A stretch of 64,000 bases of DNA, taken from positions 53,195 through 117,194 of the forward strand of contig PLNT01000036.1 of NCBI GenBank assembly GCA_003141895.1, given 5' to 3'. Within the stretch, counting starts at the first letter, position 1; the number at the start of each line of letters is the position of its first letter. The notes beneath the pieces are model-generated. The model was not told the DNA's origin and searched no databases. It was given only the letters and a program-made list of their open reading frames with translations. Below are positions 1 through 64,000 of this stretch, piece after piece. Source of the DNA: Bacteroidales bacterium (lineage in GTDB: Bacteria > Bacteroidota > Bacteroidia > Bacteroidales > VadinHA17). The position numbers were made by a program, and so were the translations under genes.

Positions 1-140
1 TTACCAATTTTAAAAGTTCTCTTGAACGTTCTTGTAGATGGTCAATAACAATGGAAGATTTCAGCAAATAAGAATCTAAGAATTAGATAAATACGGTTGC
101 AAGAATAAAATTACTAAATGGTTATTTATAAACCTAATTA

Positions 141-151
141 CCCCCCCCCCC
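141..151. repeat. Homopolymeric poly-C tract (11 C) in an intergenic region
   Basis: Read directly: 'aattaccccccccccccatg'. A 7-G run lies at 378-384. Confidence 0.9.
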
Positions 152-719
152 ATGTTATTAGTAATCAACGTATTACGAAATATTGATTTCGACACTACCA
201 CATACTTACTCAAAACAGCGTCTTTTTTTATCGAACACAACGAAAAATATTGGAAATGAGGTTCTTAATTTATTTTATTCTTTTGATATTGCAATCCTAA
301 TATTTTGGATAATGGAGACATGTATTTTGTATTCTACGAAGTCAAACAAACGGACACTTGTTTATGTCCGTATAACAGGGGGGGATGCTGGATTTTTTAT
401 TGTAAAAATTTCAAATTAGTTATATAGGGCAGTATTATTTAATTAATATAGGTTTCTATTGATTTATGAATTTCAGCATCGTCTGCAATTCGACCCTATC
501 TGATAAGAATGAATAGAAAGGTCGCCAGAATATAGATTATCAATTATAAAAAGCATTTATTCAAAATAAACGTGTAAATTTGATTAACTCTATGGAAGTC
601 GATGTAATACGATGATTGTGAAAATGTTATATTATTATCCAACTCGAAAATAAAATGTGTTCAAATTACCGATTTACATAGCATCAAGTTTGGTTTATAT
701 TAATTAAAATTCAATTACG

Positions 720-959
720 ATGAGTAAACAAAGAACAACTTACCATGTTACCAAAACCGATGAAGGTTGGCAGGGTAAAAAAGAAAATGGCGAAAGAGCC
801 TCAGTAAAAGGTGAAACGAAAGAAGAAGTAATGAAGAAAACTATTGAAATTGCTAAGAATCAAGGAGACTCTTCTGTAGTAATTCATAAACTGGATGGAA
901 AAATTCAAGAAGAAAGAACCTATCCTAAAAGCAGTGACCCTTTCCCACCTGAAGGTTAG
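720..959 (+). CDS. Small DUF2188-like protein
   Basis: The 79 aa sequence 'YHVTKTDEGWQGKKENGERASVKGETKEEVMKKTIEIAKNQGDSSVVIHKLDGKIQEERTY' matches my memory of the DUF2188 pattern. It ends 22 nt before the next same-strand ORF. Confidence 0.55.
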   Translation: MSKQRTTYHVTKTDEGWQGKKENGERASVKGETKEEVMKKTIEIAKNQGDSSVVIHKLDGKIQEERTYPKSSDPFPPEG

Positions 960-981
960 AAACGATTTACATTTATAAGTC

Positions 982-2268
982 ATGATTTACAAACAAGAAT
1001 ATGACAAAATAAAACTACTTCCACCAAAAAAGAGAGGATTTCAGTTCGAAAAACTTATTAATAAAATTTGCCATGATGAAGGGATTCTATTATCTGATTC
1101 CTATAAAACAGCAGATACAGAACAACAGATTGATGGTGCTATTGAAATTAATAAAAGGATTTTTCTAATTGAGGCAAAATGGGAAAGAACAGAAACATTA
1201 GCAGCATCTAAGCTATATAGTTTCTTAGGCAAAATAAATTCAAAAATCGAAGGAACAATTGGAATATTTATCTCCCATAATGTTCTTAGTGATAACTTTA
1301 TTTCTGCAGTAAGAAATGGGTTAAGACAAAACTGTATCTTAATTCATGGAAAGGAAAATATTTTGGATATAATGGATGGGAAAGTAAGTCTGGAAGAATT
1401 CATATGGTATACGTATCAGCAAGCATCAACTAAAAATCTAAGCTGTATAAATACCTCAGAATTTTTAAGTATCCCTATTAGAACTTACTCAAAAACAACA
1501 ACTACAACATTACCACCACAAAATTGGATTGATATCTATCAAAACCTTGTTGATACATCATCCACAATCACTTTTTCTGCCCAATTAGAAACTTTATATA
1601 CACAAGAAATTGAATTAAGTAAAAAGGCTTTAAATCTAATTTCTATCCTCAAAAAAGACAGATTAAGTCATGATAAATACATTTTGCTTATTCAAAAATG
1701 CTTTTCTGAGGAAAAGGATGAATTTGAAAAACAATTTGTTGAGAAACTTAAAAGTCCTTTTTGGAAAGAATACATACCACTACTATCGATAGATTTTATT
1801 AAGAACGACTTAGCGATAAATGAACTGGATAAAACTAAAATTTTGGACAAAGCAATATCACATTTAACTGCTTATTTTGGGACATATGCAGAAGAAAACA
1901 ATGCATCATATTTAATAGACTTTTTATTTGAAAGATTAAATGAAAATGATTTGAAAAAGTTAGCAAATGCATACTTAATTATCTATTGTGATACATCTCG
2001 GTTGGACTATTTCCCGCAAAAACAAACTTCGATTAGAATCTTTAATAATCTGAAAAGAAAGAGTATTTCAATTTCTGAAACTGTTAAACCAACATTAATT
2101 GAGCAGTTAAGGCAGATAAAGAATGATGAATATTTTTCATATGATGATTTGTCAGACGAAAAGAAAATAAAAGAATCAAGTATTAAATTTTTTATAAGGA
2201 AATTTATAAAAGTTCTGGATGATGGTAATTCGGAGAAATTCCTTTCGAAGGAATATGACAAATTATAA
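982..2268 (+). CDS. PD-(D/E)xK (Mrr-cat-like) restriction-endonuclease-fold N-domain fused to an unassigned ~280 aa helical C-domain
   Basis: The N-terminus 'GFQFEKLI...QQIDGAIEINKRIFLIEAKW' gives a D...E-x-K core. I could not assign the alpha-helical, K/E-rich C-terminal part by eye. Confidence 0.55.
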   Translation: MIYKQEYDKIKLLPPKKRGFQFEKLINKICHDEGILLSDSYKTADTEQQIDGAIEINKRIFLIEAKWERTETLAASKLYSFLGKINSKIEGTIGIFISHNVLSDNFISAVRNGLRQNCILIHGKENILDIMDGKVSLEEFIWYTYQQASTKNLSCINTSEFLSIPIRTYSKTTTTTLPPQNWIDIYQNLVDTSSTITFSAQLETLYTQEIELSKKALNLISILKKDRLSHDKYILLIQKCFSEEKDEFEKQFVEKLKSPFWKEYIPLLSIDFIKNDLAINELDKTKILDKAISHLTAYFGTYAEENNASYLIDFLFERLNENDLKKLANAYLIIYCDTSRLDYFPQKQTSIRIFNNLKRKSISISETVKPTLIEQLRQIKNDEYFSYDDLSDEKKIKESSIKFFIRKFIKVLDDGNSEKFLSKEYDKL

Positions 2269-2405
2269 CCAGAACATAATTAATTATTCTCCAATCCGTT
2301 AGCTGGCGAAAAATTAATAAAATAAGATACTCTTTAGATTCAATTAAATCGCTCAATTTTATTGTGCGGATTCGAATAATAGTCTGTAGGACTGAAGATT
2401 GTGTC

Positions 2406-3317
2406 TTATTTTTCCTTGTTCTTGGCTTTGGTAATGACGTCTCTTCTTAACTCTTTTGGATATCCAAAAATTCTTAACAAGAAATTATAGATTTTAATTT
2501 TGAAAACTGGAATAAAATTCCCTAATAAACTTATTCCAAGAATGCTCAATAATGTAAATATAGGGTTGTACTTATCAAAAAATCCTTTAATTGATGGTAC
2601 ATAAGAAAGAATTCTGACCAAAAGGAAAAGTGAAAAAATAAAGATTATGGTTTGTGTAAACCATGAGAAAATTTTCACTCGTTTAAGAAACTTTGAATTA
2701 AAATTCTTCAAAAGACAAATCTCGCTACCTGTTGGTGCAACTTTCAAATTAATAATTAAGTTTTCAGCATTAATAGCACAAATAATTTGAAAATCATTTT
2801 TGCTTTCAAATAATGTGACATTTTGATTTATATTATCGTATGCTCTATTCAGTAAATCGTTATTAATCAGTGCTAAATTAAATAGCTTCAAAAAAACCAA
2901 AACAATTTCGGGCAAGTTTGAATTACTTAGAAAATCTTCATTCAAAATATTATCAAAAGTGATGGTGATTGAACTGCGATTTCTCAAGGAGACTATTTCT
3001 TTAATCCATTTTTTTTCTAATCCAAATTTCAAAATACCAAGTACTAAGCAAAAAATTAAAAAATCATCATTTACAAATGGAGTAAGAGAATCCTTATTGG
3101 GATGACTCTTACTTTTTTTATTAAAATGAGTTTCAAATGCAGATTTATCGTTCGATTGAATAGCATTTATTAATCCAAAATAAACTCCATCAGATTCATC
3201 TGGATTGGCTGTAGGAAGTTTTAATGATTTAACTGCCAATAAGTCGTTGAATGCTGTTAATTTTTGATTTTTCAAAATCCTAAATTGATATTCTAATCTT
3301 TTCTCTAAAGAAACCAT
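2406..3317 (-). CDS. pAgo-associated membrane effector candidate (soluble N-domain plus two C-terminal TM helices)
   Basis: Its start overlaps the pAgo stop by 13 nt. The C-terminus has hydrophobic helices 'IFSWFTQTIIFIFSLFLLVRILSYV' and 'IFTLLSILGISLLGNFIPVF'. I recognised no enzymatic motif. Confidence 0.6.
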   Translation of the reverse strand: MVSLEKRLEYQFRILKNQKLTAFNDLLAVKSLKLPTANPDESDGVYFGLINAIQSNDKSAFETHFNKKSKSHPNKDSLTPFVNDDFLIFCLVLGILKFGLEKKWIKEIVSLRNRSSITITFDNILNEDFLSNSNLPEIVLVFLKLFNLALINNDLLNRAYDNINQNVTLFESKNDFQIICAINAENLIINLKVAPTGSEICLLKNFNSKFLKRVKIFSWFTQTIIFIFSLFLLVRILSYVPSIKGFFDKYNPIFTLLSILGISLLGNFIPVFKIKIYNFLLRIFGYPKELRRDVITKAKNKEK

Positions 3318-5602
3318 TTTTTTCTTTTCAATCCATAGTTTAATTTATCAGCATCCCATCCTTCAATGTTTCTCATTTTATTAAGTAAACTTGATATTAA
3401 ATCCGAATACAACATAGTAGCAGGTTGTTCCCCTGCTAAGAAACTTCTCCAAGAAAGATATGTAAAAGAAAATATTTGCTGAGTTATATAATTTAAATCA
3501 TAGAAAAGAAAATCTTTAATGTTGCCGTTATCATATTTACCTTGCGGAGTTCTAATCCTTATTAGGATTGGACTACTCATGCCATGTTTTGCTGTCTTTA
3601 ATTCACTTGCACCAAACATCTGGACTAAACAGGTCTCATTATCTAGAAATATATTACTGGCTCGATTTGGGATATATTCGCCTTTTAATTGATTACTTCC
3701 GTACTTCTTTATACCTACTTGATTAATATCAAAAATTAAGAATGGATGAATTTTTGCAATTGTAACAAAGGCAAATCTTATTTTATACTCTGGAAATTCT
3801 TTTATTAGTTGGCAGACCACATCAAACTCAGTATTTTTTATTGGTTTGAATATGTGAAATATTAGCCTTATTGTGTCCCCTTCTGCCCAACCTTGTTCGA
3901 ATGAAAGTCGTTTAATAGAATTCTGCAGGCTTTTTAATAACTCTTCAAAATAATTCTCGAACGATGCGTCCTTCACCTTGTCACTTAAAAGATATTGTCC
4001 ATCACTTGAAAGGAATGTTGTTATTCCAACAACTCTGTTATTTTCAGCTCCTTTATAGAAATTGCTTCTTATCCAACTATGACCAATTCCAATTATTATT
4101 TCCCTGTCTACAGAGCGTTGAGTAGGTAATACCCAAGGTGTCCCTCCTAATTTTGCATAAATCTGAAGTGCAACTGAATTGAGAATGAATTCGTTATATT
4201 GTTTTATAATTTCAGAGGTAATAAACTGAACAGGTATCTCAAGTGAAAGCAGTTTTGCCTTTATTCTATAATAAGGATTTAATTTATCCTCATATTTTCT
4301 GAAACTCCGAGGGATTTCAATAATTGCTAAATGAGGTTTGTTTTCATCATAACTACTTATAATCTGAAGGTATTCTTCCACATTATTTGTTTGGATTTCC
4401 TTAATATCAAATACGATATCCTGTAAATCATATTTTTTTAAAAGTCCTTTTTGAAAATACTTCGAATTTGGAATACCATCTTTCAAACTTGAAAGAAAAC
4501 CTGCGAAATACCCCCTGTTTATTCTATTACATATGCAGATTATATTAGGTGTTTTAATGTCAAAATTAATACTATCATACGGACCGTAATTTATTAATCC
4601 TTGGTCTGGGTTTGAATTCTGAGTTTTTGTTCCTGCGTAGTCAAAAATAAAAGTTGGAATCTTCAATTCCATCGTATTTGACACTGATTTAAGTTTGCTA
4701 TCAACTGAGAAACAGAAACCATCTTTATTTTGAAATAAAACAGGTTGCCCATTTTCACTGAATAGATACTTTGCAATATTCGAGATTTCACTATAAACTT
4801 TTTTTGCATTATAAATCTCTGATCGCTTGTTCTCAATTATATTAAGAATTTCATCACTTTTTTGTTGAGATGTAGCAAAAGCAAGATAATTACCAATATT
4901 GAATTTTGTTTTCCTAATGAATAATTCATTAAGGTCAAATTTTTTTATTCCTTCATTAGTCTGTACTTGTGCAATATTCCCAACTTTATTTTGAATCACT
5001 CCTATAAACTCTTCATTCGGGGCAAGTATGTTATTCAGACCTTCAAATGGCTCAGAATGAAGTACTTCTACACCAATGATGTTATATCCCTCTTCATTTA
5101 GTTCAGCACAATTTTTATTAAAAATCCAATTACGCCTAATAGTAATAAAAAATCCAAATTGCAGCTTATTATCAATGTTGGTAAGCCTTAATTGCACTTC
5201 TATTAGTTTCTTATATGCTATCCTATTTTGCAAATTGAGAGGAAGAGCATCATAAATAATATCATCCTTTGTCTGTCCTGAAAAAAATCGAAAGGGGTAA
5301 AAATCAACAGGAGTATAATGTGGAAATCTATCTCTGAAAGTTCTAAAAAACAAATGTTTAATCAATGATGCTGTAATTTCCTTATCCTCATAAGTCCGTC
5401 TTTCAGTAATTGTACCTATTATTTGATTTTCATCACCATCTTTGTTGGAGATGTAGATAGCGTCACCGTTTCTAAAAAAGGAGTGAGTAACATTATGGAG
5501 TTTCCTAAGTTGAATTAGTCTATCATCAACATATGGTTCTGTAAACACTTGATATTTTTCAAAATCAATTTGTATTGGAAAGTAATTGAGCTGCATTATC
5601 AA
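3305..5602 (-). CDS. Long prokaryotic Argonaute, predicted catalytically inactive (long-B type)
   Basis: A PIWI signature 'LQIYAKLGGTPWVLP' is present. MID 5'-end pocket-like residues occur in 'NPYYRIKAKLLSLEIPVQFI'. The first DEDX position reads 'IIIGIGHSW' (G instead of D). The RDG position reads 'LIFHIFKP'. At 765 aa it is long, not short. Confidence 0.85.
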   Translation of the reverse strand: MIMQLNYFPIQIDFEKYQVFTEPYVDDRLIQLRKLHNVTHSFFRNGDAIYISNKDGDENQIIGTITERRTYEDKEITASLIKHLFFRTFRDRFPHYTPVDFYPFRFFSGQTKDDIIYDALPLNLQNRIAYKKLIEVQLRLTNIDNKLQFGFFITIRRNWIFNKNCAELNEEGYNIIGVEVLHSEPFEGLNNILAPNEEFIGVIQNKVGNIAQVQTNEGIKKFDLNELFIRKTKFNIGNYLAFATSQQKSDEILNIIENKRSEIYNAKKVYSEISNIAKYLFSENGQPVLFQNKDGFCFSVDSKLKSVSNTMELKIPTFIFDYAGTKTQNSNPDQGLINYGPYDSINFDIKTPNIICICNRINRGYFAGFLSSLKDGIPNSKYFQKGLLKKYDLQDIVFDIKEIQTNNVEEYLQIISSYDENKPHLAIIEIPRSFRKYEDKLNPYYRIKAKLLSLEIPVQFITSEIIKQYNEFILNSVALQIYAKLGGTPWVLPTQRSVDREIIIGIGHSWIRSNFYKGAENNRVVGITTFLSSDGQYLLSDKVKDASFENYFEELLKSLQNSIKRLSFEQGWAEGDTIRLIFHIFKPIKNTEFDVVCQLIKEFPEYKIRFAFVTIAKIHPFLIFDINQVGIKKYGSNQLKGEYIPNRASNIFLDNETCLVQMFGASELKTAKHGMSSPILIRIRTPQGKYDNGNIKDFLFYDLNYITQQIFSFTYLSWRSFLAGEQPATMLYSDLISSLLNKMRNIEGWDADKLNYGLKRKKWFL

Positions 5603-5856
5603 TATATTTAAACATCAACTCCTTAATTATAAGCGCAATGAAATCATTAATTTATTATTCAAATTAAGAAATTGGATTTCATTGACTACAACAAATTTAT
5701 ATAATAACATATTCATTTCATAATTGATTGATTTTATTATTATTCTGTCATAACATCTATTATTTCGCATAGATTGGGATATTAATTAATCATAACAAAA
5801 AACAGACATTTTTTAATATCAAAAATACAGGTGGGGCAAGAATTTGGGATACAAAT

Positions 5857-5880
5857 ATCCCCCAAGAATATTTGGGGGAT
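5857..5880 (-). terminator. Hairpin downstream of the DUF2130-like gene
   Basis: 'atccccca agaatatt tgggggat' forms an 8 bp stem with an 8 nt loop. The distal side on the minus strand is only moderately T-rich. Confidence 0.35.
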
Positions 5881-6004
5881 TATCGTTTATAATATGAACT
5901 ATTAAGTCACTGCATATATTTCCAATCTATGGTCTTGATAATTAACAAAATCATAGTCATCGGTATTCTAAAAGGAAGCATCAACGAGTAGGGTCTTTTC
6001 GTAT

Positions 6005-7177
6005 TCAACTCACCTCTTTAGCATCCCCTGATTCAAGTTCCAATGTTTGAACTTTCTGCAATGTAGCACCAAGACCAGTTAAGTCACCATAAACACCTGC
6101 CATATTATGAACAACACGATAAAGTTGTTTATCCCTCTTTGCCCAAATTTTTTCCATAGCAGTTCGTTCTTTTTCTATGTCCGATTTCATTTCTCTTAAT
6201 GCTTCACCAGTTGCTTCAATTCTTGTTTTGAATTCAGTTCCTGTAACATAGTTGTAGATTAAATCACTAATACTTGAACGACCTGCAATGGCTGATTTAG
6301 TTTGATGAAGTTCTTGGAATTTAGTTCGTATAGCTGTTGCAAGTCCAATAATTGAATAAAAGTCGCTAATCCAAATTCCATCTTGGAATCCGAAACGTTT
6401 AATAGTTTTGGGCAATGCTTTGGTCACGATAATCCCAACAGTTTCACCACCAGTTTGTCTTTGGTCGTCTTTGAGTTTTGCAATCCATCCATCGCTCCAA
6501 TTTTCAGCGTTCTTTGCTTCCCAAATTATTGTTCCGCATTGTTTTAAGTTATCTGTCTTGACACGATGTATAATATCAGCACCTCGTTTACCTTTTGGAA
6601 TAGGCTCAAATTCATCAGTTGGGAAACAACTTCTTAAAATATTTTCTAACTCTTGTTCAAACGCTTCTCCCTGTTCTTCCATTGAACCTTGCTTCGCTTT
6701 CTTCTGAAGTTCTTCAGCCAATTTTTCCAATCGTGTAATTTTCTGGTCTTTCTCTGAAAGTTTTCCTTTCAATTCAGTTTCGACTTCCTCACGAATTGAT
6801 GTTTGAAGTTCTTCAGTTTTCTTATTGATGAAACGCTGCTTGTCAAGTTCAATTTGTTTTTCTTTATCAGCAATTTCTCTTTCTCGTTTCAAAAATTTGA
6901 GTTCCTTTTCAGTAAAATCTTCTGCCTTAGTTTCAAATTCTTTTACCTGATTTTTTAGGTTTTCTACTTCTGCCTGAACTTCTTTCTTTGCTTTTAACGT
7001 TGCCTGACCTGCTGCTTCTTTTTTTGCACTATCAATTTGTTGCAAGTGTTCTTCTTCAAGATCATCCAACATTTTTTGGTGGTCAGACTTTACTTGTTCT
7101 TCTATTTCGTGCTTCATGGCTTCCGATAATGGAAACTTTTTGTTGCAATGCGGGCATGTTATTAGTTGCTCTTTCAT
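6005..7177 (-). CDS. DUF2130-like protein: N-terminal Zn-ribbon, long coiled coil, C-terminal PD-(D/E)xK-like domain
   Basis: It has 'CPHCNKKF' at the N-terminus and about 170 aa of E/K-rich coiled coil. The motif 'RGADIIHRV...GTIIWEAKN' gives D...E-A-K. Confidence 0.6.
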   Translation of the reverse strand: MKEQLITCPHCNKKFPLSEAMKHEIEEQVKSDHQKMLDDLEEEHLQQIDSAKKEAAGQATLKAKKEVQAEVENLKNQVKEFETKAEDFTEKELKFLKREREIADKEKQIELDKQRFINKKTEELQTSIREEVETELKGKLSEKDQKITRLEKLAEELQKKAKQGSMEEQGEAFEQELENILRSCFPTDEFEPIPKGKRGADIIHRVKTDNLKQCGTIIWEAKNAENWSDGWIAKLKDDQRQTGGETVGIIVTKALPKTIKRFGFQDGIWISDFYSIIGLATAIRTKFQELHQTKSAIAGRSSISDLIYNYVTGTEFKTRIEATGEALREMKSDIEKERTAMEKIWAKRDKQLYRVVHNMAGVYGDLTGLGATLQKVQTLELESGDAKEVS

Positions 7178-7206
7178 GGTTCAGAGTAGTTATAGTAATG
7201 AAAATA

Positions 7207-7545
7207 TTATTGGTTGCTGGGTTGGATTTCTTCTCTTTTCTTTTTAATAAAATCTATGAAAGTTTTTGCCCAGTCTTTATCAAGCATCAAATGAGTGACA
7301 TTATTATACTTGTAATCAAAATTGACATAACCCAAATCAATATGATAATGCTTGTTGCGACCATGATTGTCATGAACATTAATAAAATAGGCATTTCCAC
7401 CCCGTTTATAGTCATATGTACTAAATGTAACCACACCATGGGGATTGTCATATTTTTTAACAAACGCATCTATTTCTTCTGGCGTTGGTTTCAAAAAAAG
7501 TATTTCATCATAAAAACCATATATTTTATCTTCTATTTTACTCAT
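7207..7545 (-). CDS. Hypothetical protein (His-rich patch 'HDNHGRNKHYHID')
   Basis: This 112 aa ORF lies on the same strand, tightly spaced between the recombinase and the DUF2130-like gene. I recognised no family. Confidence 0.45.
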   Translation of the reverse strand: MSKIEDKIYGFYDEILFLKPTPEEIDAFVKKYDNPHGVVTFSTYDYKRGGNAYFINVHDNHGRNKHYHIDLGYVNFDYKYNNVTHLMLDKDWAKTFIDFIKKKREEIQPSNQ

Positions 7546-7647
7546 ATTAAGTTTAAATTAAGTTTTATATATTATTAATTATCCGAAGTGCTTAATCAAA
7601 GTTACTAATAATTAATATATTATGACTGAGTATTTGGTAAGATGAAC

Positions 7648-8235
7648 TTAGAAACTCAGAATGTCATACGTTTCCAAGAGTTCTTTCTGGCTGATGCCCA
7701 GATACCGTCTTGTAATTGCAGGATTACTGTGATTAAATAACTGGCTGAGTTTTACAATTGCTAATTCTGCATTTTCGGCAGAACGATTGAATATTTCCCT
7801 GCCAAAGGACTTTCTGAGGCTATGACTACTAAAATTTTTAATCTTTAAATTATACTGTTTCTTTAAGTCTTTCAAAATAATATTAATTCTTTGCAGGCTA
7901 AAGACTGTTCCTTTCTGGCTGAGAAACATGAACTCATTCAGGGTACTTGGCTTAATACTTTGATAGCAATCAGAAATGTGTCGTTTTAGTTGAGCATTTA
8001 TTTTTATATCACGTTTCTTCCGTGTTTTCTTCTCTACCAGTTGAAATTCATCCTTTTCGAGAAGATCTTCCCACCTAAGGTTAAGTGTATCACTTGCACG
8101 TAATCCAAAAAAGCATGAACACGCTATATATAAAGAAAGAGTAATCCTATTATCATCATATAATTTCCGAACCAAATTCATTGCTTCAGTCCATTCCAAG
8201 TAATCTGCTGTCGTATTTGAATATTTCTTACTCAT
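7648..8235 (-). CDS. Short tyrosine recombinase (catalytic domain only)
   Basis: Catalytic residues are visible by eye: 'GLRASD' (R), 'HSLRKSF' (HxxR) and 'HSNPAITRRYLG' (H...Y). At 195 aa it lacks an arm- or core-binding N-domain. Confidence 0.8.
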   Translation of the reverse strand: MSKKYSNTTADYLEWTEAMNLVRKLYDDNRITLSLYIACSCFFGLRASDTLNLRWEDLLEKDEFQLVEKKTRKKRDIKINAQLKRHISDCYQSIKPSTLNEFMFLSQKGTVFSLQRINIILKDLKKQYNLKIKNFSSHSLRKSFGREIFNRSAENAELAIVKLSQLFNHSNPAITRRYLGISQKELLETYDILSF

Positions 8236-8408
8236 GTGTTTCAGTTTTGTGGGTTTTAATTAAAAGTATATGTCATTTTTGGGTGGTAAATATCATATTT
8301 AATGTAATCAATTGAATATCATGCTATAAGATAAAATGTGGCTAATTCAGTTCTACGCAATAGTGAATATTCTTAAAATCGATGTGGTTTCCTATTATCA
8401 TATTAAAA

Positions 8409-8594
8409 TCAGTTTTGGTTTATGACGTAGTAAGGCATTTTTTCATCCCAAAACAGAAAATTATATAAATTCACTAAATAAGTATTTATTGGTTTGCCAT
8501 TTTGCGTCTCAATTACAACAAGGAAGTTCGTCCGATTATCGTCTCCTCCAAGCGCAATTGGCAACTGTTCAAACTTGATGATCTCCTTTTTCAT
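8409..8594 (-). CDS. Small hypothetical protein
   Basis: This is a 61 aa ORF with an ATG start and no recognisable motif. Confidence 0.3.
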   Translation of the reverse strand: MKKEIIKFEQLPIALGGDDNRTNFLVVIETQNGKPINTYLVNLYNFLFWDEKMPYYVINQN

Positions 8595-8642
8595 GGTTCA
8601 AAAGTACATATTGTAATAAACATATCAAAATAAATGGATAGA

Positions 8643-8666
8643 AATTACACATTATAATATGTAATT
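8643..8666. promoter_or_regulatory. Imperfect palindrome upstream of an XRE gene (possible operator)
   Basis: 'aattaca cattataata tgtaatt' has 7 bp arms and lies about 30 nt upstream of the 8697 start. AT-rich palindromes are common, so support is weak. Confidence 0.25.
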
Positions 8667-8696
8667 GATAACTTTGATAAATAATTTGACATCATT

Positions 8697-8951
8697 ATGA
8701 CTAACAAGCCACGAAAAGAACGTATTATCTCACCTGAGGACAAACAGACCATTAAGACTATTGCAGAAAAGGCAAAGCGTATTCGAATTGAGCAAGGGTA
8801 CTCTTACGAGGGATTTGCAATTAAAAACGACATCCATAGAATAACCTATTATAAATTTGAAACAGGTGAGCAAAATTTTACAGCTTCGGTACTTATTAAG
8901 GTCATCCGAGGATTAGGAATGAGTTTATCTCAGTTCTTCAAGGATTTATAA
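8697..8951 (+). CDS. XRE-family helix-turn-helix regulator
   Basis: 'RIRIEQGYSYEGFAIKNDIHRITYYKFETGEQNFTASVLIKVIRGLGMSLSQFF' is a typical HTH_XRE layout. Confidence 0.75.
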   Translation: MTNKPRKERIISPEDKQTIKTIAEKAKRIRIEQGYSYEGFAIKNDIHRITYYKFETGEQNFTASVLIKVIRGLGMSLSQFFKDL

Positions 8952-9190
8952 AAATTTGGTGTGGTTTAACAAATTATTCAAAAACTACTTCTTATTTTTC
9001 CCAAAATATTTCTGCCTACTATCGTAACGTACACGTGAGGGTCATACAAATGATCGATTTGAGGTTAAAATATCCCTTAACGATTGTATTTCCAGTGTAT
9101 TAAAGGATTTTCAGGGTACAATAAATTCCAGTTATTTGAACTGTATTATGGCTTAAATGTGGATTCGGGTAATAATAATTACCCAAAAGT

Positions 9191-9508
9191 TTGGGTATTA
9201 AAAAGGTTTGGGCAATAATTAGTTCTTTAACTATTTATGGGAAACGAATAAGTATGCCACAAAAAAGAAACAACCAAATCAGATCAGTTCCTGATGATAT
9301 CCAACAGAAGTTAACATACATAGGGCAGTTGGTAAAAGAAACACGATTGGCTTATGGAATGAGGCAAATAGACTTTGCAAAACAACAAGGGATTTCAAAA
9401 AACAGCCTACAGAATATAGAATACGGAAAGAACGTAACTCTCTTGTCTTTGCTTACAATTATTAGTGACATTTATAGTCCCATAGAATTTTTTGAATTAA
9501 TGGAGTAG
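9191..9508 (+). CDS. XRE-family helix-turn-helix regulator (true start probably the ATG near 9254)
   Basis: It contains 'VKETRLAYGMRQIDFAKQQGISKNSLQNIEYGKNVTLLSLLTI'. The listed ORF begins at a non-ATG codon, and an internal 'MPQKRNN' start is plausible. Confidence 0.7.
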   Translation: MGIKKVWAIISSLTIYGKRISMPQKRNNQIRSVPDDIQQKLTYIGQLVKETRLAYGMRQIDFAKQQGISKNSLQNIEYGKNVTLLSLLTIISDIYSPIEFFELME

Positions 9509-9739
9509 GATTCGATTGCCTGACATAATATCTGCCGAAAACTTGCTGAAGAAAATTATTTTGGAGATTGTTTTAAAGCAACAAACTGACTACATACTTT
9601 TACTAAATTTAAGACTTCTGATTTGATTCAAAGATTAGAAATACTGTTTAACATTCATAATTAAATAATAAACAAAATTTCAATTCAGTTTTTAATAAAT
9701 TCTTATAAATCTCATTATTAATTAGTTATAAGAAAAAGA

Positions 9740-9769
9740 GGTCCGCACGCAGGGGCGGACCCCTTTTTT
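9740..9769. terminator. Bidirectional rho-independent terminator
   Basis: 'aaaaagaGGTCCGCacgcaggGCGGACCccttttttc' is a GC stem flanked by an A-run and a T-run. Confidence 0.7.
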
Positions 9770-9972
9770 CATAAATGTTAAAAACCATATCATATACTAA
9801 CAGTAATTATTTCACTCTGAAAGTCTCAAAACGGGAACTTATTATTATAACTAATCTGAACTTTCCAGATAGAAGATTGGTAGCATCATCAAACAGAACA
9901 TTCTGTTCTGCATCGTTAAATAATAAAAAAGGGATACAAAATAAATTGACAATATAAAATATGTAGCTATTT

Positions 9973-10992
9973 CTATTTTACAAAAACAAAAATTGGTTCA
10001 TAATTAAATTGTGTTTTTTTATCTTGTAAATTCACATTTGAAAGTGCTAATTGATATGTGGTTTCGTGCTTAAATCCAACTCTCTCAGCAGTTTTTTTGG
10101 TTTCCCACTCCAAATTAATGTTGTGCTTTCCTTTTACATCAGCTATGTTAATCAGCATGTATCCCCCGTGTTTTAAACCATAATAACAATTCTCAAATGT
10201 TTTTCTTAAATATCCATCAATCCATGCTTGTTTTCTATTAAACCTAATATAGCTCTGCGAAGGTTCGTCACTGTATTTTTCTAAGTTGAAATATGGCGGT
10301 GAAGTAAAACACAAATCCAGCATTCCTTTTTCTGGCTGATAATCTTCACTTCCTGTATTAAAAATTTCATAATACATATTACCTGCAAAGTCCTCTGCCA
10401 TATCATGCAATCCATCAAATGATAATTTCGATGGTTCTGTTGCAATATAGTGTTTCACGCCACCAGCGATTGCTCCAAGCAATCTACCTCCCCAGCCGCC
10501 TGACATATCCCAAACAACACCGTTTTTTGCATACATGTCATATATGCACGCTGCTGCTGTTGGTCTAAAGTTTGACACTCCCTGTACACCAGAATAAATT
10601 TTCAACATCTTTCTTATGCCAGAATCTGCTACATAAGTACCCATCTGTAATCTTTTACGAATAACTTTCATAAAAATTTCATCATTCATAAATGCTTCAT
10701 AAGGTGTCATTTTACCATTTGACCTGACATTGAACGAATGTGGAAAATATGACCACGCAAGTCCCAAACCATGCATGGATTGCTTTATGATACTGCCAAC
10801 AAATAATCTTTTAAAATCATGTTTCATTAAATTTTCAAAATCCTTTTGTCTGGTTGCATCATCTGTTTGAAAATATGGAAAGCCAATTTCTCTGTAATGT
10901 GTAAAAATTTTTATTGCAAAGTTTTCTAATTCATCGGGTGTCATATTTATCCAATCAATTTTATTTATGTGTAAACCTTTTTTTCTTATCAT
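9973..10992 (-). CDS. DNA methyltransferase (N4-C/N6-A class, SPPY motif), no adjacent nuclease
   Basis: The motif I-like 'VWDMSGGWGGRLLGA' precedes motif IV 'CFTSPPYFN'. Confidence 0.8.
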   Translation of the reverse strand: MIRKKGLHINKIDWINMTPDELENFAIKIFTHYREIGFPYFQTDDATRQKDFENLMKHDFKRLFVGSIIKQSMHGLGLAWSYFPHSFNVRSNGKMTPYEAFMNDEIFMKVIRKRLQMGTYVADSGIRKMLKIYSGVQGVSNFRPTAAACIYDMYAKNGVVWDMSGGWGGRLLGAIAGGVKHYIATEPSKLSFDGLHDMAEDFAGNMYYEIFNTGSEDYQPEKGMLDLCFTSPPYFNLEKYSDEPSQSYIRFNRKQAWIDGYLRKTFENCYYGLKHGGYMLINIADVKGKHNINLEWETKKTAERVGFKHETTYQLALSNVNLQDKKTQFNYEPIFVFVK

Positions 10993-11295
10993 ACCAATAC
11001 TTTTATTCTTATTTTTAAATATACACTAATCAAAAGCTAAATCTCAGTGTTGGGTCTGGCTGCAAAAATATATCGAAAATATTTGAAATGCATGACTTTT
11101 TTAAAATCTTGACCATAAAAAGTATTTTAATACCCACTGCGAAGTAATACATACTCCCAATCTTATTTTATTAATAATCAATGCTAATATGCTATACATG
11201 ATACTATGTATAATATTATTTTTAAAAACTCTTGCCTTTTAAGGATTTTTATATTATTTATGTAGAGTTCAACATGACAGTGCATTCATCCCGAA

Positions 11296-11800
11296 GCTAA
11301 CAGATACCTGCCACGGACAACAGAGCCAACAGTCAGACAGAACATGAAAGAAGACACACTGAAATTAGACCACGCACTGTAACAAATCCCATCACTGTAA
11401 TAACATCTACTGTAGTTACCAAGGAAGCAGAAGGCTGCTAACACACCCTTGGGACATAACTGCTTTAAATCAGTTTAAACTCACACTGGCTGTTTGACAT
11501 TGGATAATTGTGTGAATGTCATCAGAGATAAAAATGAGTATAAATAAAGTGGTGGTGATGTTATTATGCCAGTTATATATAAATCTATGCTCTGTCCTTT
11601 TAAGTTTCTGACAACATAGTCCAAATGACAAGATGATGATGAATGTGTATATAACAGTTAAAAGTTACTATGAGATACAACCATTGGGTAATATGTGGGT
11701 TAATGGTTAACAGGGAGTATACGAATAACATTACAGATGACAGTTTGACAATTTTCAGTGTTCTGGTTGCAGGGTGAAGAAGATAGTCAGGGTATAAAGC
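11296..11800. other. ORF-free, compositionally foreign block with an AC-rich left arm and a GT-rich right arm (degenerate inverted repeat, candidate structured RNA)
   Basis: No ORF of 60 aa or more occurs on either strand from 10993 to 12172. The first 60 nt (11281-11340) are 31/60 G+C by my count, against a much more AT-rich surrounding. Collinear words in the left arm (atacctg, caacag, agaaca, ctgaaatt, actgt, ctgtaat, gttacc) recur in the reverse complement of 11705-11795 (ataccctg, caaccag, agaaca, ctgaaaatt, actgt, ctgtaat, gttaacc). Confidence 0.4.
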
Positions 11801-12046
11801 AAACTATGTCCAATAATAAAATCCACCTAAAGCATTACTTCAGATAAAATCTCCTTTTGAATATTTTTCGACTCTTTTCCCTATATTTTTACTACTACTT
11901 TCCATTCGGGTGTGTTAAATTAGTCCACAAATTGCTGAAATCATAATGAAGTATTGAGCATCAATTATTTATTTGCTACCAATTGTTAGCGTATTCACAA
12001 CTGATTTTCATATTTTTATTGATTAGAAAAGTCAACTATATTACAA

Positions 12047-12142
12047 ATGGATAAGAAATCACTCTCTGAAAGAGATATATGTACAAAATTTATTACACCA
12101 GCTATATTAAAATCTGGCTGGGACAATCAGAAACACTTGTAA
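12047..12142 (+). pseudogene. Remnant of a type I restriction enzyme R-subunit (HsdR) N-terminus
   Basis: The 31-codon ORF 'MDKKSLSERDICTKFITPAILKSGWDNQKHL*' matches the characteristic HsdR_N start (LSExD..xxFIxPALxxxGW) and then stops. Confidence 0.6.
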
Positions 12143-12209
12143 GAATTAGTTGACAATATTAAATTATTGCATTTACCTTTGATTATAAACCATATTTGAA
12201 TACGATAGC

Positions 12210-14045
12210 ATGACAGAACTGATCTGGGAAGGAAAGTACAAAGACGGCAAAAAGGCAACACCTATTCGTATTGCTTTACCCTTCCAAACCATTGAAACTA
12301 TTAATGAAAGTGTCCAGCAAAGACAAAAATCATTGGATTTTTTTGCATCAGAACCCAATGCTTCTTACGACAAAGAGTGGCGTAATAGGATAATCTGGGG
12401 TGATAAAAAATATGTTCTACCAAGTTTATTGCCTGAATTTGCAGGCAAAGTGAACCTGATTTATATTGACCCACCATTTAATGTTGGTTCAGATTTTTCT
12501 TTTACTGCAACAATTGCTGATAATCCAGATACAGATGAAGATGAAACAACACAGTTTGTAAAACAACCAAGTATCATTGAGCAGAAGGCATACAGGGACA
12601 CATGGGGAAAAGGATTGGATAGTTACATGCAATGGTTCTATGAAACTGCTTTACTGCTAAAGGAATTACTTACTGATAATGGTAGTATTTATGTGCATTT
12701 GGATTGGCATGTTGGACATTATGCAAAAACAGTTCTGGATGAAGTATTTGGTTATGAAAATTTTAGAAATGAAATCATATGGTATTATTATAATAAATTC
12801 CAAGGCAACATAAATAGATTTGCGTCTAATCATGATGTGGTTTTTTTATATTCAAAAGGTGAAAAGTTTAAATTTAAGAAGCAGATTGAAAAGAGACCTG
12901 AAAGAATAAAACAGATAAAAAGAGTTTGGGATAAGGAGAAAAGCAAAATTGTTAACGCTAAAGGTGAAGATGGTAAGGTTTTGTATATAGAGACTGATGT
13001 AAAAACAGTGGATGACGTTTGGCGAATATCAATGCTTCAGCCTGCTGATAAAACTGAAAACTTGTTTTATCCTACCCAAAAACCTGAAGCACTAATAGAG
13101 AGAATAGTCAATGCAAGTAGTGATGAAGGAGACTTAATATTGGATTGTTTCTGTGGAAGTGGAACAACAGCAGCAACTTCAGAAAAATTAAATCGCAGAT
13201 GGATTGCTTGCGACCTTGGAAGATTCGCCATTCATACTACACGAAAAAGATTGTTAGGTACTGAAAATGTGAAACCCTTTATAGTCCAAAACCTTGGTAA
13301 ATACGAACGTCAACAATGGATGAATGCTGAATTTGAGAATCCTGAAAATCGGATTCAACAGGAAAAGGCATACAAACATTTTATTATAGAACTGTATCAA
13401 GCTAAATCCCTGAATGGTTATACGTGGCTGCATGGAGCAAAAGCTGGGAGATTGGTTCATGTGGGGAGTGTAGAAGCACCTGTAGCAATTGAAGATATCA
13501 AATCTGCCATAAAAGAGTTTTGGCAATTGATTGGCAAAGAAAAATCTTTACAAACTAATGGTATAGATTTCTTAGGTTGGGACTTTGCATTTGATGTAAA
13601 CGAGACTGCCAAACAATTTGCAGCCGAAAACAAAGTGGATGTTTCATTTAAAAAAATACCTCGTGAGGTCTTAGAAAAAAAAGCAGTTGAACAAGGAGAT
13701 ATTAAGTTTTATGAACTGGCTTCATTAACTATAAAAACAAAAATCGTAAGCAAGAAGCTAACCATAGCACTCGATAATTTTATTATCCCCCCTGATGATG
13801 TACCACAGGACGTTCAAGGTAAAATTTCACATTGGAGTCAATGGATTGATTATTGGGCAGTGGATTGGAATTACAGGGACGATACATTTCATAATGAATG
13901 GCAGAGCTATCGTACCAAACAAGAACCTAAAATTGATTTAACTGTAGCACATGTTTATGAAACATCTGCAAAATATACCGTTCTGATCAAAGTGATCGAT
14001 ATTTTAGGCAACGATACAACTAAAGTTCTTCATATTGACATTTAA
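12210..14045 (+). CDS. mod: Type III R-M methyltransferase (Mod), beta-class N6-adenine
   Basis: Motif IV 'LIYIDPPFNVGSDF' precedes motif I 'LDCFCGSGTTAATSEKL'. Res follows 2 nt downstream. Confidence 0.9.
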   Translation: MTELIWEGKYKDGKKATPIRIALPFQTIETINESVQQRQKSLDFFASEPNASYDKEWRNRIIWGDKKYVLPSLLPEFAGKVNLIYIDPPFNVGSDFSFTATIADNPDTDEDETTQFVKQPSIIEQKAYRDTWGKGLDSYMQWFYETALLLKELLTDNGSIYVHLDWHVGHYAKTVLDEVFGYENFRNEIIWYYYNKFQGNINRFASNHDVVFLYSKGEKFKFKKQIEKRPERIKQIKRVWDKEKSKIVNAKGEDGKVLYIETDVKTVDDVWRISMLQPADKTENLFYPTQKPEALIERIVNASSDEGDLILDCFCGSGTTAATSEKLNRRWIACDLGRFAIHTTRKRLLGTENVKPFIVQNLGKYERQQWMNAEFENPENRIQQEKAYKHFIIELYQAKSLNGYTWLHGAKAGRLVHVGSVEAPVAIEDIKSAIKEFWQLIGKEKSLQTNGIDFLGWDFAFDVNETAKQFAAENKVDVSFKKIPREVLEKKAVEQGDIKFYELASLTIKTKIVSKKLTIALDNFIIPPDDVPQDVQGKISHWSQWIDYWAVDWNYRDDTFHNEWQSYRTKQEPKIDLTVAHVYETSAKYTVLIKVIDILGNDTTKVLHIDI

Positions 14046-14047
14046 TT

Positions 14048-16615
14048 ATGGCACGTAAAAAAGCACCCAACGCTCAAAAAGACCTGTTTAATATCCAAGA
14101 ACAGTTAAGTACGGCTGCTTGTGTCCCAGCCATTCGTGAAGCAGTTAAAGCATGGAGAAACGACAAATACAAAGGTATTACTGCTACAACAAGAGAATTA
14201 TTGAACTTCTGGTTTTACACAGACCATATTCTACATAATGGTCAAACATTTCGCTATCATACGGCACAGCGTGAAGCGATTGAAACCCTTATTTATATCT
14301 ATGAAGTAAAAAAGATAAGAACAAGAAAAGACTTGCTTGAAAATTATGCTTTTACATTAAAAGATTTAAGACTTCCCCCTTACGATGATTTTGCAAGATA
14401 TTGTGTGAAAATGGCGACAGGAAGTGGCAAAACAAAAGTAATGGCACTGGCAATTGTTTGGCAGTTTGCCAATGCAGTAAAAGAAGATGAAACCCAGTAT
14501 GCAAAAAACTTTTTAGTGCTTGCACCTAATGTTATTGTTTTCGACCGATTGAAAAGTGATTTTGAAAGTGGTAAAATATTTAGAACCGACCCATTAATAC
14601 CAAAACATTTTCAATGGTGGTGGGAAATGGAATACTACATGCGAGGCGATACAGAACGCACAAATAGTACAGGTGCTTTGTATTTGACCAATATTCAACA
14701 ATTCTATGAAAGAAATATAAAATCAAGTGAAGAAGAAGTTGATATTATGACTTCAATGCTTGGTTCAAAACCACCTTCTACCAAGACCGAGATTACTGAT
14801 TTTGATGAGCGTATTGAAAAGCGTGATGGTTTATTGATGGTACTAAATGATGAAGCACATCATACACATGATGAAGAAAGCGAGTGGAGTAAATTAATCA
14901 GGAGACTCCATACACAAAAAAATATTACAGCACAATTGGATTTTTCTGCTACACCACGTTATAGTAAGGGAAGTTTATTTGCATGGACTGTATTTGATTA
15001 TCCACTGAAACAAGCTATACTTGATAGAATAGTAAAACGTCCTATAAAGGGTATTTCACATATTGAAGAAGCAAAATCTGATATTTCAAGTGTACGTTAT
15101 CAAGGATTTATCACGGCAGGTGTTGAACGATGGAAAGAATATAAAGAACAATTATCGAAACTGGATAAAAAACCTATCCTGTTTGTTATGTTGAACAATA
15201 CTATTGAGGCTGATGATATTGGTGATTGGCTTAGAGTAAAGTATCCAGCAGAATTCGGTGGAGATAAAACCTTAATTATTCATACAGATAACACAGGTGA
15301 GGTCAGCAAGAAAGACCTTGACCTTGCAAGAAAAACAGCACGTGATGTTGATGATGAGAAAAGTCCAGTGAATGCGATAATTTCCGTTTTGATGTTACGT
15401 GAAGGCTGGGATGTACAAAACGTTACAGTAGTGGTGGGTTTGCGACCGTATTCTGCAAAGGCAAACATTCTTCCTGAGCAGACTATTGGTAGAGGACTAC
15501 GCTTGATGTTCCGCAACATGAGTGGAAGTTATACTGAACGTGTTGATATCATTGGCAATAATGCCTTTATGGAATTTGTTGAAGATTTGGAAAGACTGGA
15601 AGATTTAAAGTTTGAAACATTTCAGATCGGCAAGGATAAACTGAAAATACTAACAGTTCAGCCAGTCGAAGATAAAAAGGATTATGATATTGGAATCCCT
15701 GATATTTCATCTGTACTGGCAAGAAAAAAATCTTTAGCAGAAGAAATTGGCGATATAGATGTCATGAATTTTAATATAAACATTCTTCCATTTAAGGGGA
15801 AAGACCTTGGTGAAACAAAGACGTTTATATATGAAGGTAGAGACATATTGACTGATGAAAAATTACTTGAAAGAGAATATACCATTCCACCCGCACAGAC
15901 TGTAGAAGAAGTTATTGGATACTACGCCAGACGAATTGCGCAGAATATCAAGCTGCCCTCTCACTTTGCACTAATTGCACCAAAAGTTCGGGAATTCTTC
16001 GAATATAAAGCATTCGGGAGAAGAATTGACATCAATGATATAAATGTTATCCCCGCAATAAGCAGTAATATTGCCAGTTATGTGGTAATTAAAGAATTTG
16101 AAAGAGTATTACGTGAAATAGTTATTGAACACAAAGAACCGCAACTTCTTTCAGCCAACCGCTTTCTGTCATTAACAGTCCCATTCCCCACATCAAAAAA
16201 AGTGTTGGAAGCGAAGAAATCAGTATTTAATTACACACCCTGTGACAACGAATTTGAATATAATTTTGCAAAATTCCTTGAAAAGGCAGATGATATAAAA
16301 GCATTTGCAAAACTTCCAGAACAATTCGGCTTCTGTATTCAATACACTGACACAGTAGCGAACATTAGAAATTACTTCCCAGATTTTATTGCAATATCTG
16401 AAGATAATACTAACTGGATAATTGAGACCAAGGGAAGAGAAGATATTGAAGTGAAGCTGAAAGATAATGCTGCTATTAATTGGTGCAAGATCGCAACTGA
16501 ATTAACTAATGCCAAATGGCAGTATATAAAAGTGGCACAGAAAGAATTTGAACAATTACATCCTGAGAGTTTTGACGAACTGATTGCAGCAATTAATCCA
16601 CTAACATTATTTTAA
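14048..16615 (+). CDS. res: Type III restriction enzyme (Res): SF2 helicase plus C-terminal PD-ExK nuclease
   Basis: Helicase motifs are 'MATGSGKTKVMA' (Walker A), 'VLNDEAHH' (DEAH), 'MLREGWDVQNV' and 'QTIGRGLR'. The C-terminal 'PDFIAISEDNTNWIIETKG' is the nuclease core. Confidence 0.9.
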   Translation: MARKKAPNAQKDLFNIQEQLSTAACVPAIREAVKAWRNDKYKGITATTRELLNFWFYTDHILHNGQTFRYHTAQREAIETLIYIYEVKKIRTRKDLLENYAFTLKDLRLPPYDDFARYCVKMATGSGKTKVMALAIVWQFANAVKEDETQYAKNFLVLAPNVIVFDRLKSDFESGKIFRTDPLIPKHFQWWWEMEYYMRGDTERTNSTGALYLTNIQQFYERNIKSSEEEVDIMTSMLGSKPPSTKTEITDFDERIEKRDGLLMVLNDEAHHTHDEESEWSKLIRRLHTQKNITAQLDFSATPRYSKGSLFAWTVFDYPLKQAILDRIVKRPIKGISHIEEAKSDISSVRYQGFITAGVERWKEYKEQLSKLDKKPILFVMLNNTIEADDIGDWLRVKYPAEFGGDKTLIIHTDNTGEVSKKDLDLARKTARDVDDEKSPVNAIISVLMLREGWDVQNVTVVVGLRPYSAKANILPEQTIGRGLRLMFRNMSGSYTERVDIIGNNAFMEFVEDLERLEDLKFETFQIGKDKLKILTVQPVEDKKDYDIGIPDISSVLARKKSLAEEIGDIDVMNFNINILPFKGKDLGETKTFIYEGRDILTDEKLLEREYTIPPAQTVEEVIGYYARRIAQNIKLPSHFALIAPKVREFFEYKAFGRRIDINDINVIPAISSNIASYVVIKEFERVLREIVIEHKEPQLLSANRFLSLTVPFPTSKKVLEAKKSVFNYTPCDNEFEYNFAKFLEKADDIKAFAKLPEQFGFCIQYTDTVANIRNYFPDFIAISEDNTNWIIETKGREDIEVKLKDNAAINWCKIATELTNAKWQYIKVAQKEFEQLHPESFDELIAAINPLTLF

Positions 16616-16853
16616 TGAATATCATAGGGTTAAATACTTCGCTGGATAGTCATATCAGGTGTACCAGCAAATGACATTCAATTATTTGTATATTGCTATT
16701 TAAATGAACAGATAAAAATAGTCACCACACCTAAGTCAATAGAATTGCCACTATGGCGTTTATACAATCGTTTGGTGTAAGTTTAAAAAGACACCGTTAC
16801 CGTAAACGTTCAATTTTAAAGTGTAAATTTGCAATAAAAACAGAACTGACTTC

Positions 16854-18011
16854 TTGAAAATTGAACAAAATATATCGAGACTTAAATATCTGCTGACATT
16901 ATACAAAATGACAGTGGAAGAGTTGTTGACTTTTATCAGTGAAGGATTGAAAACTCCACTGACCAAGGACGATATTTTTGGCAATGAAATCAACCTAAGC
17001 CATCTAAAACGAATTGACAAAGTTTTTAATAAAGGACTTCACTACTATTTAGACCCTAAATCACCTGACGTTTCGCAAGACGCAAGTATTTTTTTTAGAA
17101 AAAATAAATTTGGGACAGACTTAAATATTGGAGCTAAAAAAATTGTAAATCAATTTGAAGAATTTAAAATTTCACTGTCTGCTATAGCAAAACTTTCTGA
17201 GTTAAATATGGAAAGAACCATTCCAATATTTAGCATTAAACAAGAACCCAAAAAAGTTGCTCAAGACTTACGAGAAGAACTTTATCCAGACTTCAATTCA
17301 ATTCCAAAAGAATTTCTAAGAGCACTAATTGGTAAACTTGCTGAAAACAACATTTTGGTTTTTGAATTTGTAGAAACTTGGAATAAAAAAGAAAAAGCAA
17401 ACATTGATGGTTTTTTCTTAAATCCAAGTGTGATTGTTCTTAAAAGGCAACAAACATCTTTTCGTAGAGAAATTTTTACGCTCATTCACGAATTGGGACA
17501 CTTCTTAATAAACGAAGAGGAGATAGAGCAATTAGATGTTTTAAGTCTTGCTAACTCTAAATTGAGTGCAATTGAAAGATGGTGTAATGACTTTGCATAT
17601 TATTTTTTAGTAGGAGACTTTGATAAAGCAATTATAAGCATTGATAAAGCTGACGGTAACAACGACTATCATTTTGACATTATCGAAAAAGTTTCTGAAA
17701 AAACGCATTTAAGTGAAATAGCTTTGTTTACAAAATTGCTTTTTGAAAATAAAATATCACAATCCAACTACAACTTAATAAAAACAGACAAGGACGAGGA
17801 ATACAGGCAGAGACAAGAAGAAGAAAAAAAGAAAAGGGAACTTGATAAACTTCAAGGCATTAAAACAAGTGGTTCAACCCCTAAACCTATGAATTCACCT
17901 TTGCTTGTTTCCACAATCCAGACTGCATTTTACGAAGGAGTAATTAACGAGTATGATGTATGTAAGACTTTAAATATTTCACCTGATAAATTAGAAACAT
18001 TTTTACAATGA
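16854..18011 (+). CDS. ImmA/IrrE-family (COG2856) Zn-metallopeptidase with an N-terminal HTH-like region
   Basis: It carries the HExxH motif 'LIHELGHFL'. The N-terminus 'RLKYLLTLYKMTVEELLTFIS' is HTH-like. The listed ORF starts at TTG, and an in-frame ATG lies at about 16908. Confidence 0.8.
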   Translation: MKIEQNISRLKYLLTLYKMTVEELLTFISEGLKTPLTKDDIFGNEINLSHLKRIDKVFNKGLHYYLDPKSPDVSQDASIFFRKNKFGTDLNIGAKKIVNQFEEFKISLSAIAKLSELNMERTIPIFSIKQEPKKVAQDLREELYPDFNSIPKEFLRALIGKLAENNILVFEFVETWNKKEKANIDGFFLNPSVIVLKRQQTSFRREIFTLIHELGHFLINEEEIEQLDVLSLANSKLSAIERWCNDFAYYFLVGDFDKAIISIDKADGNNDYHFDIIEKVSEKTHLSEIALFTKLLFENKISQSNYNLIKTDKDEEYRQRQEEEKKKRELDKLQGIKTSGSTPKPMNSPLLVSTIQTAFYEGVINEYDVCKTLNISPDKLETFLQ

Positions 18012-18583
18012 AAGTAGTAATTGACACAAATTCACTTTTGTCGTTGGTTCGTTACTACTTACCATTCGATAAGAAGTCAGTCTTATTTGAATTCATAAAA
18101 GAAAAAATCAATCAGGGTGAAATTATTATCATTGACAAGGTTCTTGAAGAATGTACATACAATTCTAAAGGACTTGTAATCAAAACACTTGTATATCTTG
18201 AAGATAAAGCATTCCTTAAATCGGCAAAAGTTCCTTACAAAACTGAATCTTTATTAGCTCCTTCTCCAGCAAAATTTCTTAGACAGGTTGACAATCAATT
18301 CGTCAATACATTCTTAAGAAATCAGCGAAAACTGACAGATACAGAGTTTGAAAACCAAAAGAACAGTTTTCTTAACGATGCTGATATTAGACAGATTATC
18401 CTTTGCTTAAACATTATTAAAGAGGGAGAAGAAGTCATTTTAGTGACAGAAGAATCAGAAGTCAGCAACGACAACAAATTATTCAAGAAAATTCCAGCAA
18501 TCTGCAAAGAGTTAGATATACTGACAATGACACTTCCTGAACTTTTGGACAAATATGATGGTATTAACATTGACTTCAAATAA
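18008..18583 (+). CDS. PIN-like DUF4411-type protein, partner of the ImmA/IrrE peptidase
   Basis: It overlaps the upstream stop by 4 nt (ATGA). The N-terminus 'MKVVIDTNSLL' is PIN-like. The pairing with COG2856 is a known gene neighbourhood. Confidence 0.55.
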   Translation: MKVVIDTNSLLSLVRYYLPFDKKSVLFEFIKEKINQGEIIIIDKVLEECTYNSKGLVIKTLVYLEDKAFLKSAKVPYKTESLLAPSPAKFLRQVDNQFVNTFLRNQRKLTDTEFENQKNSFLNDADIRQIILCLNIIKEGEEVILVTEESEVSNDNKLFKKIPAICKELDILTMTLPELLDKYDGINIDFK

Positions 18584-18756
18584 AAGAAAACCTACGCCTA
18601 ACATCAGTTATCCAAAAGGGGCGGTTCTTTGTGTAATTGAAATTAATATATCTATCAAAGTTCCTTGCAGGTTGACAGATTAGTGCTTCGAAATTGCCAT
18701 CTTCAGGTAGTTGCAAATCGTTGCTTATTTATTAAATGACCCCATAAAACAGAAAT

Positions 18757-19674
18757 ATGATACCAGACTATCAATCATTAATGCTTCCACTTCTTCAACT
18801 TACTTCAGACAGGCAAGATCATAAGTACAGAGACCTTATTGAAAATTTAGCTACTGAGTTTAAAGTAACAGACGAAGAACGCAAAGAACTTCTTGCAAGT
18901 GGAAACCAACTAATTTTTGACAATAGAGTTGGCTGGGCAAAAACATATTTAAAAAAGGCTGGACTTCTGGATTCTCCAAAACGAGCAACATTTGTAATTA
19001 CCGAACTTGGACTTCAAACATTAAATAAAAAGCCTGACCGTATTGATGCAAAATTTTTAAGACAGTTTCCTGCTTTTCTTGAATTTGTACATGCAGGACG
19101 AAATGATAATGAAATCGATGAAGAAATAATTTCACATGAAATACCAACACAAACCCCAGAAGAAAACCTTGATAGAGCATATCAAAGCATCAGAAAATCA
19201 TTAGCATCAGAATTGCTAACCAATGTTATTGAATTATCTCCCACATTTTTTGAAAGACTGGTAGTTGACCTATTAGTAAAAATGGGTTATGGAGGTTCTA
19301 TTAAAGACGCAGGGAAGGCAATCGGTAAAAGTGGTGATGAAGGCATTGATGGCACGATTAAAGAAGATAAGTTAGGTCTTGATATTATTTATATCCAAGC
19401 AAAACGTTGGAAATCAGGAAATGTAGTGGGGAGACCAGAAATTCAGAAATTCGTAGGCGCACTTGCAGGGCAAGGAGCAAAAAAGGGCATCTTCATTACA
19501 ACATCAAATTTTACAAAGGAAGCATTGGATTACACACCCAAGAATGAAACTAAAATCGTTCTTATTGACGGTGAACAATTAGCTCAACTAATGATAGATC
19601 ACAATATTGGTTGCACCACACAGCAGATATATGAACTGAAAAAAATTGATAACGATTATTTTGGCGAAGAATAA
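18757..19674 (+). CDS. mrr: Mrr-family type IV (modification-dependent) restriction endonuclease
   Basis: The Mrr_N winged-helix start is 'MIPDYQSLMLPLLQL...VGWAKTYLKKAGLL'. The catalytic region is 'FERLVVDLLVKMGYGG...GDEGIDG...IIYIQAKRW'. Confidence 0.85.
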   Translation: MIPDYQSLMLPLLQLTSDRQDHKYRDLIENLATEFKVTDEERKELLASGNQLIFDNRVGWAKTYLKKAGLLDSPKRATFVITELGLQTLNKKPDRIDAKFLRQFPAFLEFVHAGRNDNEIDEEIISHEIPTQTPEENLDRAYQSIRKSLASELLTNVIELSPTFFERLVVDLLVKMGYGGSIKDAGKAIGKSGDEGIDGTIKEDKLGLDIIYIQAKRWKSGNVVGRPEIQKFVGALAGQGAKKGIFITTSNFTKEALDYTPKNETKIVLIDGEQLAQLMIDHNIGCTTQQIYELKKIDNDYFGEE

Positions 19675-19680
19675 TTTTAG

Positions 19681-20304
19681 CTAAGGGAATTCGAGGAAAA
19701 TATGTTTTAACAAAATATTATTTTCATGATAAGAATGATATACTTCTTCGTGACCGCCTATGCTCTCCCCATTAATTAGAATTTCTTTATCTCGATTGTC
19801 TTTGATCATTAATTTATTTATACCGTTAATACAATCCTTAGAATTGCATTTAATTACATAACCTGCCAAACAACCATCTGGATATCTACCAGATAAAAAA
19901 TTTTGTATACCAGTTGTAAGATATCTTCGTTTTAATTTGCTACTTGAAGACTTTATCTTTTTCGCTTCAATCGTATATTTGAATGATTCAGGATTTGACA
20001 GAACATATTTCTCAAACCGAATATCAGGACGTGGTGCTTTACTTGTAGAAACAACTCCATCTAAATGTTCTTCTGTGTAATATGGAACTTGTGGAACAAT
20101 AAACCAATAACCATTGTATTTAAGAGGTATTTTGGGCATGTATCTATCAACCAAAACAGCTGTATACACATCCTCATCTAATTCATTCATAAAAACAGGG
20201 TCGGATTTTGCAAGTTTATATGCCTCAACAAGTATTCTGTTACATTGAGAATGCAATATATTGCGGATATTATTTTGAATTTGATTATTTAAACTACCTA
20301 ACAT
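19681..20304 (-). CDS. Small PD-(D/E)xK nuclease candidate, coupled to the upstream methyltransferase
   Basis: 'PRPDIRFEKY...KYTIEAKKI' gives PD...E-A-K. Its start overlaps the methyltransferase stop by 7 nt. Confidence 0.55.
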   Translation of the reverse strand: MLGSLNNQIQNNIRNILHSQCNRILVEAYKLAKSDPVFMNELDEDVYTAVLVDRYMPKIPLKYNGYWFIVPQVPYYTEEHLDGVVSTSKAPRPDIRFEKYVLSNPESFKYTIEAKKIKSSSSKLKRRYLTTGIQNFLSGRYPDGCLAGYVIKCNSKDCINGINKLMIKDNRDKEILINGESIGGHEEVYHSYHENNILLKHIFLEFP

Positions 20305-23300
20305 TTAATTTGTGAGATTTCAGTTAATAATGATTCAGCATCTTCAAATCCCTGTGATCGTGTCCAATATCTTTTTTGATTAGGTTTAATTATATAAATT
20401 CTGTCATTATCGTAGTATCTTATTTGCTTTCTGACATAAATATTTTGGGAGTATTCTTGCAGAGTAAATTCGTTTATTTTGTTTAGGATAGATGATAATT
20501 CGGAATCCGAACTCAAAAGTTCAAGGTCTTTCTTCTCGTTATCAAACTTCAAAATGCAAACACATAATGGAATATTAGGTAAAATTTTGAAAATTTTACC
20601 ATTAACTATGCTATCGTCTGCACTTAGAAATTCATTTAATTCGTTACAGACTATATTAATGTAATTAATAGTTTCAGGAGATTCAATCGATATAGGACTA
20701 AGAGAGAGCGACTTCTCTCCTTCAAAAAATAATGATAGTGAATACTTATAAAGGTCTTCAATAAGAATAATTTCCTTTTCTGTTAAATTTAAACTTTCAT
20801 ATATTATCGAATCTATTTGATGTTCTATGTCTTCCAGATAATCAGGTAAAATTTTGTTCTGTTTTTCAATTATGTCATCAAGTAATTTACTCAATACTTT
20901 ATGGTACTTCTCAGATATTTTTGGTAAACTTTTAATATCGTTTGGTTTGATTTCTTCTCGTTCGATACCCCAAGAGGCTGATGTAAGAAACAAAAAATAC
21001 GTTGATAATTTTGAATTTATGTAGCAAGTTAAGGCTTTTAATAGTGTAGTATTATGATGATGAATGCCATAAACTTTGCTATTAAATGAGCAGTCAATAT
21101 CAAGATAAGAAGCACATACCCTTTTGTTAAATAATCCTTCTTTAATTATTATATGCGGAGCATAAAATGCATTTACCTTTCCGACTCTTCTGAATACATT
21201 AATTAACGGAATTGAATCGATATCCTTGCTATTATAAAATTTCAAATACTTAATTTTTGTTTCTTGAGTTTTTATACAGGAATTGATCGGGCGAATTGAA
21301 CTTCTTTGAGTAAAATATCTATTTATTTGCTCAGGTTGTATATAAGATAGCTTTTTTATTTGGTTGTTTTTTATTGGAGTTTTTGTTGTTTTATCTAATG
21401 TCTGAAATCCTACTCCATTATTTGAATCAGCGAAAGATTCACCTAATGGGGAAAATTGCGTTAATTTCTTTATTAAAAAATAATCTCCGATTGTTCCCCA
21501 TTGTGAAATTTTCCAAATATTAATGTCAGGTTCATTACAAATCTCCCGTGGAATATACTTAATGTCACTACTATCAATTAGTATACCCTCAGCAATATTG
21601 CTTTTTATAAATGACTTTGGAGCACAATAAATTATTGTCGCAGATGAGTTCTGAGGTATATTTTTTCTGAAACAAATGATACTCACTGGAACAGAAGCAG
21701 AATAAAATAATTGTCCACCAAAATTTTCAGGTGCTTTTCTAAGTATAGAGAGGTTGTAAATTTTCTCAACATAATTTTCATTAAATAACCAGTTTCTAAA
21801 ATTTTTAGCAGTGTTTTTTTTATTTGTTAATAGTTTTGTATTAAAGAGTAATGCAATTTTCCCATTAGGTGCAAGTTGTACAGATTTATGAATAAACGGT
21901 ATTGCAAATTGCTTGTCAAAAGCGTACTTCTCACAATATTCACGAATATTTTTGGGTAAATTATTGACACCAAAGGGGGGATTTCCAACAATTACATCAT
22001 ATTTAATTTTTTCAAATTCATTATTCTCATTAATTGAATCCGCTCGAAATAAATTACTTCCATAAGTATTAGAGGTTATGCAATTAAGATCATTAATTAA
22101 TAATGGAAATACTTCACCGTTTTTCAGCCAGATATCTCGTGGTTCAAGAAAATCTAATAGTGCTAAGTACAAACTAAAGGCTGCAACCTTTATTGATTTT
22201 GTGTCGAGTTCTACTCCGAATATACTGTTAATCATTAAATTTGATAGAGCATTAAAACTTAATTTCTTATCACTATTTTGCTTTACCCAATAACGAACAA
22301 TTCTTTTATACGCTTGCGCCAAAAAAATTCCAGACCCACAGGCAAAATCCATGATTTTTAAATGATAGTCATCCCCATCTTTTGGTAATACATTATCTAA
22401 GACTAATTCTACAACGGACGAAGGAGTATAATAAGTTCCCGTCTGTTTTTTTCTTATCGGGTCAAACTCATTTAAAAAATTCTCATAAATCTCGCTAAGT
22501 AATTCTATTCTAATGAAACTAAAATCAAACAATCTCCAATTAAATAGTCTCCCCTGAATTAAATCAATATTGCCATCGATCAAACACATTTTTATTAACC
22601 CTAAATGCTCTTTTGTGACCTTTTGGAGTTCAGATTTGTTAAAAGGTAATATGTTCCCATGAAAATGATTTGCTATTTCATCAAATAAAGAGTATGTTTT
22701 CTCTTTATCATCAAGTGCTTGCAGAAAATCCTTCACCCCCATTTTATTCCAAATCTCTTCAGGGATTGCTTTTCTATCTTGCAGATACATTAAGAAAATG
22801 GAACGAATTAAAAGACTATGGATAGTTTCATCATCCAAATCTGCTCTAAGTATTCTGGCTAATCTTAATAAACTATCAACTAAATATCTGTCTACCTTAG
22901 TTTTAAGTTTAATTTGCTGCGAATATTCTGATGTCCATAATTTACCTGTATCTATCGCAACAGATGAGAATACGCTCTTTAAGAAATTTAGTTTTTCAAT
23001 TTCGTTAACCTTACAGTATTCTATCTGTCTCTTTCCTAATTCTGCTTCAGTATCGGGATTTGCAGTATTAAAGAAGACAGGAGTAGAATTGCAGTTATAT
23101 ATTCTAATTTCCGTTAGTGATACAACATACAACAATACAACACTACTATTATTCCATATTTTGCGCTGAATCTCAGCGATTAGTCTTAAATTTTTTTGAC
23201 TAAAATCTGATATCTCTTTAAAAAATACTGATGGATACTCCCCTGAGCAATAAACAGAATCCACACCAACTGATTGAGCTAAAAGTTTAACATCAGTAGG

Positions 23301-23372
23301 TACTATCGCTGCATCTAAATCAAAATCTAACTGTTCAATAAAAAAATTATTGTTCATTTTATTGTTTTGCAC
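20298..23372 (-). CDS. Large gamma-class N6-adenine DNA methyltransferase with MmeI/Eco57I-like architecture
   Basis: It has 'GTYYTPSSVVELV', motif I 'MDFACGSGIFLAQAY' and motif IV 'VIVGNPPFGV'. A helical spacer 'IRSIFLMYLQDRKAIP' and a long C-terminal TRD-like region are also present. Confidence 0.85.
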   Translation of the reverse strand: MQNNKMNNNFFIEQLDFDLDAAIVPTDVKLLAQSVGVDSVYCSGEYPSVFFKEISDFSQKNLRLIAEIQRKIWNNSSVVLLYVVSLTEIRIYNCNSTPVFFNTANPDTEAELGKRQIEYCKVNEIEKLNFLKSVFSSVAIDTGKLWTSEYSQQIKLKTKVDRYLVDSLLRLARILRADLDDETIHSLLIRSIFLMYLQDRKAIPEEIWNKMGVKDFLQALDDKEKTYSLFDEIANHFHGNILPFNKSELQKVTKEHLGLIKMCLIDGNIDLIQGRLFNWRLFDFSFIRIELLSEIYENFLNEFDPIRKKQTGTYYTPSSVVELVLDNVLPKDGDDYHLKIMDFACGSGIFLAQAYKRIVRYWVKQNSDKKLSFNALSNLMINSIFGVELDTKSIKVAAFSLYLALLDFLEPRDIWLKNGEVFPLLINDLNCITSNTYGSNLFRADSINENNEFEKIKYDVIVGNPPFGVNNLPKNIREYCEKYAFDKQFAIPFIHKSVQLAPNGKIALLFNTKLLTNKKNTAKNFRNWLFNENYVEKIYNLSILRKAPENFGGQLFYSASVPVSIICFRKNIPQNSSATIIYCAPKSFIKSNIAEGILIDSSDIKYIPREICNEPDINIWKISQWGTIGDYFLIKKLTQFSPLGESFADSNNGVGFQTLDKTTKTPIKNNQIKKLSYIQPEQINRYFTQRSSIRPINSCIKTQETKIKYLKFYNSKDIDSIPLINVFRRVGKVNAFYAPHIIIKEGLFNKRVCASYLDIDCSFNSKVYGIHHHNTTLLKALTCYINSKLSTYFLFLTSASWGIEREEIKPNDIKSLPKISEKYHKVLSKLLDDIIEKQNKILPDYLEDIEHQIDSIIYESLNLTEKEIILIEDLYKYSLSLFFEGEKSLSLSPISIESPETINYINIVCNELNEFLSADDSIVNGKIFKILPNIPLCVCILKFDNEKKDLELLSSDSELSSILNKINEFTLQEYSQNIYVRKQIRYYDNDRIYIIKPNQKRYWTRSQGFEDAESLLTEISQIKC

Positions 23373-23697
23373 TCCATCTAATTCTTACATTCATAACTAT
23401 CATTATTACAACATTATGTCAATAATATTGACCAATAGCAATATGATTAAAAAGTAATCAAACTTACTTTAGAAATATAAACAAATAATTTAATTAAGTA
23501 CTGCTGATTTAAGGATTTGTCAGTATGCTAATAAACCAACGTCATCATTGACAATAATTTTAAGATTCTGATCAATTAGTCTAATTGATGAAATACTAAC
23601 CTGACATTAAATTAAAAGGCATAATTCATTTAAATTAAAATGTCTGGTTATCTTCGCAGCCGTCATTAACTCTAACATCTAACGAAAAATATTAAAA

Positions 23698-23991
23698 ATG
23701 TATATAAGCCAAATGCCTCATTTCCTTGATGAAACAGGAAATATCCCAAAACAGATGCCAAAGGAAGCCAGAGAACTTGCAAGTTTCATGGCATTAGTTG
23801 TTGATACAACAACCAAAAGTTGTCCTAAAACATTAACAACAACTGAAATCAGGTGCTTTCAGAAAGGATGTCAAGGAATAATTAAAAGTGAGATATTAGG
23901 TAAAAATGATGATGTCCACTGGGTATGTTCAAAATGCCCGAATGAAGGTGTGATAAGCAAATGGCAAAAGACAAAGTGGGATAACAGATAA
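23698..23991 (+). CDS. Small Zn-ribbon protein (family unassigned), paralog of 26875..27090
   Basis: 'IRCFQKGCQGIIKS...VHWVCSKCPNEGVISKWQKTKWDNR' has a C-x4-C ... C-x2-C pattern. It is transcribed divergently from the 1024 aa methyltransferase. Confidence 0.5.
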   Translation: MYISQMPHFLDETGNIPKQMPKEARELASFMALVVDTTTKSCPKTLTTTEIRCFQKGCQGIIKSEILGKNDDVHWVCSKCPNEGVISKWQKTKWDNR

Positions 23992-24277
23992 ATTCAATAG
24001 ATAGAAATTTCTCTTTTATTTTCGACTGCCAACAATCTGCCCACAGTAATTTATTGATTTACAGTAGTCATTTCTGTTTGTTATTCAGGCTGAGAAACCA
24101 CAAGTACTTCATCATAACGGTGGCTATAAGTGCCGTTTGGCATTTCGGAGCACATCGTTTCAAGTTGGTAATAATATTAATTAGTTGCACTGCCTAACAT
24201 GTACGTAATACCTGCCAAATGGCATTTATAGCATGTTATCGGCTGGCATTTTTTCAATTGTCAATTATCAAAATTAG

Positions 24278-24316
24278 CAAAAAAATCTTTCGTGCGTAAA
24301 AGCTCACACACGAAAG
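24278..24316 (-). terminator. Rho-independent terminator of the 24375..25145 gene
   Basis: The stem is 'ctttcgtg ... cacgaaag' (8 bp). On the minus strand it is followed by a T-run ('aaaaaaa' on the plus strand at 24279-24285). Confidence 0.6.
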
Positions 24317-24374
24317 GAATTTTCAATTTCACATTTTAATCAAACCGCATATTTACGGCGGATTTCATCATACT

Positions 24375-25145
24375 TTAAATCTTCTTTCCGATATAAAACA
24401 TATAGCCATAATATGCTTTATATTTGTAATATAACTCTGCCTCATATCGCTGGGAAGCGACAAATTCTTCTATGGTTTTGTTGCCGTTATATTTTTCCAA
24501 AAAGGATTCTCGTCTCAAGGTTTGCCAAGTATAATAGTCTGTCCAAATAGTTTCGGGTAAGATATACGTGGCAATCGGAAGATAGCCTGCTTTTTGCATT
24601 TGAGCAACCTTGTTCGAGATTGTATCTATTTCGGGATAGGCTTTTTGCCAAAAATCCTGAATTTCGGCAGGTCGCTCTTCGCTAAACCAAGTATTTTCTG
24701 TAACTGCGATATATCCGCCCTGTTTCAGAAATTTCCTCCACTCGTTCAGTCCACGCTCAAATCCAATGTTATAAATCGCACCTTCCGACCAAATCAAGTC
24801 TAATTCTTCCTCTTGAAACGGAAGATTTTCCATATTGCCGACAATGCCTTTCACTCTATCTTGAAGATTTTTGATTTGGGCATTTTGGTTGAATTGATTT
24901 ATAAAATCGTGCCAAGCATCAACACCGATAATTTCACACGGTGTGTTTTCTCCTAATACCATTGTTTGACCACCTGTTCCACAACCAATATCGGCAATTT
25001 TGGACTTTTCGGTAAGACCGTCTATAAAACCCAATGCTTTAAGCGTTTCTTCGGTACTTCCGGGACCTTGACGTTCTGTTTCTGAAAAAAAATCATAAAT
25101 AATATTCAAGTCAAATTCGTGAATTGTCTGTTTTTCGTTGTTCAT
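24375..25145 (-). CDS. Class I SAM-dependent methyltransferase (small-molecule type)
   Basis: It has the motif I '[15 protein letters not shown]' and the acidic loop 'IIGVDAW', with the size and layout of the Methyltransf_11/25 type. Confidence 0.8.
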
Positions 25146-25513
25146 TTTCTTTTATTTTGTTGCATACACGAAAAGCATCACAATGCTTTCATCATTGTAC
25201 GCATATTAAAACTTAAATTAATTCAATAGAAAACTGTTCTCGAAAAGGATTATCCGAGAACAAACAAAGATACAATCTATACAAAAAGTACAGATTGTTT
25301 ACAGAACAATATCCGAATTAAATATAAACATCCAATTGTTTTAATAGGTGCAAAGATATAAAAAGTAATAAAACTTGAAACTTCTTTCAAATCTATTTTT
25401 CAGTAGTCGTTATCTACGAAACTGATTTATGCTTGCCGATAACTTGATGGTAGATGTCAGTCAATTACATAATGGGAAATTTTCATGTTGTCACGTATTT
25501 ACATTAAAACATA

Positions 25514-25951
25514 ATGGCAGCAAAGAAAATAGCACTCAACGAACTCCAAAGTTTTGTCTTGCAGGTTATTAAAGAAGAATACGAGAATAATTGGGACTCT
25601 TTATACAGAAAAGCACAACAAGAACCATATAAAACAAAAATAAAAAAAGCATTGGTTCAAATATTTAAAGACCCGCATGTTATGGGATTGGTAGGCGATA
25701 ATTATCATTGGTCAGATGGGTCAAATGGTGTTATAAATTTCTCAAACTTAAATCATTATATTACAGATATTGGTTATAAATGTTTTGCCGATAATCCTAA
25801 ATTATTTGACGATATGTTGAAATTAAAAAAACATATTTTATATTCATACGCAACATCTGAATCTAATCTACAGAACCCCAGAGTAAATTCAGCATATTAT
25901 AATGACTTCAAAAAAAGAAGGTACAATCCAAATGACGATTTTTCATGGTAA
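25514..25951 (+). CDS. Hypothetical protein
   Basis: This is a 145 aa ATG-started ORF with no recognisable motif. Confidence 0.4.
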   Translation: MAAKKIALNELQSFVLQVIKEEYENNWDSLYRKAQQEPYKTKIKKALVQIFKDPHVMGLVGDNYHWSDGSNGVINFSNLNHYITDIGYKCFADNPKLFDDMLKLKKHILYSYATSESNLQNPRVNSAYYNDFKKRRYNPNDDFSW

Positions 25952-26046
25952 TTAATACACGACTGAGAAGCCTGTGTATAGACGAGTAAACTGCCAAACC
26001 AGTTAAAACAATTCATTAGAACCTATTAAACGACTCTGAGAAAGCA

Positions 26047-26841
26047 TTACCGAACATCTTCTATTAAAGTTTTGGCATTAAGTCCATAATTTTTAAAAAT
26101 TGCCTCAACCCTATCTTTAATTTTTTCAAAATCATTTGGATTCTTCTCTATTAAAATAAAATCCCTATTGGTATTTAAACACGCTATACCAAGTGTGCCA
26201 CTACCTGCGGTATTATCCAATACCAATGCACCTTCATTTGTGTATGTTTTGATAATCCATTCAATTAATTCAACTGGCTTTTCTGTCCTATGAACAGCAA
26301 TACTTGGGTGTGGCTTTTGAAACTTCAAAATACTTTTAGGATGCTTCAAGTCACCAAGCAATTCTTTATTGTCCACAAATTCAAAGTCACCATAATTATT
26401 GTTTGCAGTTTTTTTTGGGTTGCCCTTTGAATGATTTGGTAAACCTTTTACTTTTTGTGGATTATAAACAGGCTGTTTTTTATAAAACACCATAATATCC
26501 TCGTGGCTTCTTAATGGCATCCTATTGGCGTTTAAAAAACCTGAAGGCAAGTCTTTATCCCAAATCAAATTATATCTATGGTTTTTATCACTTAACATCA
26601 TTGTTGCTGTAAATTTATCCTGCCCGAATAAGACAACTGCTGTATTTGGTTTTGCAATTCTCCAGTAATGTTTCCATAATTCAGATGGATTGATAATTAT
26701 ATCTAAACCATTAGCAGTAACTCCATAAGGCAAATCAGCACAAATCAGATCAATGCTATTATCTGGTATCAGACTCATCTTTTCTAAGCAATCACCATAG
26801 ATTATTTTGCTTTTCTTAAAAGTATATTTGCCATCCCACAT
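26047..26841 (-). CDS. Beta-class DNA methyltransferase (N6-A/N4-C), stand-alone
   Basis: The motif IV variant 'LICADLPYGV' precedes motif I 'VLDNTAGSGTLGIACL'. Confidence 0.85.
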   Translation of the reverse strand: MWDGKYTFKKSKIIYGDCLEKMSLIPDNSIDLICADLPYGVTANGLDIIINPSELWKHYWRIAKPNTAVVLFGQDKFTATMMLSDKNHRYNLIWDKDLPSGFLNANRMPLRSHEDIMVFYKKQPVYNPQKVKGLPNHSKGNPKKTANNNYGDFEFVDNKELLGDLKHPKSILKFQKPHPSIAVHRTEKPVELIEWIIKTYTNEGALVLDNTAGSGTLGIACLNTNRDFILIEKNPNDFEKIKDRVEAIFKNYGLNAKTLIEDVR

Positions 26842-26874
26842 TTTTAAAAACAGGCATCTGCTTCTTTACGCATA

Positions 26875-27090
26875 TTGATATATGAATACAGTTGTCGTAC
26901 ATATAAATACAATGGCAAAGGATTTTCTACAGTAACCCAAACCGATATCCGTTGCTTTAATAAAGGATGCCATGGATTGATTAAATCTGCTGTAATGCCT
27001 AAGAATGAAGAAATTCATTGGTATTGTCCAGAATGTGAAAATGAAGGTGTTATTAGTGAATGGCAGGGGACTAAATGGGACAATAGGTAA
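26875..27090 (+). CDS. Zn-ribbon paralog of 23698..23991, possibly 5'-truncated
   Basis: It contains 'IRCFNKGCHGLIKS...IHWYCPECENEGVISEWQGTKWDNR'. Only a TTG start is available, 33 nt from the divergent methyltransferase start. No in-frame ATG precedes the conserved domain. Confidence 0.4.
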   Translation: MIYEYSCRTYKYNGKGFSTVTQTDIRCFNKGCHGLIKSAVMPKNEEIHWYCPECENEGVISEWQGTKWDNR

Positions 27091-27175
27091 ATGCAGAAAT
27101 AATATTTACTTCTTAAGAAGAAGAGGAAAAATGATCAGGGGGTGAAAACGACAAGATAAATTCGAAGGATTTAAT

Positions 27176-27652
27176 TTACGGCTGGTCTTCTTTATTTATA
27201 AACGCCATTAAATCAACATGGTTTATTCTTAATTGATCATAAATTCTAATAGATTTAAGTGCCTGATCATTAACTAATTTGTAGACAGTAGGTCGGCTTA
27301 ATGATAACATTTCAGCGACTTCATTTACGGAATAGTATTTGTATTTAAGAAATTTTTTAAAATTACTTTCATCAGGTTCATAGATCAACTTTGTATTGAC
27401 GATTGTACCTACATTCGATAGTTTTGGAAAAATCCCTGAAACTTCAATTTCATCCTGAACTATACCCTTATGGTAAAGAAATTGCCTCATTTCTTCAGCA
27501 CTATCGAATGTTATATCCTGCGGAATAAATTTAATTAACGGAGATAACGTTGTTATTTTGAAAAACTCAAGATACTTAGATGCACTTGACCCATCTTTGA
27601 ACCGTATAACTAATCCATGCATGGGATGAATCTGATCAGGAAATGTCACCAT
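27176..27652 (-). CDS. Excisionase-like (HTH_17/MerR-type) DNA-binding protein
   Basis: The C-terminus 'YYSVNEVAEMLSLSRPTVYKLVNDQALKSIRI' is HTH-like. The gene lies immediately downstream of the integrase with a 4 nt gap. Confidence 0.6.
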   Translation of the reverse strand: MVTFPDQIHPMHGLVIRFKDGSSASKYLEFFKITTLSPLIKFIPQDITFDSAEEMRQFLYHKGIVQDEIEVSGIFPKLSNVGTIVNTKLIYEPDESNFKKFLKYKYYSVNEVAEMLSLSRPTVYKLVNDQALKSIRIYDQLRINHVDLMAFINKEDQP

Positions 27653-27656
27653 ATTG

Positions 27657-28943
27657 TTACTGTGTTATATTATCATTTTTACCAAATGTTTTCGACCATA
27701 AATCCATAGCATTAACTCTTACTTGATCTGTAACAGCTATATACTTTTTAAATGAACGAAAGTCAACATGACCAGTCATCGACATTATAACTTCTGGTCT
27801 AACACCGTTGATGAGGTTCTGGGTGATGAAAAATCTTCGACCATGATGGCTTGACATTATTTCGCTTTTTTTAAGTGGGTCTTGAATTTCTTTTTTACCA
27901 CGATATGTAATTCTCATTATCGGTTGGTCGATGCCAACATGGGCACACAATTCTTTTATGTAATCATTATACTTCTGATTGCTGATAGAAATTGTTGAGG
28001 TATCAAAATTGCAATCGGTTAGGATTTCCTTTGAATTGTCATTTAAGGGAATTACCAACGGCTGCTTTGTTTTAGTGCTACTCATTATGATAGAATTGTT
28101 ACGAACATGATTTTTTTTGATTTTGATAACATCGCTGTATCTCAGTCCAGTTGAGCATTGTAGAACGAACAGCTTTCTTACATTTTCAAGCCTTTCATTC
28201 TCCAGTTTATTTAAAAGTAGCCTAAATTCATCAGGTTCAAGGGTGATTAATGCTGGTAGTGGTTTACTCCTTATTTTAAATTTTTTATATGAAATGTTTA
28301 TTGGCATTCCACTTTCATGTTGACTGTTAAGAAAAACTCTTAATGTTTGAAGGTTTTTTATGATGGTACTGTCGGCAAACAGTTTTGATTTAATTTCATC
28401 ACTACCTTTTGCCTTTTCGACAATCTTCAATCGAGATAGATATATTTGGAACTTTTCGAAGAAACCGTTGTCGATGTCACTCAAAGTTATTTTATTCTTT
28501 CGGGATTTTTCAAATCCTAACAGATGCGTTTTTAGGGTTTTAAAATCTTTTATGCCATTGCGGGACATTGACTGTTCCCTTAGAGTCAGAAATTCATCAT
28601 ATATTTCAAAGAACCCAAGTATAACAGGAGCAGTCTTTTCAACATAAATTCGTTTGATTTCGGATAACTGAAATTTTCCCTTTTGAGAGAGATCAGCAAT
28701 TATTTCAGTAACTAATTCCTTCTGCCCAATTAACATCTGATTGATCTTATAGTAATCGTGCGATTTACCTCGAATAACTGATTGGCTCTTCGCACTCCAA
28801 CTATCGGCATTAACTTTTATATTAGTAGGAATCCTGATTGTTTTTTTCTTTTCACCTTGGGTATGAACTGAAACCTCAACATAAACATTTGCATCATTTG
28901 CCTTATTTGCCTTTGTGGCTTCGATCATCAATCTTATGTTCAT
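27657..28943 (-). CDS. Tyrosine site-specific integrase (Bacteroidota-type, with N-terminal arm and SAM-like domains)
   Basis: Catalytic residues are 'TGLRYSDV' (R), 'HHGRRFF' (HxxR) and 'GHVDFRSFKKYI' (H...Y). It is 428 aa long. Confidence 0.85.
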   Translation of the reverse strand: MNIRLMIEATKANKANDANVYVEVSVHTQGEKKKTIRIPTNIKVNADSWSAKSQSVIRGKSHDYYKINQMLIGQKELVTEIIADLSQKGKFQLSEIKRIYVEKTAPVILGFFEIYDEFLTLREQSMSRNGIKDFKTLKTHLLGFEKSRKNKITLSDIDNGFFEKFQIYLSRLKIVEKAKGSDEIKSKLFADSTIIKNLQTLRVFLNSQHESGMPINISYKKFKIRSKPLPALITLEPDEFRLLLNKLENERLENVRKLFVLQCSTGLRYSDVIKIKKNHVRNNSIIMSSTKTKQPLVIPLNDNSKEILTDCNFDTSTISISNQKYNDYIKELCAHVGIDQPIMRITYRGKKEIQDPLKKSEIMSSHHGRRFFITQNLINGVRPEVIMSMTGHVDFRSFKKYIAVTDQVRVNAMDLWSKTFGKNDNITQ

Positions 28944-29085
28944 AAAATAGTATATTTCTAACCATATTCTAACTTAACTGGTGTAAATGTATGTAAAATT
29001 TTTTTAAGTGTTTTTAATTAAGACTGTTTATCAAGCAGATAGCGGGGTTCAGATAGGCAGGTTCTACTCCCATCTTCCACCCCAC

Positions 29086-29165
29086 CAAAAAAAACAAAAG
29101 AAGGCAATTATCTTAAATTATGATAGTTGCCTTTTATGTAGGGAACGGTCGCGACCGTTCCCTAC
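29086..29165 (-). terminator. Double-hairpin terminator of the oxidoreductase gene
   Basis: A perfect 28 nt palindrome 'gtagggaacggtcgcgaccgttccctac' lies at 29138-29165. A second hairpin (aaggcaattatc/gatagttgcctt) at 29101-29133 is followed on the minus strand by a long T-run. Confidence 0.6.
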
Positions 29166-29191
29166 TATTTTAATGTAAGTTAAATATTGTT

Positions 29192-30682
29192 TTAAGGCAT
29201 TGCCGGTAAACTCCAGCCTGTGCGGTATGTATGTTTAATATAACCACTTGAAGCCTCAAGAGCATTGAATTTGGCAAACTGTTTATTGAAAGTAGGATTA
29301 CCATCTTTTACATTGAATTCATTGACAGTAACAACCTTCAGTATGTCAGAATCACTGATATTTGTGAATTTCATATTCTGAGCATCCCACTTAAGTGATC
29401 TGTTCAGAGACTGAAGCCTGATTGCAAGAACTCCAAGAAGTACCATTTCATTGAATGGACCAGAATAGGAAAAGTTAGATGTCGATTCAACTCTGCTGTC
29501 TGGCGATTCCTTGCAGGCACGGATCCAGTCCTGTTCATGGAAACCATCAATATATCCTGTAGCTCCCTGAATACGGCGAAGATAAGGTTTCACATCGGGC
29601 ACACGACCTGAGACCAGACGACTATTGAACCCTCCACAACCGCAAATCAACGTGTCTTTAGTTCCTACAAAAATACAACCACCCAAACCATCAGCCATCA
29701 GGTCAACTCCATCAGGAAGAATATCTGAAAATACAGGGTATAAACCACCATCATACCAATAAACCTTTACCGGCGGCATGCCAACTTTAGGCATCTTTTC
29801 ACGTGCAGGAAAAGAGAATTCGACGGTCTCTGCCTGTGGAGGTGATTCTGTATTTATTAGAGTTGAACTTCCGCGAACCTTATCGGGATAACCAAGTTTT
29901 AATGATTGATAGACAGGATCAAGAACATGGCAAGCCATATCACCAAAGGCACCTGTACCAAAATCCCACCAGCCACGCCAGTTCCATGGTGTATAAATAT
30001 CATTGAAAGGTCTCATTGGAGCAGGTCCGATAAACAGATCCCAGTTAAGTGTTTTTGGTACCGGCATTTCCACAGTCGGACGCTGTAATCCCTGCGGCCA
30101 TATCGGACGGTCTGTCCATGTATGAACCTCCTTTACCTCCCCTATTTCACCGTTCCATATCCATTCACACAGCTGACGAACACCATCGCCAGAATTACCC
30201 TGATTCCCCATCTGGGTAGCTACTTTATACTTTTTAGCCAATTTAGTAAGAAGACGTGATTCATAAACTGAATGGGTAAGCGGCTTCTGGCAGTATACAT
30301 GTTTTCCAAGTGTCAAAGCAGTAGCGGCTATTCCTGCATGTGAGTGGTCGGATGTAGCTACCATTACTCCATCAATTGATTTTCCCATTTCATCAAACAT
30401 CTTACGCCAGTCCCAATAGCGTTTTGCCTGCGGAAATTCTTTAAAACTTTTTTCTGCATATTTCCAGTCAACATCGCATAAGGCTACAATATTTTCTGTA
30501 TTCATTCCAACAAGATTCGGATGACCCTTTCCGCCGATGCCGACACCGGCGATATTGAGCTTGTCACTCGGGGCCTTATATCCCAGCCCGCTTATGACAT
30601 TCCTGGGAAGAATTGTTAACGCAGTAGCAGCAAATGCAGTCTTTTTCAAAAAATCGCGTCGTGAATTAGCTAGATTTGACAT
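29192..30682 (-). CDS. Gfo/Idh/MocA-family oxidoreductase with a twin-arginine signal
   Basis: The TAT motif is 'SRRDFLKKTAFAATA'. The Rossmann start is 'LNIAGVGIGGKG'. Confidence 0.85.
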   Translation of the reverse strand: MSNLANSRRDFLKKTAFAATALTILPRNVISGLGYKAPSDKLNIAGVGIGGKGHPNLVGMNTENIVALCDVDWKYAEKSFKEFPQAKRYWDWRKMFDEMGKSIDGVMVATSDHSHAGIAATALTLGKHVYCQKPLTHSVYESRLLTKLAKKYKVATQMGNQGNSGDGVRQLCEWIWNGEIGEVKEVHTWTDRPIWPQGLQRPTVEMPVPKTLNWDLFIGPAPMRPFNDIYTPWNWRGWWDFGTGAFGDMACHVLDPVYQSLKLGYPDKVRGSSTLINTESPPQAETVEFSFPAREKMPKVGMPPVKVYWYDGGLYPVFSDILPDGVDLMADGLGGCIFVGTKDTLICGCGGFNSRLVSGRVPDVKPYLRRIQGATGYIDGFHEQDWIRACKESPDSRVESTSNFSYSGPFNEMVLLGVLAIRLQSLNRSLKWDAQNMKFTNISDSDILKVVTVNEFNVKDGNPTFNKQFAKFNALEASSGYIKHTYRTGWSLPAMP

Positions 30683-30842
30683 GTCTTAATTATTAAGTAG
30701 TATTAAAGTTTTTATCAACAAAAACTGAAAATTGTTATTGAAGCAATTTTTGTATAATCATTTTCATTTTTGAATAGTTCCCGGTTATCAAAGCTAATAA
30801 TTTATTGATTCAATTAATTGTTACTTTCTGTCGACAAATATG

Positions 30843-31688
30843 TCAATTCTGTTTTGTTGATTCGTAATGTTCAACAAATCTCATTGCAAAATCATCCCGT
30901 CCGAGAATAAGATCCGTGGCTCGCACTGCCGAAGTAATTTTTTCAGGGTTTGCAATCGGGCATGTCAGCCCCGCCCTGATAGCAAGAACCATAAATGCTA
31001 TATTCAGCATTTCTCTTGAAGGCAGACCAAATGAAATATTACTTGCACCCTGGGTTATATTCGAACCAAGTTTTTCATGAATCAATTTGATTGTTTCCAA
31101 AGTTACCATACATGCCTGTGGATCAGCACTGATTGCCATCGCCAGGGGATCTATAATAACATCTTCTTCCCTGATTCCTGTTCTTACAGCCCTGTTAAGA
31201 ATTTTTTCTGCGATTGCCAGTCTTTTAAACGGATCATGTGTAATTCCTTCATCATCCATTGTTAAAGCGATAATTGCCGAACCATATTCTTTAGCAACCG
31301 GAAGAAAAGAGTTCATCGATTTTTCTTCGCCATTAACTGAATTGATCAGGCATTTACCCAGGACTACCTTCAGGGCTGCCTCAATAGCACGAGAATTTGG
31401 AGAATCAAGACATAGAGGTATGTCATAGCGGTTCTGCAATTGTTTTACTGTCTCAGGAAGTAGTTTTACATCATCAACACCAGGAAAACCAACATTTACA
31501 TCAAGTATATCTGCCATTGCATCTATCTGATTACCGGCCAGTTCAAGAACATATTCAAAATTACCTTCCTGCAACGTTGAGACAAGTTTCTTTCGCCGGG
31601 TAGGATTTATACATTCACCGATAATAATTACGGGCCCTTCGGTATTAATAATTACCTCATTCTTTTTACCGGACAGTACTGTTTTCAT
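30843..31688 (-). CDS. Pterin-binding methyltetrahydrofolate:corrinoid methyltransferase (MtrH/AcsE-like)
   Basis: Its size and the sequences 'IIGECINPT', 'LDVNVG' and 'CLDSPN' fit a pterin-binding TIM barrel. Its start overlaps by 1 nt the stop of the upstream corrinoid protein gene. Confidence 0.7.
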   Translation of the reverse strand: MKTVLSGKKNEVIINTEGPVIIIGECINPTRRKKLVSTLQEGNFEYVLELAGNQIDAMADILDVNVGFPGVDDVKLLPETVKQLQNRYDIPLCLDSPNSRAIEAALKVVLGKCLINSVNGEEKSMNSFLPVAKEYGSAIIALTMDDEGITHDPFKRLAIAEKILNRAVRTGIREEDVIIDPLAMAISADPQACMVTLETIKLIHEKLGSNITQGASNISFGLPSREMLNIAFMVLAIRAGLTCPIANPEKITSAVRATDLILGRDDFAMRFVEHYESTKQN

Positions 31689-32362
31689 TATATACTTAAT
31701 CTCATTCTGTTTAAGAAATTGACAGCTCCCTGTGGATCGGGTGAATAAAAGTCAGCTCCGATCTTTTTGCAATAATCGTGCGTAACAGGAGCACCTCCCA
31801 CCAGTATCTTTGTGTCCTTATGTTTTGATTTTATTTCACTTACTATCATTTTCATGTTTTCCATAGTAGTAGTAAGAAGTGCAGACAGTCCGACTGCTGC
31901 ATCGGGTTTCTCCTTGAGAGCATTCAGAAATTTTTCACTGCTTACATCCACACCGAGATCGATTACTTCCCAGCCCCCTCCTTCAACCATCATTGATACA
32001 AGGTTTTTACCAATATCATGAAGATCTCCGGTTACAGTACCTATTATAAAAGTTCCTTTCCTCCTTGTTTCACCCGATTGAAAAAAGGGCTTCAGATGAA
32101 TCATTGCACCACTCATTGCTTTTGCTGACATCAGCATTTGAGGGACGTATATCTCTTTGCGACTGAATTTATTACCTACATTTGCCATAGCAGGAATTAA
32201 TGCTTTTTCAAGTATCTCATCAGGTTTAAACCCTTGTTGAAGTGCTTTTTTTGAAAGTTCATCGGCACCATCCTGGTCCTTCATACCTGGCGGGTAAGGA
32301 GAGGATTTGTTAATCTTGCCCGCTTCAACACAAAGCGAAATCTGATTTAAAATATCATTCAT
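31688..32362 (-). CDS. Corrinoid (B12-binding) protein
   Basis: It has the DxHxxG motif 'GDLHDIGKNLV' and a B12-binding Rossmann region 'ILVGGAP'. Confidence 0.8.
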   Translation of the reverse strand: MNDILNQISLCVEAGKINKSSPYPPGMKDQDGADELSKKALQQGFKPDEILEKALIPAMANVGNKFSRKEIYVPQMLMSAKAMSGAMIHLKPFFQSGETRRKGTFIIGTVTGDLHDIGKNLVSMMVEGGGWEVIDLGVDVSSEKFLNALKEKPDAAVGLSALLTTTMENMKMIVSEIKSKHKDTKILVGGAPVTHDYCKKIGADFYSPDPQGAVNFLNRMRLSI

Positions 32363-32437
32363 TTTTTTCTTTTTTAAAACGTTTTGGATATCTGATAAAA
32401 CAATCTGTATCGGTATATTAATTTCCCCCGCAAATAC

Positions 32438-33697
32438 CTAGGAGCCATTAACCTTTTCCAATCCTGTAAAAATGGCAACAATATTTTCAACCGGTACATT
32501 GGCTTGTATATTATGAATTGTATTGAAAACAAAGCCTCCGTCTTTTGAGAAAATATCACAAAGTTCAATTACCTGTGCTTCTACCTGTGAAGGAGTCCCG
32601 AAAGGCAATACTTTCTGTGTATCTATTCCGCCACCCCAGAATACAAGCTTTTCGCCATATTTTTGCTTCAAAGTTTTGGGGTCCATTCCCGATGCATTGA
32701 TCTGAACTGGATTAATAATATCAATACCTGCTCTTATAAAACTATCCATAAAAGGTTCCACCGCTCCGCAGGAATGCTTAAATGTCTTCCATGTAGTATG
32801 TTCGTGGATCCAGTCGGTCATTTTTTTGTACCATGGAAGATATAACTCATCGAATGTTTCAGTTGAACAGAACGATGAAGTCTGAGTGCCAAAATCAGTT
32901 CCGCAAAGGAAAACTGCATCTATATCATTTCCGATCACTTCAAATAACCTGCGGAAATTTTCAAGTGCAATCTCAACTTGTTTTTCAAATATGAATTTTA
33001 TATAATCAGGTCTCATTAATGTTGACAGGTACCACTCTGTAATATCGCGGATGCCTTTAGGATGTTTGAGAAAAGGGGCAGGCACCAGTGCAATATCACC
33101 GAGACCTGTCCCACCGAAGTTAGCAATAACCCCTTTTCCCGAATCTTTCAGCTTCCTGATATTGTCAGACCAATATGTTAAGTCATCATTTGTAAGGAGC
33201 TGGAATTCTTCAATGTTATCGATTGGATTAAGTTCTTCCTCAATAAATGGTTCCTGACGGATTATCGAATCAAAAAAATATCCTGCCTTTGGCATCTTCC
33301 CGCTGGGTCCAACCGTTTTGTCACCCTCAGGAAAAATAATCAGATCACCATTTGGATCAACTTCTGTAATAAATTTTCCCGGAACAATGAGTGTTTGTCC
33401 CCAGAAAGTTCTGAATTCTTTCCAGTTCTCATTGGGAAATCCAAATAGCGAATTTTTGGCAGGAATACCTGCAACATCGAGATGAAGAATTTCTGCAAGA
33501 TCATCTTCAACTTCTCCAAGCATCTGATATGGTTCTATCAATCTCACGGGATGATAATCCAATCCATAATATTTCCTGAGATTTTCAATTGCAAGAACAT
33601 GAATACCGGTAACGGATGTAGACCCTATGTCAACCGGTATTTTATCGGGTTGTCTATGATTAAGCGAAGCTATAAGCCGGTCTTTGGAAGTACTCAT
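32438..33697 (-). CDS. Uroporphyrinogen-decarboxylase-family (MtaA/CmuA-like) methyltransferase
   Basis: The URO-D-like N-terminus is 'RLIASLNHRQPDKIPVD'. The length and its position next to a corrinoid protein fit this call. Confidence 0.65.
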   Translation of the reverse strand: MSTSKDRLIASLNHRQPDKIPVDIGSTSVTGIHVLAIENLRKYYGLDYHPVRLIEPYQMLGEVEDDLAEILHLDVAGIPAKNSLFGFPNENWKEFRTFWGQTLIVPGKFITEVDPNGDLIIFPEGDKTVGPSGKMPKAGYFFDSIIRQEPFIEEELNPIDNIEEFQLLTNDDLTYWSDNIRKLKDSGKGVIANFGGTGLGDIALVPAPFLKHPKGIRDITEWYLSTLMRPDYIKFIFEKQVEIALENFRRLFEVIGNDIDAVFLCGTDFGTQTSSFCSTETFDELYLPWYKKMTDWIHEHTTWKTFKHSCGAVEPFMDSFIRAGIDIINPVQINASGMDPKTLKQKYGEKLVFWGGGIDTQKVLPFGTPSQVEAQVIELCDIFSKDGGFVFNTIHNIQANVPVENIVAIFTGLEKVNGS

Positions 33698-33723
33698 TAT
33701 ATTATAAGTTTAAATACACTCTA

Positions 33724-35433
33724 TTAAAATAGTCCTGTAATCTTACCATCATTGTCAATGTCAATCTTTTCAGCAGAAGGGGCCGATGGTAATCCGGGCA
33801 TTCTCATAATAGTGCCGGCTATCGGCACAATAAATCCTGCTCCGGACGAAATTTCGACCTCTCTTATTTTAAATGTAAATCCTCGCGGACGATTCTTCAT
33901 ATCCTGATCATCGGAGAGCGATTTCTGGGTTTTTGCAATACAAACGGCCAGATCACCCAAACCCAGTTTTTCTATATTCGTAAGTTGCTGCCTTGCAAGT
34001 GTTGAGTATTCAACATGATCTGCTCCATACATTTTTTTGGCTATAGTTTCTATCTTCCTTTCAAATGACCATTTAAGATCATAAAGAGGTATAAAACCAT
34101 TAGTATGATGTTCTACCTGGTTAACAAGTATTTCAGCAAGCTTAATTGCACCGGCTCCTCCTTTTCCCCAGGCTTCATTGATTGCAACCGGAATATTTAT
34201 TGATTTACAATGACTTACAAGTAATTCTAACTCGGCTTCAGTATCGGTATCAAATTTATTTATAGCTATTACCGGATTAAAACCATAAAACTCCATGTTT
34301 TCAATATGCTTATCAAGATTATCAAATCCAAGGCACAGCCTTACCAGGTCTTCATTATGAGTATCAGCGAGTTTCTGACCTCCATGATATTTTAGGGCAC
34401 GGATTGTAGCAACAATCACAACAGCATGAGTATGCAGATTACCAAACCGTGATTTTATGTTGAAGAATTTTTCGGCTCCAAGTTCACTGGCAAAACCCGA
34501 TTCGGTCACAACATAATCACTAAGTGATAATCCGGTTTTTGTGGCAATTATTGAATTAGTCCCCTGTGCAATATTTGCAAACGGGCCTCCATGAATAATT
34601 GCCGGCGTACCCTCGAGAGTCTGTACCAGATTAGGCTTAATGGCATCTTTAAGAAGTACTGTCATGGCTCCCTGGGCTTTCAGGTCACGTGCAAATACAG
34701 GTACTTTTCCATAAGTATATCCTATAAAAATATTGCCAAGGCGTTCCTTCAAGTCCCTGAGACTGTTTGCAATACAAAGGGTGGCCATTACTTCCGAGGC
34801 AGCTGTTATATTAAAACCTGACTCACGTGGTACGCCCTGCATTGTACCGCCGATTCCTATGATGATTTCCCGTAGGGACCTTTCGTTCATATCGGTAACC
34901 CTTTTCCAGGTAATTGTACGTGGATCAATATTAAGATTACCTTCAGTAAGTTGAATATTGTTATCAATCAGGGCAGCGAGAAGGTTATTGGATTTTTCGA
35001 TGGCTGCCATATCACCGGTAAAATGAAGATTGATTTCTTCCATAGGTATTACCTGTGAATATCCGCCTCCTGTAGCACCTCCTTTTATTCCGAAGACAGG
35101 ACCGAGTGAGGGTTCCCGGAGAACGACGGTGGTCTTCTTCCCTATCAGATTAAGTGCCTGTGCAATACCAATGGATGTTGTGGTTTTTCCTTCACCGGCC
35201 GGTGTAGGAGTTATTGCCGTTACAAGTATCAGCTTTGCTCGTTTAATCTTCTCCTCATTAATAAAATGCAAAGGGATCTTAGCTTTGAATTTGCCATAAG
35301 ATTCCAACTCATTCCTGGGTATACCCAGAATATCCCCTATTTCGGTTATTGGCTTTATATTTACTTCCTGTGCTATTTCAATGTCCCTTTTCATATTCAA
35401 TCTCCCGGGAAATTTATCTATTGATAATTTCAA
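33724..35433 (-). CDS. fhs: Formate-tetrahydrofolate ligase
   Basis: It has 'ITPTPAGEGKTTTSIGI' and 'HGGPFANIAQGTNS'. The true start is probably the internal 'MKRDIEIAQ'. Confidence 0.9.
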   Translation of the reverse strand: MKLSIDKFPGRLNMKRDIEIAQEVNIKPITEIGDILGIPRNELESYGKFKAKIPLHFINEEKIKRAKLILVTAITPTPAGEGKTTTSIGIAQALNLIGKKTTVVLREPSLGPVFGIKGGATGGGYSQVIPMEEINLHFTGDMAAIEKSNNLLAALIDNNIQLTEGNLNIDPRTITWKRVTDMNERSLREIIIGIGGTMQGVPRESGFNITAASEVMATLCIANSLRDLKERLGNIFIGYTYGKVPVFARDLKAQGAMTVLLKDAIKPNLVQTLEGTPAIIHGGPFANIAQGTNSIIATKTGLSLSDYVVTESGFASELGAEKFFNIKSRFGNLHTHAVVIVATIRALKYHGGQKLADTHNEDLVRLCLGFDNLDKHIENMEFYGFNPVIAINKFDTDTEAELELLVSHCKSINIPVAINEAWGKGGAGAIKLAEILVNQVEHHTNGFIPLYDLKWSFERKIETIAKKMYGADHVEYSTLARQQLTNIEKLGLGDLAVCIAKTQKSLSDDQDMKNRPRGFTFKIREVEISSGAGFIVPIAGTIMRMPGLPSAPSAEKIDIDNDGKITGLF

Positions 35434-35527
35434 AAATAATGGCTGTCTTTTTGGTAGTCCACATCAATTTTTACTACTTTCGATGCTATATTAACATTTA
35501 ACCCTTTTTCGGTAAATTTATTACCAT

Positions 35528-36385
35528 ATGCCTGCCTTATTTGAGAAAATAACTGTAAAAGCTGATGAGTCATTTTCCATCGGAGTTTTTCAGGATAATC
35601 TTGAGAAAAGCACCTGGCATTATCATAATAATTTTGAGATCAGTTTCATAACTGAAGGATCGGGGAAGCGCATTGTAGCTGATTCCATTGAGGAATTTCA
35701 ACCCGGCGACCTTGCATTTATAGGGCCGAAATTGCCGCATGTCTGGCTGGCTGACAAGGAAGTAAAAACGTTGACAGCACGTTCTCTTGAAATGGTATTT
35801 CTGCAGTTTAATTCAAATGTTTTATCCCCCCAGTTATTACTCCTTCCCGAATTCAGCAATATTAAAAAAGCTCTTGATATGTCTGAAAGAGGAATTCAGA
35901 TAATAGGCGGCAGCCTCAATGAAGTAAGTGAAATAATGCTGCAACTGCCATACCTTAAAAGTTTTGACCGTATGCTTCATTTCTTTCTGCTCATGGATAT
36001 TATAGGGAAAAGTGAAACGAATAAACCTCTGGCAACTAAGGAGTATCTGGCAAAACGTTTTACAACAGGTAATAAAAGAATAGCGACAATTCACGAGTAC
36101 CTGATGAACAACTATCGTGAAGATATTGATCTCAGCAAATTAGCAACACTCGTCAGTATGGCTGAAGGTTCGCTTTGCCGGTTTTTTAAAATGAATATGG
36201 GGATCACCCTTTTTGAATATCTCAACCAGATTAAAACTGAATTCGCCTGTAAACTGTTGATGAATAAAGATCTGAGTATCCTGGAGATCTGTCTCGACAG
36301 CGGATTCAACAATATCAGTCATTTCAATAAACAGTTCAAAAAAATTACAGGAGTACCACCTTCGGAATACAGGAAAAGGTTTTAA
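35528..36385 (+). CDS. AraC-family transcriptional regulator (cupin plus HTH)
   Basis: The C-terminus 'FNNISHFNKQFKKITGVPPSEYRK' is AraC-like. It is transcribed divergently from the fhs/corrinoid operon. Confidence 0.85.
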   Translation: MPALFEKITVKADESFSIGVFQDNLEKSTWHYHNNFEISFITEGSGKRIVADSIEEFQPGDLAFIGPKLPHVWLADKEVKTLTARSLEMVFLQFNSNVLSPQLLLLPEFSNIKKALDMSERGIQIIGGSLNEVSEIMLQLPYLKSFDRMLHFFLLMDIIGKSETNKPLATKEYLAKRFTTGNKRIATIHEYLMNNYREDIDLSKLATLVSMAEGSLCRFFKMNMGITLFEYLNQIKTEFACKLLMNKDLSILEICLDSGFNNISHFNKQFKKITGVPPSEYRKRF

Positions 36386-36525
36386 ACAAGTCGCCCCCTG
36401 TTGAGCCCCCTGCTCCCTAAAGGGGGGTAATTCTCAGTCTATTAATAATTTCATCAAGGATACCTAATTGGTCCCCATTTAGGGGGACAGCCGCGCAGCG
36501 GCAGGGGGTCGTATTCATGTGAAAT
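36386..36525. repeat. GC-rich poly-C/poly-G hairpin element between convergent genes
   Basis: The outer inverted pair is 'ccccctgc' / 'gcaggggg'. Internal hairpins are 'gtcccc attta ggggac' and 'gccgc gca gcggc'. Confidence 0.6.
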
Positions 36526-39500
36526 TTATTTCTTGCTAGGTTTATATTTTGAATACGCCACAAAAGACAGAGCCGCTAAAAGAATAACTACAATATAAAC
36601 GAATGACGGCACTGTTGCTGCCTCGCCTGATGCGTAAGAATGCATTCCTGATAAATAGTAGTTAACGCCGAAATATGTCATTAGAACCCCGGAAAATGCA
36701 AAGAGAGAGAGAAGATTAAACGTGAAGATATCTTTCATCCCTGGTATTCTCCTGCTATGGATGACAATACTATATATTATTATAGTTATAAGTGACCATG
36801 TTTCTTTTGGATCCCATCCCCAGTATCTCCCCCATGATTCATTAGCCCATACCGCTCCCAGGAATGTTCCAATTGTAAGAAGGTAAAGGCCAATTGTGAG
36901 AGTCTTAAAATTTATTACAGTCAGTTCATCTATGGTGTCTGAAATCCTGTCACGGTTCTTATCTTTCGACAGTGCGAGAAGTATAAGAGTAATAAGACCA
37001 AGAATGGCACCTACTCCAAGGAATCCATAACTGCTTATTATTACGGAAACGTGCAGAGTGAGCCAATAGGATTTAAGTACCGGGACAAGATTTGTTATCT
37101 CCGGATCCATAAAGCTCATATGAGCCACCATCAGTGTCATCGAAGCAAGTACAGCAGAAGCAGACAGGGCAAATGCTGATTTACGGCTGAAAATAAATCC
37201 TGCAAGAAGGGTTGCCCACGAAATGAAGACCATTGATTCATAACCATTGCTCATAGGTGAATGGCCTGCTATATACCATCTCATTCCGATCCCGATTGTA
37301 TGAAACAGGAATCCGGCAAACAACAGTCCGCTAAGGATTTGCACAAAAAGAGAAGTAGATTTTCTACCTCTGATTACCATGGTTATAAGTCCGATAAGCA
37401 TAACCAGCCCCACCGTAGCATAAAAAGGAAAGAGCTTTTCAAAGATCCCTAGACGGTAGTATAATAGCTCGGTATTTGTTTTTGAATCAGATGGCAGCTC
37501 GTAGTGAGAGTACTTTTTCTGATAAGTACTGATTGTTTCAGTGAGCAGTCTGGCTGATGCTATATTGTTTGTTTGCAGAGCATCAGACAGGAGCGGAATA
37601 ACATTTTTAAGGAAAACGGAATCCTCCGTATTTGCATTCACAGCAGCTTCCTGCGGTGTCACCCATGTATGAGTACTATCCCTCAGAGGAAGAAGTTTCA
37701 TGAAATCGCCTTTGTAGATCATGTAAATTATATTCACTCTCTCATCTACTTTCATTATTTCCTTGTCAACTTTATTTCTTTCGCTTGGTGCTTTCGAATA
37801 AGCAGAATTGACCTCAGCGGAAATTTTATATGTCCCGTTATTATCGAGATTAACAAGATCAGAGAACGCGGCGAATTTGCCTCTGATACCCAGGCTCTTC
37901 TGCAAATCAGTGCTTGATATCCTGATCATCGGGACATCCTTCCAGTTTTTGAAATCGAGATATATGCCAAGAAAAACTTGCATGGAGGTCAACCCTTCGA
38001 ATTCATTTTCCCGGGTTACCTTTCTCAGAATATCGTTGCTTAATGTGAAAAGAGGTTTAGTCCTTCCTTTCTGGTCCTGTACAAGAACTTTTCCAAACTC
38101 CATTGCAACAGGTTTCTCAGGAATCAGTTTCTGCGCATTGACATTTGTTGCGCCTGATAATAACAGAATAAACAGGAATGCGGGAACAGTTTTTCTGATA
38201 GCTGAATTCCAGTGGCCTGCGGTTACAGTACGAAACATTGTGTTTTTACTCAGTAATGACAATAGAATGAAAAAGAAAAGTAACGCATACCCGGTATAGG
38301 TCACCAACATCCCGGCCATATCACGATTCACAGAAAGTACGGTACCTTGTTCATCGCGGTCGAATGAGGACTGATAAAAACGGTACCCTTTATATTTCAG
38401 AATATTATTCATGAAAATCATGAAGGGTTTTTCAACATTTGCTGCCTTATCAATTATTACAACATCACTCTTGTAGCCTGAAGGACTCGTTGAACCAGGA
38501 TATCTTTCAAGAATAAATTTGTTCAGTTTAATAACAAACGGAAGAGTTGTGGCCTTCGGACCGTAACTGAGTTCAAAGGTATTCCCTTCAAATTCAACTG
38601 AAGCTGAAGCAATGTTCCCGTTTTCTTCATCCCTGTCCCATAAATAAACTGTAGCCGATTTATTGCCGTTTATCAAATGAAAAATAAAAGCATTAAGCCC
38701 TGTTGTCTGTTCCTCCGGTTTAACTGCTATTGCTTTTATGACACCAGTCTGAGACATTTGCTGGGGCACTATTTTAACATTGTTTACCGTTAAAATCTGC
38801 ATCGGTCTCAATTCCACCGGTTTGCCCTTCTCCAGAGTAGTTACCTCCTGAGTCATCATGCTCATCATTCCAAGATTTAAACCTGATGAAATAAAAAACT
38901 TACCAGACTCCACCGAAATGTTTATATCAGCCGGTTGAGCCGATCCAAACTCAAATGTTAGTCCATTAGATGTTTTTGTTTCTCCTCTTTGAAGAATCAA
39001 AGTCTCTCTTTCCATCATGTTCGTAACGATCAATGAAATGATCGGCACTCCCTGCGGACTGTCAGTGATTTGTTCAGACGCATTAGGAATAAACTTCGCA
39101 AGAATTATTTTGTAATCAGTACCATTAATTTTGACTGTTTTTTTAAAGTTTTCTGCAGAAACAGACGTCATAGAATATTTTTGGCTATGGCTTCCGATAA
39201 TAGCCCCACTAATATTTTTAACAGAGTATCCTATATATTTTTCTGTTGAAAAACATTGCTGCTGTTCCTGTCCATTACGAATATGAATTGTTCCTTCCCA
39301 GCCAAAATATCTGGTTATTCCTGCGCCGAAAAGCATCAGGATAAAGGATAGATGAAACAGGGCAACAGAGAGTTTTTCTTTCTTCAGAAGTTTAAGCGTA
39401 ATTACCTGCCCAACTAAATTTAATGCCAGAAGCAGCAGAATAAGCTCGAACCATTTTGCATTATAAACCATATTATACGCAGCTGACGAGCCTAAATCAT

Positions 39501-39594
39501 TCTCCAGGAAAGTGGCTGCAGCCATTGAAAATGCAAATACCACAAATAAAATTCCCATAAAAAGAGGGGAAAATAGAAATTTCATAAGCTTCAT
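36526..39594 (-). CDS. ccsBA: Fused cytochrome c biogenesis protein (ResB/CcsB plus CcsA), system II
   Basis: At 1022 aa it has N-terminal ResB-like TM and periplasmic regions. The C-terminal W-rich haem-handling motif is 'WGRYWGWDPKETW'. Confidence 0.8.
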   Translation of the reverse strand: MKLMKFLFSPLFMGILFVVFAFSMAAATFLENDLGSSAAYNMVYNAKWFELILLLLALNLVGQVITLKLLKKEKLSVALFHLSFILMLFGAGITRYFGWEGTIHIRNGQEQQQCFSTEKYIGYSVKNISGAIIGSHSQKYSMTSVSAENFKKTVKINGTDYKIILAKFIPNASEQITDSPQGVPIISLIVTNMMERETLILQRGETKTSNGLTFEFGSAQPADINISVESGKFFISSGLNLGMMSMMTQEVTTLEKGKPVELRPMQILTVNNVKIVPQQMSQTGVIKAIAVKPEEQTTGLNAFIFHLINGNKSATVYLWDRDEENGNIASASVEFEGNTFELSYGPKATTLPFVIKLNKFILERYPGSTSPSGYKSDVVIIDKAANVEKPFMIFMNNILKYKGYRFYQSSFDRDEQGTVLSVNRDMAGMLVTYTGYALLFFFILLSLLSKNTMFRTVTAGHWNSAIRKTVPAFLFILLLSGATNVNAQKLIPEKPVAMEFGKVLVQDQKGRTKPLFTLSNDILRKVTRENEFEGLTSMQVFLGIYLDFKNWKDVPMIRISSTDLQKSLGIRGKFAAFSDLVNLDNNGTYKISAEVNSAYSKAPSERNKVDKEIMKVDERVNIIYMIYKGDFMKLLPLRDSTHTWVTPQEAAVNANTEDSVFLKNVIPLLSDALQTNNIASARLLTETISTYQKKYSHYELPSDSKTNTELLYYRLGIFEKLFPFYATVGLVMLIGLITMVIRGRKSTSLFVQILSGLLFAGFLFHTIGIGMRWYIAGHSPMSNGYESMVFISWATLLAGFIFSRKSAFALSASAVLASMTLMVAHMSFMDPEITNLVPVLKSYWLTLHVSVIISSYGFLGVGAILGLITLILLALSKDKNRDRISDTIDELTVINFKTLTIGLYLLTIGTFLGAVWANESWGRYWGWDPKETWSLITIIIYSIVIHSRRIPGMKDIFTFNLLSLFAFSGVLMTYFGVNYYLSGMHSYASGEAATVPSFVYIVVILLAALSFVAYSKYKPSKK

Positions 39595-39638
39595 ACTGTA
39601 TTTTTTAAAATATGATTAATCTGACTTTTGATCCTTTT

Positions 39639-40382
39639 CTAACCTTTTTCGGATATCCTTATTAGTCTCTCCTTGTCAAGTATCTTGATTTTAGAGGAAT
39701 CTGAATAAATAACTGAAGAATCTTCAAGATCCTTAAGGATCCTTACAACACATTCCTTAGCCATATTCGTCATTTCTCCTAGTTCCTGGCGTGTAAGTAT
39801 CATTTCGTATTCGTCATTCTTAAACACTTCATCTGAAAAATAGAGTAAAGCATCGGCAAGTCTCCCAGGCATTTTCTTTTGTGACAGGTTGACCATTTGT
39901 CTGAGTGTCATGAGCGATTTATTACTTACGTCCTCAAGCAGACTTTCAGCAAATATTCCATTTGTTCTGACGAGCTGTCTGAATATATCAAAATCGATAA
40001 AGCATGCCTGAACTGCAGTGATGGCAGCGACTGTATAAGTGTAACGGAAATCGACATAGGCACCGGGGCCCAATATCAGCCGGCCAGGTTGCACGATGCT
40101 CATTATAAAATTTTTCCCGTTAAGTCCTTCGATATATGATTTTGCCATACCATAACCCAAAAATAGCGCGTTGGAAGCCGGAGATCCCTGCTTAATAATT
40201 GTCTCACCAGGCTTAAATGTTGCCTCGTATCTGTTTTCATTTACAAGGTTCTGTTCCTCTTTAGTCAGAAGCTTAAAACTCTTCCAACCGTATGTACAGT
40301 CTTCAATACCAATCTTTTGATTTACAGCTGACATTTTAGAGAAATTTAAGGTTTTAAAAATAGGTTTTAAATACCACCTCAA
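39639..40382 (-). CDS. Crp/Fnr-family transcriptional regulator
   Basis: It has a cNMP-binding-like core and a C-terminal HTH 'TRQELGEMTNMAKECVVRILKDL'. The likely start is the internal 'MSAVNQK' at 40334. Confidence 0.8.
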   Translation of the reverse strand: MRWYLKPIFKTLNFSKMSAVNQKIGIEDCTYGWKSFKLLTKEEQNLVNENRYEATFKPGETIIKQGSPASNALFLGYGMAKSYIEGLNGKNFIMSIVQPGRLILGPGAYVDFRYTYTVAAITAVQACFIDFDIFRQLVRTNGIFAESLLEDVSNKSLMTLRQMVNLSQKKMPGRLADALLYFSDEVFKNDEYEMILTRQELGEMTNMAKECVVRILKDLEDSSVIYSDSSKIKILDKERLIRISEKG

Positions 40383-40547
40383 TTTGCAAAAATAATAAAT
40401 ATCACTCTATTAATTGATATTTGTCATCGAGATACACTATATCTATCAATAATATAAAACATAAATAGCATAGTAACTGTTAACAGAATAACACACCAAT
40501 TTTTATAACTTGCCCTCCGATAACCTAATAAAAAAAATAAACAAAAT

Positions 40548-41837
40548 ATGAAAAACGTGATCAGACTGTTCGCAGTGATTTTTACCACGGGATTCCTCTT
40601 TTCAGCATGTGAAGGTCCGGCAGGCCCTGCAGGGAAAGATGCAAACGAGAGTTGTACTCAATGCCATAATTCCGCCGGAGTTGATTCAGTAAGTACACAA
40701 TTTGAATTATCAAAGCACTCTTATGGAACCGTAGCTTTTGATGAATCAGGAAATACAGGTTGTTCTCCCTGTCACACCTCTGAGGGATTTAAAAATGTAG
40801 TTGAAAATAATGTCTCCTCAACTTTCGCAATTGTGCCTCCCGCTACTACCTATACAAACCTCTATGCTGCATCACCCGATAAAGATTACGGAACAATGCG
40901 TTGCAGCATGTGCCATTTTAAACTGCACACTACATATACTCATGATGATTTTATGCCGCTGACATCAACCGCAGCCGTCCCAATGACTTTTACTGGTGGC
41001 ATAACGACAATTGATCTTACCCAGGATAACAGTAAAAGCAATTTATGCGTTAAATGTCACCAACCTCGTCCATTTACAAATTCAAATACAGATAAAAACG
41101 TCCTGGATTACGCCGGACTTGTAAGTAATCCTACTGCAATTTTCTACAGTGCAGCTCAGGCAAATAATCTGAATGTTCTGAAACCAGGTTACAGAACTCA
41201 TACACATTATGGTACTGTTGGTGCAATAGTCGCTGGTAAAGGTGGTGTGGAATTTGGAACAGGGTACACCAATTCACAACACACTACAGTAGCTTCCTGT
41301 CAGGATTGCCATATGGCACCAATGACAGGAAAAGCAGGTGGTCACACATTTTCAGCGCAGGGAAACTTTAATGGTTGTAACGTTGCCGGTTGCCATGCCG
41401 CAGATCCCATATCCGCATCAACAACATCAAACCACTGGCTTGCTACAAGAAATGAAATTAAAGGTTATCTCGACGCCCTTTCTGCAAAATTAACTGAAGG
41501 CGGAGTAGATATTCTGAACAGGAATTCTGATGCAACAAGTAATTTATGGTCCGGACTTACTACGAAAAACTATGATGGATATTTGAATATGTATGACCCG
41601 ATCAATAATCCGACAGGTAGTGTTGACAATGCAACTATGTTCCAGGCTACCAGCACTTCAGGGTTCACTGTCGCACAGGTCACATATAACAGTACATTGC
41701 CAAAGCTTACCCTGACAAATGCACAAATGGGAGCCATTATCAATTTCCAGCTCTGTCTCAGAGAATTCAGTCTGGGAATTCACAATTATGCATATACCAA
41801 AGCTTTATTAACTAACTCTATAGCAGCACTTCCTTAA
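40548..41837 (+). CDS. Multihaem c-type cytochrome lipoprotein (5 CxxCH plus one CxxxxCH)
   Basis: The lipobox is 'LFSAC'. Haem motifs are CTQCH, CSPCH, CSMCH, CVKCH, CQDCH and 'CNVAGCH'. Confidence 0.8.
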   Translation: MKNVIRLFAVIFTTGFLFSACEGPAGPAGKDANESCTQCHNSAGVDSVSTQFELSKHSYGTVAFDESGNTGCSPCHTSEGFKNVVENNVSSTFAIVPPATTYTNLYAASPDKDYGTMRCSMCHFKLHTTYTHDDFMPLTSTAAVPMTFTGGITTIDLTQDNSKSNLCVKCHQPRPFTNSNTDKNVLDYAGLVSNPTAIFYSAAQANNLNVLKPGYRTHTHYGTVGAIVAGKGGVEFGTGYTNSQHTTVASCQDCHMAPMTGKAGGHTFSAQGNFNGCNVAGCHAADPISASTTSNHWLATRNEIKGYLDALSAKLTEGGVDILNRNSDATSNLWSGLTTKNYDGYLNMYDPINNPTGSVDNATMFQATSTSGFTVAQVTYNSTLPKLTLTNAQMGAIINFQLCLREFSLGIHNYAYTKALLTNSIAALP

Positions 41838-41868
41838 AGCTTTGCAGAGATATTAAAATTGTTTTTCA

Positions 41869-41907
41869 AAATCCCCTCGGGTATCAGCCTGGGGGGATTT
41901 ATTTTTA
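41869..41907 (+). terminator. Rho-independent terminator of the multihaem cytochrome gene
   Basis: The stem 'aaatcccc ... ggggattt' is followed by 'atttttaa'. Confidence 0.6.
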
Positions 41908-41989
41908 ATATTTGGAGAACCCTCTCTGATGCTGCTAATGACAACTCTAAAATAATTAATTGGGACAGGTATAAATAGTCGTGGATCCC

Positions 41990-42255
41990 AGGCACAGACT
42001 AAGCCCACGGAGATTCCTCACTTCGTTCGGAATGACTCGTCGTATGTGGTTTAGATGGTGAGTAATGAGGATAGAATCGCGCGCGCGATTCTATCCTCAT
42101 TACTCTTTTTAATTCCCAACTTCAAGATGTCATCCTGAGCGAAGGATCTCCCGATGCCTATACCGTACACCCTTATGCAATTTCTTTATTAGAGTTGCAG
42201 AATGATGTCATCAGCAACGAAGTGAGGGATCTCCACGTGGCCAGAATAAGGCCTC
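41990..42255. repeat. Composite MITE-like intergenic element with inverted ~45 nt ends
   Basis: The reverse complement of 42009-42036 ('gtcattccgaacgaagtgaggaatctcc') closely matches 42207-42234 ('gtcatcagcaacgaagtgagggatctcc'). A third related copy lies at 42129-42152 ('gtcatcctgagcgaaggatctcc'). Confidence 0.5.
42060..42105. repeat. Perfect 46 nt palindrome followed by T5
   Basis: 'gagtaatgaggatagaatcgcgc|gcgcgattctatcctcattactc' is followed by 'ttttt'. Confidence 0.9.
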
Positions 42256-42335
42256 ATCAGGAAAAATGATTCTATGTAATTAAAAAAAGGCCGAACCACC
42301 AGTCCAGCCCTTTCCGAAAAAATTCATTCTAATCT

Positions 42336-42728
42336 TTACTTCTTGAGTGTTCTCAGGTAATTAACCAAATTCCAGAGCTCATCATCTGCCATTTTACCGT
42401 CGTACTTAGGCATATCATCTCTTCCGGTTTTGGTTTTGTAAAAAATTTCGCCATCAGCAAGATTCTGGAATACCGGTTTGGCAAAATCTCCGGGATTAGT
42501 CTTAATAGATCTTGCTTTTACACCGTCGCCTGCTCCGGTTTTTCCATGACATGAAGCGCAGTTCTTTGTGTAAAGAGTCATTCCGGCTTTTGTACTGGCA
42601 TCACTCTTTGCGACAGGATTTTTCATTGCTTTGAAGTTATCCGGAACAACCCATGGTTTAGGTTGAGCAGCTAATGCAGCACTCAGGACAAATGCAGCAA
42701 CCAGGAAAAAAAGCTTCTTTGTTCTCAT
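42336..42728 (-). CDS. Monohaem class I cytochrome c (tandem copy 2)
   Basis: It has a signal peptide and the haem motif 'CASCHG'. It is highly similar to the adjacent 131 aa ORF. Confidence 0.85.
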   Translation of the reverse strand: MRTKKLFFLVAAFVLSAALAAQPKPWVVPDNFKAMKNPVAKSDASTKAGMTLYTKNCASCHGKTGAGDGVKARSIKTNPGDFAKPVFQNLADGEIFYKTKTGRDDMPKYDGKMADDELWNLVNYLRTLKK

Positions 42729-42786
42729 AATTAATAATTTTTAATTTATTGTTGATCCTTCAATAATCGTGCTAAACGACAGAGGT

Positions 42787-43182
42787 CTATTTTTTAAATG
42801 TTCTCATGTAAACAACCGTATTCCATATATCCTCGTCAGTCAACTTGCCATCATATTTTGGCATTTCTGCTCTTCCGGATTTTGTCTTGTAAAAAAGTTC
42901 CCCATCACTTTGCGTCTGAAATTCAGTTTTTGAAAAATCACCGGGAAAATCTTTCAGTGATCTTGCTTTCACGCCATCGCCCAAACCGGCTTTTCCATGA
43001 CAAGATGCACAGTTTTTGGTGTACAATGTCTGTCCAGCCTTCTTGCTGGCGTCACTAACCGCAACCGGGTTTTTCATTGTTTTAAAACTATCAGGAACAA
43101 CCCAGGGTTTAGGTTGAGCCAGCAATGTAAGGCTCATAAGCATAGCAGCTGAACCGGCTAATATCAATTTGCGACTTTTCAT
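42787..43182 (-). CDS. Monohaem class I cytochrome c (tandem copy 1)
   Basis: It has a signal peptide, 'CASCHG' and 'AQPKPWVVPD', which is shared with copy 2. Confidence 0.85.
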   Translation of the reverse strand: MKSRKLILAGSAAMLMSLTLLAQPKPWVVPDSFKTMKNPVAVSDASKKAGQTLYTKNCASCHGKAGLGDGVKARSLKDFPGDFSKTEFQTQSDGELFYKTKSGRAEMPKYDGKLTDEDIWNTVVYMRTFKK

Positions 43183-43233
43183 AGTTCTGTATATTAGTTT
43201 AACAATAGATGCAAATATTCAAACATATCTAAA

Positions 43234-43851
43234 TTACTCCTCATCGGAAACATGATAACCAGTTATAATCCCTCTGAAAAGTGAGGTTGGTTTATGACCA
43301 AGTGTACAAATGTAAATATGAATTATCATAAATATTGAAAGCAGGAAACCCATAGAGATGTGTAGTATGTCAGTTAATATTAAACCGCTGACCCCGAAAA
43401 ATGTTTTAATAGTAATTTCAGGTAACAATAAACCAATACCGGAAATTATCAGCAAAGGCAGGGCCAGATACAAAGCCAGAACATATGTTATTTTTTGCAA
43501 AGGATTAAATTTTCTTTCCTCTGTTACCGGGAACGGATGTTTTTCGCCTTTGAACATCCCGCTTGAATAATACTTAAACTGGATGACAAGGTTTGAGAAA
43601 AAATGTTTCTCCCCGATGCGGTAATATTTGCCATTATTTGTCAGCAGATTTCCTGTAACAAAGAAAATGTAATTAAGAACAAGAATAAAAGCAGCAAAAT
43701 TATGCCATTTAACAGCTTTGGCAAATCCAATTACATAGGCGGCATTTGTTTTATCGGTGTATTGCATACTTAACCCGGTAATAATAAGAATTATAAACAT
43801 AATGGCATTTACCAGATGCCAGAGCCTTATCCATTTTGGGTAGAGATACAT
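43234..43851 (-). CDS. Membrane di-haem cytochrome b-like subunit (FdnI/PhsC/HydC-like)
   Basis: It has 4-5 predicted TM helices with conserved His ('RLWHLVNAIMF', 'KWHNFAAF', 'DILHISMG', 'IIHIY'). It follows a multihaem cytochrome gene. Confidence 0.55.
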   Translation of the reverse strand: MYLYPKWIRLWHLVNAIMFIILIITGLSMQYTDKTNAAYVIGFAKAVKWHNFAAFILVLNYIFFVTGNLLTNNGKYYRIGEKHFFSNLVIQFKYYSSGMFKGEKHPFPVTEERKFNPLQKITYVLALYLALPLLIISGIGLLLPEITIKTFFGVSGLILTDILHISMGFLLSIFMIIHIYICTLGHKPTSLFRGIITGYHVSDEE

Positions 43852-43859
43852 ATTCTTCT

Positions 43860-44858
43860 TTATTTTTTGTGTTTATTTCTTATTCTGAACGTGATATGGA
43901 CAGCTATTATTCCAATTACAATAACAAAGATAATCAAACTTAACATGTTAAGATATTCATTACGGTTTGCTCCGATAACATAAGAAGCATTCAGAATTAT
44001 TCCGTTGAAAAATCCATCACGTCGTTGTTCTTTGGATTCAAATTTGTAAAGTGAGGCCATGAGTATTGAGTTTTTCGAATGACATTCATTGCAACGCCTA
44101 ACGGCTTCATCCTTAGGCAGAATCAAATGTGATACAGGTATATCATTATTGATTTTTGTATGACATTCGATACATCTCACATTTGCAAAATGTGAAGCCT
44201 GCTTTGGAAGCCAGTCATGTTTTTGAATAATATTCATCTCTGCCTTGTCACTTACAAGCTGAAACCTGCTATAATCCGAGTGACAATTCAGACAAATCGC
44301 ATTATCATATTCGATTGTAGTTTTAAGATTTGTGCTGTTTCTAACCGTTATTTTGTAGGTATGAGGATTATGACATTTCCAGCACGAGAATCCCTGATCC
44401 TCCATCTTGAAGTGAGTACTTTTCTGGTATTCAGCTTCAATTTCTTCAAAATGGTATTTCGCAAACTTCACATCACCGCCATGACAATCAATACAATTAT
44501 ACTTTTGTTCCATCCTGAGTTCACCCGAATGCGGAAACTTTGCATATTCATCGGAATGGCAGTCGGTACAACTGAAGCTCCTGTGATTTGATGTGTAAAA
44601 ATCATTTTTATGTATGATCCTGTCAGAACACATATTGCCTCTGACCTGCTTTCCCAAGGATTCATTGATGTATTCATATCTCTCCTGCCCATGGCATTTA
44701 AAGCAGCGGTTATTAAGCGAATCAAATTTAGAAACGAATAAAGTAGTGTCCTGAACTTTATAGTTTTCTCCTTTGATCCATGTACTTCCTGATGAAGAAA
44801 GATGAAACAAATTAAAGATAACTGACAGGATGAATAACCTGAATAAAAATAATTTCAT
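43860..44858 (-). CDS. Heptahaem c-type cytochrome with a C-terminal TM anchor
   Basis: Seven CxxCH motifs are present: CFKCH, CTDCH, CIDCH, CWKCH, CLNCH, CIECH and CNECH. The C-terminal helix is 'MLSLIIFVIVIGIIAVHITF'. Confidence 0.8.
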   Translation of the reverse strand: MKLFLFRLFILSVIFNLFHLSSSGSTWIKGENYKVQDTTLFVSKFDSLNNRCFKCHGQERYEYINESLGKQVRGNMCSDRIIHKNDFYTSNHRSFSCTDCHSDEYAKFPHSGELRMEQKYNCIDCHGGDVKFAKYHFEEIEAEYQKSTHFKMEDQGFSCWKCHNPHTYKITVRNSTNLKTTIEYDNAICLNCHSDYSRFQLVSDKAEMNIIQKHDWLPKQASHFANVRCIECHTKINNDIPVSHLILPKDEAVRRCNECHSKNSILMASLYKFESKEQRRDGFFNGIILNASYVIGANRNEYLNMLSLIIFVIVIGIIAVHITFRIRNKHKK

Positions 44859-44877
44859 ATCTGATTACCAAACCGAA

Positions 44878-45744
44878 TTAGAATCTTATTGTAATATTGA
44901 AACCTATAAGATATTCACCTTTTTTGAAATCATTTGTATTAAAGACAAGATTTCTTTGGTTAATAATCTGATTATAATTTGTTGCAAAGATCTGGAAAGT
45001 ATGTGTTGCAGTGCCTATTTCCCATCCCAGAGAGAGATTTGGTTTAGGCTGCACATCTATATTTTGTTTTGTAAGTAACTGATCATATTCTAATATAAGT
45101 GATTGGTTTCCGAATACATTTATTCGTGCCCCGGCAGATAACCCTAAATTGAGATTCTTATAACCTGTACTATCAGAGGTTTGAGGAACAGAATTATAAT
45201 ATGTAAGTGAAGGTGCTACCTGAAGGGAAATCTTATCAGTAAGTTTCCTGGCAATAATGATTTGAGTGAAATAAGACAGCCTGTGAATGCTCCTGTAAGA
45301 TGCTGCTGGTCCGAACGCATCTTTCGACCTTGCGTCAATAACAAAATTCCCATAATACGCAACAGATACCGGCATACTATTATTCTCGTTTTGCTGAAGA
45401 ATCTGATATTTCCACTGAATATCCTGAAGCTGATAGTCTTTTGTCGTACCAACACCTATCATCAATCGGTCGGTGATACCATAATTCAAACCTATCCTTG
45501 TGTTGGCCGAGCCATAAATTCCGAACAGGTCATGATAGTTTTTGATCAGAGAAAATCTGTGATGTATTTCCATTTCAAGCTGACCTTTAAATGGTGTTGC
45601 GATCGTCTGATTTTCTATAAGGATCCCCGTTCCGAAAGTAAATCTTACCGGTTTCGATTTTTCATTAGTCTGAGTTGTATCTTGCTGGGCAAATAGTGAA
45701 GTAATGTACAAGGATAGACTTAAAACGATTAAGAACTTTTTCAT
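44878..45744 (-). CDS. Predicted outer-membrane beta-barrel protein
   Basis: It has the signal peptide 'MKKFLIVLSLSLYITSLFAQ', alternating hydrophobic beta-strand patterning and a C-terminal 'ITIRF' (terminal Phe). Confidence 0.55.
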   Translation of the reverse strand: MKKFLIVLSLSLYITSLFAQQDTTQTNEKSKPVRFTFGTGILIENQTIATPFKGQLEMEIHHRFSLIKNYHDLFGIYGSANTRIGLNYGITDRLMIGVGTTKDYQLQDIQWKYQILQQNENNSMPVSVAYYGNFVIDARSKDAFGPAASYRSIHRLSYFTQIIIARKLTDKISLQVAPSLTYYNSVPQTSDSTGYKNLNLGLSAGARINVFGNQSLILEYDQLLTKQNIDVQPKPNLSLGWEIGTATHTFQIFATNYNQIINQRNLVFNTNDFKKGEYLIGFNITIRF

Positions 45745-45780
45745 AATTCAGGTTTTATCAGATTACAATTTGATTATTTA

Positions 45781-46185
45781 TCAGTTGTTTTTGGCGCCCT
45801 GGGTTATCCAATAGAGAATTTCAAGTTTGTCTGCATCAGTTGTTCTGGGAATATGATCCCCGGTTGTTATTCTGATATAGAGCCTGCTTGTGGAAGCCGG
45901 CGAATTCACAAATCCTCCTTTTGTAAGTGAAAGATACGATTTGCCTGATCTCAGATCGGGTAATCTTATACCATTATGACATGTGATACAGTTGGCTGTG
46001 AAGATAGGCTGGATATCAGTCTGAAAATGCCAGGTCGTTGAAGGATCAACAGCCGCAGGAGCATATGAATTTTTCTCGCATGACGAGAATCCTCCAATCG
46101 CTGCAACCAGAACCAGAGCGCCGAAAATCATCCTGATCCTTTTCAATTTTAGATTCATATTTTTAGGTATTGTTAAAGTATTCAC
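45781..46185 (-). CDS. Small haem-binding (CxxCH) lipoprotein
   Basis: It has the lipobox 'GGFSSC' and a single 'CITCHNG'. Confidence 0.6.
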   Translation of the reverse strand: MNTLTIPKNMNLKLKRIRMIFGALVLVAAIGGFSSCEKNSYAPAAVDPSTTWHFQTDIQPIFTANCITCHNGIRLPDLRSGKSYLSLTKGGFVNSPASTSRLYIRITTGDHIPRTTDADKLEILYWITQGAKNN

Positions 46186-46388
46186 AAAGATATCTGATTA
46201 TAGTTATCATGAGTTTTTTATCTGTCACAAAATTAGTGATTTGGCATGCTCTTTATCACGTAAGAAATTGATTTTTATCATTCACGATAATGATATATAT
46301 TTTGACGAAACCAAAGAAAAAAATGATAATATACAACAACAAAAAAGGCTTCCGGGAAAGCCTCTTTTTATCTTTAATTAAATGCAGA

Positions 46389-48167
46389 TCAGAACTTGTA
46401 TGCGTTATCTTCAATAAGCCTATCTGCTATACGTCGTCTTGCATCTTTCACATTTACACATTCTACCTTAGAAAGTATTTCAATTGCTTTAATCAGTCCC
46501 TGACAGGTTTCAGGAGTTGAGAATGAACCTATTGCTTCAAGAGCAGATTTTCTAATTATGCTGGCAGTATCAAAAACATTAACATCGAGCATATCCTTAT
46601 AGACTGTCCTGTTTCCATTCACTCCAGACATTTTTTCCACTCTTAATGCAAGTGATTCGGATACATATGTTTCCATCATCATCTCAGCAATGTTATTCAA
46701 TACTTCCTGTTCATTGATAAGACCTTTCCCGAAAAATTTTGACGCACCATGAATACAAATAAGAATGGCTTTTTTAAAGTTCTTAATATATCTACTTTTC
46801 TGTTCAAAAAATGTTTCTCCTTCTTTTGCATCAGATTTTATATTATCCAAACCGGAGTATAGTTTTTCAGCTTCGCCAAAAAGATCGAAATCACCTTTCA
46901 TTGCACGTTTCATTGCAGTGTCAACAACCAAGAGACGGTTTATTTCATTTGTACCTTCAAAGATCCTGTTTATCCTTGAATCGCGATAGCCTCTTTCTAC
47001 TGCCATCTCAGCTGAATAACCCATTCCACCATGAATCTGGACTGCCTCATCAGCAACAAAGTCAAGCATTTCAGAGCCAACAACTTTCAGTATTGCTGCT
47101 TCAACCGCATAATGACTGATAGCCTCTATCGTTGCCCTGCCATAATCACCGCAATCTGCAATTAGTGTCTTCAAATACATATCGATATCATAGCTTACTC
47201 TGTATACGGCTGACTCTGAGGCAAATAAACGAATGACCTGCTCAGCAAGCTTGTGTTTTAATGCTCCGAATGAAGAGATGAGAACACCAAACTGTTTCCT
47301 TTCATTGGCATATTTAACTGAATCATTGACAGCTTTTTTAGCAGCTCCTATTACGTTGGCTCCAAGCTTAAGACGTCCCATATGCAAAATACTGAGTGCG
47401 ATCCTGAAACCTTCCCCTCTTTTACCAAGCAGATTCTCAACCGGAACTTTAACATCAGTAAAATATATCTGGGCTGTTGATGATCCTTTAATCCCCATCT
47501 TGTGCTCATCCGGACCTATCACTACTCCGGGATATTTGCTTTCAACAATAAATGCACTTAATACCCTGTCGGTATCAATTTTTGCAAATACTACAAGTGT
47601 GTCCGCAAATCCGGCATTCGTGATCCACATCTTCTGGCCGTTAAGGATATAGTGTTTCCCATCCTCGCTTAATTTCGCATTTGTTTTACCTGAGTTTGCA
47701 TCACTTCCAGCTCCCGGCTCAGTAAGACAATAAGCACCGATCAATTCACCTGAAGCCAGTTTTGTAACATATTTCTCTCTCTGTTCCTTTGTTCCATAAT
47801 ACATTATCGGTAAAGTTCCTATACCGCAATGTGCCATGTATGCAACTGAGAATGAATATCCTGCCCCGGTTGTTTCCGCTACAAGCATCTGTGTTACAAA
47901 TGATTGTCCGAATCCGCCAAACTCTTCAGGGATTGAGATACCCATTAATCCCAGTTCCCCGGATTTTTTAAGCATGCTCTTCATCAGTTCACGGTCGCTT
48001 TTCTCAACTTTTTCGAGATTGGGATAAACTTCTGCTTCGAGGAAATCTTTGCAGGTCTGAGCAATCATTCTCTGCTCTTCATTGAATTCTTCAGGAATAA
48101 AAACATCTTTCGATTCAACATCGTTTACCAGAAATTCACCGCTTTTCAGGAGTTTAATATTTTCCAT
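46389..48167 (-). CDS. Long-form acyl-CoA dehydrogenase
   Basis: It contains 'CLTEPGAGSDA', 'WITNAGFAD' and 'VQIHGGMGYS'. The C-terminal extension is typical of ~590 aa ACADs. Confidence 0.9.
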   Translation of the reverse strand: MENIKLLKSGEFLVNDVESKDVFIPEEFNEEQRMIAQTCKDFLEAEVYPNLEKVEKSDRELMKSMLKKSGELGLMGISIPEEFGGFGQSFVTQMLVAETTGAGYSFSVAYMAHCGIGTLPIMYYGTKEQREKYVTKLASGELIGAYCLTEPGAGSDANSGKTNAKLSEDGKHYILNGQKMWITNAGFADTLVVFAKIDTDRVLSAFIVESKYPGVVIGPDEHKMGIKGSSTAQIYFTDVKVPVENLLGKRGEGFRIALSILHMGRLKLGANVIGAAKKAVNDSVKYANERKQFGVLISSFGALKHKLAEQVIRLFASESAVYRVSYDIDMYLKTLIADCGDYGRATIEAISHYAVEAAILKVVGSEMLDFVADEAVQIHGGMGYSAEMAVERGYRDSRINRIFEGTNEINRLLVVDTAMKRAMKGDFDLFGEAEKLYSGLDNIKSDAKEGETFFEQKSRYIKNFKKAILICIHGASKFFGKGLINEQEVLNNIAEMMMETYVSESLALRVEKMSGVNGNRTVYKDMLDVNVFDTASIIRKSALEAIGSFSTPETCQGLIKAIEILSKVECVNVKDARRRIADRLIEDNAYKF

Positions 48168-48194
48168 TTTTTTCAGATAATTATTTGAACTTTC

Positions 48195-48989
48195 TTATAA
48201 ATCAATTGATTGTGCAATAAGTTCAGCAATGTCAAGATTCCTGATCTCTTGTTCTTTGTTTTTATACTTAAGACCATCCGTAAGCATGGTCATACAGAAA
48301 GGACAGGCTGTGGCAATCACACCTGCACCGGTATTGAGTGCGTCTTCGGTCCTTTCAATAAATACTTCCTTGTTACCCTTTTCAGCCTCTTTAAACATCT
48401 GGGCACCACCTGCTCCACAACATAAAGCAAAACTTTTATTCCTGTGCATTTCCACAACATTACCGGTAAGTTTACTGAGGATGTTCCGGGGTTCATCATA
48501 CACATCATTTGCTCTTCCCAGATAACAGGGATCGTGATAAGTTATTGTAATGTTATCTAATGATTTCCTGTCGATTTTTAATTTACCTTCTTCAATATAC
48601 CTGTTCAGGAACTGAAGATAATTGACAACCTCATAGTTGCCTCCAAGATCGGGATATTCATTTTTAAAGATGTTAAAACAATGCGGGCAGATGGTAATTA
48701 TTTTTTTCACTTCATACATTTTGAATATCCCGATAAGCTGAAGCGCCTGCATTTGGTAAAGCATTTCATTGCCGGCCCGTCGGGCAGGATCACCATTACA
48801 AGTCTCTTCTTTCCCAAGAACGGCATAGCTGACATTAAGATGAGCAAGTATCTTTGCAAAAGCCTTAATAACTTTCTTGTATCTGTCATCGAATGCCCCT
48901 GCACAACCCACCCAGAATAAATATTCCGGTTTCTCACCTTTCGCAAAGAGATCTGCCATTACAGGTACATCAATTTTCCGGGTTTCCAT
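48195..48989 (-). CDS. CCG-domain (HdrD/GlpC-like) Fe-S protein
   Basis: Cys-rich CCG motifs are 'WVGCAGAFD', 'ICPHCFN', 'ALCCGAGG' and 'ACPFCMTM'. Confidence 0.8.
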   Translation of the reverse strand: METRKIDVPVMADLFAKGEKPEYLFWVGCAGAFDDRYKKVIKAFAKILAHLNVSYAVLGKEETCNGDPARRAGNEMLYQMQALQLIGIFKMYEVKKIITICPHCFNIFKNEYPDLGGNYEVVNYLQFLNRYIEEGKLKIDRKSLDNITITYHDPCYLGRANDVYDEPRNILSKLTGNVVEMHRNKSFALCCGAGGAQMFKEAEKGNKEVFIERTEDALNTGAGVIATACPFCMTMLTDGLKYKNKEQEIRNLDIAELIAQSIDL

Positions 48990-49024
48990 TTTTATTCCTT
49001 TCCCCTGTGTATTACAATTATAAT

Positions 49025-49123
49025 ATTTTTTACCCCCTTTCTTATTTCCCCCAAAGGGGAAAGGATAACTTATCTCCTTCCCCCTTGGGGGAAGTCCCGA
49101 TAGCTATCGGGAGGGAAGGGGGT
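49025..49123. repeat. GC-rich poly-C/poly-G multi-hairpin element
   Basis: It contains 'tttcccc..ggggaaa', the perfect pair 'cttcccc tt ggggaag' (49077-49094) and the perfect pair 'tcccgata gc tatcggga' (49095-49112). Confidence 0.6.
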
Positions 49124-50442
49124 CATTTTACATTCATTACTAAATCCTTAGCCCAATTCATCCTGTCTTCAGCTGAATATTGCCAGGGTGCACCATTATT
49201 TTCAATATTACTGAAAAGAGCTTTGATATCTTTAGGAGCTGATGCTTCCTCCATAACAAGGTATCTTCTCATGTCTACAATCAGTGTAGGATGATTTATG
49301 TTTATAGGACATTCTTTTGCACATGCATTACAAGTGGTGCAGGCCCAAAGTTCTTCTCCCGAAATAAAATCTCTAAGAAGGGAACGGTTATCATTGAAGT
49401 CTCTTCCGTTTTTTACCATCAGCGGACCTTTTTCATTCATTCTGGACCTCAGGTCCATAATCACTTTCCTTGGAGACAATTTTTTACCTGTGATATTTGC
49501 CGGACAAACAGAAGTACATCGTCCGCATTGTGTGCAGGCAAGGGAATCAAAATAATTTTTCCACGAAGCATCTTCTGCATCCTTTACACCAAATCTTTCC
49601 GGAGGTGTATCACCTGACGGAGCCGCAAAGGCTGTATTCGGATCAAGCATCAGCTTTACTTCACGTGTAATATTATCCATATTCGGAAGTTTACCCAGTG
49701 GGTCAAGCCTCGACAGAAATACATTTGGCACTGACATAAATACATGGAAATGCTTCGAATATGGTAACAAGTTGGCAAACAGAAATATCAGCAGAATATG
49801 TGACCACCATGAAGCCTCATATAATATCCGGTAATTATTTGCATGTCCATTGGTAATAAAATGTGAAATAAAAGTGCTGACCGGAAATACGCCTACCGAG
49901 GCTTCTCCTGTAATCGTTTTATATTCAATATATCCTGTATTCATAGCTAGTAATGAAACCATTAACAACAGGATTATCGAAAGGGCAATGTTAGCATCAA
50001 CGTGCGTCATTTTTTTCATTTCGATACCATCAAATCTTTTGATATGAAAAAATATGCGACGGGTAAGGAAGATAAGGATTGAAATTGCAACAAGAAGTGC
50101 AAAAATGTCACCAGATGCCATTATTATACTATAGACAGGACCGAGGACTTTAAGGACTCTTTCTGTTCCTGTCAGTCCGTCGATAACCATTTCAAGGCTC
50201 CCGAAAATTATAATGCAGAATCCCCAGAAAACGAGAGCATGAAAAAAACCAATAACAGGTCTTCGGAATATTTTTGTCTGGCCAAATGCAACTTTCATCA
50301 TTACTCCGAACCGCTTACCGAAATCTCTGACAGGAAATGCAGGTCTGGTAAATCTGAAAAAACTGATAACCCTTAGTGTAGTGTATGTAAATACTCCTAA
50401 AGTAATGAGTAATGTAATTGCGAATACTATCTGTTTCGTCAT
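49123..50442 (-). CDS. Membrane-anchored 2x[4Fe-4S] oxidoreductase subunit
   Basis: The N-terminus has about 6 TM helices. Ferredoxin motifs are 'CTQCGRCTSVCP' and 'CTTCNACAKECP'. Confidence 0.8.
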   Translation of the reverse strand: MTKQIVFAITLLITLGVFTYTTLRVISFFRFTRPAFPVRDFGKRFGVMMKVAFGQTKIFRRPVIGFFHALVFWGFCIIIFGSLEMVIDGLTGTERVLKVLGPVYSIIMASGDIFALLVAISILIFLTRRIFFHIKRFDGIEMKKMTHVDANIALSIILLLMVSLLAMNTGYIEYKTITGEASVGVFPVSTFISHFITNGHANNYRILYEASWWSHILLIFLFANLLPYSKHFHVFMSVPNVFLSRLDPLGKLPNMDNITREVKLMLDPNTAFAAPSGDTPPERFGVKDAEDASWKNYFDSLACTQCGRCTSVCPANITGKKLSPRKVIMDLRSRMNEKGPLMVKNGRDFNDNRSLLRDFISGEELWACTTCNACAKECPININHPTLIVDMRRYLVMEEASAPKDIKALFSNIENNGAPWQYSAEDRMNWAKDLVMNVK

Positions 50443-50460
50443 AATTCGAATTTTCCCTTT

Positions 50461-51429
50461 TTATTTCCTTATTTCCTTTACCGCTTCGACAAGTTTAGGC
50501 AAAACCTTCATAGCATCACCAACGATTCCGTATTGGGCTGCTTCAAAAATCGGAGCATCTTTATCGCTGTTTATGGCAACAATAAATTTTGAAGAGCTAA
50601 TTCCTGCCAGATGCTGGGTTGCACCCGATATACCAACTGCGATATACAGGTTAGGCGCTATAATTTTCCCTGTTTGCCCGGTATGTTCTTCATGCGGTCT
50701 CCAGCCTTCGTCTGATACCGGCCGTGAGCAAGCAGTTGCAGCTCCGAGTAAAGATGCTAGTTCAACAAGAGGTGCCCAGTTATCAGCTGATTTCATGCCT
50801 CTTCCTCCGGAAACAACAATATCTGCGTCTGTCAGCAGTATTTTACCTGTTTGTTTCTGCACATCTTTTATCACTGTTTTGAGTAATGAGGCATCAACAA
50901 CAGGATCAAAATTTTCAATTACCGGATTAACCTTATTTTCAATCAGGTCAAAGGAGTTTTGTGCAAGAGTAATGATTTTAACATCACTCTTAATAGCCTG
51001 ATGTGCAAATGCATTGCCTGAATAAGTTCTTTTATATACCACAAACGGATTAACACTTAAAGGAAGTCGGCTGACACCCGATCCAACACCAGCTTTAAGC
51101 CTTACAGATAACCGGGGAGCAATTGCTTTACCTGAATTGTTATTTGAAATAACTATAACAGTTGTATTTTCCTTTATTGCGACTTCAGCAATAACACTTG
51201 AATATGCCTGGTTATCGAGAGCAGCTAGTTTTTCATTATTAATGCTAATGATCTTGCTCGCCCCGTAATTGCCAAGCTTATTTAATTCGTCATTATCGAC
51301 TTTACCTATTGAAATTGCAGTTACCTGTGTATTCAGCATTTTAGCAACTCCGGTTGCATAAGATACGAGTTCGAATGAAAGTTTTTTAAATTTTCCATCC
51401 CAATTTTCGGTATATACTAATACTGACAT
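50461..51429 (-). CDS. etfA: Electron transfer flavoprotein alpha subunit
   Basis: It has the FAD-binding C-domain 'IVVSGGRG' and 'GQTGKIIAPNLYIAVGISGATQHLAG'. Confidence 0.9.
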   Translation of the reverse strand: MSVLVYTENWDGKFKKLSFELVSYATGVAKMLNTQVTAISIGKVDNDELNKLGNYGASKIISINNEKLAALDNQAYSSVIAEVAIKENTTVIVISNNNSGKAIAPRLSVRLKAGVGSGVSRLPLSVNPFVVYKRTYSGNAFAHQAIKSDVKIITLAQNSFDLIENKVNPVIENFDPVVDASLLKTVIKDVQKQTGKILLTDADIVVSGGRGMKSADNWAPLVELASLLGAATACSRPVSDEGWRPHEEHTGQTGKIIAPNLYIAVGISGATQHLAGISSSKFIVAINSDKDAPIFEAAQYGIVGDAMKVLPKLVEAVKEIRK

Positions 51430-51459
51430 ATAGTTTGGTTTAGGGTTATTTACTTATTC

Positions 51460-52209
51460 TCAGATTACTTTTGCTTCATTCTGTAACAGATCAAGAAGCT
51501 GTGCGGGATTATCAGCATCAATAAATTTACAGGCAGCACGCGGAACAGGTTTTTCAAATTCCACGATCTGAGTGAGAGGTTCAATTGCGACAGGTTCAAC
51601 GAGTTTTACCGGTTTAGTTCGGGCGAGCATGATACCCCGCATTGCAGCAATCCTGGGTTCTTTGGAGATTCCTTTTTGTACGATGGCAACAAGCGGAACC
51701 GGTACTGTTACAACTTCTTTTCCACCATCAATTTCCCTTATCATAACAGGTTGTCCATTCTCAAATTTTAAACCCGATACGGCTGAAACTGATGGAATAC
51801 CCAGAAATTCAGCAACCATACCTCCTACTACAGAACCATTATAATCACTTGATTCTATCCCGCACATTATTATATCATACTGCTCTTTCTTAACGACCTC
51901 AGCTATCTGGGCAGCTACAAACCATGCATCAGGAGAAACAGCATTTACTCTAATCGCATCATCAGCACCTATTGCAAGAGCTTTGCGGATTGTTGGTTCC
52001 GCCGATGCCGGACCGACATGAATAACCGTAACTGAATTTATTCCGCTTGTAGTATCATCCTTTAGTTCAAGAGCCCGGGTAAGAGACAATTCGTCCCATG
52101 GGTTAATGACCCATTGAATTCCGGTGGTGTCAATTGAAGTATTTCCTTCGGCAAATTTAATTTTTGTTGTTGTGTCGGGAACATTACTGATACAAACCAG
52201 GATTTTCAT
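51460..52209 (-). CDS. etfB: Electron transfer flavoprotein beta subunit
   Basis: It starts 'MKILVCISNVPDTTTKI', contains 'NPWDELSLTRALELK', and lies adjacent to etfA. Confidence 0.9.
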   Translation of the reverse strand: MKILVCISNVPDTTTKIKFAEGNTSIDTTGIQWVINPWDELSLTRALELKDDTTSGINSVTVIHVGPASAEPTIRKALAIGADDAIRVNAVSPDAWFVAAQIAEVVKKEQYDIIMCGIESSDYNGSVVGGMVAEFLGIPSVSAVSGLKFENGQPVMIREIDGGKEVVTVPVPLVAIVQKGISKEPRIAAMRGIMLARTKPVKLVEPVAIEPLTQIVEFEKPVPRAACKFIDADNPAQLLDLLQNEAKVI

Positions 52210-52419
52210 CTAAAATTGAGTTTTAGTTAACTTGTTACAAATTGTTTAATAGAATCATTTCAACCCATGAGGCGGCAAATATAATAATTTATGATTCACT
52301 ATCAAATCATCGAAATATCATTGTTAACATGTATTCGAAATATTTTCTGAACATAACTCGTTCTTTTCCTTATAATTAGTTTTTTAATAAATGGTATGTT
52401 TTAATTAAAGTCGAAAGAG

Positions 52420-52550
52420 GTCGGCCCCCTCTGGCTTCGTGGGGTCCCCCTTTCCTCGTCAGGCTCGGAAGGGGGACTAATTCGGACAATTTATTGAATT
52501 AACTAAAAAACAAAGAATTAACCCCCCTTTAGGGGCACAGGGGGGCAAAT
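52420..52550. repeat. GC-rich poly-C/poly-G hairpin elements
   Basis: It contains 'gtccccctttcc ... ggaagggggac' (52444-52477) and 'cccccctttaggggcacagggggg' (52522-52545). Confidence 0.55.
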
Positions 52551-52667
52551 GAATCTTTGTGGTTAACGGTATTCAGTTTTGAAAAGAAATTCTATAATAC
52601 TTGTCCGGTTTTAACAATTTAAGATATAAATTCGCAGCACCAAAACCGAGATATAAAACATTCAAAA

Positions 52668-53591
52668 TTGAATACAAAAGTAAAGACATATGTGGCTGTA
52701 GTATTGTCCATGATCTTCTGGGCATTCTCATTCATCTGGTTTAAGGATGCTAACAAAACGTTCCATCCGATAACAATTGTCTTTATCAGGTTATTGTTTT
52801 CAGTAGTCATAATGACGGTTTTTCTGGTTTTGACCAAAAATTACATGAAGATTAAAAAATCTGACCGTAAACTGTTCCTGATGCTTGCCCTGTTTGAACC
52901 TTTCTTTTATTTTCTGGGTGAGAGTTTTGGTCTGACATATGTCTCAGCAACGGTATGTTCCGTAATGATATCAACCATACCGGTTATTGCAACAATTGGT
53001 GCATGGCTGATATTTAAAGAAAAGTTGAAAATAATTAATTATGCAGGAATAATCCTTTCATTTATAGGGGTCCTCGTATTTATCCTTAACCGCGATGGTA
53101 GTATTTCTTTTAATATAAAAGGACTGGGATTCCTGATCCTTGCGGTTATATCAGCAGTCGGCTACAATCTTACTCTGAGCAGGCTTGTCGGAACTTACTC
53201 TCCGGTCTATATAGTTAATGTTCAGAATATTATCGGAGCAGTACTCTTCCTTCCTCTTTTCTTGATTTTCGATTTCAAACATTTCAGCACTGTCTCTTTA
53301 ACTTTTGACATGTTCATACCGATTATTGAGCTTTCCTTTTTATGTTCCTGCGGGGCTTTCATTCTTTTTGCTTATTCAGTCAGAGAGATGGGAATAACGA
53401 AAGCAAATGTTTTTTCAAATTGTATTCCTGTATTCACAGCTCTTTTTTCATTCTGGCTTCTTGGGGAAAAGCTTACTTTTCAGAATATTACCGGAATGGC
53501 AATAGTGATAGCCGGACTGTTTATGTCACAGATGAACGGAAGAAATAAAAATATCGATGAAGCTCTGGCTCTTACCGGCAAAACAGCCTGA
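52668..53591 (+). CDS. DMT-superfamily (EamA-type) transporter
   Basis: It has about 10 TM segments and a duplicated EamA-like layout ('VVLSMIFWAFSFIW'). Confidence 0.8.
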   Translation: MNTKVKTYVAVVLSMIFWAFSFIWFKDANKTFHPITIVFIRLLFSVVIMTVFLVLTKNYMKIKKSDRKLFLMLALFEPFFYFLGESFGLTYVSATVCSVMISTIPVIATIGAWLIFKEKLKIINYAGIILSFIGVLVFILNRDGSISFNIKGLGFLILAVISAVGYNLTLSRLVGTYSPVYIVNVQNIIGAVLFLPLFLIFDFKHFSTVSLTFDMFIPIIELSFLCSCGAFILFAYSVREMGITKANVFSNCIPVFTALFSFWLLGEKLTFQNITGMAIVIAGLFMSQMNGRNKNIDEALALTGKTA

Positions 53592-53677
53592 CAGACTCTG
53601 ACTCTGTTCATTAAAACTTAATTTCTTATTCGGGACAATTAAATAAATCAAACTATCTTTGGTATGTATCAATTTTC

Positions 53678-54709
53678 ATGAAAAAAGAAGTCCTGATTTT
53701 TTCCTTGTTCATTCTGATTACTTCTCCTTGCTTTTCTCAGACAGGTGGTAATAATGTATACGAATTTCTTAACCTCACCCATTCAGGACTTGTCTCATCG
53801 TTAGGAGGTACAAATGTTTCTTTGCATGGAAGCAATCTTAATCTGGCGTACCACAATCCAGCTCTCCTGGATTCAGCAATGAACAATAGTCTGGCGTTAA
53901 ATTTTGTAAATTATTTCGCGGGTATTAATTACGGACTTGCAATATATTCAAAAACGTTTAGCGGTATCGGAAATTTTGCGGCAGGTTTAACTTACCTTAA
54001 TTATGGTTCTTTTATTGAAACGGATATTTCAGGAAATATAACAGGTAATTTCCATGCAGCTGAATATTCCCTGCCGATTATTTACTCACGTGAAATCGAT
54101 TCACTCTTTACTGTAGGAGTTATTTTTAAACCGGTATTATCTCAGCTTGAAAAATATAACTCAATAGGTTTCGCATTCGACTTCGGTGCATCGTGGCATA
54201 ACAGGATTGATCTTTTTTCCGCAGGAATAGTAATCAGAAATATTGGCTATGAAGTTACTACCTACGCCGGTGAAGCACGACTTGGATTGCCTTTTGAGAT
54301 TCAGGCAGGCGTTTCGCAAAAACTTCCTCACGCTCCGTTCAGATTTTCACTCACGCTCAGACATCTTGAAAAATTTGATCTGACTTATCAATACAATAAT
54401 GATGTAACCTCAGAGAATAATAAAGTATCGTCAGGTTTTTTCGAAAATTCCATGAGACATGTTATACTCGGTGTCGAACTTATCCCTCATAAGAACTTTT
54501 ATGTAAGTGCAGGTTATAATTACCAGAGAAGAAGAGAGCTTGAAATTGAATCGAAAGTCTCGACAGTTGGATTTTCCTGGGGTTTTGGAATTAATACATC
54601 ATTCCTGAACATTGAGTTCGGCAGGGCTACTTATCATCTTGCAGGTTCTTCAAATAGCATTTCCTTAATTTTAAGACCTGATCTTATCTATAAAAGAAAC
54701 CGGAACTAG
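53678..54709 (+). CDS. Outer-membrane beta-barrel protein, PorQ/PorP-SprF-like (type IX secretion associated), tentative
   Basis: It has a signal peptide. The N-terminal 'GGNNVYEFLNLTHSGLVSSLGG' resembles the PorQ-family start. Its position next to cmk is a neighbourhood I recall for porQ. Confidence 0.45.
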   Translation: MKKEVLIFSLFILITSPCFSQTGGNNVYEFLNLTHSGLVSSLGGTNVSLHGSNLNLAYHNPALLDSAMNNSLALNFVNYFAGINYGLAIYSKTFSGIGNFAAGLTYLNYGSFIETDISGNITGNFHAAEYSLPIIYSREIDSLFTVGVIFKPVLSQLEKYNSIGFAFDFGASWHNRIDLFSAGIVIRNIGYEVTTYAGEARLGLPFEIQAGVSQKLPHAPFRFSLTLRHLEKFDLTYQYNNDVTSENNKVSSGFFENSMRHVILGVELIPHKNFYVSAGYNYQRRRELEIESKVSTVGFSWGFGINTSFLNIEFGRATYHLAGSSNSISLILRPDLIYKRNRN

Positions 54710-54732
54710 AAAATTGTACTATGTATTATATT

Positions 54733-54796
54733 GAGGTTGAGGCTGAGGTTGAGGCTTAGAATTCTCAACCTCAACCTTAACCTTAACCTGTTTTTT
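54733..54796 (+). terminator. Hexamer-repeat hairpin terminator
   Basis: (gaggyt)x4, then loop 'tagaattc', then (tyaacc)x4, followed by 'tgtttttt'. Confidence 0.65.
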
Positions 54797-54919
54797 AAGC
54801 GATAGTGATGTGTATAAAATCATTAGTGTTCCTTCGTGATCCCGAGTAAACGGGATTGTGTACCTTTGTGGTTAATTTTTTTAAAAATAAAGTAACTCGA
54901 AGGGGAGTCATCAGAAAAA

Positions 54920-55615
54920 ATGGAAAAGAGACTGATTATAGCCATTGATGGATATTCATCTTGTGGAAAGAGCACGTACGCGCGATTAATTGCGAAAGAG
55001 CTGAACTATATATTCATCGATAGCGGAGCAATGTATCGTGCTGTTACACTTTATTGTATGAGAAGGAATTTTATAAGTATAACTGCGATGAATACCCGGA
55101 GTATACTTTCCGAACTTAAAGATATTCATATTGACTTTGTTTTTAATCCCGATATAAACGAATACGAAACTTTTCTCAATTCTGAGAATGTAGAGACGGA
55201 AATAAGAAATATGGCTGTAACTTCATACGTAAGCAGAATAAGTCAGATCCAGGAAGTCCGCCAACGGATGGTCGAAATGCAGAGACAAATAGGGATCTCT
55301 AAAGGAATTGTGATGGATGGCAGGGATATTGGTACAGTTGTTTTTCCTGATGCAGATATAAAGATCTTCATGACTGCTTCAGTAGATATCAGGGCCAAAA
55401 GAAGACATAACGAGTTGAAAGAAAAAGGAGTAAATATCGATTTCGAAGAGATCAAGAGAACAATAATAGCACGTGATATCGCCGATGAAAACAGGGATAT
55501 CAGTCCCCTGAGAAGGGCCGATGATGCTATTATTCTTGATAACAGCCGCATGACAATTGAAGAACAAATGGTATGGATAAAAGATATCATTGATAGAAAA
55601 CGAAATGATAGTTGA
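54920..55615 (+). CDS. cmk: Cytidylate kinase
   Basis: It has the P-loop 'IAIDGYSSCGKST', plus 'IDSGAMYRAVT' and 'GRDIGTVVFPDA'. Confidence 0.9.
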   Translation: MEKRLIIAIDGYSSCGKSTYARLIAKELNYIFIDSGAMYRAVTLYCMRRNFISITAMNTRSILSELKDIHIDFVFNPDINEYETFLNSENVETEIRNMAVTSYVSRISQIQEVRQRMVEMQRQIGISKGIVMDGRDIGTVVFPDADIKIFMTASVDIRAKRRHNELKEKGVNIDFEEIKRTIIARDIADENRDISPLRRADDAIILDNSRMTIEEQMVWIKDIIDRKRNDS

Positions 55616-56480
55616 AATAGACAAACAGTCAGGCTTCTGTTTTGGCGTTCAAAATGCCGTTGAAATAGCGGAAAAAGCTCTTTTGAACGGTGAAAAAGTC
55701 TTTTCACTAGGTCCGATAGTCCATAATGATAAGGAAGTTGACAGGCTTTCGTCCATGGGACTCGCATCAATCAATCATGAGAAATTTGGAAAACTGAAAA
55801 ACTGTAAAGTCCTTATAAGGGCTCACGGAGAGCCTCCGGAAACATACAGAATTGCTGAAAAAAACAACCTGACGATTATTGAAGCCACTTGCCCCATAGT
55901 AAAGAGACTCCAATCCAAGATTAAGGAGACTTGGCTCAGAACAAAGGAGGGTGCGGGTCAGGTTGTGATTTTTGGAAAGCCCGGTCACGCTGAAGTAGTT
56001 GGTCTGCTGGGACAGATAGACAATGAAGGCATTTTAGTTTCGGGACCAGATGATTTTTCAAAAATAGATATTTCAAAACCTGTCTATCTTTTTGCACAGA
56101 CTACTATGAGTGTAAAAGAATACAGCAATTTGTCAGATATTCTGAGGACAAAAATGGAAGAAAAAGGGATATTTGAACCTGGCAAAAGTCTGGTAATAAA
56201 CAAAACTATTTGTGGCCAGGTATCAAACCGGGAGCCGCACCTTAAAACATTTGCAAAGAAACACGATACAATTATTTTTGTCAGCGGCCGTGAAAGTTCA
56301 AATGGCAAAATGCTCTATTCTGTCTGCAAAAATGTAAATCCTGATACCCATTTCGTTTCAAGTCCCGATGAAATTGATAAATCGTGGTTCATTGGTAAAA
56401 ACTCTGTCGGTATCTGTGGTGCAACTTCAACACCTAAATGGCTCATTGAAAACATACGGGATATCATTTCAAATATCTGA
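55590..56480 (+). CDS. ispH: 4-hydroxy-3-methylbut-2-enyl diphosphate reductase
   Basis: It contains 'GFCFGVQNAV', 'GPIVHN', 'ATCPIV' and 'TICGQVSNRE'. The start may be the internal Met at 55605. Confidence 0.9.
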   Translation: MIENEMIVEIDKQSGFCFGVQNAVEIAEKALLNGEKVFSLGPIVHNDKEVDRLSSMGLASINHEKFGKLKNCKVLIRAHGEPPETYRIAEKNNLTIIEATCPIVKRLQSKIKETWLRTKEGAGQVVIFGKPGHAEVVGLLGQIDNEGILVSGPDDFSKIDISKPVYLFAQTTMSVKEYSNLSDILRTKMEEKGIFEPGKSLVINKTICGQVSNREPHLKTFAKKHDTIIFVSGRESSNGKMLYSVCKNVNPDTHFVSSPDEIDKSWFIGKNSVGICGATSTPKWLIENIRDIISNI

Positions 56481-56557
56481 GTATTGCAAAGTTCCGGCAT
56501 TTGTAAGGCTTAAAAAATTGTATTACATTTGTTGCCTTATTTTACACAAAATTATTT

Positions 56558-57538
56558 ATGGCAAAAATTAAAAGAATCGGGGTTCTGACATCAGGAGGCG
56601 ATGCCCCGGGAATGAATGCTGCCATTCGTGCCGTTGTACGAACAGCAGTTTATAACAAACTTGAAGTGGTAGGAATACGTCAGGGCTATCAGGGCCTGAT
56701 CGATGCAAATTTCTATCCTATTGAATCATCCGGGGTGAGTGACATTATCCAGAGGGGAGGAACAATATTAAAAACTGCCAGGTGTGAGGAATTCAGATCA
56801 TCTGAAGGCAGACTTAAAGCTTATAATAATCTGAAAACTGCACAAATTGATGGTGTGGTTGTAATTGGCGGAGACGGATCATTTACAGGGGCAAGGATTT
56901 TTAATGAGGAATACGACATACCATTTGTGGGGATCCCGGGAACAATAGATAATGATATCTATGGTACAGACTATACAATTGGTTATGACACGGCACTTAA
57001 TACAGTAGTGGAAGCCGTTGATAAGATCAGGGACACTGCAAGTGCCCATAACAGGATGTTTTTCGTGGAAGTGATGGGTGCAGAAGCAGGATTCATTGCA
57101 CTGTACAGCGGGATTGCAACCGGTGCCGAAGCCATTATAATACCCGAAATAAAAGGCTCTGAACAAAATCTGAAAGAAATGATTCAGGCCGGTAATTCAC
57201 GTAAAAAATCGAGCAATATTATTATTGTAGCCGAAGGCCATCAGGAAGGCGGCGCATTTGCTATGGCTGAGAAAGTAAAAGGTGATTTTAAAGATTATGA
57301 TGTGAGGGTATCAGTATTAGGACATCTCCAAAGAGGTGGATCACCTTCAGCAATCGACAGGGTTAATGCTAGCCGTTTGGGACATGCTGCTGTTGAGGCG
57401 CTGATCGATGATCAGAAGAGCGTGATGGTTGGCATTATGAATAATGAGATCACACTCGTTCCTTTCAGAAGAGCAGTCAAACTTCATAAAGATGTTAACC
57501 ATGACCTTGTTGAATTAGCCAAAATATTATCAGTTTAG
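56558..57538 (+). CDS. pfkA: ATP-dependent 6-phosphofructokinase
   Basis: It contains 'IGVLTSGGDAPGMNAAIRAVVR', 'GGDGSFTGA' and 'PGTIDNDI'. Confidence 0.9.
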   Translation: MAKIKRIGVLTSGGDAPGMNAAIRAVVRTAVYNKLEVVGIRQGYQGLIDANFYPIESSGVSDIIQRGGTILKTARCEEFRSSEGRLKAYNNLKTAQIDGVVVIGGDGSFTGARIFNEEYDIPFVGIPGTIDNDIYGTDYTIGYDTALNTVVEAVDKIRDTASAHNRMFFVEVMGAEAGFIALYSGIATGAEAIIIPEIKGSEQNLKEMIQAGNSRKKSSNIIIVAEGHQEGGAFAMAEKVKGDFKDYDVRVSVLGHLQRGGSPSAIDRVNASRLGHAAVEALIDDQKSVMVGIMNNEITLVPFRRAVKLHKDVNHDLVELAKILSV

Positions 57539-57543
57539 AAATT

Positions 57544-58668
57544 TTGTATATGTCTAAATCAAAAGTCTATTTTACAAACCTCAGAGCAAAACCATCTCAA
57601 AATCTATTCAAGAAGCTTGATGCCCTGATCATAAAAGCCGGAATTGATCAGATCGATTTCCAGAAAAAAATTGTAGCTATAAAACTTCACTTCGGAGAAC
57701 CTGGGAACCTGGCTTACCTCCGGCCCAATTTCGCCGCAAGGATCGTAAAATTCTTAAAAGCAAAAGACGCCATACCATTTCTTACGGATTGCAATACGCT
57801 TTATTTCGGGAGCCGCTCTAATGCCCCTATGCATCTTGAGGCAGCCTTTGAAAACGGATATAACCCGCTTGCAACAAATTGTCCGGTTATAATCGGTGAT
57901 GGAATAAAAGGCACTGATTACCGTGAGATTAATTTGAATCTTGAGTATTGTAAAGTAGCTAAAATTGGAAGCGCCATTGCCGATGCTGATGTGATTATAT
58001 CAATGAACCATTTCAAAGGGCACGAAATGACGGGGTTTGGAGGGGCACTTAAGAATTTGGGTATGGGTTGTGCCTCAGTGGGAGGTAAACTATTCCTGCA
58101 TTCAGGTTCTTCACCGGAGATATTTGAGGAGAACTGCACCGGTTGCAGGGTATGTGAGAAATATTGTGCGCATGATGCTATTGCAGTTGGTAAGGATAAG
58201 ATTGCACATATCGATTATGTAAAGTGTGTTGGTTGCGGACAATGTGTAGCGGTTTGCCAGTACGATGCTTCCCGGGTAGTATGGCAAAAATCATCTGAAA
58301 CAGTCTGTAAAAGAATTGCTGAATACTCCCTGGCAGTAGTCAGGGATAAACCATCGTTCCACATTAATTTTATTATTAATGTATCGCCCGATTGCGATTG
58401 CTGGGGATTTAATGATTACCCTTTAGTACCTGACCTCGGAATAGCAGCTTCGTTTGATCCTGTAGCTCTCGATCAGGCTTGTGCCGACATGGTTAAAGCG
58501 GCGCCTGCACTTCCCGGAAGCAGGATATGTGATAACCATCATGAGAATGATATGAGCGGTGATGATAAATTCAAACTCGCCCATCCTGATACTTTCTGGC
58601 AATCCGGACTTGAGCATGCGGTGAAAATTGGGCTGGGAAATACAGAGTATGAATTAATAAGTATTTAA
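57544..58668 (+). CDS. DUF362-domain protein with a 2x[4Fe-4S] ferredoxin insert
   Basis: It has 'CTGCRVCEKYC' and 'CVGCGQCVAVC'. The likely ATG start is at 57550. Confidence 0.7.
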   Translation: MYMSKSKVYFTNLRAKPSQNLFKKLDALIIKAGIDQIDFQKKIVAIKLHFGEPGNLAYLRPNFAARIVKFLKAKDAIPFLTDCNTLYFGSRSNAPMHLEAAFENGYNPLATNCPVIIGDGIKGTDYREINLNLEYCKVAKIGSAIADADVIISMNHFKGHEMTGFGGALKNLGMGCASVGGKLFLHSGSSPEIFEENCTGCRVCEKYCAHDAIAVGKDKIAHIDYVKCVGCGQCVAVCQYDASRVVWQKSSETVCKRIAEYSLAVVRDKPSFHINFIINVSPDCDCWGFNDYPLVPDLGIAASFDPVALDQACADMVKAAPALPGSRICDNHHENDMSGDDKFKLAHPDTFWQSGLEHAVKIGLGNTEYELISI

Positions 58669-58709
58669 TCCTAAATCATTTCGATACCGCCTGAATCAGA
58701 TTTAAACAC

Positions 58710-59558
58710 ATGAATGCTAAAGTAAGTATTGCTCGTCTTTCAATATTATCCAACACGTTACTTATCGTGATGAAGCTCGCGGTAGGTATTATAAGCGGAT
58801 CGGTAAGTATACTTTCTGAAGCTATTCATTCTTCAATGGACCTGATTGCAGCAGTTATTGCCTTCTTTTCTGTCAGGGTTTCCGATACGCCCCCCGATTC
58901 AAGACATCCATACGGACATGGGAAAATTGAGAACATATCAGGGGTCATAGAATCCCTACTGATTTTTATAGCAGCTATATGGATCATAATTGAGGCTGTA
59001 AAAAAACTTCTTGGGGAAAAGATTGAGCTTGAATCAATAACACTTGGCTCGATCGTAATGCTTATATGCGCAATGGTCAATGTTTTTGTTTCCCGAAGAT
59101 TATATAAAGTTGCCCATGAAACAAAATCTGTTGCACTCGAAGCAGATGCACTTCACCTTAAAACAGATGTATACACCTCATTAGGTGTAGCGGTAGGATT
59201 GGGACTTATTATATTAACAGGTATAAACTGGCTTGACCCGGTAATTGCTATGGTTGTCGCTTTGTTTATAATAAAAGAAGCGTTTCAGCTATTGCGAAAG
59301 GCATTCACGCCACTGCTGGATACAGCATGGAGTGACGAGGAAATTGAAGAACTTGAAACAAGATTAAACAGCCTTGGTGTCAGTTATCATGATCTGAGGA
59401 CAAGGATAGCCGGAAATTATCGCTTCATTGATATTCATATACAGATATCAGAAAATGAATCAGTTGGAAACGCACACAAATATTGCGACAAAATAGAAAA
59501 TATGCTTAAATCGGCGTATGAGAATGTCACAGTTACAATTCATGTTGAACCAGCTTAA
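58710..59558 (+). CDS. Cation diffusion facilitator (CDF) family metal efflux transporter
   Basis: It has 'SEAIHSSMDLIA' and 'HLKTDVYTSLGV' with 6 TM helices and a C-terminal cytoplasmic domain. Confidence 0.85.
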   Translation: MNAKVSIARLSILSNTLLIVMKLAVGIISGSVSILSEAIHSSMDLIAAVIAFFSVRVSDTPPDSRHPYGHGKIENISGVIESLLIFIAAIWIIIEAVKKLLGEKIELESITLGSIVMLICAMVNVFVSRRLYKVAHETKSVALEADALHLKTDVYTSLGVAVGLGLIILTGINWLDPVIAMVVALFIIKEAFQLLRKAFTPLLDTAWSDEEIEELETRLNSLGVSYHDLRTRIAGNYRFIDIHIQISENESVGNAHKYCDKIENMLKSAYENVTVTIHVEPA

Positions 59559-59602
59559 AGAACCCCTCCTGGATTTTAATCTGCACCTCAAAAACTTTTA
59601 CA

Positions 59603-62599
59603 ATGAAATATACAATCGCCCTGTTCACTTTTCTGGCTGCATTTTTAATAAGTTCTTACGGTTCAACCGGCAAGACCGGAAATTCTTATTATACTCTTAA
59701 ACCTGATGATCCTGCTGGAGTGTACTTCACACCAGATAATTTCAATATCACATCTGATGGGAAGATGGATGTGTCGGTTCAACTTCAAACTGCAATAAAT
59801 CAATTAAAAACCGACAGAAATTTCGGAATTCTATTTATTCCGGAAGGGAGCTATGCAATATCAAAGACAATTTATATACCAGCGTCAATACGCCTCATCG
59901 GTTATGGTAAAAACCGCCCGGTATTTATTCTTAAGAAAAATTCCCCCGGATTTCAGGAACCAAATCCCGGCGATAAAGGAAAAGCCACATATATGTTCTG
60001 GTTCACAAGCAGTATAGTTGAAGAGGGGAAAGAGATCAGGGATGCCAGTGCCGGTACATTTTACAGTGCACTTTCTAACATCGACCTCAGAATTGAAGAT
60101 GGAAATCCTTCAGCAGTAGCCCTTAGAACACATTTTGCCCAGCATAGCTTTATTTCCCACTGTGATATTCACGCAGGTAATGGGAAGGCCGGGTTATTCG
60201 ATATTGGTAATATGATTGAGGATGTTAAATTTTTTGGTGGAGAATATGGCATTTTCACAACAAAAGCTTCCCCGGGCTGGCAGTTCATGATGCTCGATAC
60301 CTATTTTGAAGGTCAGCGCAAAGCAGCCATTAAAACTCATGAAGCAGGATTTACCATAGTGAGAATGATTGTAAAAAATGTACCGTCAGTAATACTGGTT
60401 GATCAAAACTATTGGGAAAAACTCTTTATGGAAGACTGCAGGTTTGAAGATGTCACGGGACCAGCTATTGAAGTCAGTAATGAAGGTAATGCTCATATGC
60501 AGGTCAATATAAGGAATCTCAGCTGCAGAAACGTTCAGGTTCTTGTGCATTATCCTGAGCTTAACACAAATACAATTGCTCCCTCCCCGATTTATACTGT
60601 TAAGAGGTTCATCTACGGGCTTCAGATGGATGATCTGGATTCAGAGGCAAGGATAAACACCATTTATGAAACAGAAGCTTTGAAAGTTATGCCTGCCCAG
60701 GCCATCTCTGATATTCCTGAGCTTCCGGAAATGAAGGACTGGGTAAATCTGAAAACACTGGGCGTAAAAGGTGATGGCCTCACTGATGACACTAAAGCCA
60801 TTCAGGCTGCCATTGAACAGTATCCTTATATCTATGTTCCACAGGGATCTTATCGTATCAGCGAAACTATAAAGCTTAAACCGTCGACAGTCCTGATCGG
60901 TCTCCACCCACTGGCAACAAATTTTACACTTATAGAGAACTCTCAGGCGTTCAGCAGTTTCGGAGCTCCAGAGGCTTTGATCGAAGCAACCTTAGGAGGA
61001 ACTAATATCTTGTCCGGTATTGGTTTGTACACAGCTCAGAACAACTACAGGGCAGTTGCATGCAAATGGATGGCGGGCGAAAAATCAATGATCAATGACG
61101 TTAAATTTATTGGCGGACATGGGACGATGAGTCCGGGTCCTAAAGTTCCATGGAAATGGGAAGAAAATAAACCGACCCAGGGTCAGACAGTATCATCAGC
61201 TTCTGAACAAGTGTGGGATACACAATACTGGAGCTTGTGGGTGACTAATAACGGAGGCGGGATTTTCAAGAATATCTGGTCGGCCAGCACTTTTGCCACA
61301 TCGGGATTCTATGCTTCGAATACCAGTACAAGAGGACGAATCTATGCCATGTCAGTTGAGCACCATGTCAGAAATGAGGTGCGGTTAAATAATGTATCAA
61401 ACTGGAATATTTATGCTCTCCAGCTTGAAGAAGAAAGTCGTGAAGGATCAGAATGCCAGCCCCTCGAGCTTGAACGATGCAGCAATATGACAATCGCCAA
61501 TTTGTATATGTTCCGTGTAATAAGGGTTAAAGTCCCATATCCATATTCAGTAAGAACATGGGATTGCTCAAATCTTGAACTATTAAATATCCACAACTAC
61601 AGTCAGATAAAATATACAACAGATAATCCTCTTTATGACATTAATACAAATATTGAGGTTCGCCCGGTAGAGATGGCACGATTATACATAAGCGGGAAAA
61701 CTCAAAAACTCAGTACGATAAAATCAGACAAGCCGGTTCAATTACTGGCAAAAGGCTTCGAATTTGCTCTGGGGTCATGCCATGATTCAAAAGGCAATGT
61801 TTATTTTGCTGAACAGCGTATGAAACGCATCTACAAATGGTCAGTGGAAACAAATTCGATGAGTCTGCTTGCTGATTTCCAATGGGAACCGTTATCACTG
61901 GCTTGCGATTCAAAAGATAATCTGCTTGTAGTTTTCAGATATAATCCACAACCCGGATTAATTATAAACGGGCAACCTGAAAAATACACAAATCCACCCG
62001 ATGCTTATGGAACTTCTTTCAGTGGATGGGGGAATTCAGGTTTCGGGACATTGGTTTATTCCGTGAACCCCACGAATCCGGAAGAGACTATCCTAAAACT
62101 TGAGAAAATACCGATGGGCATAATAGACAATATTTATAAAGCCCTTTATCCCTCAAACAGGTGGCGTGATTATCATGATTTCAATACAATTTCGGTAAAC
62201 AGAGATTCTTCATGTTTTCTTGCCCCTGATGGGAAGACAATTATTCCAATATGTTATGATCTCGCCAGATCTTGCGCACTAGTGGAGGCATTTCCGGGAA
62301 AACCTCTCTATGCAGCAGATGAGTACGATAAACGTACAGTGAAGTTTAATGTCGATACCAAAGGCTATATTTCAGACATGCATTACTTTGCCGAGAAAGG
62401 CGAATTCAGTTCTGTTCCTGATGCTCCTGGAAATGTTTATATTGCAGATGGTCAGGTTTATATTTTCGACAAAGAAGGGAGACAAACAGGAATGATTGCT
62501 GTGCCGGAGAGGCCTTCGACAATTTCATTCGGAGGGAAAGACGGGAAAACTCTTTTTATTACCGGAAGGAATGCGTTGTATAGGACTGAAATTTTTTGA
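59603..62599 (+). CDS. Secreted right-handed beta-helix (pectate-lyase-superfamily, GH55/GH28-like) protein fused to an SMP-30/gluconolactonase-like beta-propeller
   Basis: It has a signal peptide. Two 'DGxxDxxxAIQxAI'-type starts are present ('DGKMDVSVQLQTAINQL', 'GDGLTDDTKAIQAAIEQ'). The C-terminal 'ISFGGKDGKTLFITGRNALY' is typical of SMP-30/LRE propellers. Confidence 0.5.
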   Translation: MKYTIALFTFLAAFLISSYGSTGKTGNSYYTLKPDDPAGVYFTPDNFNITSDGKMDVSVQLQTAINQLKTDRNFGILFIPEGSYAISKTIYIPASIRLIGYGKNRPVFILKKNSPGFQEPNPGDKGKATYMFWFTSSIVEEGKEIRDASAGTFYSALSNIDLRIEDGNPSAVALRTHFAQHSFISHCDIHAGNGKAGLFDIGNMIEDVKFFGGEYGIFTTKASPGWQFMMLDTYFEGQRKAAIKTHEAGFTIVRMIVKNVPSVILVDQNYWEKLFMEDCRFEDVTGPAIEVSNEGNAHMQVNIRNLSCRNVQVLVHYPELNTNTIAPSPIYTVKRFIYGLQMDDLDSEARINTIYETEALKVMPAQAISDIPELPEMKDWVNLKTLGVKGDGLTDDTKAIQAAIEQYPYIYVPQGSYRISETIKLKPSTVLIGLHPLATNFTLIENSQAFSSFGAPEALIEATLGGTNILSGIGLYTAQNNYRAVACKWMAGEKSMINDVKFIGGHGTMSPGPKVPWKWEENKPTQGQTVSSASEQVWDTQYWSLWVTNNGGGIFKNIWSASTFATSGFYASNTSTRGRIYAMSVEHHVRNEVRLNNVSNWNIYALQLEEESREGSECQPLELERCSNMTIANLYMFRVIRVKVPYPYSVRTWDCSNLELLNIHNYSQIKYTTDNPLYDINTNIEVRPVEMARLYISGKTQKLSTIKSDKPVQLLAKGFEFALGSCHDSKGNVYFAEQRMKRIYKWSVETNSMSLLADFQWEPLSLACDSKDNLLVVFRYNPQPGLIINGQPEKYTNPPDAYGTSFSGWGNSGFGTLVYSVNPTNPEETILKLEKIPMGIIDNIYKALYPSNRWRDYHDFNTISVNRDSSCFLAPDGKTIIPICYDLARSCALVEAFPGKPLYAADEYDKRTVKFNVDTKGYISDMHYFAEKGEFSSVPDAPGNVYIADGQVYIFDKEGRQTGMIAVPERPSTISFGGKDGKTLFITGRNALYRTEIF

Positions 62600-62600
62600 C

Positions 62601-62628
62601 CCCCCAACCCCCCTAAGGAGGGGGGGGG
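62601..62628. terminator. Poly-C/poly-G hairpin between convergent genes
   Basis: 'cccccaacccccc taagga ggggggggg' has C6 at 62608-62613 and G9 at 62620-62628. Confidence 0.5.
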
Positions 62629-62721
62629 CTAAAACTCTATATTTGAGATAATTATATTAATGTTCCCAATTTATGTGAGGGGGTTTACAGGTAGTGAAGA
62701 ATCCTATTCATTATAGTTAAT

Positions 62722-64000
62722 TTACTTTTTCGTAACCAACATTCCTGCAAGGAACTTAAACTCATTCTTATAAAGTCCGGGGGTTAGTTTGGATTGATCC
62801 CCGATTTCCATTATGTTTCCTATTGGTTTATCATATACTTTCCATTCGGGTAAATCTTTTCCGTTCGGATTACCATTCTTTACAAAGTTCACCCAGTAAT
62901 CATTCATTGTTTTTTCAACTGCAAAATCAACGTCACGCCATGGTCTTTTCCAGAGGTGAAGCGTATGGAGTGCGAAAGGTACCTCGGAAGTATGAAATGC
63001 ACCGTAATTTGGAAAATCAGGTTTATCTACCGGAACATGACTGAACTCATAAACATATGCCTGTTTGCTCGCATAACCTGCCCACAAATATGCCGGCACA
63101 GCAGCAAACTGCATAAGACCAACTAATTTCATTGATGCCGAAACCTGATCATTTGTATTACCCGGGAATAATTTCAAAAATTCTTCTGCCTTGTCTCCAT
63201 AATTTTTCAAAGCCTGTTCTTTATATTTTTCAAGCGTTAAAGTCTGATTACCCATAATTGATCCGTCTCCTGTAACCCAGCCGGCCATCATTGCAACATC
63301 ATTAAATTTCCCATTCCTGAAAGCACCAAAGACATCATTCGGAATTACATATCCGTCAGCCACAGGGCCAAAGTTCCCTCCTGCATTTATAAGCTCATCG
63401 GCTGATTTCTTTCTAAGTTCATCAATACTTGAGGTCTTCAATTTTTCCATAATAGCGATACCAGATTTTTCTGCATCAGCTAAATTGTTGCTCATGCGGT
63501 TGTTCAATATTCCCCCGCTCTCAGCTATTGCGCCCCTGAAAAGACCTTTGGCCAGAGGTGATGCAACTAGAACACAAACACTCATGGATCCTGCCGACTG
63601 TCCATCTATAGTAACCTTTTGCGGATCACCTCCAAATGCTTCAATATTCCTTTTGATCCATACGAGGGCTGCTATCTGGTCAAGCAGTCCGTAGTTTCCC
63701 GATACTTTATTTGCCGATTCGCTGCTCAGCCCGGGATGTGCCATGAAACCCAGCACTCCTACCCTATAATTAATGCTAACGAAGATGATGCCTTTCTTTG
63801 ACATTTCTTCCCCATCATATACAGTACATGCAGCTGAGCCGGAAGAAAAACCACCGCCATAAATCCATACAAAAACCGGTAACTTATCCTTTGCCGATTT
63901 AGCTGGCGTCCAGACATTCAGATAAAGACAATCTTCACTTAAATTTTCAGAGGGTGTTATGAATTCTTCAGTCCACATCATGAAAGGAACCGGTTTCCTT
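62722..64000 (-). CDS. Type B carboxylesterase/lipase (partial; the N-terminus lies beyond the window)
   Basis: It has 'EDCLYLNVWTP', the nucleophile elbow 'IDGQSAGSMSV' and 'AIAESGG'. The reading frame stays open upstream of the listed Met to position 64000. Confidence 0.85.
   Translation of the reverse strand, partial: RKPVPFMMWTEEFITPSENLSEDCLYLNVWTPAKSAKDKLPVFVWIYGGGFSSGSAACTVYDGEEMSKKGIIFVSINYRVGVLGFMAHPGLSSESANKVSGNYGLLDQIAALVWIKRNIEAFGGDPQKVTIDGQSAGSMSVCVLVASPLAKGLFRGAIAESGGILNNRMSNNLADAEKSGIAIMEKLKTSSIDELRKKSADELINAGGNFGPVADGYVIPNDVFGAFRNGKFNDVAMMAGWVTGDGSIMGNQTLTLEKYKEQALKNYGDKAEEFLKLFPGNTNDQVSASMKLVGLMQFAAVPAYLWAGYASKQAYVYEFSHVPVDKPDFPNYGAFHTSEVPFALHTLHLWKRPWRDVDFAVEKTMNDYWVNFVKNGNPNGKDLPEWKVYDKPIGNIMEIGDQSKLTPGLYKNEFKFLAGMLVTKK

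Follow-up and report, generated by a model that had tools for sequence, protein, structure and literature searches.

A long-B Argonaute gene and its overlapping partner

Two overlapping genes encode a prokaryotic Argonaute (pAgo) and a small membrane protein of the bAgaM family on the minus strand of the 64,000-nt stretch of DNA that was analysed here (referred to as the window, and counted from its first letter). The features that we assigned to this locus are as follows:

5597..6004, minus strand: 408-bp intergenic region preceding the Argonaute gene, with a strong hairpin of 9-10 pairs at 5857-5880
3305..5596, minus strand: long-B pAgo of 763 aa (start ATG at 5596), based on PADLOC, Pfam and PDB matches
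4151..4273, minus strand: MID pocket for the guide 5'-phosphate, YK type, comprising Y444, K448, Q459 and K484 (aligned to the RsAgo/EcAgo motif)
3401..4084, minus strand: degenerate PIWI tetrad, comprising G507 (4082-4084), E549 (3956-3958), F585 (3848-3850) and D734 (3401-3403)
3305..3317, minus strand: 13-nt gene overlap, ATGGTTTCTTTAG, in which the Argonaute ends with ...KKWFL* and the partner starts with MVSL in another frame
2406..3317, minus strand: bAgaM partner, 303 aa from an ATG, based on the PADLOC Aga_Unknown model and homology to EabAgaM
2718..3317, minus strand: N-terminal all-alpha domain of the partner, residues 1 to ~200, predicted to be cytoplasmic (AlphaFold2)
3051..3101, minus strand: most conserved motif of the partner, P73-NKDSLT-PFVNDDFLIF-89 (family alignments)
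2601..2675, minus strand: predicted transmembrane (TM) helix 1 of the partner, residues 215-239 (Kyte-Doolittle up to 2.12; within helix 199-239)
2496..2564, minus strand: predicted TM helix 2 of the partner, residues 252-274 (Kyte-Doolittle up to 2.03; within helix 251-283)

That the longer ORF clearly encodes an Argonaute, as stated in a first-pass annotation made from the sequence alone, was borne out by three matches in agreement: the Pfam Piwi profile (49.6 bits, cut-off 28.9), the PADLOC pAgo_II profile (863 bits, residues 3-765 against profile positions 1-724 of 724) and solved structures in PDB, among which EcAgo (1e-78) and RsAgo (3e-64) were the nearest and AfPiwi and short pAgos were far weaker. 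The alignment with EcAgo spans residues 3-765 of the window Argonaute and 3-731 of EcAgo, indicating a full-length architecture with N, L1, PAZ or shortened PAZ*, L2, MID and PIWI. The score of the NCBIfam RsAgo equivalog model (261 bits) was under its cut-off of 700 and, thus, the protein is not an RsAgo equivalog; by sequence similarity, it groups with the long-B clade (RsAgo-like; Ryazansky et al. 2018). With regard to gene boundaries, the annotated 765-aa ORF (3305..5602, starting with a TTG at 5602) was found on the minus strand as described, but translation most likely starts at its third codon, the ATG at 5596, because 27 of 27 orthologues begin with MQLN/MxxNFFP and 763 aa is also the length obtained in independent gene calls by NCBI and JGI for this sequence. 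Residue numbers in this study follow the 765-aa version.

Guide pocket and catalytic tetrad of the Argonaute

All motifs previously quoted for this protein could be located (YAKLGGTPW at 482-490, YYRIKAK at 444-450 and PVQF at 457-460). The MID pocket that had been recognized in the last two of them is intact, and its residues Y444, K448, Q459 and K484 were invariant in all orthologues examined (28/28). Long-B pAgos typically have such a YK motif (PMC6299218).

The PIWI tetrad was mapped by combining the strong alignment with EcAgo and the tetrad positions published for that protein, G492/E532/Q568/D700 (PMC13535254). The first and third DEDX positions had been suspected by eye to be lost, and this mapping revealed Gly and Phe in place of the two Asp residues (G507 and F585), each of which was present in 28 of 28 orthologues. 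An intact DEDX tetrad, which had been named beforehand as the observation that would speak against a catalytically dead Argonaute, is ruled out by these two residues. The glutamate finger (E549) is kept in the window protein, and 26 of the 28 orthologues have Glu at this second position. Asp at the last position, which the first-pass annotation had considered possible, is present as D734; with Asn in 21 orthologues and Asp in 2, this residue is not a conserved feature of the family, and it has no evident significance. Local alignments with the validated TtAgo were weak (E 0.06 and worse) and were consistent with tetrad positions 1 and 4. Judging from these residues, the Argonaute should be unable to cut while its guide pocket is intact, that is, it appears to be a competent but inactive sensor.

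The partner protein and its membrane hairpin

The partner corresponds to og_100 of Ryazansky, to bAgaM of Song and to the Aga_Unknown (Class II) model of PADLOC, which it matched over the full length (344.5 bits) and which was the only PADLOC model that it matched. It is 48% identical to EabAgaM of Elizabethkingia anophelis (DAC74551; E 1e-92), and the alignment is collinear over 295 of 303 residues. The previous description of this effector as uncharacterized therefore holds for part of the protein: the family is known under the names above and its membrane region has been shown to be needed for killing (PMC10620215), whereas the N-terminal domain has no database match. The protein had been described as a soluble region devoid of recognizable motifs, and sequence searches of Pfam, NCBIfam and PDB indeed returned no matches. 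A PDB profile search with the partner family gave nothing at E values up to 10. AlphaFold2 produced a confident model of the partner (mean pLDDT 85), in which the N-terminal domain consists of eleven helices with values mostly between 84 and 96. Foldseek searches with this model yielded nothing significant, the best E values being 2.3 against PDB (TM 0.2-0.3) and 0.8 against the viral models of BFVD. A few entries of the Bcl-2 family and of pore toxins were disregarded, as their probabilities were 0.02-0.04. Thus, with a confident model but no structural neighbour, the cytoplasmic domain of the effector is still blank, and the label 'sensor domain' that had been attached to it is interpretative.

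Conservation within the family was highest in the motif around residues 73-89. P73, P80, D84, D85, L87 and F89 were invariant even when a distant branch with 26-31% identity was included, and P73, P80, D85, L87 and F89 were conserved in at least 80% of 96 diverse representatives.

The first-pass annotation had also made its reading depend on two C-terminal TM helices, and these are predicted at residues 215-239 and 252-274 by a combination of Kyte-Doolittle hydropathy (threshold 1.6) and AlphaFold2 helices; the hydrophobic segments by hydropathy extend over approximately 215-243 and 252-274. Among the 96 representatives, helix 1 was hydrophobic (at least 1.6) in 97% and helix 2 in 65%, the latter containing a glycine, G261, conserved in 94%. 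A basic C-terminal tail with a conserved G285-Y286 follows helix 2. Across the family, the net charges of the first flank, the loop and the second flank were +3.1, -0.5 and +2.5, respectively. Because the flanks are positive and the loop is approximately neutral, both ends of the hairpin would lie in the cytoplasm. Two further candidate segments, at 78-100 and 133-156, are not considered to span the membrane, because the predicted helices are too short (11-13 residues) and their hydrophobicity was not kept across the family. Q222 and N267, which were considered as a possible polar lining of a pore, were conserved among close relatives but not in the diverse set. The conservation map provides a list of candidates for mutation: P73, P80, D84/D85, W104, R112, F206/F210/R213, G261 and G285-Y286.

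Gene overlap, linkage and distribution of the pair

The 13-nt overlap between the Argonaute stop and the 303-aa gene had been noted previously, and we found it at 3305-3317. An identical 13-nt overlap was present in 27 of 27 complete orthologous loci and also in a distant plasmid locus of Hymenobacter (a 23%-identical copy), and it probably couples the translation of both genes. The co-occurrence of effector homologues with pAgo genes, which had been proposed as a check, was almost universal: of the 30 genomic loci that could be tested, 29 have the Argonaute gene directly upstream of the partner gene, as does one plasmid. Further investigation of the partner family revealed 151 close homologues and 218 clusters at 50% identity. 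When 1.84 billion proteins were searched exhaustively, the family showed only one architecture. Neither a third gene conserved across loci nor phage-borne copies of the pair were found.

It should be noted that degenerate copies exist. The sole locus lacking an Argonaute gene (L026) contains a truncated remnant of the partner, and in another locus (L002) the Argonaute gene is broken across three frames. The two genes of the window, which comes from a metagenome-assembled genome, might likewise be decaying or non-functional. However, both ORFs have their full length and align collinearly with their orthologues, every family-invariant residue that was checked is present, and an identical copy of the protein was found on 14 contigs that derive from several samples. 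Among the explanations considered in this study, we therefore regard decay as the least probable, with hardly any chance of being correct.

Genomic context and upstream region

In the window, the pair is located in a dense defence island together with a type III restriction-modification (R-M) system, Mrr, an MmeI-like enzyme and an integrase. Elsewhere, it was found within type I R-M operons, where hsdS and hsdR repeatedly flank the insertion, or adjoining genes of conjugative elements (ParA, DUF3408). The promoter of the pair presumably lies in the 408-bp region upstream of the Argonaute gene. A scan of this region for sigma-70 promoters gave 26 sites compared with 22.7 in shuffled sequences, which is no enrichment. 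Since the sites did not exceed those in shuffles and the scan does not cover Bacteroidota promoters, no promoter was assigned.

Assignment to BPAM and evaluation of alternative functions

Sequence comparison indicates that both window proteins are clearly orthologous to those of E. anophelis, the Argonaute being 66% identical to EaAgo (DAC74552) over the first 399 aa of the latter. The architecture suggested at first sight, a long-B pAgo with a membrane effector of the abortive-infection kind, matches the published BPAM system in both genes (48% identity to EabAgaM and 66% to EaAgo). Thus, the locus is very probably a BPAM system, in which a non-cutting long-B Argonaute would serve as the sensor and the small inner-membrane protein bAgaM as the killing effector.

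The E. anophelis system (EaBPAM, consisting of EaAgo and EabAgaM) provides the experimental background. Its co-expression reduced the viability of Escherichia coli ~1000-fold (Song et al., Nat Commun 2023, PMC10620215). No loss of viability was caused by EaAgo alone, by EabAgaM alone or by EabAgaM lacking its C-terminal 106-residue membrane region, and killing took place without added plasmid and persisted with a low-copy vector (PMC10620215). A physical interaction between the two proteins was not seen in pull-down experiments (PMC10620215).

Some of these observations could also be accommodated by non-lethal interference, in which bAgaM would anchor the guide-loaded Argonaute at the envelope and incoming conjugative or transforming DNA would be blocked by binding, as has been suggested for plasmid silencing of the RsAgo type, the lethality in E. 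coli being an artefact of over-expression. The toxicity that needed no invader, the lack of a detectable stable complex (PMC10620215), the frequent neighbourhood of conjugative-element genes and TM sequences conserved only in hydrophobicity, as expected of an anchor, agree with this possibility. However, killing depended on each of the two proteins as well as on the membrane region and was retained on the low-copy vector (PMC10620215), and suicidal activity has been demonstrated for sister long-B systems in which the partner is a nuclease or SIR2 (PMC10620215, PMC13535254). Moreover, a conserved domain of 200 residues with invariant motifs would be superfluous for an anchor. We consider such a role improbable.

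Another possibility is that the pair is an addiction or stabilization module of a mobile island, with bAgaM as a toxin that is restrained by the Argonaute or by guide loading, so that cells losing the element would die. It is a compact cassette of two genes that occurs in otherwise unrelated settings, from defence islands and type I R-M operons to regions resembling conjugative elements and a plasmid, and the toxicity of EaBPAM in E. coli had no identified trigger (PMC10620215), both of which would fit such a module. But EabAgaM alone was not toxic and its toxicity depended on the Argonaute (PMC10620215), the opposite of a toxin-antitoxin relationship. In addition, the invariant and intact guide-binding pocket favours the sensing of nucleic acids. 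The probability of an addiction function appears to be very low, lower than that of the anchor.

Proposed mechanism of the pair

For the BPAM assignment, the following sequence of events may be proposed by analogy with the EcBPAN system, with guide and target types taken from the distant EcAgo and RsAgo. First, the two proteins would be made together owing to the gene overlap. Second, the Argonaute would load a small 5'-phosphorylated RNA guide and recognize complementary invader DNA. Contact with the cytoplasmic domain of bAgaM would be made only after target recognition, and this contact might release or assemble the membrane hairpins and result in membrane damage. Finally, the cell would stop growing or die before the invader spreads (abortive infection).

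We also looked into a relationship between the N-terminal domain of bAgaM and the Ago-docking domain of bAgaN, the effector of EcBPAN. By eye, HPNKDSLTPFVNDDF of the window partner resembles APKIDSTPRPWVSDMF of EcbAgaN (from the protruding loop onward), and this resemblance was statistically unsupported. With hhalign, a profile of 110 bAgaM sequences against EcbAgaN gave a probability of 0.7%, and a diverse profile of 96 sequences against 31 bAgaN gave 1%; both matches cover only the first ~30-35 residues, of which the first four or five are set by the gene overlap. A motif HMM did not score real bAgaN proteins above shuffles; their median was -4.5 bits, which was reached by 39% of 3000 decoys, and the positions were inconsistent. 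As no sequence homology between the two N-terminal domains was found, the docking mode of bAgaM may differ from that of EcBPAN.

A more far-reaching proposal is that the N-terminal domain of bAgaM is a new fold and acts as an Ago-docking switch, which would keep the hairpin inert until target-bound Argonaute assembles a membrane lesion. The P-x6-PFVNDDF motif would then be the counterpart of the Ago-inserting bAgaN loop, through convergence or a homology too distant to be detected. Separately, the hsdS-hsdR placement could reflect real cooperation, for example, restriction products serving as Argonaute guides, rather than mere co-location. We offer these proposals as speculations that are unlikely to be correct.

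Comparison with known systems

RsAgo of Rhodobacter sphaeroides (PDB 5awh, 6d8a) is the archetype of the long-B clade and resembles the window Argonaute (3e-64) in its MID pocket of the YK type and its inactive PIWI domain. However, the gene downstream of RsAgo encodes a predicted nuclease (BPAN type; PMC10620215) and not a membrane protein.

In the SiAgo-Aga1-Aga2 system of Sulfolobus islandicus, a short pAgo activates a membrane effector, according to Zeng et al. 2022 as cited in PMC10620215 and PMC11788926. Both systems combine an inactive Argonaute sensor with a membrane-associated killing effector, a likeness that is analogous and not homologous. SiAgo is short (MID-PIWI only) and depends on an adaptor, Aga1, whereas the window Argonaute is full length and its locus has no conserved third gene. 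With a full-length Argonaute and a partner matching only its own PADLOC model, the window pair is not of the SiAgo type.

EcBPAN contains the best solved relative of the window Argonaute, EcAgo (1e-78, full length), and shares with it the tetrad pattern of G, E, a non-acidic residue and D. The two-gene layout is also shared, and EcbAgaN begins with MVPIE, from which an overlap of the same kind with ...WFL* can be deduced. The effector bAgaN is a soluble PD-(D/E)XK nuclease that forms an 8:8 complex (PMC10620215, PMC13535254, PDB 23wq), whereas the window partner is a membrane protein. No PD-(D/E)XK nuclease domain (PF18742) was detected in the latter (no Pfam match; hhalign ~1%), which places it outside the BPAN type. 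Furthermore, the EcAgo residues contacting bAgaN mostly differ in the window Argonaute (D541, E569 and G571 at the positions of S524, R552 and N554). Recruitment of the effector by EcAgo takes place only once DNA has been recognized with the RNA guide (PMC13535254), and by analogy EcBPAN is likely to be the template for target recognition first and effector recruitment second in the window pair.

The closest similarity is to EaBPAM, which has the same gene order (Argonaute followed by partner), the C-terminal membrane region and an origin in Bacteroidota. The 106-residue truncation that was used for EabAgaM corresponds to residues ~198-303 of the window partner. The window host differs in being a metagenome-assembled genome with other neighbouring genes, and there is no sign of a functional difference. 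The BPAM module has already been published, so that the window pair is a further copy without a new principle, and the locus is of a type that standard defence-finding tools already detect. It is an intact pair, ~50-65% identical to EaBPAM, the sole BPAM system tested so far, with a populated family around it.

The Ago and partner gene pair

The first-pass annotation proposed a catalytically dead long pAgo overlapping the gene of a two-TM effector. Both ORFs, that of the long-B Argonaute (Ago) and that of its membrane-protein partner, were recovered at the coordinates proposed there and lie on the minus strand:

3305-5602, minus strand, Ago, 765 aa from TTG
2406-3317, minus strand, partner, 303 aa from ATG
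3305-3317, minus strand, Ago/partner overlap of 13 nt, ATGGTTTCTTTAG

The G+C content is ∼30% throughout and the pair shows no compositional break. Because orthologous Agos all begin MQLN.../MxxNFFP, tblastn and BLASTP alignments of Ago start at residue 3, and the same sequence is called as 763 aa by both NCBI and JGI, the true start is most likely the ATG at 5596 rather than the listed TTG. Residue numbering here follows the 765-aa version.

In orthologous loci the Ago C-terminus ...KKWFL* is invariant, with the overlapping frame AAA TGG TTY YTN TAR, and it wholly dictates the partner N-terminus M-V-[S/P/F]-[L/I/V] (window junction and related loci L001-L031 and L036). Thus, the invariant MV of the partner should not be read as functional. 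EcbAgaN, the nuclease of the E. coli copy of the sister module BPAN (EcBPAN), likewise starts MVPIE, implying either that the overlap predates the split in effector type or that a shared constraint produced it more than once. The 13-nt overlap suggests that the two genes may be translationally coupled.

A predicted guide-binding, cleavage-deficient Argonaute

Ago matched Pfam Piwi at 49.6 bits (cut-off 28.9), and the PADLOC model pAgo_II spanned the whole protein at 863 bits. Its closest solved relative was the long-B EcAgo (PDB 23wq; E 1e-78, residues 3-765 versus 3-731), and long-B RsAgo also matched (E 3e-64); AfPiwi and short pAgos in PDB gave far weaker matches.

The TtAgo reference sequence was checked and found to be 100% identical to PDB 3dlb_A, and its D478/E512/D546/D660 lay in the motifs where they were expected. 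Aligning the Ago family profile directly with TtAgo gave weak results (local E 0.06; global mode failed); in the local alignments D478 fell opposite the Gly of IGIGHS, and D660 opposite the D of LYSDL. The tetrad was mapped through the strong EcAgo alignment and the published EcAgo positions G492, E532, Q568 and D700, of which E532 is equivalent to TtAgo E512 and RsAgo E569 (PMC13535254).

Catalytic tetrad of the window Ago and its conservation in 28 orthologues
Position 1, G507: G in 28/28
Position 2 (glutamate finger), E549: E in 26/28, D in 2/28
Position 3, F585: F in 28/28
Position 4, D734: N in 21/28, D in 2/28 (window and L001), S in 2/28, one each of E, G and F

The initial by-eye reading, with the first and third Asp lost and the Asp at position 4 kept, was therefore right under the EcAgo mapping, and the latter Asp is a detail that the family does not conserve. 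The four residues of the guide 5'-phosphate pocket (Y444, K448, Q459 and K484) and the C-terminal Leu were invariant in 28/28, in keeping with the 'YK' motif that long-B pAgos typically carry (PMC6299218). Given the intact pocket and the lost tetrad residues, Ago should bind a guide and is unable to cleave a target.

The partner protein

Sequence searches of Pfam, NCBIfam and PDB returned nothing for the partner; a dedicated full-length PADLOC model, 'Aga_Unknown, Class II', matched it at 344.5 bits. Its 151 close homologues were all ∼300 aa and all unnamed, and HMMER, run exhaustively against 1.84 billion cluster representatives, returned 218 partner clusters, almost all of 280-310 aa and matching end-to-end. 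The family thus has a single architecture, and its N-terminal domain is not reused elsewhere.

Hydropathy placed two clear hydrophobic segments at the C-terminus (residues ∼215-243 and 252-274). The AlphaFold2 model (110-sequence alignment, mean pLDDT 85.2) was confident and all-alpha: residues 4-191 form eleven short helices, and two long ones come after them at 199-239 and 251-283. Among 96 diverse representatives, TM1 was hydrophobic in 97% and TM2 in 65%. Two internal stretches, 78-100 and 130-158, were also considered as membrane spans and rejected: they form helices of 11-13 residues, were hydrophobic in only 25% and 7% of the same representatives, and are core helices. The family net charge (+3.1 before TM1, -0.5 in the loop, +2.5 after TM2), read by the positive-inside rule, predicts that the N-terminal domain and the two ends are cytoplasmic. 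Conserved residues include P73, P80, D84/D85, L87, F89, G94, W104, R112, N123 and N134 in the N-terminal domain, and F206, F210, R213, G261 and G285-Y286 around the membrane hairpin. Foldseek detected no structural relative (best E 2.3 in PDB, 0.8 in viral models).

A likeness was seen between the Ago-inserting loop of EcbAgaN with its following residues, APKIDSTPRPWVSDMF, and the top motif of the partner, HPNKDSLTPFVNDDF. Homology of the two N-terminal domains was unsupported by profile-sequence (0.7%) and profile-profile (1%) comparison; both alignments covered only the first ∼30-35 residues, the initial four or five being fixed by the gene overlap. With a motif HMM, real bAgaN sequences scored no better than shuffles, the median real score being reached by 39% of decoys, and a partner profile search of PDB gave no match.

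Linkage across genomes

Across 185,579 species-representative genomes, 31 partner loci were detected, mostly in Bacteroidota (Flavobacterium, Chryseobacterium, Kaistella, Pedobacter, Sphingobacterium, Capnocytophaga and Chitinophaga), with a few other MAGs.

State of Ago at the 31 partner loci
27 loci: complete Ago orthologue, 47-78% identity, whose end lies exactly 13 nt inside the partner gene
1 locus: Ago C-terminus present, rest cut by the contig end
1 locus (L002): Ago split over three frames
1 locus: contig cut, Ago presence untestable
1 locus (L026): Ago absent, partner only a truncated remnant

The decayed copy without Ago (L026:6001-6795) belongs to Flavobacterium caseinilyticum. In the Ignavibacteria MAG (L002:2-2986), both Ago and the downstream hsdR are broken over several frames, reflecting either real decay or assembly frameshifts. 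A Hymenobacter plasmid homologue, 23% identical to the partner, lies behind a 'Piwi domain-containing protein', again with a 13-nt overlap, and the partner gene was absent from the phage records searched. When all ORFs of the loci were clustered, only Ago and the partner were universally shared; since no other gene is common to all loci, the two form a self-contained cassette.

Genomic neighborhoods

None of the neighbors of the window pair was shared with the other loci in the ORF clustering. The following features were identified in the window:

982-2268, plus strand, 428-aa protein downstream of the pair, convergent with the partner; N-terminus weakly Mrr-like (17.7 bits, below cut-off)
5857-5880, strong, perfect 9-10-bp, G+C-rich hairpin in the 408-bp DUF2130-Ago intergenic region
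6005-7177, minus strand, DUF2130 protein just upstream of Ago on the same strand (198 bits)
7648-8235, truncated integrase upstream of the pair
9973-10992, N4/N6 DNA methylase
12210-16615, type III R-M Mod and Res
16854-18583, IrrE-like peptidase M78 and DUF4411 pair
18757-19674, Mrr
20298-23372, MmeI/Eco57I-type methylase-endonuclease
26047-26841, second of two more methyltransferases, the only one of them that is a DNA methylase
27657-28943, integrase with Bacteroidetes-type Arm DNA-binding domain, island end

The 428-aa protein had no PADLOC or NCBIfam match and may be a further defence gene. Its gene and a DUF2188 gene (720-959) accompany the pair on every contig carrying an identical partner protein (L032-L034). 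The DUF2130 protein carries a CxxC motif resembling a zinc ribbon at its N-terminus, together with a long coiled coil; the hairpin may be the terminator of its gene, in which case the Ago pair would be transcribed separately. The upstream side of the pair also holds genes for two XRE-type regulators and a DNA methylase, and no tRNA gene was found within the window. By its gene content, dense at 9973-28943, the region is a defence island, a setting that fits a defence role of the pair.

In ∼12 of the 31 related loci the pair lies within a co-directional type I R-M operon, in the order hsdM, hsdS, Ago, partner, sometimes Fic, hsdR and a YgjP-like metallopeptidase (L005:937-12121; also L003, L008, L011, L012, L021, L023 and L028; variant in L006, L007 and L009). 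The hsdS stop is only 2-5 nt ahead of the Ago start at these loci. HsdS has been listed among pAgo-associated genes (Ryazansky et al., 2018); our literature search found no study on a functional link between a type I R-M operon and an Ago pair. In ∼8 loci the pair adjoins ParA-like and DUF3408 genes and a conserved 211-aa gene (L006:10933-12756; also L007, L009, L015, L018, L019, L020 and L022). Because this gene set resembles the Bacteroidetes conjugative-transposon backbone, it suggests that the cassette rides on conjugative elements.

Relation to published BPAM and BPAN systems

The arrangement of a long-B pAgo with the membrane protein bAgaM (orthogroup og_100 of Ryazansky et al.) has been named BPAM (Song et al., 2023, PMC10620215). 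Using the sequences in Supplementary Data 1 of that study, we found the window partner to be 48% identical to EabAgaM of Elizabethkingia anophelis over 295 residues (E 1e-92) and the window Ago to be 66% identical to EaAgo over the 399 EaAgo residues compared, so the window locus is, as judged from these identities, an orthologue of the E. anophelis BPAM. This orthology, together with linkage in nearly all loci, supports the original reading of a pAgo with a membrane effector; the ORFs, the overlap, the dead tetrad and the two C-terminal hydrophobic helices were likewise borne out.

The lethality of EaBPAM is joint and membrane-region-dependent: E. coli viability fell ∼1000-fold, for which both EaAgo and full-length EabAgaM were necessary. 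Killing, which called for no plasmid trigger, was abolished by deleting the C-terminal 106-residue membrane region of EabAgaM; no EaAgo-EabAgaM interaction was detected by pull-down (PMC10620215). No later paper resolving the bAgaM mechanism was found in our literature search. [quoted passage not shown] The sequence, model and loci of the window system give an intact guide pocket, a dead cleavage site, the anatomy of an effector and obligate linkage. By analogy with EcBPAN, Ago bound to its target would engage the cytoplasmic domain of bAgaM, whose membrane hairpins might then compromise the membrane, leading to abortive infection; such an order of recognition and recruitment would explain the negative EaBPAM pull-down. 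BPAM is a module already described and detected by standard tools, to which the window locus adds one copy.
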